This document shows positions 1 through 64,000 of a stretch of DNA of 64,000 nt, in pieces. The stretch lies in assembly GCA_032718475.1 (NCBI GenBank), contig JAUCBJ010006989.1, positions 1 through 64,000 on the forward strand, written 5' to 3'. Below the pieces are notes generated by a model. It saw only the letters and a list, made by a program, of their open reading frames with translations, was not told the DNA's origin and made no database searches. Source of the stretch: Nemertoderma westbladi. Taxonomy: Eukaryota > Animalia > Xenacoelomorpha. Position numbers and translations under genes: made by a program. Each line of letters starts with the position of its first letter. The stretch's first letter is position 1.

Positions 1-2
1 TA

Positions 3-892
3 TCATGGAAACGAGGTATATACCTCATGAGGCTATCCTTACACCAGAACCTTTTATTTAAGTAAGTAAACATTTTATAAGTTGACTATCTACATAAATC
101 AGTATTGGTGCTCCTAAATATCTAGTGTTATTAGGCCTACTTGCACTGTAGGCCTAATATCGTAACGTAATCTTTATAAATGTATTATTGTGAATTTTAA
201 AAGGTTTAATTATGTGTAAAAAACAATCAATCAATCAAACCATAATCAGCACAGTAAGCCTACGCATGGGTGGTACCTACGGTGCGCACTACAACGGCTG
301 AACGGCAGTACAGCAATACGGTGTACCGTGCCAATGACTGAATGATTAGCGGTAACTACTGAACTATCTAAACTATTATATTATTACCGGTACTAGGCTA
401 ATTAGGCCTAAACTATAATCACCGCAAGGGTTTCCGGGGCCATGTTTAGATTACATGATATGGCATGTCTGCAGTGTATGGTACCGGCTGACCTGTATTA
501 CAGCCTGACAGTACCGGTACAAATGGTACATGCAGATTGGCAGACAGCCCCTATGTTTTGCAAAATTTGTCAGAAAACCAGCTGATTTATCCTACAGTAA
601 TAATAATTTAACGCATGTTAATTTTGGATAAATAAATATATTATAACTACAATAACAGTTACACTGATGCTGCACGAAGGCCCCACGCAAATTCTACTTG
701 GAAAATTTTCAAACTTTTGCCAAACAACATGTGTACCAAGTTTGGATAGATTTCATCAAGGATTGGCCGAGTTATTAACGTTTAAAATAAAATACTGAAA
801 AAAAACGCGACAGAACGACAGAACGACAGAACGACAGGTTGATTAATGGTACCACTACGCTAAGGCTCTCTCACTTCGTGGCTCGCCCCACA
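3..892 (+). mobile_element. ~890-bp repeat, copy 1; Helentron-associated (HINE/DINE-like) non-autonomous element candidate
   Basis: Near-identical to 2094-2986 (I see 2 substitutions and one 3-bp indel). Contains the GAGGTATATACCTC palindrome, TGTGTACCAAGTTTGG, a (GACAGAAC)n microsatellite and a 3' CAC-TTC-GTG hairpin ending CTCGCCCCACA. The class is inferred from this layout. Confidence 0.6.
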
Positions 893-2093
893 TAATAATA
901 CCTATAATTAGCATTGTGGTAAGCATTGGTTACCATGGTTACTCTTACCAGAGTCTGTATGGGAGCAGGAAGCTATACCGCAGCTAAGTTGTCTGAAACT
1001 GATTCCAAGAAAACAAATGATAAATATTATTGGAAAAAGTCCAGAGTAATATAATGTTATGTTATAATATGGTCTCTTTATTTCACTGCTATATATTCTC
1101 AAGTTCTTACTGTTTTCCTTCGTTCTGTGACGTCACTATAACTCACCTGAAAGGCACTACTACAGCCAACTGAGAGTCGTCCCTGAGACAGCCGTCCAAG
1201 GCCGTAACTAAATCGCCGAAAAGGGGTCTACATTCCCGTTCAGCCGACCAGCACCAGAGACAACTATTTTATTATTTTACCAATTATTTAATATGTTTGA
1301 TAGAATTGAACAACACCGCCCAACACAACCAACTCTCTATCCGCCTCGAGCATCGAGAATACGAGAAACTCGATCGAAATACCTGCTTATCCCAGTAGTA
1401 TCCGTCCGTAGTCAGAGTCACCGGACCGCTGCGGTTTACTCCCGTAGAACAGTAGAATTCCCGCAGCTTCCGACCCAATTCGACAACGAATTCGCTTCAC
1501 ACTTTCGCGTCACAGAGAACGTAATCCAGTGCGATAACGTCTGCCCAACGTTCAACCATTTCCCCCAGGCGATCCCAGGATCCGGGCCGCCGCTAAACCC
1601 AGATCGCAATCCTCGTCGATTCGTCCAGTCGTCGACGTAAGTCAGTAAGTGGGACTCTTCCCACCGCACTCCAAGGTGGGTGACCGGAGTGAGGCATGAT
1701 GAACTTGGCAGTGGCCCGCATTACGATCTGACCGACCGCCGTATTCCCAGTGTCTGAGTGTAGTAAATACCCAAATAGAATCGTACTGACAAACAAGCAA
1801 TTCCGTAGTATTCCCCCGTTAATCACCTCTTGAAGCAACTCGGCTGCTCGGGTCCAGATACATCGGACTGCAGGACTGTCGGGAGCGTTTCAGACATCAG
1901 ACAGTAATGGAGCGGCATTTGCGAATATTTCCAATGGTTTTATAATAAATAAGGGGATTCAACAGTTCAATGCTAAAACAAATGGATTATTCCTAACCCC
2001 ACCCCAATACAGCAATATACCTAACAGTAATAGCTTAGGTACCACAGTCTGACTAGCTTTAAATATTAGAGTATGAAAATTATTATAGGACCC

Positions 2094-2986
2094 TCATGGA
2101 AACGAGGTATATACCTCATGAGGCTATCCTTACACCAGAACCTTTTATTTAAGTAAATAAACATTTTATAAGTTGACTATCTACATAAATCAGTATTGGT
2201 GCTCCTAAATATCTAGTGTTATTAGGCCTACTTGTACTGTAGGCCTAATATCGTAACGTAATCTTTATAAATGTATTATTGTGAATTTTAAAAGGTTTAA
2301 TTATGTGTAAAAAACAATCAATCAATCAAACCATAATCAGCACAGTAAGCCTACGCATGGGTGGTACCTACGGTGCGCACTACAACGGCTGAACGGCAGT
2401 ACAGCAATACGGTGTACCGTGCCAATGACTGAATGATTAGCGGTAACTACTGAACTATCTAAACTATTATATTATTATTACCGGTACTAGGCTAATTAGG
2501 CCTAAACTATAATCACCGCAAGGGTTTCCGGGGCCATGTTTAGATTACATGATATGGCATGTCTGCAGTGTATGGTACCGGCTGACCTGTATTACAGCCT
2601 GACAGTACCGGTACAAATGGTACATGCAGATTGGCAGACAGCCCCTATGTTTTGCAAAATTTGTCAGAAAACCAGCTGATTTATCCTACAGTAATAATAA
2701 TTTAACGCATGTTAATTTTGGATAAATAAATATATTATAACTACAATAACAGTTACACTGATGCTGCACGAAGGCCCCACGCAAATTCTACTTGGAAAAT
2801 TTTCAAACTTTTGCCAAACAACATGTGTACCAAGTTTGGATAGATTTCATCAAGGATTGGCCGAGTTATTAACGTTTAAAATAAAATACTGAAAAAAAAC
2901 GCGACAGAACGACAGAACGACAGAACGACAGGTTGATTAATGGTACCACTACGCTAAGGCTCTCTCACTTCGTGGCTCGCCCCACA
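2094..2986 (+). mobile_element. ~890-bp repeat, copy 2 (direct repeat of 3-892)
   Basis: Direct alignment by eye at offset 2091-2094. Confidence 0.65.
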
Positions 2987-3098
2987 AGTTGATTAATGGT
3001 ACCACTACGCTAAGGCTCACTCACTTCGTGGCTCGCCCCACAGGTTGATTAATGGTACCACTACGCTAAGGCTCTCTCACTTCGTGGCTCGCCCCACA
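2931..3098 (+). repeat. Three tandem copies of the 56-bp 3'-terminal unit of the 890-bp element
   Basis: GGTTGATTAATGGTACCACTACGCTAAGGCTCTCTCACTTCGTGGCTCGCCCCACA at 2931, 2987 and 3043. Confidence 0.9.
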
Positions 3099-3517
3099 AG
3101 CACTCCAGCACTGTATACTTGCTTATTTATAGGCAGGGCGAACGGAGAGTACCCGGGACAACGACAAGCGACAAACAAGGAGCGAATATGGCAATTCGCC
3201 ATATCCCGATTCGCCGCGAATGTGTACCCGGAACACTGACGAGTTGGAGCGAATACGGTGTACAGCGAACGGGAAGTACCCCCCGGGGCCGGAACGACTA
3301 TGAGGATGTCCCAACTTTAATTGACCTGACTTTAATTTGAATATTTTTTTATATCAGTATATCCTACTTAAACCTTACATATTTGGCCGGGGGGGGGGGG
3401 GGGGGGGCAGGGGGGTCATTTTCGAATTTTTATGGTAATTCATCTATGGGTCAGGTTTGTTTGGAAAACCGAGATTTCGTGACTTTTCCTAAAATTTAAG
3501 GGTCATCCAAGATCTAA

Positions 3518-3853
<336 letters not shown>

Positions 3854-4177
3854 TAAAGTACTGTAGGCCCTACAAGAAAAACTTTGTTGAAATAATACAG
3901 AAGTGTATACAGAAGTGTAAACTAATAAGGGGGGGGGGGGGGGGTGGGGTGAGTGGTTGGAGAAGCATAACAGAAATTACAGTTCAGTATACTATTTCAA
4001 AATTTCAGTGCAACTATTGGATAATGTTATTTTTGGTCCAACTAGTCTAAAACCCATAACCTACCTACATAAGCAGACTGTCAAGACATATTATGTTTTG
4101 TGAAAATTGTCCATGGTTACGAAAATGGAATTGCAGAATATATAATAACTAGCTATAACTAATTGTTTACATCATAA

Positions 4178-5071
4178 TTATATCTCCCTTAATACAACAA
4201 CCATTTTTAGCAAATCGGAGCCCACCCACCCCCCCCCCCCCCCTAGTTTTTTTCAAATTTCTATCATATGCTACGAAATTTGGTTTGATGATAGTTCGAC
4301 AACTTTTATTACTGATGGCATGTCTAGATTTTTCAATTTTAAAATTATTTAGCTACAACAAGCCGTAAAAATACCTATTTAGCAATATTTAACCATCTCT
4401 GTTGGCTTTAATTTTCGTCTTTTTAATGTAATCTAGATTAGAACCACAGATTCCGATAATCTCAAAACCGTTTTCATTTTCACCAATAACTTCCGGAGAT
4501 ATGTTATCAAATATCAAAGGTAGGCCCCCCTATACATTTTAACACGTAAATCGATATATTTCTAGTTTTTTTTACTAAATTCGAGAAAATTAATTACGAA
4601 TAATGAAGAAATAAGATCCGAGAGTTTTAAAGCCCTGCTAAATAATAAATAATATTCTAGAATAAAGACAAAAAAACATTAGAATTATATTGAATTTATT
4701 TACGTCTCAAAATACCCACCTTAGAGTTTTGATAATATCTGTGGCAATTTTTGGTGCAATTTAATATTGTTTTCAGATTTGGAATCTGCAGATGAAGGCG
4801 GTTCTATTGATATCTAGATTGCATTCGAAAGACAAAAAATAAAGTGAACGGTAATGGTTAATATTGCTAGATAGCGATTTTTTTAACTTTTTTAAACAGG
4901 TTATTGTAGCAAATAATATTTAAATTGATAAATTCAGCCCTGCCAGCATTACGAAAATTTTTCGAACTATCTTCATACCAAATTATGTAGCATTTGATTG
5001 AAATTTGAAAAAAATAGGGGTGGGGGGACTCTGACTTGCTAAAAATGGTTGTTGTATTAAGGGAGATGGTG
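4178..5071. mobile_element. MITE with long diverged terminal inverted repeats (Tc1/mariner-like end ATGGTG|TA)
   Basis: ATCTCCCTTAATACAACAACCATTTTTAGCAA (4182) is the reverse complement of TTGCTAAAAATGGTTGTTGTATTAAGGGAGAT (to 5067). Arm similarity extends about 250 bp. A related arm lies at ~8125-8320. Confidence 0.8.
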
Positions 5072-5112
5072 TACTGTTTAGTGAATAATTATAGTGATGC
5101 AACGTTACTAAT

Positions 5113-6180
5113 ATGAAGTCCAAAGGTGATAGCATTTCCGTGGTGGATGCCCGGCTTTCTCTTAATTCTGTTGATCAATATATATTTGAAGCAAAGAACC
5201 GATTCAACTATGCATGGAAAGCTCCACAAGAGTCGAACGCCACAATCGATGAGTTTACCATTTCTAGAACGTTGGGAACCGGTGCATTTGGTAGGGTGCT
5301 ACTTGTCAGACACAACAAAACTAATACATATCACGCAATGAAGATTCTTAACAAAGTTCAAATTGTGGAAAGTAAGCAAGTGGAGCACACACTGACTGAA
5401 AAGCGCATTCTCGCTTGTACAAAATTCCCTTTTATAGTCTCACTGTCTTATCATTTTAAAGATAATATTTATTTGTACGTTGTCATGGAATTTGTAGCTG
5501 GGGGGGAATTGTTTTACCATCTTAGGAGAACCAAACGATTCCCTGAAGATCAAACTAAATTCTACGTAGCCCAAGTTATCCTCGCCTTCCAATTCTTGCA
5601 TTCGATGAATATACTTTATCGCGACTTGAAACCTGAGAATGTTTTGGTTGATAACCAGGGTTATATCAAGCTAGCGGATTTAGGTTTCGCGAAGCAAGTT
5701 ACGGGTCGAACTTATACAATGTGCGGAACACCTGAGTACATAGCGCCGGAGGTCGTCAAAAACGTCGGATACGGGAAATCGGTGGACTGGTGGGCCATCG
5801 GGATATTTATGTACGAATTGTTCCATGGAACACCTCCGTTTGTGGACGAAAACCAACTCGAATTATACCGATCAATATTATATGACGATGTAAAATTTAC
5901 TTCGAAGTTTTCGAAGGTGCTTAAACATTTGATCAGCCATATTTTGAAAAAGGAAATAAGTTCGCGTTATGGTTGTCTTCGGAGTGGCATTGAAGATATC
6001 AGGAACCACGAATGGTTCCGTTCTCTCAACTGGGTCGCTCTGTACCATCGGACATTAATTCCACCTCTTATTCCCAGTACAAAAGGTCCAGGAGATTCAT
6101 CAAATTTTGAGAAATACGAAGAGGTTGAGTTTGCTAAAGCCAATACGGACATATGTTCTAAGGAATTTGAAGATTTTTGA
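5113..6180 (+). CDS. PKA-C: cAMP-dependent protein kinase catalytic subunit-like, intronless, 355 aa
   Basis: GTGAFGRV, HAMKIL, KQVEHT, YRDLKPEN, DLGFAK, RTYTMCGTPEYIAPE, GYGKSVDWW, GPGDSSNF and a terminal FEDF hydrophobic motif. Confidence 0.93.
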   Translation: MKSKGDSISVVDARLSLNSVDQYIFEAKNRFNYAWKAPQESNATIDEFTISRTLGTGAFGRVLLVRHNKTNTYHAMKILNKVQIVESKQVEHTLTEKRILACTKFPFIVSLSYHFKDNIYLYVVMEFVAGGELFYHLRRTKRFPEDQTKFYVAQVILAFQFLHSMNILYRDLKPENVLVDNQGYIKLADLGFAKQVTGRTYTMCGTPEYIAPEVVKNVGYGKSVDWWAIGIFMYELFHGTPPFVDENQLELYRSILYDDVKFTSKFSKVLKHLISHILKKEISSRYGCLRSGIEDIRNHEWFRSLNWVALYHRTLIPPLIPSTKGPGDSSNFEKYEEVEFAKANTDICSKEFEDF

Positions 6181-6637
6181 ATATTCAAAGTCAAATTTGG
6201 GGCAATTCCTACTCTAATGTTAACTGTCCGATTTTTGCAATGTTATAAGGTTGACCATATTGACATTATACTGCAACACGCTTGTTTAAAATCATTATCT
6301 AGTATTATAAATAGTATTATATCCACCACACAGTACATACATATGAAAGACCTTGTTTAGGGTGCACAGTTTAGGGAATTGTTAGAGTATTATGACGCGA
6401 AGCAGGTATGGAAGACCACAAATTGGAAAGTTGACTCATAAATACAGTACTAAGGAAAGTAGAATTTACTAACAAATCAATTTCCACTTTGTTTAAATTG
6501 CACTTTACAAGCCAGAGCTATCATCATAGTTTAGGGACGCTGATCACCTTGATTCTGTACTTCTACTTACATACCACGGCTATATGACAAGTCCTGTCCT
6601 TGCTGAGAGAGATTCTTGCCAATATAAACGTCAATCC

Positions 6638-7085
6638 TATCCATCTCCAGGAATATGGTGTCTTAAATCAATGACTTGAAACTGGAACCCCCACAAAATT
6701 TTCTGCCCAACTCTTCCCTCAAAATGTTCTACTAATCTTAATGGGATCTCAGGGAATTTGAAACAGATAGTTTCACCCCCCCCCCCCCCCCCCCCCCCTT
6801 CCTTAGTGGGTGAGCCATAATTTTTATCTTGCATTCAATCTTTAGCTACAAGCGTTTCAAAATGGTGTCTCCGCCGATATTGCACCAGTTACATACACCA
6901 TAGGTATTATTTATTATTATATAGATGGTGATTCGTTGACACCGAATAAAAGCCGGCCGTGCAAGGATTCCAAATATGTAACACAATTTGAATTTCGTTG
7001 ATAAATATCAGAGATATAGTCTTTCAAATGTTGAAAGGTTTTACGTTTGCGCGAGGCTATTTCATTATATTTAATTAATACATAT
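6638..7085 (+). mobile_element. Single diverged arm of the MITE family found complete at 16755-17654
   Basis: Shares TTCAATCTTTAGCTACAAGCG, GCAAGGATTCCAAATATGTAACACAATTTGAATTTCGTTG and GCGCGAGGCTATTT with 16755-17150. Confidence 0.75.
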
Positions 7086-8124
7086 ATTTATGAATATATA
7101 GGTAACTGTATTAAACTGTATTAATAATAGGCGAGCAATCTAGCATAAAACAAAAAAGTAATTCGCAATCAATACGAACCACATTTTTGGGATTCTATAT
7201 TACCATGTTAATCACCAAAAAAGTCTATAACATTTTTTTGCGGAACAGATAATATATTCAATGAAATTCTACATACTTTGCATAACACAAGCCAAACAAA
7301 AGGAACAGTAGGAAAGAGTAGGTAGAAAATTAGTAATTTATTGCACAATATCCCGCAATTCAATGGAGAATAAATACAATTTACGCCGGCCTGTTACACG
7401 TAAATTGCTATATCTCGGTAAATATAAGTCGCATCGAATTTTTAAATATACCAAAAACTCCACGATATATTAAGGTAACTGATGTAAAAAGATTATACAA
7501 TTCCACTCCAAGGAAATTTCATAATTTCCAATAATTTTAGCAAAGATTTTTCACATAATAAAATTGTGATTGCTCTATTGATTTTAGGTGTAATGTATTT
7601 ATTTGTTTTTGTTTAAAAACTACAATAGTTCATAATATAACAAATCATTTTCTGTGGATAAGTGTATTTGAGGTCAACAAATCCGATGGGTGAGGTTACA
7701 TCCACCCGTTCAGTAGAAAAGTTGTGTAAATAAGCTCCCTGTATTGTACCAGCAAAATTGATATATTAAAATTTGTTAAATGATTAGACAAATTTCTGTT
7801 GCTCACTACTTGCTGCTGGAAACTAAATGGTAACTATATAGAAGTCCATACTTCAGTCAATCGATAGTCATTAGAGTAAAGATTGTCTGTACCAAATTTG
7901 GAGAAATTCCCACCAATTGTTGCTATGTAAAATCCCTGTTGCTAAGGAAAGAAGCATCCAATTGCAAGCGATCCGCATAATTTATTTTTATAGACTTTTT
8001 CTAGATATTAGCAAGGAAATGTAGAATCAAAAAAATTGATTTGTATGAATTGCGAGTTAGTTTTGGGATTCCCCCCACCCCCCCCCCCCCCCATTTTTTC
8101 GCTAGTTGGATTGAACAATAATAC

Positions 8125-8320
8125 GCTATCTTCCTTAATACTGTTAATCGGTGGCTCCCCCCCCCCCTAATTTTTTCAAAATCCAATCAAATCCTACGAA
8201 ATTTGGTATGAAGATAGATCGACAACTTTTCATACTGCATGCAGGTCCGGATTTTCACTTTTTGAGTTATTTCTATACAAAAAGCCGTTAAAAATGACTA
8301 TTTAGCAATATTGAATGGTA
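8125..8320 (+). mobile_element. Arm fragment of the MITE family at 4178-5071
   Basis: Shares ATCTTCCTTAATAC, a C tract, CTACGAAATTTGGT, TCGACAACTTTT and CTATTTAGCAATATT with 4182-4390. Confidence 0.65.
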
Positions 8321-8399
8321 GAATCTTTTAGGCTCATTAACATAAGGAATGCCTGTTCACCACCATGGGTGATCTTCCACAGTAAACCCTTCCACCTCA

Positions 8400-8797
8400 T
8401 TCAAGGTTCGATTATTTGGGGCAGCAGTAAAACCAGGTCTCTTATATGGGAGTACATACTTGGCTCTATCTGCCTAGTACACAAAATCTCTGGATAGCAC
8501 TTATACAAGAATGCTACCCCGGGTTCATTGTGTCAAGTACAATAAACACATCTCCAATAAGACTCTTATACAAAATCGAAGGTGTTTCATTAGTTTCCGA
8601 AAGATTGACACTTGGAAGGAGCCGCCTCTGATTTCCAGGACATTGCTTTCGCCTTGAGGACCAGCCAGTGGAGTGAATAAGCATGGTGGACAGACCATGA
8701 CATCCTTGAAACGCATCTTAAAGGACACTGGCCTTGAAGATGCGGTTGATCTAGCAATAGTCGTGGATGATAGGGAGTTGTGCCGGGGAAATTTGTA
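8400..8797 (+). mobile_element. Degenerate 3' fragment of RTE-clade LINE
   Basis: Aligns to 35460-35895 (GGACATTGCTTTCGCC, GGAGTGAATAAGCATGGTGGACAG, AAGGACACTGGCCTTGAAGATGCGG). Confidence 0.8.
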
Positions 8798-9532
8798 ATT
8801 TATAATAATTTGTAATAATAATTACAATATCTTTACATTCGAAGTTTCTGATGAAATAGGATATATATGAAATACACATAATGACGTAAATTAGATGTCG
8901 ACATATGTGAAGAAAATTACTACAGTTGCTTAGCATTGCATATACGTCACGCAATGCACAAATAATCATGTGGTCAAATTTACGATCGCCCCCATATGGC
9001 GATTCATTGATAAGGACCGGTAGCTCATCGTGGTTCCTTCCTATCTCATGTATTATAGATACGGTACAGTTTACGATCTACAGCATAGTTACTTTTCTTG
9101 ATATTCCAACGGGAATTGAATTTCATAGTGGGATTCATTCATTAGGAATACTTTATGAGCAGCGGGAAAGGGTGACTGTCTTCCCACTCCTTATAAGGAG
9201 TGTCTAAAAGGATGCACGCATCTTGCGAATGAATATAATGGAGGCTGGTGGACAAAGGAGTGGGCTCAAACATTTTATGGCGATATTGTAACTTCCCATC
9301 CCAAAATTACCCCAACTTAAGGATATCATCAGAACAAATATAATTAAGATACTCAAAAAATCGCGTACCACCTAAAATCACAATTACAACTTTATCGGAA
9401 GTCTCACGGGATGGAAATGTAACAGAACGATCCAACTGCATCAGCTTCGTAAAACTGCAAATATAGAAAGTCAAAGAAACTCAACACAAGAGCGCCGCTG
9501 GTCCACAGGCCGAATCTCATTAGACTCGAGAC

Positions 9533-9590
9533 TACTACTACTACTACTACGTTCGGCATGCTGCATTGCAGCTGCATTCATTCATTTTTG
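9533..9590 (-). mobile_element. Isolated RTE 3' tail with (TAG)n end
   Basis: Reverse complement AATGCAGCTGCAATGCAGCATGCCGAACG(TAG)n matches the tail at 35921-35960. Confidence 0.7.
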
Positions 9591-9656
9591 CATCTCCCCT
9601 GCGCAAGGATGACATGCAAAATCGTGAAGCGTTCACCGTTAACTCATTCTTAAAAA

Positions 9657-9750
9657 TGCACGGGTTAGTGTAGCTAATGAACCAAATCCCGGCGAAACAC
9701 ATAAGCAAAAATGTAACCAATGTGATAATTTTACTTACAGTATTTAAACA
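9657..9750 (+). ncRNA. Degenerate, 5'-truncated copy of the type III hammerhead repeat
   Basis: ~95-bp match to 11433-11527. The core reads CTAATGA (G5->A), stem II is ACC/GGC, and the stem III 5' strand and GUC are missing. Confidence 0.65.
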
Positions 9751-9961
9751 TGTTGTTTCTCTATTTCCAATTAATTTTACTTGCTTGATATTGATTGGTC
9801 TGTCAAAAACATAATTCGTTCAACTCAAAATTACATTTAAGAGACCGGATCATGCTAAACATGGTTGTTTAAAATGCCTTCCTATTATTTTATTTTTATT
9901 ATAATTAGCAACCATGCACTAGACAATTTATCCCATATAGTGTTGCTATGGAAATGATTGT

Positions 9962-11340
9962 TTATTATTATTATTATTATTATTAGCTGACGTCGTACAT
10001 GAGACAATAGAATTAATTGCACAGTACAAAATACTTAGGAATAATTAAGTACTTAGGTAATGATTAAATTTAAAGCACAAATAAGATATTAATGGTGAAT
10101 ATATGAATATAACAACGAAATTATAAGTACAATATAACAATACTATAATATGATAAAATCGAATATCAGTATTAACTAGTGCACAGGAAATTCAGGATGT
10201 CATCCAGATCAACGGCATTAAAATTAGAAACTTCTAGGTTATTGAATTTGCATTCCAAAATTTCTTTAACAAAATTAACTTTATATAAATCTACAACAGG
10301 TGTGTAACGTAGATAGGATACTTGCTTAGTTGAAACTGTTCGTAAATCAAAGTGATTACACGCGTTACCAATAGATCTAAAGTTTCGACCACTTCGAGTT
10401 CTACAATCAAAAAGTGTCAGTTCTCCTAAGAAACGGATGCAAGGTTTGAACGAATTGAGTAAACTGTGAGCGAAAGTGACGAACCTTGATTGTAACATTA
10501 TAGAAGGGTGTTTAAATGGCACTACACTTTCCACTATGTATCTATGTGTATTAAACGGGAGATTAAAAAGTAGTCTGACATTAATATTCCATGTGGTGTA
10601 AATACGTGAGCATGAACTAGAGAATAAATCCCACAAGTTACTACCATAAAAACACATAGAATAAATACGCTGAATATTGCACAAATTATAGGGATTTGCG
10701 AAATGGAATTCCTGCCTTAATTTATTTAGTTTGCCTATAAATTGTCCCCTTTTACGAGCAATGTCCTGTTTCAAGGAGTTTTCGCAGTCAAGTAGATTAC
10801 CGAGATGTAAGGCCTCCTTGACCCAAGGTAGATTGACACCATTTAAGCTAATGGAAACATTGGGAATAATTGTAATTGAACCAAAGGAAATACATTTTGA
10901 TTTCGACTTTTCCGGTATAATGTTTGTACTAAACTGTAAGTTAAATTCTGATGCGAACTTGGCGCACAACGAGACCATGTGCTGTAGACCAATTAGAGAA
11001 GGACACAGTAAAAGTAAATCTTGTCTGCATATGCCAATACGCCCAAACAAGTAGAACCAATATAACATCCAATTCTAGAATCCCGCAACTTCCTCAGAAG
11101 AATATCTAATAGAATACAAAATAATATGGGAGATGCCACTGAGCCCTGCCGAACGCCGTTACTGATAGGGAAACAGTTCGAAGTCGAGCCTTCCCAACGA
11201 ACACAACATGATTGGTTTGTGTATATCCATAACAATGTACGGAGGAAGAAAGGTGAGAAGCCTTTTTTAATCAACTCAAGGAAAAGTTTGCACCATTCGA
11301 CTAGATCAAATGCCTTAGAAAGATCAAGAAGGGAACCGTT
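9962..11340 (-). mobile_element. 5'-truncated non-LTR retrotransposon (RT, C-terminus and (TAA)n tail), frameshifted at YADD
   Basis: ORFs 10993-11274 and 10172-11068 give GVRQGSVASPILF, LAYAD|DLLLL and HLGN. DLSKAFD-like sequence (LDLSNAFD) lies near 11310-11330. (ATT)n at ~9963-9984 is the tail. Clade not determined. Confidence 0.85.
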
Positions 11341-11424
11341 GATTTGATCTGGAATGCAATGCTAGTTTGTTTATATGTATGTGTGTGTGTTTAGCTGGTT
11401 TTTGGTGTAGCTAGTTTGATTAAC

Positions 11425-11478
11425 ATGTGTCCTGCACGGGTTAGTGTAACTGATGAGCCAAATCCCGGCGAAACACAT
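11425..11478 (+). ncRNA. Type III hammerhead ribozyme
   Basis: ATGTGT-C | CTGCAC-gggtta-GTGTAA-CTGATGA-GCC-aaatccc-GGC-GAA-ACACAT. It has the canonical core, a GUC triplet (C17=11431), a 6-bp stem III, G10.1-C11.1, and a 5-bp stem I plus one C.A mismatch that is C-G in the 9657 copy. Confidence 0.8.
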
Positions 11479-11581
11479 ATGCAAAAATGTAACCAATGTG
11501 ATAAATTTACTTACAGTATTTTAAACAGGGTTGCGCTTTGTGTCCCTGCTTAAATAAAATGATATTACATATATATATATA

Positions 11582-12420
11582 TTAAGAATGCTGTACCGGC
11601 TTGTCGACAAAATTGCGACGCCAAAACTCCCTATCACCCATGACATTTGCTAGTTTATCCGCATCTTCAAGGCCAGTGTCCTTTAAGATGCGTCTCAAGA
11701 AAGTCATGGGCTGTCCACCATGCTTATTCACTCCATGAGGCTGCCAAAGTACAAGATTATGCACTGGCTGGTCCTCACGGGGAAAGCAATGTCTGCAAAG
11801 CGGAGGCGATTTTGTTCTAGTGTCAAGCTTGGGTGAACCAATGAGACACCTCCAATGTCATATAGTGTCTGGTTGGAGATGTGTTAATTGCACTTGACAC
11901 AATGAACCCGGCGCAGCATTCTAGTGAAAGTGCCATCCAGAGATTTGGTATCCTCTGCAGTTAGAGCCCAGCGGACTCTCATATCAGAGTGGTACTACTG
12001 CTGCCATAAATAATCAAACCGTAAGGCTCCGTGGGCATTCCAAATCCTACACAGACTGAATGAATCCCCATTAGACTTCGAATGGATCTGTGTCACCATC
12101 AGCAGTAGACACAAACGTGGTGGAACCATCGTACAGGGATCGTAGCTACATTAGCTGCAATAATTTTCCCAGGAATCCCATATGCTGCCAGTAAGCTGAA
12201 CATACGTGGTCGGGAGATTGAGTCGAAGGCATTAAAGAAGTCAACAAAAAGATGATAACCAAATCAGTTGTCTGTCCTTCTTTATCGATAACTCTTCGAT
12301 TATCCATCTAAGTGCCAGAATAGGCTCCATGGTTCCACGAATTTTACGGAACCATTGGCTCCCACGTAACAGTCTCTCAACAGGTTCCCTGATGCGATTT
12401 AATAGAATTATGGTGTTCTC
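11582..12420 (-). mobile_element. RTE-clade LINE fragment with internal deletions, ending at the stop codon followed by (TA)n
   Basis: ORF 11582-11764 matches the C-terminus of 35602-35919. 12100-12420 matches RT sequence at 42490-42800. Confidence 0.85.
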
Positions 12421-13236
12421 GAGACGGGAGGACTTTTCTGCCAGGGAGTGGGTTGGTAGCGTATAGAGTAGAATAGAGTATATCAGAGTAAATGATGCGG
12501 AGATAAAAATAAGGAATAAATAAAAATACATTTGAATGCTTATTGTAAAAGCATTTGCGGACATAACAAGTAATTTTTACGCAATGCGCAGAATACTCTA
12601 AAATAGCCCTAAAATTATTCAACTACGCGTCAGAAAGGAATTAGAACCAAGATGACGAAATCTGTCAGCTGATTCTTTGTGTACGTGGAAGTTCTTTGTT
12701 CTGTCTTATTCAGCCAATCAGAGCAATTTTCACTTTACAGCTAACAGAAACCTATCTAAGAAACTCGCGCAATGCATTATGGTCATTATTATTTATTTCT
12801 GAGAATTAGAACCAACTCAGAATTCTGTGCTTCTGTACGGAAGTTTCAGACTTTGGCCCAGGAACATCTGATGGCATTGGTTATAGGAACGTAAATCTAT
12901 TAACCTGATCTGAACATGCTGCACTCTCAACTCACCCCTGACTACATATAACTGACTTACTTAACTCATTTCACCGCACTTTTTTACTTCTGTTTTATAG
13001 TATTAATTGTTGTTATATTAATGGATGTTGATGTTATATTTGGAGAATACTGATAAATAATCATAAACCCCTCAATCTTCTTGATTACTGAGGTAAGAGG
13101 AAACGAGTCTACCGGTAGCAACTGCGACTTAAATTATAGTGGTTTTGTGTGAATTAAATGCTATTTCATAATCCCTATGTGTGTCAGTTGCAATCCTCCT
13201 TATATATGATCAAATTCAGTGACGGTCGGCAAATTA

Positions 13237-13283
13237 GTGCGAAGTAGTGTAAAGTCGTGTGAAGTCGTGTGAAGTAGTGTGAA
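13237..13283. repeat. Short 10-bp tandem repeat (GTGTGAAGT[A/C]) x ~4.5
   Basis: Directly visible. Confidence 0.7.
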
Positions 13284-14244
13284 GGTTAATAAAGCATCTC
13301 CTAAAGAATGCGCTATTTACGAAACTCTTTGGCCATCTAGTTGTGATTAGTATAAGTCATAACTCTGTTTTTATACTTAAAGCGCCACGTCCTAAAGGAG
13401 CTGTTAATATTTCCCCGAAAGTAAATATAGTTGTCAGAGATTATATAGTAGCGATCAATCGAATAATACAGTAGGTCTACACTGCAATACTTCCCAAGGA
13501 ATCCGAATCCAGTCTCCCACACCGTGGGTCATACGCTGCGCACGGACTGGCTTCGGCAGATGTAACTTCAGTACACCAGGTAATTGGTAAAGGCTAAAGT
13601 CGATTTATAAACAAAAGGACAACTAAAATTGGCAGGTTAAACTGCTAAAGGTCTAAAAGCGCGAACACTTATTATTGATTACTAACAGAGTATATTGCCT
13701 TTCAGGAGACATTTGGAAGTCCCGGTCAGCAAGACTGCTGTTGGAGTGGGGGGTGGAGGTATCTGGTGGTAGCGGTGTCTGGCGGAAACGGGAACTGGCG
13801 AATGAAGGTGACGAGATGTCTAGGTTTGTCTCTCAATAAATTGAAGAACAAAAATATGATGATTTTTAGGATCTAATTGATTTGGTACATCGTTTTCGGT
13901 TTTACTTACGTTAGCAAATTATTTTATCGTTTAGAGATACTAGAATTCTATTGAACCTTTTAATAAACTCTACAAATAGTTCTCATTGGGAGCGCCATGA
14001 GGTATTAATTGATTATTTTACAAAACTTACGTAGGACAAATTCATCCGCCAATTTTATTTATTAATTCATCTATCTGTATATACATATTACTATATATTC
14101 TTCTTTTTTTTTATTTCATATATATATTACTGTGTCACATTTTATTTTATTCAGTGCAAGCGCTGATAGATGGGCATTTTATACCTTTTTTTGATCTTGA
14201 TAATTAAACCGCCGGTGGAATCCGGATATGAAATGAAATGAATA

Positions 14245-14710
14245 TCAGTGTTGACCTCTTTAAGGCCTTTGATTCAGTCTCTCGATCACGTATGTTCGTG
14301 CAGCATACTTGCAGCATATGGGATTCCTGATGAAATTATTGCAGCCAGCAGACCACTATACGATGTTTCGACAACATTCCGGTCTACTGCTGATTATGAC
14401 ACACTTTTCGCAATTTTCATTCGAAGTCCTATGGGGAAGTCCTTAAGGGTAATACACCTGCACCATTGAATTCCAACCAAGCACTTTCTAATGTTTACTT
14501 TGCTGATAATTTAGGAGTAATGTTTTTCGAGTACTTGCTCCTCATCTCGTGAAAACAGGCTGCTTCCTGATCAGGTCGTTTTGTTTACTTCATGAAGGCA
14601 AACTTTTGTAGTTAGTTTCGACAGTCCTAAGGAAATAAATGTTTGAACATATGAGCATAAGATGTAAGGATGGTGTCCTTCAGTATATGGATGACTTCCT
14701 TCTACTTGGC
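14245..14710 (+). mobile_element. Highly degenerate RTE RT fragment
   Basis: AYGIPDEIIAA peptide; reverse-complement similarity to 42080-42640 (TTTGCTGAT, GATGACTTC). Confidence 0.7.
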
Positions 14711-14861
14711 ATCAAGTAAGTACTCGGAAGTCAGATGACTAATGAGAAACTTACAACGTTGTGCGTTACAGTAATTGTGTTGGTTACAAAATAATGGCCG
14801 CCTCTGTAGGCTACTACCACTACGCCAATATTGTATAAGCATTGAGTATGTTATCCTGACT

Positions 14862-15690
14862 ACCTGCGAAGCGGAGGCGATTTTGTTCTAGTGTCAGCTT
14901 GGGGAACCAATGAGACACCTCCAACGTTATATTGTGTCTGGTTGGAGATGTGTACATTGTACTTGACACAATGAACCCGGCGTAGAATTCTTGTGAATAT
15001 GCCATCCAGAGATTTGGTGTCCTCAGCAGTTAGAGCCCAGTATATGGGTACTAGTTCTACTGCTGTTCTAAATAATCGAACCTTGTGTTTCCGTTTTATT
15101 CTATGTGACTTCCAATTATTGGAAAGTCTATTCAATTACATTACATTAGTTCCCATTACTTAGTCTTTCACCTGACTCCCATATCCATAATCCCAAGTAA
15201 CAGAAGTCGTCCACATACTCAAGCACATCATCCTTTGAGCTTTCCCTCATATTTAGGGAACATTTCCACAGGGATGTCGAAGCTAACTGTCAAAGTCTTG
15301 GTTTTCTCGGAATTAAAAAAAGACCAGCACTAGAAGCACGCTGATCCAATAAGAATAGCAGCCTGTTGATTGGTTGATCCTGGGATCCTGAGATTGGGAG
15401 CCCTGGGCTCCCTCAATGTGATTCAAGCAGAAGCAGTACTTCTAAGTGATCAGCAAAGATTAGATCAGTTATGTACTTGGCTGAATATTCTCGACTCCAA
15501 TAGAGGGTGTTGCCATCACCGCATGTTTGTTTATTATGATGGTCGAGGTCGAAGGACATAATCCACAACAATTATGAACAAGAATGATGCAAGCATCACT
15601 CAAGCAAGAATCACCCTCGCGAGCCCCATGTAACTTCGATTGATTCGGTGTCACCATCAGCAGTAGATACAAATGTTGTGGAATCATATA
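14862..15690 (-). mobile_element. Degenerate RTE RT/C-terminal fragment
   Basis: KVRLFRTAV...WALTAEDTKSLDG; similar to 41715-42530. Confidence 0.8.
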
Positions 15691-16441
15691 CAGTGCAGCA
15701 TGCCGGCAGAGGCAGAATAAGAAGAAGAATGAGTATATACATTGTTTAGTGTATTGTTATTTGTTTTACATAATGTATAATACTATTGCTTATCTATATA
15801 ACGGCAAGTTAATTATTAATTGATTAACGCAAAAGTGTAATAATCATATGAATGAAAGCAAGACAATATATTATCGAATAAATATATAAATAATATATAC
15901 AGTATAAAGACGAAAAGGTAAAGCACAATAAATATAAACCGCTTCAGTAATGTATGTCAAAAATATTAAACTTAAAAAACTAGTGTAAGATAATCACGTC
16001 ATTATAAATGTAGAAACTAATCATAAACAAATTAATATACTGATAAACTCAGTAATAACGAGATCGATATACATAGCCTACATTATAGAAAAGTTACTTA
16101 CCATTAATAATAAACCGGATGAAATTAAATTAATTAATAATTACAATACTTGGACTTATTACAGAAAAATTATTTATAGAGCAACCTCGTGTTGTGATAC
16201 CATATTGGATTGGTAAGATTTTGTATCAGATATTATATAATAACTATTAGCAATAAATTTACTTATTATTGTAATATTAGTGCATGATATTATGATATAA
16301 AGTAATATGATATTCTTCAGATATGGTATACATATCTACTACGAATAGACAACACATGGTAAGTTCAAGAAGAAGATACAGTACGTATAGACAAAAGCCA
16401 CATAAGCCGCAAAAATAGCAAATAAAAGCCACCAAACGTGG

Positions 16442-16707
16442 GTTGTCAACGAGTGTAATTCTTCCGATTTTCTTTGTAATATATATTTTATTATTATAAT
16501 TTTATGTAATTACAGTCTACGTACGTATTAATTACATCTATATACATATTTTACATACCATGCTGTTGTTATGGTTCTATGGGTAAATATATATATATAT
16601 ATATGTGGTGCTTTCTTCTATAACAATTCATAATTTTTAGATTCAGAATTAAAAAAAGTTCAGGCCTATGAAGATAAGAAAATCGGAAAGATTACTCCAG
16701 TTGACAG
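16442..16707. mobile_element. Small inverted-repeat element (MITE-like)
   Basis: TGTCAAC...TAAT..TTCCGATTTTCTT is mirrored by AAGAAAATCGGAAAGATTA...GTTGACA. Confidence 0.5.
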
Positions 16708-16754
16708 GATAACCCCATTACAATTATAATTGTTGTAATTTTGTATTAAACATA

Positions 16755-17654
16755 CACCATGTCCCAGAATATAGTGTCGTAATTCAGTGACACGCCCTTA
16801 AATTTTTTACAAATCTTAATGAGATTGCATGAAATTTGAAACAGAGATAGTTTCAACTCCCGACCACTGTCTGGGTGAGCCAGAATTTTTATTTTTGCTT
16901 TCAATCTTTAGCTACAAGCGTTTAAAAAGTGTCTCCAGCGATATTACACCAGTTACACCGCAGTTATTATTCTACCTTATAGCTGTTTGTTGGTACCAAT
17001 GGAAAGCTGGCCCTGCAAGGATTCCAAATATGTAACACAATTTGAATTTCGTTGAAAAATAGCGGAGATATGGGCTTTCAATTGTTGCATGGTTATGCAC
17101 CGGCGCGAGGCTATTTTATTCCATTTAATAAATGCATTATATTCTGGAATAATTTGTTTATCCAAATACGTAGCTGAGCAACAATGCGTTACATCTATAA
17201 TCATACTATTACGTAGCTATTCATACATTTAAAAAGTGTTCCAGAATATGGTTTATTTATTAAATATAATAAAATAGCCTCGCGCAGGTGCAAAACCATG
17301 TAACATTTGAACGCACACATCTCTGCTGTTTTTCAACGAAATTCAAATTGTGTTACATTATTTGGAATCCTTGCATGGCCAGCTTTCCATTTATACCAAC
17401 AAACAGCTATAAGGTAGAATAATAACTGCGGTGTAACTGGTGTAATATCGATGGAGACACTTTTTTTAAACGCTTGTAGCTAAAGATTGAAAGCCAAAAT
17501 AAAAATTCTGGCTCACCCAGTCAGTGGTCGGGAGGTGAAACTATCTCTGTTTCAAATGTCATGCAATCTCATTAAGATTTGTAGAAAAATTAGAGGGGGG
17601 GGGGGGGGGGGGGGGGGGGCACTGAATAACGACACTATATTCTGGGACATGGTG
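16755..17654. mobile_element. 900-bp palindromic MITE, TA-flanked, Tc1/mariner-like
   Basis: TA|CACCATGTCCCAGAATATAGTGTCG ... CGACACTATATTCTGGGACATGGTG|TA. The arms are complementary over about 400 bp with a ~90-bp spacer. Confidence 0.92.
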
Positions 17655-17785
17655 TATGTAGGTGCGAATGTTTAGAATGTGGGAAAGGCGAATCCGTTGA
17701 TTTTATATTCATTATGTTGATGACTCAGAGCAAGATTAACTGTCTGTTCAGTTCTACGAACTAGCCCACATTCTAGAACAACTTC

Positions 17786-19102
17786 TCACTTAGTTTTTGT
17801 GTAGATCTGAGAATATCGACATGCAAAAACGGCTGCAAGGGCTACAATGAAAGGTAAGCCCACCAAACTAAGCAGAGAAGAGGCTAATTGGAAACCAAAA
17901 TAGTCATTGAGGAGACCACCAAAGACACCACCCATAATATTTCCAAGAGACAATGAGATCCGATAAGCTTGTTGGAGAAGAGATCTGGTATCAACATTGT
18001 CAGGATATCCACAAACTTTCACAACCAGTTGCGTTTGTGTTTCGAGTCCAGGCACCTGGTACATCCCCCCACCAAGTCCCAACAGCGCAATTCCAGTGAG
18101 TGATATTGCCAGAGAATGTGGTATACCAAGTATTTCCGTTGGTCCTATTAGTTGCATTGATACAGTTGTCACTATGGTAGCAATTACAGTTGGATATATT
18201 GGTTTCCATCTTTTAATCAAGACTGTCATTAATAACCCAGTGGAACATAGAAAAACTGGAAAGATCATAAAATCAAGACCAATATAGTATTGGGTTACAC
18301 TGTAGTAGTTGTGTATATATGAGGCATAATTTACCATGGCAAAATATTCACTGATGTTGTAAAATACATTCCATGTAAAGATGAGCGCGATACCAGGATT
18401 CTTGAGTATTCCAACGTAAGTAGGTCTTTCTTCCTTAGTTTCGCATCGATCATAAAGGCGACCAGGGGACTCAAACAAGCAGTAAAGGATGATAACGAGA
18501 AACATCGAACCAGAAATTACAAATGGGAATGGAAACCCTAATTTCGCAAATACCGAGGAACCAAAAACTGGAGCAAGTGTGTAGCCCAGCGTGTCAAATA
18601 CAACAGCTAGACTGGCTACTAAAGTGCGGTGCAAAGGGTTTAATTCCATAAGGAGATTTAGTGAATACATATAACTGATATTAAGACCAATTCCTTCCAA
18701 GGCTCGTAATGAAAAGCAAACAAGTATATGAACTGTGTTGTTCGGAATGAATTCCACAAATCCGAAAAGCAAATGAGAAATTGATCCAAGAATCCCAAAG
18801 AGACCGAGGGAAATTCGTGTTCCCCAGTTAGTGATCGAGTGATTTAAAATTAGGAAAATGAGTAGTCTGACAAATGAGAACATTACAAGCAATGAACCGG
18901 TGAGGGTCTTTGACCAACCCCGATGTTCAACAACAATTGGGAAAAATGTTTCCAGGAGATTGTTACACCACCCAGGTATAATTTGAAAAGTAACCAATAA
19001 AGCCACCAATACATAAAGTCGATAGCCTTTGAGGTGTTTGCTATTTTTGATTCTGTCAATTGAAAGTTTATTGCTAATGGGACTTCCTTCTTCAACTTCC
19101 AT
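17786..19102 (-). CDS. MFS transporter, SLC18B1/VMAT-like, single coding exon, ~438 aa from ATG 19102
   Basis: About 12 hydrophobic segments with RALEGIG, GYTLAPVFGS, LGFPFPF and GGVFGGLLNDYFGF motifs. The ORF-track extension to GTG 19192 runs through (TA)n and is probably non-coding. Confidence 0.85.
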   Translation of the reverse strand: MEVEEGSPISNKLSIDRIKNSKHLKGYRLYVLVALLVTFQIIPGWCNNLLETFFPIVVEHRGWSKTLTGSLLVMFSFVRLLIFLILNHSITNWGTRISLGLFGILGSISHLLFGFVEFIPNNTVHILVCFSLRALEGIGLNISYMYSLNLLMELNPLHRTLVASLAVVFDTLGYTLAPVFGSSVFAKLGFPFPFVISGSMFLVIILYCLFESPGRLYDRCETKEERPTYVGILKNPGIALIFTWNVFYNISEYFAMVNYASYIHNYYSVTQYYIGLDFMIFPVFLCSTGLLMTVLIKRWKPIYPTVIATIVTTVSMQLIGPTEILGIPHSLAISLTGIALLGLGGGMYQVPGLETQTQLVVKVCGYPDNVDTRSLLQQAYRISLSLGNIMGGVFGGLLNDYFGFQLASSLLSLVGLPFIVALAAVFACRYSQIYTKTK

Positions 19103-19243
19103 TTCGTACTTTACAATGAATATAATATATATATATATATACAGCCAGGTAATAAATATAGTACTATATATGATTGCAGCAGAGACCGACACTGTAATGA
19201 ATATAAAAGTTGTGGAATTTGATGTTGATTTGCTACACTAAAC

Positions 19244-19337
19244 GGTCATCCCGGCAGATCCGGGAACACTGCCCCCCACGCGATATGGCCATCTTTCCTA
19301 GCTCTTACATTTTATATTCCGGTGTCCAAAAGTGTTC
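19244..19337 (+). ncRNA. HDV-like ribozyme remnant at an RTE 5' end
   Basis: P1 GGTCAT/ATGGCC; J1/2 hairpin CCCGG/CCGGG; P2 GAACACT/AGTGTTC; P3 GCC/GAT (one mismatch); L3 CCCCACGC; J4/2 CAAA. The P1.1 GG and P4 5' strand are missing. Confidence 0.6.
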
Positions 19338-19850
19338 ATTAAGACTCATTAGCCGACTACCGTGACGGATCATGACAGAAGGCTCCACCCAGCGCAAGGT
19401 TATTTACAGCTAACAAAAACGTATTGAGATCTAGCACCTTCAACAATGAGAACTTAAAACTAAGACTGCCATAAAGCAAAACGGTATCAACTGATGGCCG
19501 AAAAAGGAGCGCCCTTTCAAAGAGTCTGAAATATAAGTCTCCTCCTCTACATTCTGAAGAGCTTGTGAATGCCTTAGCCATCTGTTATATATAAAGGGAT
19601 TAACATTGGAGAAGGCTTCTTAAAGCTGCTGCTTCCCGGGTGAGCGACTTCTGTGCTCTCTTCCATAGTTCCATTCCTCGGGGCATTGAAACAATTTGAA
19701 TAACACGTCATGATCACCCTGTACTGTAGTACAGTCAGACAGGTATAATGCCATGTCGGACCCACACAATCCGAACAGTAATAAATTGATCTGATCGCAT
19801 CAATTCCCATAGAAATATTTTGAACATGCGTGGTCGTGATTCCTTCTACA
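19244..19850 (+). mobile_element. Degenerate 5' end of RTE-clade LINE (ribozyme, leader, APE endonuclease remnants)
   Basis: LFTANKNVLRSSTFN followed by frameshifted MRT (resembles the xTFNVRTL APE start) at ~19400-19460. THT...IDLI-like remnants at ~19760-19800. Confidence 0.55.
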
Positions 19851-21969
19851 AAAGGTCTACAAAATGTCTACAAAATGTCACCAATTCCATGTCATTATTG
19901 GCAGATATATGCATACATACACCTATCTAAATACATACATTATACACAGAAGAACCACTAGGATTGACTGCCAACCGCCTATGCACCACAACGCCTCCAC
20001 ATATTGCGATCAGCCATGTTAATCTCAAATTAATCTGCATTATCAATAGCATTTCTTACCACCAACCGCCTGCCATAGAAGATGATAACGCAGACGTCAA
20101 GACTCATCGTCGTGCGTGTCTACAGGATGGTGATGGGATTAGGTAGGAAGTTAAAGGTGATGTGCAAAAAATATTTGCTATTTTAGGATTTTAGCCTATT
20201 CGGGGGTCTTCAACAGATCTCCGAATTTAAGGTTCTAACTAGCCGAACTCCTTCCATCGGGTTGTTTGTTTGAATAAATTGAACTCCTTCCATGACCAAC
20301 ATTTTCAACCAGGCCATCCAACCTATGTCAGACCTATGTGTATGTCATTATACACATACACATGTATATTGTATATTATACACACCTACACTGGTTGGAA
20401 TCCACGTTCATTCAGAATTTTTCCCAGGATTGGCATATATAAACATATCTGGGAACTATCGAATGTTTCTGACGTTAAACCCAGATAATTACCAAATTCG
20501 AGATTCGCGCATTCAATCTTAAGTGGCCTTAGGCTAGCAATAAAAATAAGAATCCACGCCATCACAAAGCAAAGACCTAATGCAGGCATGTGTGCCGCCA
20601 GCCCCGGAAGCTCGTGTCATGTGATGGAGGATTAGCAAAATAATTCGTTGGCTTTAATTAGATATCGCATATTATAAGAATACGATTGGTAGGATTTTGA
20701 TACTATTTTGTGAGTTTGTTGCTTTTAATACTATTTTATTGGATTGTTTAGTTTAGACTGCGCTGATTGGCTGAACAGTTTGGGTGTAAACCATTATGAT
20801 TGCAGAAGGAACTGAAACTCGGCCAAGATTATTGGCTAATGCGCACATGTGGTGCACTGGGATTGGTTCTACTTTGTTGGGCTGTATTTTGCAACCCAAC
20901 ATTAAATCTCCACCTAGTGGTTGTGAAGCGCATTTCGCAGGTTGATTGTGGTGCACGCTCAGTGGCTTCCAGGCCGCCGTAATGTGACATCAATGAAAGA
21001 TTTCATCAGTTTTAATAGTTCTTTTGAGAAACTAAATAAAATGTTTACCGTAATTCTAAATTTCCTAAGTTTCGGTTGACTTGGTTTTGTTTCAGTACAA
21101 ACAATGCATTTTAAGCTGAAAGGTAAGGAGGTATTGGAGAGCCCTATATCGATGCGAGAATTTGTCTCTTTTAACTTATAAAATTTATGACCAACTATTG
21201 ACATATAATAATATTGTTGATGTTTGTGTCTATAAATAAACTCATTAGTTCCACCAATTCCGCTGAGGAATCGTCAGCGCTTATCCGCAGAAGGGTAGAT
21301 AGTCTTTTTACAATCTTTAGGATTGTTTTTTCATTAGAGCACAGTATTTTTTCACACAGTATTAGTTTTCAAACGTTCATTCATAAAAAGAAAACATGGA
21401 AAAAAACTACTAAAAATTAGTGATTCCTATAGCATTAATGTAGGTTTTATTTTAATAATCTTAATATTTCATTAATATGTTCGACTCCCTAACTCTAGGC
21501 TACTCAACCAAATTAAAATTAAAACATTTAGGTTTGCAATAAATTAAAAAAAAATGATTTAATGGATTATGGAAGGCATTCACCGTATTGAATTGTTCAG
21601 TTTCATTACCGTTCAACGATCCTCCCAAACCCGTGTTTGACAATGATATCTTTCCATAAATGATAATTATTATTTATTATTGATATTGTTTGGTGAGAAT
21701 GAGTGGTTGAAGAGAGGCTAATTACAATATATAAGTGAGTAAATTGATTGGCAGCTGTTGATGGTATTGGCAGATGGGAGGCCATTGCGGAGATAAAAGG
21801 TATCAAGTCTAAAATCAATAGTATCAACAATGATTTTATTTAATTAAAATTAATTTTTGCAAACAATAAATTTAAATTAAATTTAAATTAAAATAATATA
21901 TTGAGAAAAACCTTATTATTAAAAAATTGTATAAATATAAAAATGGTGGTTAAATTTCAGCAACGGGAG

Positions 21970-22190
21970 TTAGACGTGCATCTCACAGTTTGAGTTGGCT
22001 AATATTAGGGAGGTGTCGGCAACTTGATGTACTGGCCGGTTGCGTGCCGAGCGCGACCCACAGAGACACATGAGGCTGGCTCGAAGGAGTGCAAAACACA
22101 CTTGTCGCCTTACCCAGTTGACGCATTCCGAGTAACGGACATGTGGCCAGCTTTGAGAAAAGGTGTTTGATGAACTGAGTAGTAGTCTAG
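21970..22190 (-). mobile_element. 3' remnant of CRE-like (RLE) non-LTR retrotransposon
   Basis: YSECVNWVRRQVCFALLRASLMCLCGSRS resembles the YSxxxxWxRxxxSFALLRSxxMCxRGSR C-terminus of animal CRE-type elements. Confidence 0.6.
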
Positions 22191-22230
22191 ACAAGGTATC
22201 AAGTAGTATTTCGATGTCTAGCTTTTACCT

Positions 22231-22305
22231 GAGCCGCTAGCGGAATGGCTAGAGCTAGAGACTTCCAACCCGGAGGTCACCAGTTCGATCCCAGATGGAC
22301 GTCAT
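22231..22305 (+). mobile_element. tRNA-derived SINE head or tRNA pseudogene
   Basis: A box TAGCGGAATGG and B box GTTCGATCC at tRNA spacing; the stems pair poorly. Confidence 0.55.
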
Positions 22306-22477
22306 TGCCGACTTTAAAAGTTCTGCCCAACAAAAGTTATGAATGATAATGGGAGTTATGGGACTATACGAAAGATGATTAATAATAATTTTATATCAAA
22401 TGTAAATATAAAGATTGCAAAGTTGTATAATATTTCAAATCTACGGTATTTACATATCATGGCATATACCTGAGAAA

Positions 22478-25400
22478 TCAAAGTAGAACATTTGAAGCAA
22501 TTTTATCAAGAATTTTAAGAGCCTCAAAACGAAATTCGCTTATATATTTTTCTAATTTGGCCAATCGAGCAGCCCTTTCGTTTTCTCTTGTATGCTCGAC
22601 ATGCTTCTCACCGAGTAACTTTCTATTAATCACGGACCCAAATACAATTGGTATGTTGCTAATCTTCACTGCCAACTCCTTTATCTCTAATTCGATTTTT
22701 CCAATTCTTGCAGATAATATATCCGAGAAAGCTAATACGTTCCCTCCACATTCTATCACTTGTTCCTCTAAATGATAAAGCTGCTTGTTTACAGACCTCT
22801 TAAGATTCTCAACCGCTTTTTTTGCGTCATTCAGTTCTCGTATTGCTTTAGCCTGTTCGGATGCCAATGTTAACAATGCGATTTTCGATTGGTAACTTCC
22901 ATTATTGATTGCTTTTACGGCAACCTGGAGTTTACCTAAAATACGTTCCTCAAGAACATCGGGCGTATTTTCTAATTCGCAAAGCTTTTTTTCACCCAGT
23001 TCCATGCGAGTCAGTGTAATTTCTTGAGGTTCTGAAAATTTCCTAAATTGGTAGTCAATGCTTCGCTTTAATCCCTCTAACATGTTATACATGTTGTACC
23101 TGATCTCTGATAGATTTATTATCACATTTTTCAACTTTATATCTATGTCTTGCAAACGTTTCTCTAAAGATTTATTATTTGCATTATCTCTCTTATAAAT
23201 GAAATTATTAGCTGGTCTTTCCTCCCAGGAGCTTAGGTTATGTAATATTTCAGCTGTATAATTAATACGGATGCGACGTTTGCTGTGGATTCCAACAAAT
23301 CGAAGGATCAGAGAGATTAAGATGAAAGGGGGAGGAAGTACTGGTTTCGAATAATATTCCTCAATCAATGTGTACCTCTGAAAGAGCCAATACTCGTCTG
23401 TTTTTTCTTGAACTGTTTCGAAGGTGGAGCTAAACATGGCAATAAGGAGATTCAAAAGTAGGATATAGCAAAGTATAAGATAAAATGAGAGAAATAGGAT
23501 GGTCCACGAGGATTGTTGAGCGCATGGTGAATCAAAGGAGCTTGTTTGACAATCATCCATGTTGTACTCGTCGAGAAATAATTCACCATAAATATGAAAG
23601 TATGAATGATAGAATATGTTTTTAAATATTGTTATTGCATCCCTTTTGTCGGATGGGTACATTAAGCCCTGGGTCACGACGCCATAAGCAATTGAATACA
23701 CCGCTAATACAATTACAAAAAACATTAAATCAACCACCATTTTTTTCATGATGACCAGCTTTGGACCAAGAGTACGACTGAGTGATGCAGCATGTAGTAA
23801 ACGAGTGAATAAAAACCAAAGTGAAAAACAGTACATTATTTTCACTGCTGTTGTGTGATCACCTACAAATCTCAAAATCATACCAATTGTAAAGAAGGCG
23901 ATTCCTAGGAAGTCAAGTTTATTCCAAATATCTCTACTCCAAGACAAAACTTTATTCTTCCAAGATGGGATGTCGCGGTCATATATTTGACGAAATTCCT
24001 CAATAAATATTATAAATGTCCATACCATGAGAAATATTTCCCAACTGCTTGGCTTATTAGCAGGATTTGCATGAGGGTAATTTATTGATGATTTGTTGGT
24101 ATTAAATGTTTCATTAGAATCATCAAGGTCGTAAACATGCATTCTTACGATATAACTAAAAAGAAACAAATATAGAACAAAAAAGATAACATTGAACCAA
24201 AATACAACTATCGGAGCCCTACCAAACTGATATAATTTCTCTCCATAGCTGAGTTGGCGAACATTAAACTCATCCAGAGATGAAAGTTGTCGAATATTTT
24301 CAACTGGTTTGCGCAGTTTAAAGTGGGGGCGACTTTGATCCAGAATTCTGCTGATACAACCTCTCTTAATTATGCTGAGCTCTTCCACATCCCCATGGTA
24401 TTCAACAAAATAAGGTGCTAAAAAAGGGGTGCACATTAACCCAGCTATTATAAACTGTGAGGTATCTTGGGACATCTCACCAAACCATAAACTTGTTAAT
24501 AGCGCTTGGCAAGCTGATTGTGACATAAATTTCCGGCAGTTGCCTGTTTGCGCCAATTCTAATATAGTTGTTTTCCCGAAAAGTGGAAGCTCAGCACAAA
24601 GAATGCACATGGTTTTCAAGCAGTTATTTTTATAACATTCATCTAAAACACCAATAGCTCTCTCCTCAAAAGTTGTGGCTAACGCTTTGTATTGGCTGAT
24701 TTGTTTGAAGTCACGATTGTAATGAGATGTTGATAACGACTTAGCTATTTTACATGCCAAAAGTGCAGAGGCGCAAGAGAAATTTGCTTCACACCAGAAG
24801 TACTGTGACATTTCAGTTCGGCATAACAACAACGAATATATCAACAACTCTCTTGCCGGTTCCTCAAACACATTTTCCAAGTATTCGACTTCATCTTTAG
24901 AGATACCACCATTGGCATCCTGTTTGTCTATTCCAGATTCAAGGGCATGTGATATTGGTTTGTTTATTTTCTTAGTTTCAGATATGTAAATTAGCGGCTC
25001 AGATATATTACTTGGTGAATCCAATTGAATTTTCGATTTACCCTTGTCTTTGTTGTATTTTGAATCTCTCTTATAAATAGAATTGTAATATATCGAATGA
25101 CCAATTAGATATTCAATCACATCACCAACATTATACAAAGTGAACCTGTCGCCATTTGTTATATAATTATTTAATATCTTTTCAAGAATACAATTGCGTG
25201 GCAAGTTATTATACAAATCTGTCAATCTCGATACAGTTAGAAATTTCAATAAATTGACCCCATTATCGGAAAATAAGTGAACAAAATCCATTTGATCATT
25301 TACTAAGGCAGCATAAAGGTGTTGATGGAGATTCACGTGATTCGATCTTATTCCTCCGTCAAAGATATATGATTTTGCAATGTCAGCACGGTTCCATTCC

Positions 25401-26554
25401 ATGCATAACTGTATTTGTTCAGATACTCCATACATATTCATAATCGCTTTTAATATTCCAGCTTCTACATCTGTTGTTAACTTGTGTATTATAGTAATAC
25501 GCTTATAATACTTCATACATTCTAATAACATTGCAACAGTTTGTTCTAAATCGCCCCTTCCCCATAGTTCCTCTATTTGTTTTTCGATTTCACTCCCAAT
25601 TCCTGAATCGTTCAAATTAGACTGATTTGTAAATATTTCGTGTTTTCTCTCATACATCCAAGATATTAATCCAGCCAATCCGCCGGAATCACCCATAACA
25701 ATAATTGATATTTTACGTGCCAAAGATCGTTTCACATCTAAGAGTGTGGTTTTATTGTCTCCCTCCAACAAAATGGATATCTGAGGTAATCGACTTTTAT
25801 TATTATCCTGGCCTAAACTCGCTTGGTTTATAATCTCCGTCGAGAAATCAGCCCAAATCTCCAACTGTGATCCAACTTTTCCTGTTGTACCATCGTCTAT
25901 AAGTAAGAAGTGTGTGTGGTTGGGGTCTAATGCTACGCATTCGTCTTCCGAGTCACCATGGTCACCATCCGATTGGTACTGAATAACTGTCGGATTAGAT
26001 TGCGGGGATTGGATATCTTGTTTCGCTGTATTGCATGTTAATCTTTCCCTCTTCGCAACTGCTCCCCAAGTTGTTATTCCAATTAGCAAAACATCGGAAG
26101 ATTCCTTGGTATTTTGCGACACAACATCCCCAACCATTTTTGCAATACCAGTATTCAACCCGTGGTCCATTATCCAAACACCCTCTATTTGTGTCAGTTT
26201 AATTAGCATGTTTTGAAACGTTCGCCGTAAATTAGCCCTCTGGACACAAGGTTTTACAATATTTCCAAATACAGAGATAATTAGAGATGGCCGGTCCAGC
26301 TTCCAACAGTTTCTAAACAGTGCCAGCAGATCTTTAACATCAGTATCTACACTACATCTCAAGTACCTCGCTGTTTTTTTATCGCCTTTCAGTTGCATCT
26401 CACCAAATGCGTCTGTTGGGGCTGTCGTTGTACATGTACTAGATTCCCATTGAATTGAATCACCCATCTCACACTGATCAGAATGTTTAGATTTCTTCTT
26501 TCCACAGCAACATATTAAATTTCCTTCAATTTCATATTCTTCACTTAGATTTTC
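22478..26554 (-). CDS. TRPM: TRPM-family cation channel, large second coding exon
   Basis: Acceptor TTTCAG|GAA at 26554 is in frame (ENLSEE...CCCG...MGD). MHR motifs (PTDAFG, LDPNHTHFLLIDDG, WNRADIAK), six TM segments, LGPKL, YFHIYGELFLDE pore, LLLNLLIAMF, TRP box WLFQRY, PVLPPPF, then coiled coil. No NUDT9-H or kinase domain. Confidence 0.95.
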   Translation of the reverse strand, partial: ENLSEEYEIEGNLICCCGKKKSKHSDQCEMGDSIQWESSTCTTTAPTDAFGEMQLKGDKKTARYLRCSVDTDVKDLLALFRNCWKLDRPSLIISVFGNIVKPCVQRANLRRTFQNMLIKLTQIEGVWIMDHGLNTGIAKMVGDVVSQNTKESSDVLLIGITTWGAVAKRERLTCNTAKQDIQSPQSNPTVIQYQSDGDHGDSEDECVALDPNHTHFLLIDDGTTGKVGSQLEIWADFSTEIINQASLGQDNNKSRLPQISILLEGDNKTTLLDVKRSLARKISIIVMGDSGGLAGLISWMYERKHEIFTNQSNLNDSGIGSEIEKQIEELWGRGDLEQTVAMLLECMKYYKRITIIHKLTTDVEAGILKAIMNMYGVSEQIQLCMEWNRADIAKSYIFDGGIRSNHVNLHQHLYAALVNDQMDFVHLFSDNGVNLLKFLTVSRLTDLYNNLPRNCILEKILNNYITNGDRFTLYNVGDVIEYLIGHSIYYNSIYKRDSKYNKDKGKSKIQLDSPSNISEPLIYISETKKINKPISHALESGIDKQDANGGISKDEVEYLENVFEEPARELLIYSLLLCRTEMSQYFWCEANFSCASALLACKIAKSLSTSHYNRDFKQISQYKALATTFEERAIGVLDECYKNNCLKTMCILCAELPLFGKTTILELAQTGNCRKFMSQSACQALLTSLWFGEMSQDTSQFIIAGLMCTPFLAPYFVEYHGDVEELSIIKRGCISRILDQSRPHFKLRKPVENIRQLSSLDEFNVRQLSYGEKLYQFGRAPIVVFWFNVIFFVLYLFLFSYIVRMHVYDLDDSNETFNTNKSSINYPHANPANKPSSWEIFLMVWTFIIFIEEFRQIYDRDIPSWKNKVLSWSRDIWNKLDFLGIAFFTIGMILRFVGDHTTAVKIMYCFSLWFLFTRLLHAASLSRTLGPKLVIMKKMVVDLMFFVIVLAVYSIAYGVVTQGLMYPSDKRDAITIFKNIFYHSYFHIYGELFLDEYNMDDCQTSSFDSPCAQQSSWTILFLSFYLILCYILLLNLLIAMFSSTFETVQEKTDEYWLFQRYTLIEEYYSKPVLPPPFILISLILRFVGIHSKRRIRINYTAEILHNLSSWEERPANNFIYKRDNANNKSLEKRLQDIDIKLKNVIINLSEIRYNMYNMLEGLKRSIDYQFRKFSEPQEITLTRMELGEKKLCELENTPDVLEERILGKLQVAVKAINNGSYQSKIALLTLASEQAKAIRELNDAKKAVENLKRSVNKQLYHLEEQVIECGGNVLAFSDILSARIGKIELEIKELAVKISNIPIVFGSVINRKLLGEKHVEHTRENERAARLAKLEKYISEFRFEALKILDKIASNVLL

Positions 26555-26781
26555 CTGAAATGATAAGATTACACATATTGTATTATAAATATTTTTGAGA
26601 TTTGGATATTTATGTCGCCGTTATTGCATCGTAGAATGAAAGGGAATTACACCACAATAGTTTTGTTGCTTCACAGTTCATCTAATTATTTTCTATATGT
26701 TGTGTAACTAATGTTGCGTGTTTGAAAGCTACATTATCTTAAAAACGTAACTAGACATTCTTACGTAAGTTAAGCTGTTAC

Positions 26782-26937
26782 CTGCACGAAGGTATTGCAT
26801 TCCAGTTTATTAAATGTTTCAGGAATCCAAATATATTCTACATAAGATCCTTCGTCTCTAGTGGTATCCCATCTTTCTATAATACCCGTCCTCCTAGGGC
26901 GGCTATCATTTCTATAGTCACATCTATTGAAATCCAT
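26782..26937 (-). CDS. TRPM: TRPM first coding exon (52 aa), absent from the ORF track
   Basis: ATG at 26937 gives MDFNRCDY...YIWIPETFNKLECNTFVQ|GTAAC. WIPxxFxKxECxxF is the conserved TRPM N-terminal motif. Phase-0 GT-AG intron 26781-26555; total ~1410 aa. Confidence 0.85.
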
Positions 26938-28189
26938 GCTAAAGATGAAACTGGAAAAGTTTTTTTGGATGAAAGATTATTCAAGTTACAATTCAAACCT
27001 GAAAGATGTCCATTTTTATACTATGTTTAATATGAAATTAAATATTAATTTCCAATATTTTTATTGATAAATAGGTGTACCTCTTCCAAAATAATTATTG
27101 TTATCCGAAGATAGCTGGCGTCTTAATTATAATTTCTGTATGTTTTTCACCTTTAGGTGGGATTATATTGATGGTAATTTATAATTTATTTAAGTGGAAT
27201 TTTTTTAGAAAGTCTCAATTAATAAATATAATAATTTCTGCCCCGAGCCGCTCCGCACACAAGGTGGTGTTGAAATATATATTATATTTATGAAATGTAC
27301 TTTAGTTTTTGCTAAAAAATTAATTGAATCGTACTCCCCTCCCTACCCCTCAAATCTAACTTGATTAAATGAAGGTAATATATAACCGGCTTATATTAAA
27401 TTATTATTTAAAAATCTTTTCAAATAAATAATGAAATTTCCATTTAAACTTGAGAATTTCTTACTTGGAACCAATTTATACCACAGCTTTTTACCTTCGC
27501 CTACGGCACAGATAATAAATTGTTTACAAATGTTATGTTAATGTTATGCTACAGTACGTTGTTACATTCCATACAATGACGACTACGACTACAGATTATT
27601 GCTATATTTATACTTCATACCAATCGACCTTTGACTTGGCACTTGTCATCCATGGCCGGATTTGTGAATCATTGTTATGTAACAAAGAATATGTAAGGAC
27701 GTTTTGTAGGTCTATACAGTACACTATACTCATTTAGAAAGCAACTCATAGAACACTAGATTGTCCATTGTGATCCATGTTCAATGATATACACCTGTGA
27801 CTTCTTAACTTCTAAATGACTTGTCACTAGGATTCTACTCTACAGTATATTGAAAGTTTAATGTAATGCAGCCGAGTGTGTATGTAATTATATTATTTGG
27901 CACAAAGGATCACATGTATTATTACTTATCAAAATCACTTTGATGTAACCGCTTTACTTGTATCCATTGCTACATAAATCATTGTTTCTTAATTAATATT
28001 ATATTCCATCTTCAAGACTATTCGGTCCATATTTGTCAGCACGATTCCATCCCACGAATATATGAATTATTGCTCAGATTTCTGATATCCAAACATATGC
28101 AAAATCGCTTTTAATATTTGTTTTATATCATAATAACCAAGACAGTAATATCTTTACGCCATGGATGCACTAGTGACGTTACGTTTAAA

Positions 28190-31100
28190 GGGAGCAGCTC
28201 ACATCCTGATTATCTCTAGATCTGCCTCAACCCTCGACTCAGTTCCACTCGGGGTAGCCCACACCCTGATTATCTCTAGATTTGCCTCAACCCTCGCCTG
28301 AGTTCCACTCAGGGTAGCTCACATCCTGATTCTCTCTAGATCTTCCTCAACCCTCGTCTGAGTTCCACTCGGGGTAGCCCACACCCTGATTATCTCTAGA
28401 TCTGCCTCAACCCTCGACTCAGTTCCACTCGGGGTAGCCCACACCCTGATTATCTCTAGATCTGCCTCAACCCTCGCCTGAGTTCCACTCAGGGTAGCTC
28501 ACATCCTGATTCTCTCTAGATCTGCCTCAACCCTCGCATGAGTTCCACTCGGGGTAGCCCACACCCTGATTATCTCTAGATCTTCCTCAAACCTCGTCTG
28601 AGTTCCACTCGGGGTAGCCCACACCCTGATTATCTCTAGATCTTGCTCAACCCTCGTCTGAGTTCCACTCGGGGTAGCCCACACCCTGATTATCTCTAGA
28701 TCTTGCTCAACCCTCGTCTGAGTTCCACTTGGGGTAGCCCACATCCTGATTATCTCTAGATCTTCCTCAACCCTCACCTCAGTTCCACTTGGGGTAGCCC
28801 ACACCCTGATTATCTCTGATCTGCCTCAACCCTCGCCTGAGTTCCACTCGGGGTAGCCCACACCCTGATTATCTCTAGATCTGCCTCAAACCTCGCCTCA
28901 GTTCCACTCGGGGTAGCCCACACTCTGATTATTTCTAGATCTGCCTCAACCCTCGCCTGAGTTCCACTCGGGGTAGCCCACACCATGATTATTTCTAGAT
29001 CTGCCTCAACCCTCGCCTTAGTTCCACTCGGGGTAGCCCACACCATGATTATTTCTAGATCTGCCTCAAACCTCGCCTCAGTTCCACTCGGGGTAGCCCA
29101 CACCCTGATTATTTCTAGATCTGCCTCAACCCTCGCCTGAGTTCCACTCGGGGTAGCCCACACCATGATTATTTCTAGATCTGCCTCAACCCTCGCCTTA
29201 GTTCCACTCGGGGTAGCCCATACCATGATTATTTCTAGATCTGCCTCAACCCTCGCCTGAGTTCCACTCGGGGTAGCCCACACCCTGATTATCTCTAGAT
29301 CTGCCTCAACCCTCGCCTCAGTTCTACTCGGGGTAGCCCACACCCTGATTATTTTCTAGATCTGCCTCAACCCTCGCCTGAGTTCCACTCGGGGTAGCCC
29401 ACACCCTGATTATCTCTAGATCTGCCTCAACCCTCGCCTCAGTTCCACTTGGGGTAGCCCACACCCTGATTATCTCTGATCTGCCTCAACCCTCGCCTGA
29501 GTTCCACTCGGGGTAGCCCACACCCTTATTACTCTAGATATGCCTCAAACCTCACCTGAGTTCCATTCGGGGTAGCCCACACCATGATTATCTCTAGATC
29601 TGCCTCAAACCTCGTCTGAGTTCCACTCGGGGTAGCCCACACCATGATTATTTCTAGATCTGCCTCAACCCTCGCATGAGTTCCACTCGGGGTAGCCCAC
29701 ACCCTGATTATCTCTAGATCTGCCTCAACCCTCGCATGAGTTCCAGTCGGGGTAGCCCACACCCTGATTATCTCTAGATCTGCCTCAACCCTCGCATGAG
29801 TTCCAGTCGGGGTAGCCCACACCCTGATTATCTCTAGATCTGCCTCAACCCTCGCATGAGTTCCAGTCGGGGTAGCCCACACCATGATTATCTCTAGATC
29901 TGCCTCAAACCTCGTCTGAGTTCCACTCGGGGTAGCCCACACCATGATTATTTCTAGATCTGCCTCAACCCTCGCATGAGTTCCAGTCGGGGTAGCCCAC
30001 ACCCTGATTATCTCTAGATCTGCCTCAACCCTCGCATGAGTTCCACTCGGGGTAGCCCACGCCCTTATTACTCTAGATATGCCTCAAACCTCACCTGAGT
30101 TCCATTCGGGGTAGCCCACACCATGATTATCTCTAGATCTGCCTCAAACCTCGTCTGAGTTCCACTCGGGGTAGCCCACACCCTGATTATCTCTAGATCT
30201 CCTTCAACCCTCGTCTGAGTTCCACTCGGGGGTAGCCCACACCCTGATTATCTCTAGATCTTCCTCAACCCTCGCCTCAGTTCCACTTGGGGTAGCCCAC
30301 ACCCTGATTATCTCTAGATCTGCCTCAACCCTCGCCTGAGTTCCACTCGGGGTAGCCCACATCCTGATTATCTCTAGATCTTCCTCAACCCTCGTCTGAG
30401 TTCCACTCGGGGGTAGCCCACACCCTGATTATCTCTAGATCTTCCTCAACCCTCGCCTCAGTTCCACTTGGGGTAGCCCACACCCTGATTATCTCTAGAT
30501 CTGCCTCAAACCTCGCCTCAGTTCCACTCGGGGTAGCCCACACCCTGATTATCTCTAGATCTGCCTCAACCCTCGCCTTAGTTCCACTCGGGGTAGCCCA
30601 CACCATGACTATCTCTAGATCTGCCTCAACCCTCGCCTGAGTTCCACTCGGGGTAGCCCACACCATGATTATTTCTAGATCTGCCTCAACCCTCGCATGA
30701 GTTCCAGTCGGGGTAGCCCACACCCTGATTATCTCTAGATCTGCCTCAACCCTCGCCTCAGTTCCACTCGGGGTAGCCCACACCCTGATTATCTCTAGAT
30801 CTTCCTCAACCCTCGTCTGAGTTCCACTCGGGGTAGCCCACACCCTGATTATCTCTAGATCTGCCTCAACCCTCGCCTGAGTTCCACTCGGGGTAGCCCA
30901 CACCCTGATTATCTCTAGATCTTCCTCAACCCTCGTCTGAGTTCCACTCGGGGTAGCCCACACCTTGATTATCTCTAGATCTGCCTCAACCCTCGCCTGA
31001 GTTCCACTCGGGGTTGCCCACACCCTGATTATCTCTAGATTTGCCTCAACCCTCGCCTGAGTTCCACTCAGGGTAGCTCACATCCTGATTCTCTCTAGAT

Positions 31101-34100
31101 CTTCCTCAACCCTCGTCTGAGTTCCACTCGGGGTAGCCCACACCCTGATTATCTCTAGATCTGCCTCAACCCTCGACTCAGTTCCACTCGGGGTAGCCCA
31201 CACCCTGATTATCTCTAGATCTGCCTCAACCCTCGCCTGAGTTCCACTCAGGGTAGCTCACATCCTGATTCTCTCTAGATCTGCCTCAACCCTCGCATGA
31301 GTTCCACTCGGGGTAGCCCACACCCTGATTATCTCTAGATCTTCCTCAAACCTCGTCTGAGTTCCACTCGGTGTAGCCCACACCCTGATTATCTCTAGAT
31401 CTGCCTCAACCCTCGTCTGAGTTCCACTCAGGGTAGCCCACACCCTGATTATCTCTAGATCTGCCTCAACCCTCGCCTCAGTTCCACTCGGGGGTAGCCC
31501 ACACCCTGATTATCTCTAGATCTTCCTCAACCCTCACCTGAGTTCCATTCGGGGTAGCCCACACCATGATTATCTCTAGATCTGCCTCAAACCTCGCCTC
31601 AGTTCCACTCGGGGTAGCCCGCACCCTGATTATTTCTAGATCTGCCTCAACCCTCGCCTGAGTTCCACTCGGGGTAGCCCACACCATGATTATTTCTAGA
31701 TCTGCCTCAACCCTCGCCTTAGTTCCACTCGGGGTAGCCCATACCATGATTATTTCTAGATCTGCCTCAACCCTCGCCTGAGTTCCACTCGGGGTGCCCA
31801 CATCCTGATTATCTCTAGATCTGCCTCAACCCTCGCCTGAGTTCCACTCGGGGTAGCCCATACCATGATTATTTCTAGATCTGCCTCAACCCTCGCCTCA
31901 GTTCCACTTGGGGTAGCCCACACCCTGATTATCTCTAGATCTTGCTCAACCCTCGTCTGAGTTCCACTCGGGGTAGCCCACACCCTGATTATCTCTAGAT
32001 CTGCCTCAACCCTCGCCTGAGTTCCACTCGGGGTAGCCCACACCCTGATTATCTCTAGATCTTCCTCAACCCTCGTCTGAGTTCCACTCGGGGTAGCCCA
32101 CACCCTGATTATCTCTAGATCTTCCTCAACCCTCGTCTGAGTTCCACTCGGGGTAGCCCACACCCTGATTATCTCTAGATCTTGCTCAACCCTCGTCTGA
32201 GTTCCACTTGGGGTAGCCCACATCCTGATTATCTCTAGATCTTCCTCAACCCTCACCTCAGTTCCACTTGGGGTAGCCCACACCCTGATTATCTCTGATC
32301 TGCCTCAACCCTCGCCTGAGTTCCACTCGGGGTAGCCCACACCCTGATTATCTCTAGATCTGCCTCAAACCTCGCCTCAGTTCCACTCGGGGTAGCCCAC
32401 ACCCTGATTATTTCTAGATCTGCCTCAACCCTCGCCTGAGTTCCACTCGGGGTAGCCCACACCATGATTATTTCTAGATCTGCCTCAACCCTCGCCTTAG
32501 TTCCACTCGGGGTAGCCCACACCATGATTATTTCTAGATCTGCCTCAAACCTCGCCTCAGTTCCACTCGGGGTAGCCCACACCCTGATTATTTCTAGATC
32601 TGCCTCAACCCTCGCCTGAGTTCCACTCGGGGTAGCCCACACCATGATTATTTCTAGATCTGCCTCAACCCTCGCCTTAGTTCCACTCGGGGTAGCCCAT
32701 ACCATGATTATTTCTAGATCTGCCTCAACCCTCGCCTGAGTTCCACTCGGGGTAGCCCACACCCTGATTATCTCTAGATCTGCCTCAACCCTCGCCTCAG
32801 TTCTACTCGGGGTAGCCCACACCCTGATTATTTTCTAGATCTGCCTCAACCCTCGCCTGAGTTCCACTCGGGGTAGCCCACACCCTGATTATCTCTAGAT
32901 CTGCCTCAACCCTCGCCTCAGTTCCACTTGGGGTAGCCCACACCCTGATTATCTCTGATCTGCCTCAACCCTCGCCTGAGTTCCACTCGGGGTAGCCCAC
33001 ACCCTTATTACTCTAGATATGCCTCAAACCTCACCTGAGTTCCATTCGGGGTAGCCCACACCATGATTATCTCTAGATCTGCCTCAAACCTCGTCTGAGT
33101 TCCACTCGGGGTAGCCCACACCATGATTATTTCTAGATCTGCCTCAACCCTCGCATGAGTTCCACTCGGGGTAGCCCACACCCTGATTATCTCTAGATCT
33201 GCCTCAACCCTCGCATGAGTTCCAGTCGGGGTAGCCCACACCCTGATTATCTCTAGATCTGCCTCAACCCTCGCATGAGTTCCAGTCGGGGTAGCCCACA
33301 CCCTGATTATCTCTAGATCTGCCTCAACCCTCGCATGAGTTCCAGTCGGGGTAGCCCACACCATGATTATCTCTAGATCTGCCTCAAACCTCGTCTGAGT
33401 TCCACTCGGGGTAGCCCACACCATGATTATTTCTAGATCTGCCTCAACCCTCGCATGAGTTCCAGTCGGGGTAGCCCACACCCTGATTATCTCTAGATCT
33501 GCCTCAACCCTCGCATGAGTTCCACTCGGGGTAGCCCACACCCTTATTACTCTAGATATGCCTCAAACCTCACCTGAGTTCCATTCGGGGTAGCCCACAC
33601 CATGATTATCTCTAGATCTGCCTCAAACCTCGTCTGAGTTCCACTCGGGGTAGCCCACACCCTGATTATCTCTAGATCTCCTTCAACCCTCGTCTGAGTT
33701 CCACTCGGGGGTAGCCCACACCCTGATTATCTCTAGATCTTCCTCAACCCTCGCCTCAGTTCCACTTGGGGTAGCCCACACCCTGATTATCTCTAGATCT
33801 GCCTCAACCCTCGCCTGAGTTCCACTCGGGGTAGCCCACATCCTGATTATCTCTAGATCTTCCTCAACCCTCGTCTGAGTTCCACTCGGGGGTAGCCCAC
33901 ACCCTGATTATCTCTAGATCTTCCTCAACCCTCGCCTCAGTTCCACTTGGGGTAGCCCACACCCTGATTATCTCTAGATCTGCCTCAACCCTCGCCTGAG
34001 TTCCACTCGGGGTAGCCCACACCCTGATTATCTCTAGATCTGCCTCAAACCTCGCCTCAGTTCCACTCGGGGTAGCCCACACCCTGATTATCTCTAGATC

Positions 34101-35217
34101 TGCCTCAACCCTCGCCTTAGTTCCACTCGGGGTAGCCCACACCATGACTATCTCTAGATCTGCCTCAACCCTCGCCTGAGTTCCACTCGGGGTAGCCCAC
34201 ACCATGATTATTTCTAGATCTGCCTCAACCCTCGCATGAGTTCCAGTCGGGGTAGCCCACACCCTGATTATCTCTAGATCTGCCTCAACCCTCGCCTCAG
34301 TTCCACTCGGGGTAGCCCACACCCTGATTATCTCTAGATCTTCCTCAACCCTCGTCTGAGTTCCACTCGGGGTAGCCCACACCCTGATTATCTCTAGATC
34401 TGCCTCAACCCTCGCCTGAGTTCCACTCGGGGTAGCCCACACCCTGATTATCTCTAGATCTTCCTCAACCCTCGTCTGAGTTCCACTCGGGGTAGCCCAC
34501 ACCTTGATTATCTCTAGATCTGCCTCAACCCTCGCCTGAGTTCCACTCGGGGTTGCCCACACCCTGATTATCTCTAGATCTGCATCAACCCTCGCATGAG
34601 TTCCACTCGGGGTAGCCCACACCCGGATTATCTCTAGATCTTCCTCAACCCTCGTCTGAGTTCCACTCGGGGTAGCCCACACCCTGATAATCTCTAGATC
34701 TGCCTCAACCCTCGTCTGAGTTCCACTCAGGGTAGCCCACATCCTGATTATCTCTAGATCTGCCTCAACCCTCGCGTCATTTCTACTCGGGGGTAGCCCA
34801 TACCCTGATTATATCTAAATCTGTCTCAACCCTCGCCTGGGTTCCACTCGGGGTAGCCCACATCCTGATTATCTCTAGATCTGCCTCAACCTTCGTCTGA
34901 GTTCCACTTGGGGTAACCCACACCCTGATTATCTCTAGATCTGCCTCAACCCTCGCCTCAGTTCTACTCGGGGTAGCCCACACCATGATTATTTCTAGAT
35001 CTGCCTCAACCCTCGCCTGGGTTCCACTCGGGGTAGCCCACACCCGGATTATTTCTAGATCTGCCTCAACCCTCGCCAGAGTTCCACTCGGGGGTAGCCC
35101 ACACCCTGATTATCTTTAGATCTGCCTCAACCCTCGTCTGAGTTCCACTCGAGGTAGCCCACATCCTGATTCTCTCTAGATCTGCCTCAACCCTCGCCTG
35201 AGTTCCACCGGGGGTAG
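28190..35217. repeat. 60-bp tandem satellite, ~117 monomers, with higher-order duplications
   Basis: Consensus CACACCCTGATTATCTCTAGATCTGCCTCAACCCTCGCCTGAGTTCCACTCGGGGTAGCC. Identical ORF translations recur at offset 3479. Confidence 0.98.
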
Positions 35218-35424
35218 GGCCATCCAGGGTCACAATCAAAACAAACAACAAACAAAAACAAATATAATAAACATGCTCAACATACAGGTATGTATCGCAC
35301 CCTAACCCTAAACCTAACCGCCATACAATCAATGATACAGGTGATAAACTGCACGATAGCTAAGCCTATATATATTCTATAAGAAAACATATGACGTTGT
35401 TTTCGCCGCAAAATGGGTAGAACT

Positions 35425-35960
35425 GGTGAGTAGGCTTTCCAGGATTTGGAAGTCACCGAGAATTAATCGGAAACTTAAGGTCCGGTTATTTAGAGCAGCA
35501 GTAGTTCCAGTACTCCTCTATGGGAGTCCATGCTGGGCTCTAACTGCTGAGGACACCAAATCTCTGGACGGCACTTTCACAAGAATGCTACGCCGGGTTC
35601 ATTGTGTCAAGTTCAATGCACACATCTCCAACAACTATATAACATTGGAGGTGTCTCATTGGTTCCCCCAAGCTTGACACTAGAACAAAATCGCCTCCGC
35701 TTTGCAGGACATTGCTTTCGCCGTGAGGACCAGCCAGTGCATAATCTTCTTCTTTGGCAGCCTCATGGAGTGAATAAGCATGGTGGACAGCCCACGACTT
35801 TCTTGAGACGCATCTTAAAGGACACTGGCCTTGAAGATGCGGATGATCTAGCAAATGCCATGGGTGATAGGGAGTTGTGGCGGTGCAATTTTGTCGATAA
35901 GCCGGCACAGCATTCTTAAAAATGCAGCTCCAATGCAGCATGCCGATCCTAGTAGTAGGA
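35425..35960 (+). mobile_element. 5'-truncated RTE-clade LINE with 3' UTR and (TAG)n tail
   Basis: LSRIWKS...LKVRLFRAAV..VLLYGS..WALT; RLRFAGHCFR; tail AATGCAGCATGCCGATCCTAGTAGTAG. Confidence 0.9.
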
Positions 35961-36162
35961 GGGTAGAACTGGGGGTAATTAGAATGTGTTAATGGTAAAA
36001 TAGTAAATATACCCTATTGTTACCCAAATGCCCAGTAATTAAGCTGTTTACCTAACTGCCACGGGGAAGGGGGAGGGGGGGGGGGGGGGGGGAGGCTAAG
36101 GCTGAGAATATAGAATTCTAGATATTTATATAATATATAATATATAAATATATATATCGATA

Positions 36163-36350
36163 GGGCGGGGTAGCTCAGTTTGTTGAGCGCCGGGCCTGCA
36201 ATCTATTGGTTGTAGGTTCAACCCCGCCAGGGTCCACTCACTCAGCCTTTCATCGGGATAGAAGTAGCGCCCACCCCTACCCTCGGGTAGCAGCTATCGA
36301 AAGAGGAGCCTTCGGGTCGCCTCCGGCTTCGGCCGACTGTTTACTTGCTT
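36163..36350 (+). mobile_element. tRNA-derived SINE (GCA anticodon-like head) ending in (TA)n
   Basis: A box TAGCTCAGTTTG, B box GGTTCAACCC, body CACTCAGCCTTTCATC, and a 3' GTAGCAGCTATCGAAAGAGGAGCCTTCGGGTCGCC tail resembling invertebrate SINE tails; flanked by TA-rich tracts. Confidence 0.75.
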
Positions 36351-36394
36351 TTTTGCTTTATATATATATATATATAAATATTATTATTTATATT

Positions 36395-36596
36395 ATAGAT
36401 TTTATATTTATTAAGTGTTTTATAGCACTTATTTCAGTCTTATAACCTGTACATATACTAATTCGTTTATTGTTTTGTTTAGATTCAGCCCTTCTGTTAC
36501 CTGTGTATTTGGTGAAAACCTGATATTCTTCACATGGGGGTAACTGCAAAGTGAAAAATAACGGTAGAAAGTGTGGTATTCTTCACAAAGGGCCCT
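36395..36596 (-). mobile_element. Arm of the long-TIR family seen at 39159-40566
   Basis: Reverse complement of 39159-39345. Confidence 0.8.
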
Positions 36597-36654
36597 AACC
36601 CTAAGTCATAATACCAGAAATTTAGCATTGGACGCATTGGAAATTGGACGCAAA

Positions 36655-36860
36655 TAACCCAAATAATAGCTGAAGCTGATTACTCTAAAAATAAAACTGT
36701 AACCTGTTCTATTGTGTTTAGTTTAGTTTATTGTTTTGGTTAAAATAACGTAGTAACGGTAAAAATTAAACGTTAATGTAACGGTAAAAATTAACATTGG
36801 GGCGGGATATTAATTCGCCAAGATGGGATTTGCATCCAGTTCCCCCCCTGTCTCGCACTA
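36655..36860. repeat. Dispersed repeat with an inverted copy at ~44625-44800
   Basis: AAAAATAAAACTGTAACCTGTT and ATATTAATTCG..AGATGGGATT are mirrored at 44755-44773 and 44632-44657. Confidence 0.6.
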
Positions 36861-36994
36861 TCATATCCTAACATCCGAAACTGCCAAACAGCTTTATATT
36901 GTTTGTATGATTTATCTTATTTGAATTAATTTACCTCTCTTTGATTAAAGTTAGTTTGATTAATAGTTCGATTCGAACTAGAGCTCATTCGTTC

Positions 36995-37738
36995 GGGTTC
37001 CATGTAAATTGAACCAACGTCAATTGAACCACGTCAATTGAAACACGTCAATTGAACCATGCGTCAATTGACCCAGCGTCAATTAAACCAGCTCAATTGA
37101 ACCAAGCGTCAATTGAACCAAGCGTCAATTGAACCAAGCGTCAATTGAACCAAGTGTCAGTTGAACCAAGTGGCAATTGAACCAAACGTCAGTTGAACCA
37201 AACGTCAATTGAACCAAACGTCAATTGAACCAAGCATAAATAAACCCATAATCAAAAAATGTAATATACATAATATAATTAATATTATTAATATTATTCA
37301 ACCCCATTGAATAAAATAGATCATTCTAGAATCTTCATCCACCAGTAGAACATTTCGCGATTAAAAAATAACAAATTTGCAATAATTATTATTTTGTTGG
37401 TTAAATTAACATTTCATTAAATTGATGCTTGGGTCAATTGACGCACGGGTCAATTGACGCATGGGTCAATTGACGCTTGGTTCAATATACGCTTTGTTCA
37501 ATTGACGCTTGTTTAAATTCACGTTAGGATCAATTGATGGGTGATAAACTTTGGTTCTAATGACGTATGGTTCAATTGACGTGTGGTTCAATTGACGTTG
37601 GTTCAATTGACACAATGTTAAATTGACGTTGGTTCAATTGACGTGGTTCAATTGACGTGGTTCAATTGACGTTGGTTCAATTGACGAGGTTCAATTGACG
37701 TGGTTCAATTGACTTTGGTTCAGTTGACGTGTCACCGT
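36995..37738. mobile_element. Foldback element with inverted arrays of 15-17-bp CAATTG-centred repeats
   Basis: (GTCAATTGAACCAAGC)n at 37005-37235 faces (GGTTCAATTGACGT)n at 37430-37730 across an AT-rich spacer. Confidence 0.85.
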
Positions 37739-38371
37739 TCGATTCATTCATTGGTTTCCTACGCGGTTTCCTACAGATACAGTAGACAGGCAGATGACGG
37801 CTCTCCGTAAGTACGGAAGTACTGCCGTCATTTGTATTCAACACTGGCACAGAGTTTCCCGAGGGAATTCCGCAAAAAAAGTCCCTGGCGGTTCCTTGCG
37901 ACCCCAATTCCTCCATTCTATACTTCCCTGGAGTTCCCTTTATCTGTGTTCCACCGCGACCCCCCACTCCACTTAAACTCCCTCCCATTGAGGAACGCCA
38001 ACTTCAGTTGCTCATTGAGCGCGATTTAATTGGGGGCTTTTTGCAGCTGACTGAACCTGTTATTTCTACGTGGCTAAAGGGAATCGCAGGATACGGACGA
38101 TCTGAGTTCCAAGTATTACTTTTCGTATTCCATTACGTATATATTGGACAGAGAACAGGCTTCACTTTTGCCAAAGCGGCAACTTTGCTCGGACGTGTTT
38201 TGTATCGGCGGTATATATTAGTATTTGTGTGACGACTCTGAGAGCTCAAACTGAGTTGAGCGACCCCATAATCAGTCTGATAAAATGACCACAGGTCTTT
38301 AGTAGATAATGTAGACTTTATTTTATTAGCTTCCTTATCGTGATATAAAACGTCAGATGGAATTAGTATAC

Positions 38372-38510
38372 GGCCCATGTGAATAATACCAGACTTTCTG
38401 CCGTTATATTTCACTTTGCATTTACCCCCATGTGAAGAATACAAGGTTTTCACCAAAAACACAGGTTACAGAAGGGCTTAATCTAACCAAAACAATAAAC
38501 GAATTAGTAC
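38372..38510 (+). mobile_element. Partial TIR arm (same family as 39159), interrupted by insertion 38511-39142
   Basis: Direct repeat of 39159-39297; the host sequence resumes as ATGTACAGGTTATAAG at 39143. Confidence 0.8.
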
Positions 38511-39142
38511 ACGTTCGTGGGGACTTCGCGCAGCACGTAGTCGGCAAGCCTTGGCATACGGTTCATATAGAGCAAATGGAGCATGTCTAGTTTGAACCCC
38601 ATATCCCATGCTATAAATGTATTCATTCGATATACAATCATATGTTAATCCGCTAGGTGGTGTCAAATTGTTATTCTGCAATTTCGTACTTACCAGTGCA
38701 GCACTGTACAGCAGTACCGTACCGGTAGGCCTATGTCATTACTTCTGAGTCTCTAGCGGATCCCCAATTAAATGTCTTAACTTTTCAATTTCGTAAAAGA
38801 TAGACTTCATGATTCTCTACAGGCCACCAAAATTTCAGCTCAGGAAAATGAGGCCTTCCCGAGAAATTTAACATTCTCTAAAAACCACATAATCTGTCGT
38901 AGCTGACGTCAGACTGCATGATTTTTCACCAAACTTTACAAACTTTCTAAACTTTCTCTCTACTACTTACCTACTAAGTTTGGTTCAATTCCGAACCAGC
39001 GATGCCGAGAAATTCGCGTTCAAACATTTACCAGACAGACAGACAGACAGACAGACAGGCAGACAGACAGACAGACGGACATGCCCCATTTGCCCTATAT
39101 GAACCGTATGCCAAGGCTCGCCGACTACGTGTCTCGCCCCAC
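38511..39142. mobile_element. HINE-like element with (GACA)n microsatellite and inverted ends
   Basis: AATTTCAGCTC, AAGTTTGGTTCAATTCCG, (GACA)n 39033-39078 and the end CTCGCCCCAC. 38517-38587 is the reverse complement of 39078-39142. Confidence 0.65.
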
Positions 39143-39158
39143 ATGTACAGGTTATAAG

Positions 39159-40566
39159 GCCCATGTGAAGAATACCAGACTTTCTGCCGTTATATTTCAC
39201 TTTGCAGTTACCCCCATGTGAAGAATACCAGGTTTTCACCAAAACCACAGGTTACAGAAGGGCTGAATCTAACCAAAACAATAAACGAATTAGTATATGT
39301 ACAGGTTATAAGACAGAAATAAGCGCTATAAAACACTTAATAAAGATAAATTAAAAAAAAATAAAAAATCTTCATATATAAATAATCACCAATAAAATCA
39401 TTCCAATAAAAAGTCGACCGAAAAGTGAAATCCTGGTATTCTTCACATGGGCGGGTTATAAGACAGAAATAAGCGCTATAAAACACTTAATAAAGTTAAA
39501 TTAAAAAAAATAAAAAATCTTCATATATAAAATTCCAATAAAAAGTCGACCGAAAAGTGAAATCCTGGTATTCTTCACATGGGCGTAGTATACGGTAGTT
39601 TAGTTGGTGTGTACATGGTAGTCCATACTTGTCCTTGAGCTCTACTAATAAAAGCAATAGGTATTGGAAATCGTCCTTACGGTTACGGACAGGAAAATAA
39701 CTATCCGTATTTAAAGTAAACCATGTTTCACTTTTCATTTCGTACTTTTTAGTAATTGTATACTATGTTTCAGTTTTCACTTCGCAATGCCTTATTAATA
39801 GCCTACTGTACTGCTGTCAGACAGTTCTGCTGCAGTTTGGCGGCATGCAGTAGGCCTAACTGTTGAACCAGTATTTGTTGTCTTTATTATTTACTACAGT
39901 ACAGTCTGTATGTATAGTCCGGTTCCGGTAACGGAACCATCCTCAATTTCGTAGTACCGTACGTATAGGCCTACCGGCTGACCGGTAATGATACTTACTA
40001 AAAAACAAACTACAGTACAGTCAGACATTCTGAGTCTGACACAGACGGCAGGACGAGGACGGTACTCGGTCAGTCGGTTGCGATAAGGTAGGATCTTTGC
40101 TTAGGCCTAGAGGCTGAGAGGTATATAGACTACTGCCTATATTATCAGATTATAGGTCTAGATAAGGTCTATAGGCCGAGCATTATGAATTACTACCAGT
40201 ACCGGTACCAACATCCTTACATACACCAGCTGACCTGCACGTCTGGTATAGATAGAGCCATACAGTAGTATGTATAAGCGTTAAGCGCCCATGTGAAGAA
40301 TGCCAGGATTATACTTTTCGGTCGACTTTTTATTGGAATTTTATATATGAAGGCTTTTTGTTTGTAATTAAATTAAGTCAGTAAGTGTTTTATAGCGCAT
40401 ATTTCTGTCTTGTAACCTGTACATATAGGTACTAATTCGCTTATTGTTTTGGTTAATTTCAGCCCTTCTGTAAACTGTGTTTTTGGTGAAAACTGTGTAT
40501 TCTTCACATGGCGGTAAGTGCAAAGTCAAATATAACGGCAGAAAGTCTGTTATTCTTCACATGGTC
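39159..40566. mobile_element. Non-autonomous DNA transposon with long modular TIRs
   Basis: Left arm 39159-39585 (with an internal ~150-bp duplication) and inverted right arm 40286-40566; recurring CCATGTGAAGAATACCAG motif. Confidence 0.85.
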
Positions 40567-40974
40567 GGTATTATACTGTAAGACGTTTTATATTATTTTG
40601 TGTTTAATTTTCCTTATGTTTTATAATTTGTTGGTTGTCTTATTGTATGTATACACTTTTTTTGACAGTGGTGTCTCCTCAAATAATATAATACGGTACT
40701 GTATCAGAGCCTACCGTACGGTAGTTGGTTTTTACCTTATCGTACCATGCATAGCGGTGTTACCATGTGGCATTTGTAACGATTGCAGCGTTTCCCAATC
40801 AGCCAATGTCTTGCATAGAGACCTAACTTATTCTACTAAAAAATCATGATTGAAACAGACTGATTGTGTGTGATATATGTGATATACTGTTTACCTCTGT
40901 AGGGATGTTTCAGACCTACTTGCTGACTACCTTTCTCTGACTGGTTGGTATCGACTGAACTGAAACTGAAAGTA

Positions 40975-41356
40975 ATGGCAGACGGTGGAGAGGAAAGGTC
41001 TACCGAGAACAATGATCGTGACCCTGTATTTAAATTTCTTAAAGAAATTGAAGAAACGTTTCCACCCGAACAACAGGAAGTTCAGCTTCCAGATGATTTT
41101 CTTAAACCGCGACTGGCAATTTATCAACAGCTGAGCAATGCTGTGGAACCCGACCAATCTGTAGACGATAAACTCAAAGCAGAAATAAAACCATCTCCGT
41201 TGAAAGAGAAACGTGAGAGTCTGCCTGTTTATAAACAACGAGAGGCGATTATTGATATGATCAATGATAACCAAGTCTGTTTGATATCTGGTCTAACTGG
41301 CTGTGGTAAAACTACACAAGTAACGCAATACATTCTCGAGGAGTTTATACAGCAAG
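40975..41356 (+). CDS. DHX36: DHX36-like DEAH-box RNA helicase, first visible coding exon
   Basis: RESLPVY...INDNQVCLISGLTGCGKTTQVTQYILE (motif I); donor CAAG|GTTTAT, phase 1; in-frame TGA at 40924 upstream of the ATG. Confidence 0.8.
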
Positions 41357-41502
41357 GTTTATTCATAATATTACTTAATAGTTAATACGATGTTTAATAT
41401 CAATGTGCAGCTTACGGGTTACAGAGTGGCATGTTATTCTAACCAAATCACAATCGATAATCAAAGCATTATAGCTGCATTATATATATATTACATATAT
41501 AT

Positions 41503-42925
41503 TTAGAATGCTGTGCCGGCTTGTCGACAAAATTGCGCCACAACTCCCTATCACCCATGACATTTTTGCTAGATCATCCGCATCATAAAGGCCAGTGTCC
41601 TTTAAGATGCGTCTCAAGAAAGTCGTGGGCCGTCCACCATGCTTATTCACTCCATCATAAGGTCGCCAAAGCACAATATTATGCATTGGCTGGTCCTCAC
41701 GGCGAAAGCAATGTCCTGCAAAGCGGAGGCGGTTTTCAACTAGTGTCAGGGCTTGGGGGAACCAATGAGACACCTCCAATGTTATATGTTATATAGTGTC
41801 TGGTTGGAGATGTGTGCATTGTACTTGACACCGTTAACCCGGCGTAGCATTCTTGTGAATGTGCCATCCAGAGATTTGGTGTCCTCAGCAGTTAGAGCCC
41901 AGCATGGACTCCCATAGAGGAATACTGGAATTAATGCTGCTCTAAATAATCGGACCTTAAGTTTCCGATGAATTCTATGTGACTTCCAAATCCTGGAAAG
42001 CCCATTCAAGGCTGCCCATGCCTTTCCCTTACGTATTCGAAGGTCCTCACCTGACTTCCGGATCCATGATCCCAGGTAACAAAAGTCGTCCACATGCTCA
42101 AGCATACCATCCTTTGAGCTTATGCTCATCCGATGAGAGACTTGCTGAGAACTTTCAAAGTTAACTGTCAAAATTTTGGTCTTTTTGGAGTTAATAAAAA
42201 GACCAACACTAGAAGCAGCGTGTTCTAATGAGCTGAGGAGCCGTTGGGCTCCCTCTAGTGATTCTGAGAGCACTCCTAAGTCATCAGCAAAGTCTAGATC
42301 AGTTAGGTACTGTACTTGGCTGGATTTCCTTTACTTCTGGAGCCAGAAGGTGGAATTATCATCACCCCCATCATCATTATGATGATCTAAGGACATGCGT
42401 AGAACATAGTCAACCACAATTATGAACAAGAATGGCGCAAGTGTGTCTCCCTGGAGGACTCCCCATCCCATAACACTTCGAATGGTTCTGTGTCACCATC
42501 AACAGTAGACACAAATGTTGTCGAACCATCGTATACTGATCTGATTGCTGCAATAATTTTATCAGGAATCCCATAAAATGAAAGTATGCTGAACATAAGT
42601 GAGCGAGAGACTGAATCAAAGGCCTTGAAGAAGTCAACAAAGATAACAGTCAGATACCGTCTTTCTTTTTTGATAACTCTTCAATTATCCTTCTAAGTGC
42701 CAAAATGGGCTCCATGTTCCCACGACCTTTACGGAACCCATTCTGATTTCCACGGAGCAGTCTCTCAATGGGATCCTTGATTTCGATTTAATAGAATTCT
42801 ATTGTATTTTTTTACTGTATTACTTTGCAGCAATCGAGATCAATGAGATTCCCCGAAAAGAACCATAGTGTGTTAGGTTGCCCTTCTTGGGAACTGGCAC
42901 CAACTTATTTGTTTTCATTTCTTGT
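41503..42925 (-). mobile_element. Longest RTE-clade LINE fragment (RT to 3' end), in DHX36-like intron 1, frameshifted
   Basis: LDFADDL (42275-42298), AQRLLSSLEHAASSVGLFIN, DDFCYLGSWI, RKGKAW, RLRFAGHC, VDFFKAFDS-like. Confidence 0.92.
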
Positions 42926-44057
42926 GGTCAAATGTGCTGGAGTATGGAATACAAAATAAATATACATATGTATATTGTATATTTAGTATTCCATGGCTGG
43001 AATATTTTTCAAGATCTTCAAAAAACCTTTCAAACGAGCCATAAATCATCAAATTTTGGTGAAAAAATGATGGAGTAGTAATTTAAAAATTGAAATGTCT
43101 ACAAATGTAATTTTGAGATAGTTTTATTTAACGTTTGAACCTTCCAGCAAAAGCCTGTATGTTTGTGGTGTGTTAATCAGTTAGAAATGTTTGGCACTAA
43201 GGCTCTACTACTCTTTTTCAATCTACTGTAAAGAAAGCTGAACATAATTAACTGAGAAAATCTTACTTAAAGGTTTTGGAGTATACAATATACATACATC
43301 CTAGATTTATGCCCCACGCCACGGTCAATCAACTAAAGGCTGAGAGATCTCATAATATTGACAGTCACAATGAGTGAATGTCAATAGCAGTCTGACTCTG
43401 ACAGTAATTATTGATATTTTCGGTGAATTAGTGGTTTCACACACATTTACTGTATTCCTATAAATTTATTTCTTATAAACAACCCAACACAACACTTAAC
43501 TTAACTAATACTTACAGGTACAGCTTTTAACAAAGTCATGTTATCTATCGTTCAGGTTGGTTAGAACAGGTCACCTCCAATCTGGAAGTCCCCAGTTCGT
43601 TCTGCAGACTTTGCTAAGCAGTGCCCAGATGTGCCAAATTAGGATTATAGTAGAGTAGTTATACTGTAGTAACAACATAACAATACAAAATACACCAAAC
43701 ATTACATTACATTTAAAACTAATATAAAGTAATTACGGTGCACAATAAAATTATTAATAACCTAATAATTTATTGTAGAACTATTTACTATTCTACGTAT
43801 TCCTATTGCACACTGATCAGATCACTGAGACGTGAGATTTTACTTCCGATTTAATATAATATTTATTATAATTTAGGCCCACATGGCAAGTTACAAAATT
43901 CACTCATTAACACTTTAAGCTTTTAGATTTTAAATAAATTAAATTAAATAAATTTTTGTGTGTCTGTAAGACATCATAATACCGATAATATTTGTTTACG
44001 GTAACCAATCGGTCACCAATTATAAAGGCCTACATGACAATGTTTCTTTGTATGTAG

Positions 44058-44277
44058 GTTACGGTTCACGTTGTAACATTGTCTGCACTCAGCCACGACG
44101 CATATCAGCAGTGTCCGTAGCTGAACGTGTCGCACAAGAGAGAGGCGAACCTTTGGGATTCAGTGTCGGATATGCGATCCGGTTCCAGAAGAGGTTGCCT
44201 AGGAAACACGCCTCTATACTCTACTGCACCACCGGGGTTCTGCTTAAATGCTTCGTGGCGGACCCTAACTTACCGAG
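44058..44277 (+). CDS. DHX36: DHX36-like helicase exon 2
   Basis: TAG|GT acceptor; [31 protein letters not shown]...[15 protein letters not shown]; donor AG|GTCGGT. Phases are compatible with both neighbours. Confidence 0.88.
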
Positions 44278-44513
44278 GTCGGTTGGACTATCATACTGTA
44301 ACAGAATTCCGAAATTTACTCAGCCAAGATTCATACATTTTTGTGAATATAGTGCCTCAATTAATTATACATCCTATGTACGTACAGTATGCCTTATTGG
44401 AAATTGAGCTGCATATTTGTCTACTGTATTTGATTTGGTTTTTTGTTATTGTGTTAGGTTTATTTTTGAGTTACGTTTTTGGAGTCCTGTACCGATATTT
44501 CGTTTTTGTTCAG

Positions 44514-44598
44514 ATGGAGTCACATTATCTTAGACGAAATTCACGAACGCAATCTATTCGAAGACTTTCTCATGATTATACTGCGAGATCTGGTCCAG
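44514..44598 (+). CDS. DHX36: DHX36-like helicase exon 3 (DEIH motif II)
   Basis: TTCAG|A acceptor; (R)WSHIILDEIHERNLFEDFLMIILRDLVQ|GTAGGT. Confidence 0.88.
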
Positions 44599-45593
44599 GT
44601 AGGTTGGAGCCGGGGGGGGGGGGGGTGAGACGAATCCCATCTCGACGAATTAATATTTCGTCTCAATATTAATCAATTAATGGAAAGGAGCAGGTTACAG
44701 TGTCACGTTATTGTAAAATTCTAAACAAAACATTAAACTAAGTCAATAGAACTAACAGGTTACAGTTTTATTTTTAAGAGCCTTCAGCTGTTATTTGCCT
44801 AGATTTACCCTGAGGAGGGATTAATTTTATAGCGTCGAAAGTTTACCGGAGCAAGGATCGTACGGTAGTTACTTTTTGCGGTAGCGGTACGGTATGGCTT
44901 TGCGGTAGCGGTACTGTAGTTGCGGTAGCAAAAAATGTAGCTGGTATTAATGAAGTTAAACGCTCACTTTTTGACGATTAAAGTGTGGCGTTTATTTTTG
45001 GGATATTGTTTTCTTGAATAAATAATTATTTTAATTTCTTTTTGTTTTTTGTTGACAGAAAATACGATACAATACGAGCCAATTTTTAATATGTAATACT
45101 GTATGTAACTGCTTTAATGATGGCTGAACGTTTATTTTGCTTATACATGGTGTGGTGTAGTGATTTTTGAAGGTATAAATAAAGGAAACAATATGATATT
45201 AATGTGAGAAAAAATTCGATATGATATGAAAAAAGTTTTGTAATTTTTTCGTATCATAAAAAATTTATATCTTATTAATTCTATGATTATACGAAATCAG
45301 GATTTATTATATGTGACGATTTCAAATAATTTGACTATTACAGTACTATTTGGCTGCTGTTTCAGCCTATTATGACACGAACTTCAACTTAATTTAGGAT
45401 CACAGTTAGTAAAAGTTTTACTTCTTAGGTAACTGTACTTATTTTTCAATTATCAATTTTACATGAATTTCATGGGCAGACAGAAACAGCACCCCAATTG
45501 GAAATTTGCCTAGTGTTACTGTAAATAGTAAAAACTAAAAACCAACTACCGCAAATACCGCAGTAGTTGGCATTTGCGGTAGCGGTAGTAAAA

Positions 45594-47170
45594 TATGGCG
45601 TCTGATATGAGCCAAAATACCTTAGAATTATAAATGTGTACCTTACATTTTTCATTAGCTTATATTTATAAGCATCGCTTAAAAGTATGGTATTTTTATG
45701 TAGTTGACTGTAATAAATCGCTTTAAATAAGGTATTTTATTGCAGTTGCTTAAAATGAAGTATGTGTTTATGCAGTAATATGGTTTAAAGAAACCGATGT
45801 TTTTACAGTGTCGTTTAAACATAGTTTAAATTATGCTAAGTTTTTGCAGTGTCGTTTAAACATAGTTTATAGTAACCGATGTTTTTACAGTGTCGTTTAA
45901 ACATAGTTTAAAGTAAGCTAAGTTTTTGCAATGTCGTTTAAACATCGTTTAAAGTAACCGATGTTTTTAAATTGAGAGCCTAATACGGAGGTGCCAACAA
46001 ATTTCAGAAGATGATACATTTTCAAACTTAAATATAATAGAATATTTAACACGTATTTTTCAATATAAGATTGATGTACTGGATCGCCTAATAGAGGATG
46101 GGAATACAGGTAATAGCCCTAGCGCCTCCGATACCAGTACAACACGTAATTCTGGAATAATTGATTTAAATCGAAGCCTCCGTGAATGGCTGCATTGGTT
46201 ATTAAGTTTACCTATTGCTCGGCATCAAAGTAGCTGTTGCTTATATGTATCATCTGCAATTTGTTGGCACCTCCGTATTAGGCTCTCAATTTCAAAGATG
46301 AAATTTTCAGATGACATACCTACAGGCTACTGCAGTACTCTTTAACTATACTGTTAACCGTACTGTCCGTACCGTGTACCCTACATATCAGAAATTCGAT
46401 TTTGCTGATCGAATACTGGAATACAACAATTGCTCAACAGCGCCCTCTCGTGATCTATTTACTAATTGCAGATATTGTCAACAACGCATTTGATTGGACA
46501 AAACACTGCAAAAACATCGCTTACTTTAAACTATGTTTAAACGACACTGTAAAAACATCGCTTACTTTAAGCTATGTTTAAACGACACTGTAAAAACATC
46601 GCTTACTTTAAACTATGTTTAAACGAAACTGTAAAAACATCGCTTACTTTAAACTATGTTTAAACGACACTGTAAAAACATCGCTTACTTTAAACTATGT
46701 TTAAACGACACTGTAAAAACTGCATAAACACATACTTCATTTTAAGCAATGTTGGAACAGAACTGCAATTAAATTCCTTATTTAAAGCGATTTATTACAG
46801 TCAATTACATAAACATAACTTACTTTTAAGCGATTTATTAAAGTCAACTACATAAACATAGCTTACTTTTAAGCGATGTTTTAACAGAACTTGTAAAAAA
46901 TACCTTACTTTTAAGCGATTTATTAAAGTCAACTACATAAACATAGCTTACTTTTAAGCGATGTTTTAACAGAACTTGTAAAAAATACCTTACTTTTAAG
47001 CGATTTATTAAAGTCAACTTCATAAAACATAGCTTACTTTTAAGCGATGTATAAATTCAAATGCAATAAAATACCATACTTTTAAGCGATGCTTATAAAT
47101 ATAAGCTAATGAAAAATGTAAGGTACACATTTATAATTCTAAAGTATTTTGGCTCAAATCAGACGCCATA
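45594..47170. mobile_element. Foldback element with TIRs built of 41-bp and ~72-bp tandem modules; GTAAAA target duplication
   Basis: GTAAAA|TATGGCGTCTGA ... TCAGACGCCATA|GTAAAA; 41-bp units at 45790-45968 and inverted at 46503-46720. Confidence 0.85.
45969..46292. mobile_element. Small MITE nested inside the foldback element
   Basis: AAATTGAGAGCCTAATACGGAGGTGCCAACAAATT is perfectly inverted at 46258-46292. Confidence 0.8.
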
Positions 47171-47737
47171 GTAAAAAGCGTGCTATTTGCGGTAGCGGTA
47201 GTACCGAACGATCCCTGTAATCTGAGATTGAGAATCGTTGCACTAGAGTTGTGCACTTTACACCAGTTTTATTATTTATCAAAGCTGTTTTTTTACAAAT
47301 TCTACATGTAGCGATTTTTATATCTAAAGTCTCTGGACTGGACGCAGCTATTAGGATATGGTGCATTTTTTCGCACTTTGGTTCTCCATTCCATTGGACT
47401 TGGAATTCGAGATACCGGGTTCAATACCACATTTATGTTTTTCGACGAAAATATTTAGGTCTTGTAAAATAGGTTTAATTGAAACTTGAAAGCATGATTC
47501 AGTTGGTAGTAAGCCATTGAAGGAGGAGACACATAAAGTTAATGAGTTATTAGACGCGGACCTTAGAAGAGCGCTTGTTTTATATTTATTTATACATTGC
47601 CCGCCTTCTAATTCCCTTTGATGTGGTTCAAATAAATTATGTGTGCTAATTATTACATCTTTTCTATTCATCTTTTGTATCGGAATGTTCAATACATTTT
47701 ATTCCATTGTCTTACGTTATATTCTCATAGTGTATGT

Positions 47738-48151
47738 TTACCAGAACTTGGCGACAGTTTGGGGTCTGGGCATTGGCGGCAAATAGGAGCGATTGTAGTT
47801 GGCGTTAATGCGGTTGATAACGGAAGCCATACTGGTCGAGGGTCTAAGGAAGGGGTTGGGAAGGTCCCTAGCGGCGGGGTATGTTTCCCTGGTTGGTATG
47901 GTAACCGCGTGACCGCCCAACCTTCGGACCACTGTGTGCGCTGGGGTCCCGGGCTGCCGGGACCGGTTGGTGTAGCTGTACCGCTGTAGCTCCCGACGGG
48001 AGTAAACTAGTCGGCCGTCTGTCGTAGACAGTCGTACGTGGTTGCTAAGCGGGGTTGCTATGGATGCACTCGAGGTGTAGATGTTTCTAGAACTATTTAC
48101 AGACCACATGGGCTGGTTGAGTACAGGTAGTGTTACTGTTTCCTTTACCAT
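47738..48151 (-). CDS. Candidate 137-aa orphan protein (Pro/Arg/Ser/Thr-rich, ends AKFW)
   Basis: ATG-started ORF that coincides with a GC-richer island; acceptor-like CGCAG just upstream and GTCATGG start context; no recognisable domain. Confidence 0.4.
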   Translation of the reverse strand: MVKETVTLPVLNQPMWSVNSSRNIYTSSASIATPLSNHVRLSTTDGRLVYSRRELQRYSYTNRSRQPGTPAHTVVRRLGGHAVTIPTRETYPAARDLPNPFLRPSTSMASVINRINANYNRSYLPPMPRPQTVAKFW

Positions 48152-50513
48152 GACTGCGATCAGGTATAATTAAAGCGTCGATATTCAGCAAATAATATTT
48201 AATTAATTAATATTAAGAAAAAAATCGTAATAAATTCACTTTGTTTAATTTAAAAATACCACATTTTACAAATGTAGAAATCTTATAATTATAATAGTTC
48301 GTACGTGTTCGACCTATATAATAATGTTGAACTATTTATTAGACATAATAAATATATTCTCTGAACTGTCTTGTGTATTGATTGAAACCATAGCTGATTT
48401 ACAAAGTGTGCCAAATGAGTTACCAATCTGGGTTTGGTACTCAATTGTTTTGCTACATACTTAAACCCGCCTGCCAACTAACTAATATAATTTGTTATAT
48501 TAATATAAAGAACAGCAATATATTTGAATATTATTGATTCCCAAAAAGTGATTAGTAATAATAAAATAAAATAATACGCATTGGTTGCCCCATTAATTCT
48601 TCCATCGGTCGCTATAGTAACCAATATTGCAGCAGCAGCGTGCTACATTCATACAAACATGTACCTCAGTAAATATCAACGCCCCTACAATATAGAGCAC
48701 GCTGTGACGTCATGATTATTATCTAATATTGGTATATATCCTAGCAACTACACAGCAATAAGTAACTTAAAAAATAAAATACTACAGTATCTTTCAAAAA
48801 AGGTAATACACGCAAATCTTGATGTTGCTTGTAAGTCTGTATTCGAATCGATATACTTTTAGCATTTAGGACCTAATTATTGTTAACCCTCTTTTTTCTT
48901 TATCAGTAAAAGCCGTACCGGTAACAAGATTCATTGTTGCATTCTAAATATAGCAATCAGCCCTATGTGTAGAAGTTGTTTGTTTCCGTACCGGTAAAGT
49001 ACCTATCTATATATGGTGCCCTAACTTCACCATTTGTTACGAGATTCCGTTAACTGTTTATCTGTTTATTGAGATTATTATTATATTATTATGTATTAAC
49101 AACCTAATTTCTCTTCAACGAAATCTCCGTTAACATCTTGGCTTTACAGCTTTAGTCAATTCAGCAATACGTCGACATTCAGATTAGGGAACCTCCGGTT
49201 TATGCCCGGTTATGCATACAGTAACAAATGGTAGTACTGAGTGTTGACTCAGATAGATATCGAACGAAAACGCAACAGTCTCCAGATTCCAACACAGAAA
49301 TCAGAATGAATGGTCTGTTGTACTCAGCTGCTGAATACGTGTCTACTATCTGACCATCCTGCCATCTACCGGCACCGGTTCGCCAATGTCAAAGTAGCCT
49401 ACTCCATACTCAACGATTCTCAACGGTCTGATGGTTTCAAACTCGCAATTTCTACACAGCAAGAGAGGACGAAAAAACACACGCTAAGTATAATCTACCG
49501 ACTACCGGTTTATATAATTGTTGGGCAATTCAGCAATTTACTTGTTATAGTGTAGCCTACCGTAGTCTTTAGTTTATTTTTTCGTTAGTTTTTTTTGTTT
49601 CTCACTCACCCCGTTTAGCTTTACCTTCTCTTTCTTTGTTGGTGGTCTCTGTCATCACGAATCGGTCTTGGGGGCCGAAGACTTGATAGAGCCAGGACTC
49701 TCTATTGAACCATACAGATGTACAGGTTTGCAATAAGATAATATAGCCACGCAACGTTAGAGGGTTAGTAGGTACCGCTACGACCACCCTAGTTTTCCAA
49801 GTGATAAACTAGGTCAATTGCCTGATTGTATTAGGCCTACTTTTTATGACCGAGGTCGGGTTCGAACCTCATACCTATATAACTTTTAATTTTTTGGGTT
49901 TAAACATTTACTTGCTTAATTCTTTATACCGTATATGCCTTAGGTTGACTCTACTTTTTTGTAAAGGCACCATCGAAGCTATATACTGACAGTAGGTACT
50001 GATATGTGATATATATATGAGTAATTTTTTGAAGCTATTTATTGATTATTTTTCGATTTGTTTTTTTTTTGTTTTTGTCTTACATTTTTCACTTAATGTG
50101 ACAGATATAGCCAAATCTCGATTGGTTTGGTTTGACGTTACAAAATTGTGTCGTCTTGCAATATTTTATATTTAATACCGGTATATAGCATTATATGTAT
50201 ACCTGAATACCGGTATATATCCTTACTGGTACCGGTACTTGACTTAATACTGTAATATATATACCAATATTTTTACTTTTTGTAATACCGGTACTTTAAT
50301 TAATAATTCTGAATGGCAGGATTATTTTGATGGACTTATAATACTTATATGTAGTATTATATTACTGAGTTAGAGTTATTTTTATTTCCAAATTACAGGC
50401 TGCCAATTGCAGGGTTAAGTAAAGGGAAAATAATAAAGTGCGATTAAAAATTTATTAATATCAAAAAAAAAATACGATAAGATACCGTACATTAAAGTGA
50501 GACTAAATTAGTC

Positions 50514-53500
50514 ATGTCTTTGCCCCATGCGTCTGTAGTTCGGACACCCACCGGCTCAGTTACTTTATCACCTACAACTGGGCCCCGAATTATAGCGACT
50601 CCGACCTCATTGAATGATGTGGAGGCCTCGGAGATAACAATTGTTGGCGACCAGCCGACGTTATTACCAAATGAAATTAATCCCCCTAGCCGTGTGTGTA
50701 TCAGAGGGACAGCAGTAGAGGATACAGTGAGTTTTGATCCACCACCACCAAGTGGCGAAGTTAATAAATTTACTGTTAGACCTCGTTCTTCCAGAACAGC
50801 ATCCACCACAACCATGAATTCTATCGACATTGCTGCTATAAACCGTGGGTTAGGACAACTATACCGACATATGGATATTGGCATGTTGGAACTGGAAAAT
50901 CAAACCCAACAATCAGGTGAACACACGCCAGATATTAGCCGAAAAATGGACAAACTAGAAGGTAGGTGGAATAATATTCTAGAATTGTATCAGAAACAGT
51001 GTTATTATTTCGAAAATATAGGAGGTAGTGTCGACGAACATCAGCAAGCTCGCAATAAATATGTAAGTTTAAGTGATCGGTATAAATTGCTAGTAAACAG
51101 GACGTCCATTTGTGAAGGAACCTCAATACAAGAGGCATCTTCGGTAAGTTCAAGGTTACAATCAGTTACCTATACACCAGTCACTTCGCTAACATGGGAC
51201 AAGTATCCCATGACATTTTCATCCATTCCCAGGCCAAATATAGATCGTACTGTACTTCATACTGACAATGACATACTTAATGTCCTTTCTCCACATCGAC
51301 TTAATGGTAGACCTAGACCCCATTCTACTGTAGAATATATCCCTGATATGGAAAATCGCTCTAGGCAAGGGAGTGTAGGAGGACAGTCTTCACAGCCCTC
51401 TGTTGTATCAAATTCTAGTTCCACTAGGTCATCTAGGATGAGGAGGATTGTTGATGGAAAAGCAGCCATCCTTGCCAAGCGGCAGGCTGCAGAAGCATTA
51501 CGGCTTTCTCAGCAGATGGAACGGGAAAGGGTTCATGTCGAAAATGAGTTACTAATTGCTCAGGAGAATACACGCATTGAGGATGCTGAGCGGAAGGCCA
51601 AACGTTTTGCAGAAGATGTAAAACGTGCTGCAGAAGAAGATGCAATTCGAGCTAAGGAAGAAGCGGAGCGCATCCAGCAGGAAGCAAGACAACGGATTCA
51701 GGAAAGCAAAAAAAAGAATGAAATCTATAGTCGCATCCGCCAATTTGATGACCTCAGGGATCTGCAGCAAGCACAACATCAGCTTCAAGCAGAGGAGTAT
51801 AGACAACAATTGGATATAGCAGAGTTGACTGCGATTGAAAGAGATACATCAGTAGACCTAGAAGCTCTAGCAATTCCATCAGTCCAATCCACTCCATTTT
51901 TAGATGAACTGGTACCTAACAAAATTGTTGGTGACCCTGACCACCCCATACAGGCATCCAACCCAGCTACCGGAATTGGACTAAGCAATACCAACTTAAC
52001 TGTGAATCACCCTATTGCTGTGGTAGATCATCCTACTGTAGTCAGTCCTATAGCTGCCAATGTAACCCCTTCTCGCTCAGAGCAATTGAGTAAACAAAAA
52101 CTCAAATTTGATCAAATACACAAACATATGGCCACTGATAGTGAAGAGGATTCCCCATCTGATTTACCACCTAACCATATTAAACCTCAAAAAACGATGA
52201 TTTTCCACAGAGTAGTAGGGAAAAACAAGGTTTCCATGCCATCCATACCTGAGGACCACCCTGTGACTCAGCAGCAGTTGAGTGAAGTATTAAACGGTGT
52301 AAAAAACTCAATAACTGAATTGTCTCGACATATGCCGACTCCTTTGTTTCCTAATAAGGACAGTAGTCTACATCGGATGAACTCAGAGACCCACCTAAGG
52401 GAACAAATATATTCCCAAAATCTGCCCAAGCCCACCAAACCTAACAGGTCAACTAAAAGTTTTTCAATCCCACAGACTCCCTTACCAAATCGATCATGTG
52501 TAGCTAGTGCCTATGGACCTTCACATTATCCACATGTGCGTAATGCATGTGATCAAGGAAAGGAATCGAATCCTAGATTACTTTCATCTCCTATAGTTAT
52601 AGAAAAATTTCATGTACCAAGGGGACCTTGTGATAGTGCATTTTATGCCAGACCTCGTAGTACGCGCCAATGGGCTGAGACTCAAACAGTAAACTCACTA
52701 GTTAATGGGCAATATGAAGGGGACCATGGTCGTGAGTGGAGTAGGGACTCAGTTGGGGGGCAAACACCATACCGAGCAGGTGAGTATGATAGGCAACCCC
52801 ATAATCAACATGGTTACAGAGATCGAGGAGATCTAGACAGGGACTCTAGCCCACATAAACCTTCTGATGATGGTGACTCGTGTGACAGTGATGGTCACCA
52901 GAGTGACAACAAACCATATGTTTCTTCTAAATCTCGAAAAGGTCATCGTGGCCATCCCCAACCCCAACTAGGGACACCTTGTCACCATCCAACTTCTACC
53001 CAGCAGCATGCCCTGTTCGAAAAGTTAGCACTATCCTTGGAGGCTCCTAAACTGGACCCAACTCCCTTCACTGGAGATCCCAAGAAATTCTTAGGTTTTA
53101 AAAACCGTTTCATAACCCAAGTAGATGCTAAGGAAGTCCCTGATGATGTTAAATTACGTTACTTGATTACTTATGTACGGGGAGAACCATTAGACATGAT
53201 AGAACACTATGAGGGCATGGTTGATGGTTATGCACAAGCCTGGAGCACTTTAGAGAGACTGTATGGACAGCCGGCGAAGGTGATGAAAGCCGTAGTAGCT
53301 GATGTTACTCGTTGTAGGTATCCTGTGGCATCTCCCAAGGAGTTATTAAAATACTCACATGATGTTCGGCGGACAATGGATATACTTCAAAGCCTGAACT
53401 GTTATGCTTATGTCAATAACCCTGACTTCATTCAGCAGATCGCTTCAAACCTTTCGAATGTTATCAGGAACCGCTGGGCAACTCAAGTACATGAATATCG

Positions 53501-56500
53501 AATGCGAAATGGTACTGACCCAGGTATGCCTGAACTTGTAGTTTTCCTTGACAGGGAAACCAGTATTGCAACCTGCCCTCTTTATGGGCCGCAAGCTGCT
53601 AGTGATATCTTGAAGTGCAAGATGGGAGACCGTTTTAAGGGTTTTTTTCCACGGCCATCTCCTGAATCGACTTCAACAAGCACTATGGAAAACTTCCATA
53701 TCCATGACTCACCATCTGCCGATATCAATGTTACGGAACCTCCTTTAGGTGATGACAATTATAAAGGTGAGCAAGACTCTGAGTTAGATGTGAATGCAAT
53801 GGCAGCTGATTGTTTGCCTTGTCTATGTTGTAATGATAAACATCCACTGACCCAGTGCACACGTTTTCAGGGTTATGGTTCTGATGCTTGTTATGACTTT
53901 GTTATAGAACATAAATTGTGCACACTGTGTCTTAGGAAAGGTCACTGGAGGCGAAAGTGTCGCTCAAAATATAGGTGTAATTTAAACGGTTGTGGAAAAC
54001 GCCATGCTAGAGTGTTACATCCAGAGCCCGGTAAAACAGAAGAAGAAACAGATGATCTGATCCGCAATTATTATGCTCTTCAGCGTGACAGCCAATCAGA
54101 AACTTCAGTAAAGTTTAGTAAATTTATGGCTCCGATAAACAAGCCCGATTATAAGCTGTACAAGCAGGTCGCCGCCATGGCATCAAACCATAATGTTCTG
54201 ACCGAGGCCAAAGTTGTGTTTTTGCGTGTTGTTCCACTTGAAGTAAGTAGTCACACTACAGGGCGGAAACTCACTACCTTCGCTTTATTAGATGAAGGGT
54301 CAACAGGGACCTTCATAGACAAGGTAGTTGGACATTACTTAGGCATTGAGACACAATATGTTGATGTTTCGTTGAACACTATACTCACCCAGGGTGATGA
54401 TAAGACAATAGAACAAGGAAGTTGCATAGTAAGATCTATAATGAAGGAAGGAAAAATCAATCTTGATCTCCATCATGTAATGCTTATGTCTGATTTTCAT
54501 CTAAACTATGCTAGACCACAAAAATGGTCCATCGACGACCTTCCTTACTTAAAAAATATCAATCTCAAATACCCAGATGTGGACATTGACCGTATATCGA
54601 TGCTGATAGGAATAAATAATCCACAGGCACACAAAATCATTAGATCTGTCTGGGGACCTACACCCTATGATGAAGCGAACAACCCACATGCCATTAAAAC
54701 ACCATTTGGTTGGACTTTAGTTGGGCCACTCATCAATGGGTTACCAAAAATACTTGTGACATCAGAAGATGACAAAAACGATCATATAATGGAACAACAG
54801 CAACCAGATGTTGAATTTCATACTTGCACCGCAATACAAAGTTCATCTTACGATTTTGTCGAGCAGATGGAAGGTGCTCCTCAACCTTGTATATGGAATC
54901 TTAGTAAGGATACTGATGATGCTAAGTACCAATTTATAGATGACTCTCAAACCCATCTATATGCAGACAGGGGACTGGATAATGTTCCTACGTCCAACAC
55001 CATTTGTATAAATCACGTTGAGTGCTGTCCATGGAAAAGAGATAATTGTCCAGATGACATAGTTACACATAATGATTTGAAACGGTTTTGGGACTCTGAA
55101 GCCTATTCTTGCCCAACTGGAATAGCCACAAAGTCAGTGCAAGACCGTAAGTGTGAAAAAATTCTCCAAAACACGACAAAGCTAATTAATGGCCACTACT
55201 ATGTAGGAATGTTATGGATTGACCGTGATAAACCTCTAATTAATAACAAATCCTTGGCAATTTCTCGACTTAGGTGGATTAAACGGAAGCTCTTAAAAAT
55301 GCCTGCAGCTCACCAACAGTATCAGTCTATTTTTGATGACTATGAAGCTAAAGGTTATGCCAAAAAATTATCATTGGAAGAAAAAATGGCATTGAATGGT
55401 CCCAGGACTTATTATGTCCCAACCCATCCGGTATGGAACCCTAACAAACCTGGAAAACTCCGTGTGGTTAACAATGCTGCTTTAGAGTACAAAGGGATGA
55501 GCCTGAACTCCAATTTGATGGAAGGGCCAAACTTCTATAACTCCATCATTGATGTTCTCCTCAATTTCCGATTACATCGTGTAGTATTTGCCTGTGATGT
55601 TGATGCAATGTTCCACCAGGTGCGGACATATGACTATGACTCACAATCGCAGAATATCATATGGTGGGAGGGTGACACTGAACCTGACAGCATGGTTGAC
55701 TACACTGTGTATCAAATGCAGGTAGCTATATTCGGAGCTACAGACTCCCCATGTCGAGCAACCCATGGAATGAGAACAACAGCAGACGACAACCGAGATA
55801 AGTTCCCCCCTGAAGTTATTACAGCCATCAAAGAACATTTCTATGTAGATGACGGACTTTCGGGAGCGGAGACAGTAGAACAAGCTGTGAAACTTGCACT
55901 GGGCGTTATCGATTGCCTTAGCCTGGGGGGTTTTAACCTTGCTAAATTTATATCAAATTCGAAGGACTTTCTTGAGTTCATTCCCCTTGAACGACGAGCT
56001 CAAGTGGATCTAGACCTGGCATTTGATGAACTTCCTGTTGCAAGAGCACTGGGGATAACGTGGTCACCTGAGACTGACACGTTTACATTTAAACCAATCA
56101 CAAAACGACACTCTCCTACCAAACGTGGGTGTTTAGCTACAGTAGCTTCCATCTACGACCCTTTGGGACTAGTTGCCCCTGTTGTACTACGAGGTAAGCA
56201 GTTCCTACAGAGATTGTGGGGACTTAACTTAGGATGGGACGAGATCCTAGACAAGGAGTTACTCGAAGATTGGAACTTGTGGTACCACCAACTCCAACTC
56301 TTGTCTCACCTCCACATTCAACGCCACTATTTTTTTGACCACCTTTCTAACCCGGATGATACATTGCAACTACATCATTTTTGTGATGCAAGTTTAATAG
56401 GATATGGCTGTATTTCATATATTCGAAAGATATCATCTCTTGGACTTATCACATGTTCCTTGATTTATGCAAAGACCAGGACAGCCCCTTTGAAACAAGT

Positions 56501-58571
56501 TCCAATTCCCAAATTGGAGTTACAAGCTGCAGTATTATTAACCCAGAGTCACAGACAGATTATCTCTAGCATTGGCCCACAGATACAATCATCAAATGTT
56601 GTATGTTGGTCAGACTCAAAGGCAGTTTTATTTCAGCTGGCCAATGAGGCAAGACGGTTTGAAACATATGTCGCCAACCGAGTAGAGGAAATACGCCGCC
56701 ATACCACACCTCAGCAATGGCGCCATATTCCTGGACATAAGAACCCCGCTGATATTGCTAGTCGCGGCTCCAACCCTTCTGACTTTGTACAGACCTATCA
56801 GAATCCTTGGTTCAATGGACCACTATTTCTTGGACAACCTGAAACACGATGGGAAGAAACATTACAGATTAAGAATCCCATGGAACATGCTGATCCACCA
56901 GCTAACGCAGGTTTGAAGGCTAACAAGCCTAAAAAACTCACGAAGTCTAAGGTTATTGCCGCCACATATATTACCGAACCAAATAAAGCAATACACAATC
57001 TACTCCATCGTTTTAGTTCATTTGATTTATTAAAGCGTGTCATTGCTAGATTCCTTGTAAAAATAGAACATATACGTCGTAGAAGTTGTGAAATACGGGA
57101 ACTTATAGATGACAAACAGCTGTTTTATAAGTGCTGGATCCTAGCTGAAGCCAAAGCTCTAATTCTTTTACAATCTATGACATTTCGTGATGTTATTGAC
57201 TCTGTCGTTGCCAAGCGACAGCACTCACTCCCCCGAGCCTTTGCTATACTGAACCCCATTGTAGGAACAGATGGTTTATTACGCATGGGATCCAGACTCG
57301 GTCTTTTGCAGACATCCTCTTATGACATGACGCATCCTATCATCTTACCAACCTCACATCACTTGACAACCGTAATAATAAGAGATGTGCACATCAATCA
57401 TGGACACATGGGTGTGGACTATACGATTAACAAGCTTAGACAGAAATACTGGGTGCCTGCCCTTAGAAGGTTAGTGAAAACAATTATTAAACATTGCATT
57501 CCGTGTAGAAAACGTTATGCCAAACCAGGACAACAGATGATGGCTCCTATTCCTATCGTGAGAACAATTGGCTACCTTCCACCATTTACCAATCTTGGTG
57601 TAGACCTATTCGGTCCCTTATACGTAACCAGGGGACGCGGATCCGACAAACGTTTTGGTGTACTTCTCACATGCATGAGTTCTAGAGCTGTGGTGTTAGA
57701 TTTATCACTTAACTACAGTGCAGACGCACTGCTGTGTGTGCTACGGCGTTTTATTTGTAACCACGCGGGAGTAGAGAACATTTACTCTGATCAAGGGAGT
57801 CATTTCGGTGGTAGTGAAACTGAGTTGGATAGACTCGCTATAGAAGCCCAGGAAGCTGGAATACCTCACGATATCATTGGAAAGATCACATGGTTCTTCC
57901 AAACCCCTACGGCCAGTCATCATGGGGGCGTATGGGAAAGGTTAATTAAAACTACGAAAAATACCTTTCGTGCACTTATGGAAGAACGGCACTCCCAACA
58001 CAAACTAGTTTCTGAGGAAGTATTGCGAACCACCATGGCTGAAGTTCAATACCTTATCAACAACAGGCCTCTCTGTTCCCTAAATGATGACGTGACGTCA
58101 AACGAGGTATTGACCCCCAATCATCTCCTACTACGAAGGAAAACAACAGTACCGTCTTCAAATGAATTATTACACGAACTCTATGACGGACACGAACTGC
58201 ATTACAAGAAAATGTGGAGGAAGTCCCAATATCTAGCTAGCCAATACTGGCGTATATGGCGTGAAACCTATATACAAAATCTCATGACGCGACAGAAGTG
58301 GCTCAAACCACACCGTAACTTCAAAGTAGGAGACATAGTCTTAGTGATTAACCCCGACACAAAACGCCACAATTGGCAGGTAGGACGTGTTACTGAGGTC
58401 TTACCGAGTGCAGACGGACTAATTCGCACTGTGCACGTGAGAACAAAGACATCCGTGTTATGCCGCCCTATACAAAAAATATGTTTATTGGAAATGGCAT
58501 TAGATGACTCTATGAAAAACATACCAGTAAATGACGACTCCCCTCACACTAAAAATTTGACTGGGGACTAA
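50514..58571 (+). mobile_element. BEL/Pao LTR retrotransposon gag-pol polyprotein, uninterrupted 2685-aa ORF
   Basis: FTGDP..F gag (DUF1759-like), three Cys/His knuckles, protease LLDEGS, KTPFGW, KLRVV, RT YVDD, HHFCDAS...YAKT...IPKLEL (RNase H), HH-CC zinc finger, integrase VDLFGP / SDQG / WERL, and a KVGDIVL...GRV...DG.IRTV C-terminus. LTRs not identified. Confidence 0.96.
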
Positions 58572-58574
58572 TAA

Positions 58575-60930
58575 TATTACAAATTAGTAAATATGAAAGT
58601 CTGAGTTTGAAAGTTTGAGTGTTTGGCAAACAGCGACAGTGGCCTCTTTAACTTCTTTTTGAGATTCTTTGGAATGAGGGGGACCCACGCAACCGCACAG
58701 TACATATATTGTGGTACAATGTAAGTTTCAAAGAGAAATATTTTTGTATCTTTATTTGCAAACCGGATGAAAAAACTGAATTGGCGAACTATGTGATTTA
58801 CCCTTTTTATAAGTTTAAATATATGAGTTTTCCATGATAGATTATTTGCAATCCATATTCCAAGATGTTTCACTTCGGACGGACGCGGAACCTCGTCACC
58901 ATCTATGTAGATTATATTTCTTCTGCGATATCTAGAACTTTCTGTTCTTTAAAGTTCATTGGAATGAAACATAGTTCTTCAGATTTCTTTGCGTTTATCT
59001 TTAAGTTTTTTCCATATGATAGCTCAACAATTCGCTGTATGTTAGACTTATATTTGTCATTTTCTGCGGAATGCCTTATCGCCTGTAGATTTCTTGAGTC
59101 ATCAGAATATTTTGCTAGGGATCCATCGTCAGCTCGAATTTCATCAGTGTCTTTGGTAAACAAAGGTCCACTAAGAGGACCCCCTTGGGGAAAACCAACT
59201 TTCAGTGAAATAGAGGAAGATATGTTTTTTCCAGATTTAACCGATTGAGAGAAACCACTCATGTATGAGTGAAGCCAGCTGGCCAACCAACGCATCTCTA
59301 TTGGTAATTCGTCTAAAAGTCTGTTTAAAAACTTGTTTTGTAACACTGTGTTAAAAGCAGATGAGTAGTCTATGAATAAACATTTTACAATTGTGTGTAT
59401 TTCATCTAACGCTTTTGTAATCTGATGAAGGAGGTATAAGATCGCATCAGCTGTAGAATAACCTTTTTTGTATGCAAATTGAAAAATATCATCAGTGGAT
59501 TTACTTGCATTACGAAATATATCTAGAGCCAATCTGTCTAAACACCTAGAACTCAAAGGAGTAACACATACTGGTCTGAAGCTGGTTTTTTCAGAAAATG
59601 ATGAATCACATCTTTTAGGTAAGGCAGATGTCAAAGACGAATTCCAACATTGCGGGTATTTTTGTTGATGGAAACTATCTCTGAATAGTGAAGCATAAGG
59701 TATAGAAAGTTCTTTTGCAAAGGTTTTATAGCAAATTGCAGAAACAATGCTACTACCTTGGGCTGTATTCGGTTTCAATTTACGTATTAATTTCTCAACC
59801 ACAATCGGATCAACATGAATATCATTATCATAGGTGGTACCATTATATATAGGCTCATCCTTATTCACATCCTCGTTAAATCTAGTGAAGAAATTATTAA
59901 GACTCTCGACTTCATTTTCATCAAATTTATGAACTTGGTGTTTTTTCCTTATACAGGTATCAGATAGTTTGTACAGTTGAGTTTTTGGCATATTGGTGAA
60001 TTCCATTTGCCGTTTATCAAAGATCAGTTTGTTGATTTTTCTCTGGCACTCATTTCTCTTAACATTATCCTTACATGCTATAGCTTTCTTTTTCTCAGCT
60101 AGAATGCCTTTAACACCAGGAATAGGTTGACGTATGTGAAAATTATGTACTTTCATCTTAGTTAGAGGTAAGTGTTGATCAAAGATATACTTTATATAGC
60201 TCTCTGTAGCTTCCACACTTTTATCTAGACTAGTGGTGTCTTGGAAAACATTCCAATTTGTTTCATCAAAAATTTGTTTTACTTCAGCAATTTTTTCCTC
60301 GCTGAAAACACGAGCCTTTTTGTAGCTAGGTTTAGGTTTATATGCATTGCTGCAGTCCTGCAGTCAATTTTTGGTTGAAGAAAGATAGACTTATGATCAT
60401 CCACTCTACCAATAGGAGCTGATGTGGAGCAATGATATGGGTAGGCATCAGTGACATAGGCCACATCTAATTGTGATTCTGAACGAATAAATGTAAACTC
60501 ATTGACCATATTCACTAGATTAAGAGAGTCTAAGTAATTCACTTTTGGTTGGTTTACATCACCGATAATAATCAAGTATCCTTTTGGTTTGGATACCATG
60601 ATGGTGTTCATCACTTTACGTAGCTCCTTTCTTGCTATTGGTCTTTTTGCATTTGGTCGTATGTAGATATTGACAATAATAATGGAGTTGTATTTCGATG
60701 GAAGGTATCTTGGACGACAGACCAGAGCTAAGGCTTCACAATCAGGCTTGGAGACAGCAACAATTATGCTAGGTTTTGTATTACACCACATTTTGCTTAC
60801 ATAAGTGATTAGACCTCCACCCCCATTTTCCTTGAAGTTAGCAATGTCTCTATCAAGCCGAAAAAGATAAAAATCATCAATTGTAATGCTCCCATCAGAG
60901 ACATCAGCTTTTAGTTTTGACTCTTGAATC
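58575..60930 (-). mobile_element. Rex1/Babar-like (CR1 group) LINE fragment, APE + RT, frameshifted, truncated at both ends
   Basis: GGGLITYV...W, CRPRYLP, IYIRPNA, GDVN, LD, DH (APE); FRPV, QFAY, FIDYSSAFNTV, GFPQG, KYSDD, KHLGIW. Confidence 0.85.
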
Positions 60931-61012
60931 GGAACTTGAATGACTAGCTATATGTTCTAGAACATTATATTTTTTATTTTATTTATGTTCTAGAATAGTG
61001 TATATTAATTAT

Positions 61013-63852
61013 ATCATGACCTACTATATATACGACCCGCCAAGCTGCTGCAAAGCCCCTAAATTTAGTGGGCCAGTTATTTCTCTTAGATAGAACCCCT
61101 AAAACTATATGTTAGGCGCGTCGAAAGTACTTGTCCCTAACTAAAATTATGTTCTCTTTCAGATGAGACAAATAAAAATTGAATAGCTCCAGTAGTTTTC
61201 GAGGAGTTCCTGGCACCTATACCATATCAACACCTTTCGAAATTGATAAAATTACACAAAATACATCACCTTTCAAAGACATAGGTATAACCATTAAACC
61301 ATATAATGTTTTTTTGTTTTGTTGAATTCATTATTAGTAATCGAAAGCAAGATTAGAAGCAACATTTTCATTTTTTTATCAATAGATAGTAAAAGAGCAC
61401 CAAAAGTGCAAGTAGCACTTTTTTCAAAAGTGGTAAATTGGCCGCAAAGATTGGCTACTGAGATTTTAGATTTCTGATTTTATTGGGAAGGTTTATTCCT
61501 CTACATCAAACCTATCGAAGGGTTGTGTAATATAACAACATAGGCATGTTGTTATATTAGTTATTAGTCAGTTATTTGTGCCCCTGGAGCACGAAAAAAA
61601 CACGTAGTGAAAATATGATAATGAAAAATCACCACGAAAACAAATTGATTTTATGACTATGTGGTTTTTTGGGATGCTGATCACGAATATGACACTGAAA
61701 AATATCCTACCTTGTTGATTACGGCTTTTTTTTTGGATACGTGTCAATGTGCGGCACGAAAAATAAAAGTGTAGCACAGATTTGATAATCAAAAATAATT
61801 ACCGAATCAACCTGATTTTATGCCATTATGGGTTTTCTGGGACGCTGATCACGAATATGACATTCATAAATGTCGTTTTATCCAACCAAATTTGATTTTT
61901 GCCGTTTGAAATTATATGCTACTTGTAGTTTTAGCCCCACCAGACAAACACGTAAACGATAGATGCCTTACCACGAATTATTTTTAACAAGTTGTAACGT
62001 AATCAGCGGCTTTGAAAACCAGTATAGCTTCAGAATTACAAAACCAAAGGCAAAATTTAACAGTTTGAAATTTTTGCTACTTGTATACTTTTCGTTCTGG
62101 GGCACCGCACCAGAATGGCACCAAAATTGGGTTTGCACATACCAGAAATATTTATAACTAGTTTCATCGTGATCAGCGACCTCGAAAACCCATATACGTT
62201 CAGAATTATCAAACCAAACACAAAATGTTTAGTTTGACAATAGTAGAGTAGAGTAAAATAAAGTATTAGTTCCTCAAATCATTAAACGACACTACCTGTA
62301 TATTCCAGGATAGTTAATAATAATTCCCCTAAATAATATCAGTTCCTCATTATATTGAAGTCGTAATATTAATTTATCTCAGCATATCTATTATGTATCA
62401 ATAACCATTGTCTATTAAATCCAAGACAAAGAGAAGCGAACACTGTTAAGGTGGCCACGAATATTGTTACTTGAGATCCTCCGAAAGGGCCGATATGTCT
62501 TCGGGGGATTCAGATAGGAGTCCCGCTGGTTTAGGCAGGAGAATAACACTACCGTTATGGTTCTTAAAGAATAACGGGCTCCCCCAACCCAAAGTCCAGC
62601 AGTAGCTTCATCTCTGCATCAGATAAAGAACTATTTTTACTCTCCTTCATGAATTTCGATGGACGCTGGAAGGTATATTCTTTTTACTGGCGGCCTCCGA
62701 GGAATTTGAGGCAGTTAGCACACTGAAGTCGGAACAGATTCCGGGTTTACTGAATGCTGGAATGTATCTGTGTATCGCCCGTCCAAATGTCAGAATGTTA
62801 GTGGAAGCGGAAGGCCCTGGCAACCTGGCAGCCTGGTGTCATCTGTTCTGTAGAAAAGCCTTGACTAGTTGAACTAAGTGTCACTGTAGATCGAGCGCGC
62901 GAGCGGCATCTATCAGTCTATACACACAGCACTAGGCCCTATCTAACTAAAACTGTTCTGTTACGGCCTGCATACAGATTCAGATACAGTACTATGTCCA
63001 GACCAAAGATTAGGCCCCCGTGGCGCCGTGGCTGCCAGCCCGGGTAGAGGTGATAATAACTATTCAAATAAATACAGGTACGGACGTAATCAGGTAATAT
63101 AATGATGATAAGGCATTGATGCGTAACAGCATAATCCAGTCATCAGTAATGGAATGCCTAAAGCATTAGTGCAGTACAATGCGCACATACCACAGTACTG
63201 ACTGACTGAAATAGAAGTGCAATGGCTGGCACTTAAACTTTTCGACTGACACATTGGCCATTTTTGAAAAATACCAAAATTTTATAAGCATTGTCAATTA
63301 AATCAGCACATTCTAAAAACTCAGTAGCCAAACTATAAGGCCAAATTACCACTTTTTGCTATTTGAAAATTTTCGAGCTACTTTTAATTTTGGTGCTCTT
63401 TTAGTGTCTATTATAAAATAAACAATGAAGATTTTATTCTAATTTCGCTTTCGATTACTAATAATTAATTCGACTAACCAAAAAAGCATCATAGGGTTTC
63501 TATCCTATATGTTATGTTGGACAATACCTTTATATCGGTACATTGTTTGGTGTATATGGTTTAATGGTTATACCAAAGTGCTTGAAGGGTGATGTATTTT
63601 GAGTAATTTTATCAATTCCGAAAAGTGCTGATATGGTATGGGTGCCAGGAACTCCTCATATCTCAAAAACTAATGGAGCTATTAAATTTTTAGTTGTCTC
63701 ATCTGAAAGAAAACATAATTTTAGTTAAGGTCAAGTACTTACGACGCGCTAGACGTATTGTTTCAGGGGTTTTATCTAAGAGAACTAACTGGCCCACTAA
63801 ATTTTGGGGCTTTGCAGCAGCTTAGCGGGTCGTATCTATAGTAGGTCATGAT
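61013..63852. mobile_element. 2.8-kb non-autonomous DNA transposon with ~450-550-bp TIRs
   Basis: ATCATGACCTACTAT...GCTGCTGCAAAGCCCC is inverted at 63805-63852. Arm similarity runs from ~61470 to ~63310. Internal inverted GCTGATCACG / CGTGATCAGC modules at 61640-62230. Confidence 0.88.
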
Positions 63853-64000
63853 TTTATTTTGTTCTAGAACTATACAATGTTGCCATGGTAACAATTATTT
63901 TATAAAGATGCGACTGCATACGGAACTGTTACCTTTTTTTAAATACTGCTATTTTGAAATTTAAAAATTAATTAACTAATTAATTAACTACAGGTTCTTG

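What the first reader, a model, noticed from the sequence alone, without database searches (positions are those of the whole stretch)
11425..11527. Type III hammerhead ribozyme with complementary loops in an animal repeat
Seen: a complete hammerhead fold in type III topology. Stem III is ATGTGT/ACACAT, the cleavage triplet is GUC (after 11431), the CUGAUGA and GAAA core is intact, stem II is GCC/GGC and stem I is CTGCAC/GTGTAA. Loop 1 (GGGUUA) and loop 2 (AAAUCCC) can form a 5-bp kissing helix, GGGUU/AAUCC. The one stem I mismatch is a C-G pair in the second copy, so the two-copy consensus is perfect. Known: most animal hammerheads are minimal type I motifs of Penelope-like elements and retrozymes, and loop I-II contacts enable fast cleavage at low Mg2+. 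Inference: this is the footprint of an uncharacterised ribozyme-bearing mobile RNA family (retrozyme-like or a retroelement end).
Basis: partly seen in the sequence, partly recalled or inferred. Interest (0 to 1): 0.85.

Follow-up and report, generated by a model that had tools for sequence, protein, structure and literature searches.

The report
Locked plant-type ribozyme in animal repeat
A many-copy repeat in an animal genome carries a complete hammerhead (self-cutting RNA) motif of the type typical of plant elements and viroids, together with an upstream stretch predicted to fold back and lock it, so it is likely a small jumping element that would travel as a self-cut, circular RNA, a design described for plants but not one I found described for animals.

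Summary
The type III hammerhead at 11425-11478 is real: 1 descriptor hit in the window, 0 in 300 shuffles. One detail is wrong. The second copy (9657-9750) has no C-G pair, lacks the cut site and has a broken core. The conclusion survives, because G stands at 11449 in over 99% of contig depth in three DNA runs. The motif sits in a young repeat of roughly 100 or more copies that runs past both ends of the finding. That blocked design is published for plant LTR retrozymes and viroids; most animal retrozymes are type I and unblocked. Near this copy I found no primer site, purine tract, short tandem unit or reading frame. Best reading: a non-autonomous, retrozyme-like element moved by a partner's reverse transcriptase. 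Cleavage, transcription, circles and the full unit are not shown. Type III motifs with loop pairing are already known in insects, and loop pairing is common in phage ribozymes. Verdict: new variant of a known kind.

The parts
11425..11478 (+). Type III hammerhead motif; predicted cut after 11431; this copy has a C.A mismatch at the base of stem I where the family majority has C-G
   Evidence: Sequence; descriptor 1 hit versus 0 in 300 shuffles; majority letter at 11449
11438..11466 (+). Loop 1 (11438-11443) and loop 2 (11460-11466), predicted 5-pair kissing helix; the same bases also support a nested misfold
   Evidence: Duplex -4.3 kcal/mol, chance 1-4%; misfold is the minimum-energy fold of the 55-nt motif; no covariation available
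11368..11430 (+). Blocking arm, complementary to 11434-11495; with it the RNA is predicted to form a 128-nt rod (11368-11495) with the cut site in the apical loop
   Evidence: -49.7 kcal/mol, z -6.3, 0 of 300 shuffles; minus strand -25.8, z -2.0; 48 pairs, 10 of them G.U; shuffling only 11391-11424 reaches the observed energy in 1 of 2000;
11346..11563 (+). Truncated copy of a many-copy repeat; 5' edge lies between 11332 and 11370; the family continues with other letters after 11563
   Evidence: Contig depth and loose ends in runs X1, X2, X4; neighbouring LINE homology stops at 11325-11331
9657..9750 (+). Second, decayed copy; begins one base after the predicted cut site; core G5 and G10.1 changed; no GUC; predicted inactive
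9962..11331 (-). Neighbour, not part of the element: 5'-truncated LINE fragment (end of the reverse-transcriptase gene), head to head with the ribozyme repeat
   Evidence: RVT_1; relatives with RVT_1, two of 12 also with an endonuclease domain; tblastn limits; summed depth at most about 1,000 versus up to about 100,000 on the repeat

Best explanation
This is a truncated copy of a young, many-copy animal repeat that carries a type III hammerhead motif and an upstream arm predicted to lock it, and it is likely a non-autonomous, retrozyme-like element whose RNA would cut itself, close into a circle and be copied back into DNA by another element's reverse transcriptase. Steps: (1) shown: motif, arm complementarity, multi-copy state, intact majority core. 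(2) Inferred: a transcript running through two units lets the arm of the second unit pair with the already made ribozyme body of the first, which largely frees the second hammerhead to fold and cut (predicted). (3) Predicted: in the unit-length RNA the arm pairs with the body and brings the two cut ends together at the tip of the rod, where a host ligase would join them. (4) Predicted: in the circle the rod keeps the ribozyme off. (5) Inferred: a Penelope- or LINE-type reverse transcriptase copies the RNA, leaving mostly short pieces cut at both ends, most of which run across the cut site.
For: Motif far beyond chance. One X4 contig spans 11418-11467 unbroken at depth 2,775, against 8.6-52.9 for the 7 other X4 pieces listed, which suggests about 100 near-identical copies (inference; the tool warns that depth is no copy number); the only variant at 1% or more over 11399-11488 restores stem I. 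Rod: z -6.3, plus strand 24 kcal/mol stronger than minus, arm shuffle 1 of 2000; forcing the hammerhead costs 23.6 kcal/mol with the arm, and 0 of 50 natural type III motifs with equal flanks reach that (highest 15.3). The family letter seen at 11399 (loose ends) would add a G-C pair to the rod (read from the sequence). Two-unit model: the cost falls from 23.6 to 7.1 kcal/mol and the monomer's ends pair (positions 3 and 236 of 237). The same blocked design is described for plant retrozymes and viroids (PMC4918200; PMC7229834). Two separate copies begin at or one base after the cut site (X4 record 23; window 9657). The ATG at 11559 meets a stop after 6 codons when read into the family's continuation.
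Against: No tandem or two-ribozyme unit was seen: no go-back joint within 11399-11563, and the full unit could not be read. Even without the arm the hammerhead fold is 4-5 kcal/mol above a misfold, a gap reached by 5 of 52 natural type III motifs; the model omits the kissing helix. The family is too uniform to show covariation or core-versus-flank conservation. Starts at the cut site are 2 of about 12 listed 5' edges, with most rows not shown, and X4 depth does not rise at 11432. Part of the rod is a TG microsatellite that pairs easily. Only 30 letters beyond 11563 could be seen, so a long reading frame further on is not excluded.
Confidence: 0.58

Rival explanations
1. It is the terminal repeat (pseudo-LTR or untranslated end) of an autonomous Penelope-like or other retroelement, and the short pieces are truncated insertions of that element.
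For: Penelope-like elements carry hammerheads in their terminal repeats, start reverse transcription internally and leave truncated copies (PMC4209133; PMC11167929; PMC8557442). The pieces here vary at both ends. Splice-like donor at 11377 and acceptors ending at 11516 and 11527 would fit a 5'-UTR intron. The family continues beyond 11563.
Against: The Penelope hammerheads in the passages read are type I or minimal forms (PMC4209133 has 0 occurrences of 'type III'). The ATG at 11559 does not open a frame. A rod that joins the cut ends suits a circle better than a linear mRNA (inference).
Confidence: 0.2
2. It is part of the LTR of a true plant-style LTR retrozyme that uses LTR-retrotransposon enzymes in an animal.
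For: Type III motif inside a long blocking hairpin is the plant LTR layout (PMC4918200). The rod begins with TG (11368) and ends with CA (11495). A long Pao-type LTR-element frame lies in the window.
Against: No primer-binding-like site or purine tract beside the rod on either strand, no target duplication around it, the family continues past both rod ends, and copies end at many places.
Confidence: 0.08
3. The ribozyme is a passenger that hardly cuts: the repeat spreads as an ordinary SINE-like or DNA-level repeat, and the fold is inherited from an ancestor.
For: The hammerhead is not the lowest-energy fold in any context tested. Most copies run through the cut site. In an anole Penelope element ribozyme mutants did not impair insertion in vitro (PMC11167929). 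A young family keeps everything, useful or not.
Against: The majority form has a perfect core, three closed stems and complementary loops. The rod is strand-asymmetric with 10 G.U pairs and puts the cut site at the tip, which points to selection on the plus-strand RNA (inference).
Confidence: 0.11
4. It belongs to the adjacent LINE, as an inverted piece of that LINE's own RNA.
For: It lies head to head with the LINE's truncated 5' end, and a 7-base word is shared by the outer ends of the pair (background 393 of 20,000).
Against: Summed depth on the repeat is about a hundred times that on the LINE piece beside it, the reverse of what a 5' part of a LINE would show.
Confidence: 0.03

Closest known systems
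Plant LTR retrozymes (PMC4918200, passages; PMC11722881, passages)
   Same: Type III hammerhead with 6-bp stem I; motif predicted to be blocked in a long hairpin by a complementary sequence; multi-copy; no coding frame seen.
   Different: Animal host; no primer site, purine tract, paired LTRs or short target duplication found at this copy; 3-bp stem II and Watson-Crick loop pairing instead of the usual 4-bp stem and non-canonical contacts.
Animal non-LTR retrozymes (PMC7229834, passages and Discussion; bioRxiv 10.64898/2026.07.22.740005, part 1 of 5 and passages)
   Same: Animal host, AT-rich, many dispersed single copies, no LTR signals, presumed partner enzyme of Penelope or LINE type.
   Different: Defined there by type I hammerheads in tandem units, mostly predicted to be unblocked (some mussel circles excepted). 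Here type III, blocked, and no tandem unit was seen.
Type III hammerheads with loop pseudoknots in Drosophila pseudoobscura, termites, other dipterans and HDV-like circular RNAs (PMC7936874, passages)
   Same: Type III topology in an animal genome; Watson-Crick pairing between helix I and loop 2.
   Different: Those have a long helix I with an internal loop and a 6-bp stem II, and the termite ones are two isolated motifs per genome. This one is compact and sits in a many-copy repeat.
Type III hammerheads of viral and metagenome contigs (loci L129-L201)
   Same: 6-bp stem I and complementary loops; 7 of 52 distinct motifs have a loop duplex as strong; 2 of 52 have a 3-bp stem II with a 7-nt loop (L143, L189).
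   Different: No similarity outside the catalytic core; 0 of 50 show a blocking flank as strong.
Hammerheads of Penelope-like elements (PMC4209133, PMC8557442, passages; PMC11167929, parts 1-2 of 4)
   Same: Hammerhead in a many-copy animal repeat with variable ends.
   Different: Type I or minimal forms; linked to a reverse-transcriptase gene, which was not seen here.

Membership tests
Hammerhead ribozyme, type III | Conserved core (CUGANGA, GAAA, NUH) with three stems, stem III open | tested here: met
   majority form has full stem I. Rfam models gave no match
Hammerhead ribozyme, type III | Loop 1-loop 2 tertiary contact | tested here: inconclusive
   5 pairs possible, chance 1-4%; no covariation in this uniform family
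Hammerhead ribozyme, type III | Site-specific self-cleavage | not testable with these tools
   only a weak hint: two copies begin at the predicted site
Animal non-LTR retrozyme | Type I hammerhead | tested here: not met
   topology is type III
Animal non-LTR retrozyme | Tandem units of about 150-450 nt, each with a ribozyme | tested here: inconclusive
Animal non-LTR retrozyme | Multi-copy and non-coding | tested here: inconclusive
   multi-copy met; no frame in the 250 or so bases seen, rest of the unit unseen
Animal non-LTR retrozyme | Linear and circular unit-length RNA in tissue | not testable with these tools
   only contigs were served
Plant LTR retrozyme | Type III hammerhead blocked in a long hairpin | tested here: met
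   predicted fold; comparison with PMC4918200
Plant LTR retrozyme | Paired LTRs, primer-binding site, purine tract, 4-bp target duplication | tested here: not met
   none at either window copy; both copies are truncated, so full copies remain untested
Penelope-like element terminal repeat | Adjacent reverse-transcriptase plus GIY-YIG frame; partial tandem or inverted layout | tested here: inconclusive
   none in the window's frames near the copies; the family's continuation could not be read beyond 30 letters

The most novel reading that the evidence does not exclude
Animals harbour a retrozyme built on the plant and viroid plan: a genome-encoded RNA circle with a type III hammerhead locked by its own complementary arm and ligated at the tip of a rod, moved by non-LTR enzymes. 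It would break the type I = animal, type III = plant split and offer a genomic source for the type III hammerheads of animal HDV-like circular RNAs.
Probability: 0.4. Interest if true: 0.75.

Novelty: new variant of a known kind. Interest (0 to 1): 0.6.

Why it matters
Retrozymes are sorted in the papers read into plant elements (type III, blocked, LTR-dependent) and animal elements (type I, mostly unblocked, tandem); a 2026 preprint still uses that split. How animal circles avoid cutting themselves again is left open in PMC7229834. An animal family with a type III motif and a built-in lock crosses that line. It gives a short, testable RNA switch (arm present or absent, one unit or two) and a candidate link between genomic repeats and animal viroid-like RNAs that carry type III hammerheads.

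Tried and rejected
Rfam: no hammerhead match. Exact-pattern scans for the core with this loop 2 found 0 stretches in metagenome, viral and prokaryote collections; a distant BLAST against phages gave 4 records with 23-24 nt matches only. No RNA holder is listed. One contig of run X3 (RNA status a guess, other organism label) covers 11437-11563 at depth 5.6; it is not used as evidence of expression. Run X8 laid nothing; this is no proof of absence. The family's continuation after 11563 was not found elsewhere in the window. My early idea that a reading frame starts at the ATG near 11560 was a frame slip and is withdrawn. A type I reading, and an intact ribozyme on the minus strand in the arm, were checked by eye and by the core scan of both strands: neither is present. 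tRNA origin or polymerase III promoter: no tRNA at a lowered threshold, one loose A-box at 11403, no plus-strand B-box in the element. Relatives of the neighbouring LINE in viral contigs: none confirmed. A kinase search placed the host only broadly, with animal best hits at about 50% identity. A paper I recall as a survey of type III motifs in eukaryotic genomes (Seehafer et al. 2011) is not held; it, and supplements I did not open (for example the dataset of PMC3088659), may list animal type III repeats and would lower the novelty. Paper searches.

Full report
Observation. The hammerhead is there as described, at 11425-11478 on the plus strand. Stem III has 6 pairs (11425-11430 with 11473-11478), the GUC triplet ends at 11431, stem I has 6 positions with a C.A mismatch at its base, the CUGAUGA and GAAA boxes are intact, and stem II has 3 G-C pairs round a 7-nt loop. 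A type III descriptor finds this one site in the window and none in 300 dinucleotide shuffles of the whole window. Rfam models do not detect it. The loops can form 5 pairs; random loops do as well in 1-4% of draws, so this is suggestive and not proven.

The copy at 9657-9750 begins at the position matching 11433, so it has no GUC, no 5' strand of stem III and no C to pair with its G. It also has changes at G5 and G10.1 and is predicted dead. The conclusion is rescued by public DNA runs: G is read at 11449 in more than 99% of the summed depth in X1, X2 and X4, and it is the only difference listed at 1% or more over 11399-11488. X1 and X2 are one sample, so these are two samples. The window copy is the odd one.

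A many-copy repeat. Summed depth rises from 79 on the LINE flank to as much as 100,000 over the ribozyme in X1; overlapping contigs inflate that sum. A cleaner figure is one X4 contig, 11418-11467, at depth 2,775, against 8.6-52.9 for the 7 other X4 pieces listed. That suggests about 100 near-identical copies across the cut site and first core box; this is an inference, and the tool warns that depth is no copy number. The family reaches at least 11370 upstream and goes on with other letters after 11563, so this copy is cut short. Pieces with their own flanks start and end at many places. Two start at or one base after the predicted cut, both behind a run of A (X4 record 23; window 9657). That is 2 of about 12 listed 5' edges, with most rows not shown, and X4 depth does not rise at 11432, so it is a weak hint. 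No joint goes back within 11399-11563, so no short tandem unit was seen. The ATG at 11559, read into the continuation, stops after 6 codons. There is no primer-binding-like site, purine tract or target duplication at either copy. The LINE fragment beside it (homology ends at 11325-11331) has about a hundredth of the depth and is unlikely to own the motif.

The 60 bases upstream are complementary to the ribozyme. The RNA of 11368-11495 is predicted to form one rod of 48 pairs (10 G.U), -49.7 kcal/mol, z -6.3, with the cut site in the apical loop; the minus strand gives only -25.8. Part of the arm is a TG microsatellite, but shuffling only the rest of the arm (11391-11424) reaches the observed energy in 1 of 2000 trials. 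Forcing the hammerhead costs 23.6 kcal/mol with the arm and about 4 when the RNA starts at 11400 or later. Of 50 natural type III motifs from viral and metagenome contigs given equal flanks, none reaches 23.6 (highest 15.3). The family letter at 11399 would add one more G-C pair to the rod (and the sequence). Against activity: the remaining gap of 4-5 kcal/mol is to a misfold that pairs loop 1 with loop 2 and stem II; it persists with the majority letter, and only 5 of 52 natural motifs have such a gap. The model cannot count the kissing helix, which would narrow it.

How it likely works. In a model of two units in a row, the arm of the second unit pairs with the ribozyme body of the first, and the cost of folding the second hammerhead drops from 23.6 to 7.1 kcal/mol. 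In the unit-length RNA the two cut ends are held together (the unknown middle was a filler). This suggests a cycle: cut, hold the ends at the tip of the rod, ligate, and stay locked as a circle until a partner reverse transcriptase copies it. Copying a circle would explain why most copies run across the cut site; copying a cut linear RNA would explain the few that start there. Shown: motif, complementarity, copy state. Predicted: folds. Inferred: transcription, cleavage, ligation, partner enzyme. Confidence 0.58. Rivals: end of an autonomous Penelope-like element (0.2), non-cutting passenger (0.11), LTR retrozyme (0.08), part of the LINE (0.03).

Comparison with what is known. Plant LTR retrozymes have type III motifs paired in a long hairpin that prevents the fold (PMC4918200, passages). 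Animal retrozymes are described as type I, tandem, and mostly free to fold, in contrast to plant retrozymes and viroids (PMC7229834, passages and Discussion); a 2026 preprint keeps this split (10.64898/2026.07.22.740005, part 1 of 5 and passages), as do reviews (PMC7761336, PMC6155905, PMC11722881, passages). Type III motifs with loop pseudoknots are known in fly and termite genomes and in HDV-like circles, with a longer build (PMC7936874, passages), and about 40% of hammerheads were predicted to use a pseudoknot (PMC3088659, passages). My scans agree: 30 of 130 motifs in 128 of about 880 viral stretches were type III, and 7 of 52 distinct type III motifs have a loop duplex as strong as this one. 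None resembles this element outside the core. Penelope hammerheads are type I or minimal in the passages read (PMC4209133; PMC8557442; PMC11167929, parts 1-2 of 4). So it works like a plant retrozyme at the RNA level and sits in the genome like an animal one, and it fails a defining test for each. Nine paper searches showed no description of a blocked type III retrozyme in an animal. The library lacks most subscription papers, a survey I recall of type III motifs in eukaryotes was not held, and I read no supplements.

Earlier notes. An unreviewed note on another piece of this genome reports two type III motifs within 652 bases of an abundant non-coding repeat (e1-10610887). If that is the same family the unit would be about 600 nt and the two-unit layout would exist; I could not test this, and it is not independent support. 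Other notes describe several more hammerhead repeat families in this genome.

Verdict. Observation partly confirmed, interpretation partly supported, new variant of a known kind, interest 0.6.

Noticed in passing
window 9952-9958 and 11557-11563: The same 7-base word flanks the LINE tail on one side and the ribozyme repeat's right end on the other (background 393 of 20,000). It could be a target duplication of one chimeric insertion in which a LINE enzyme copied the repeat's RNA in inverted orientation; found after the fact, weak.
   Followed up: partly
window 28200-35213: 60-nt satellite, 117 copies, 92% match, about 52% GC with strong strand skew.
   Followed up: no
window 50496-58571 (+): Open frame of 2,691 codons with Pao peptidase, DUF1759, integrase zinc-binding and DUF5641 domains: a Pao-type LTR retrotransposon.
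   Followed up: no
window 5098-6180 (+), 17786-19237 (-), 22478-26620 (-): Three uninterrupted host gene frames: a protein kinase A-like gene (best hits about 50% identical), a major-facilitator transporter and a 1,380-codon TRPM-type channel.
   Followed up: partly
window 11566-12031, with relatives at 8403-8794, 14863-15134, 35427-35919, 41483-42529: A second dispersed repeat, the 3' part of a non-LTR retrotransposon (weak RVT_1 at 41785-42330), abuts the right end of the ribozyme repeat.
   Followed up: partly
window 11377-11527: A splice-donor-like word at 11377 and acceptor-like words ending at 11516 and 11527 bracket the whole rod; splicing would remove the ribozyme from a read-through transcript. 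Untested.
   Followed up: no
window 11403-11414: Loose polymerase III A-box match without a B-box; an RNA starting near 11400 would lack most of the blocking arm. The match is within chance.
   Followed up: partly
runs X1, X2, X4, loose ends at 11418, 11430, 11468-11493: Some contigs keep the ribozyme region at about 90-93% identity while their flanks look like diverged versions of the arm, and several diverge near 11493, the foot of the rod: possibly an older subfamily.
   Followed up: partly
L144, L150, L175 and L152, L160, L164, L166, L177, L193, L198, L199: Metagenome contigs with type III hammerheads: three carry the same motif twice, 1.2-1.7 kb apart, and eight are 4.5-5 kb long, as circular RNA agents might be (the link to such agents is recalled).
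   Followed up: no
window 3-892 and 2094-2986: An 893-nt direct duplication at 99.4% identity.
   Followed up: no
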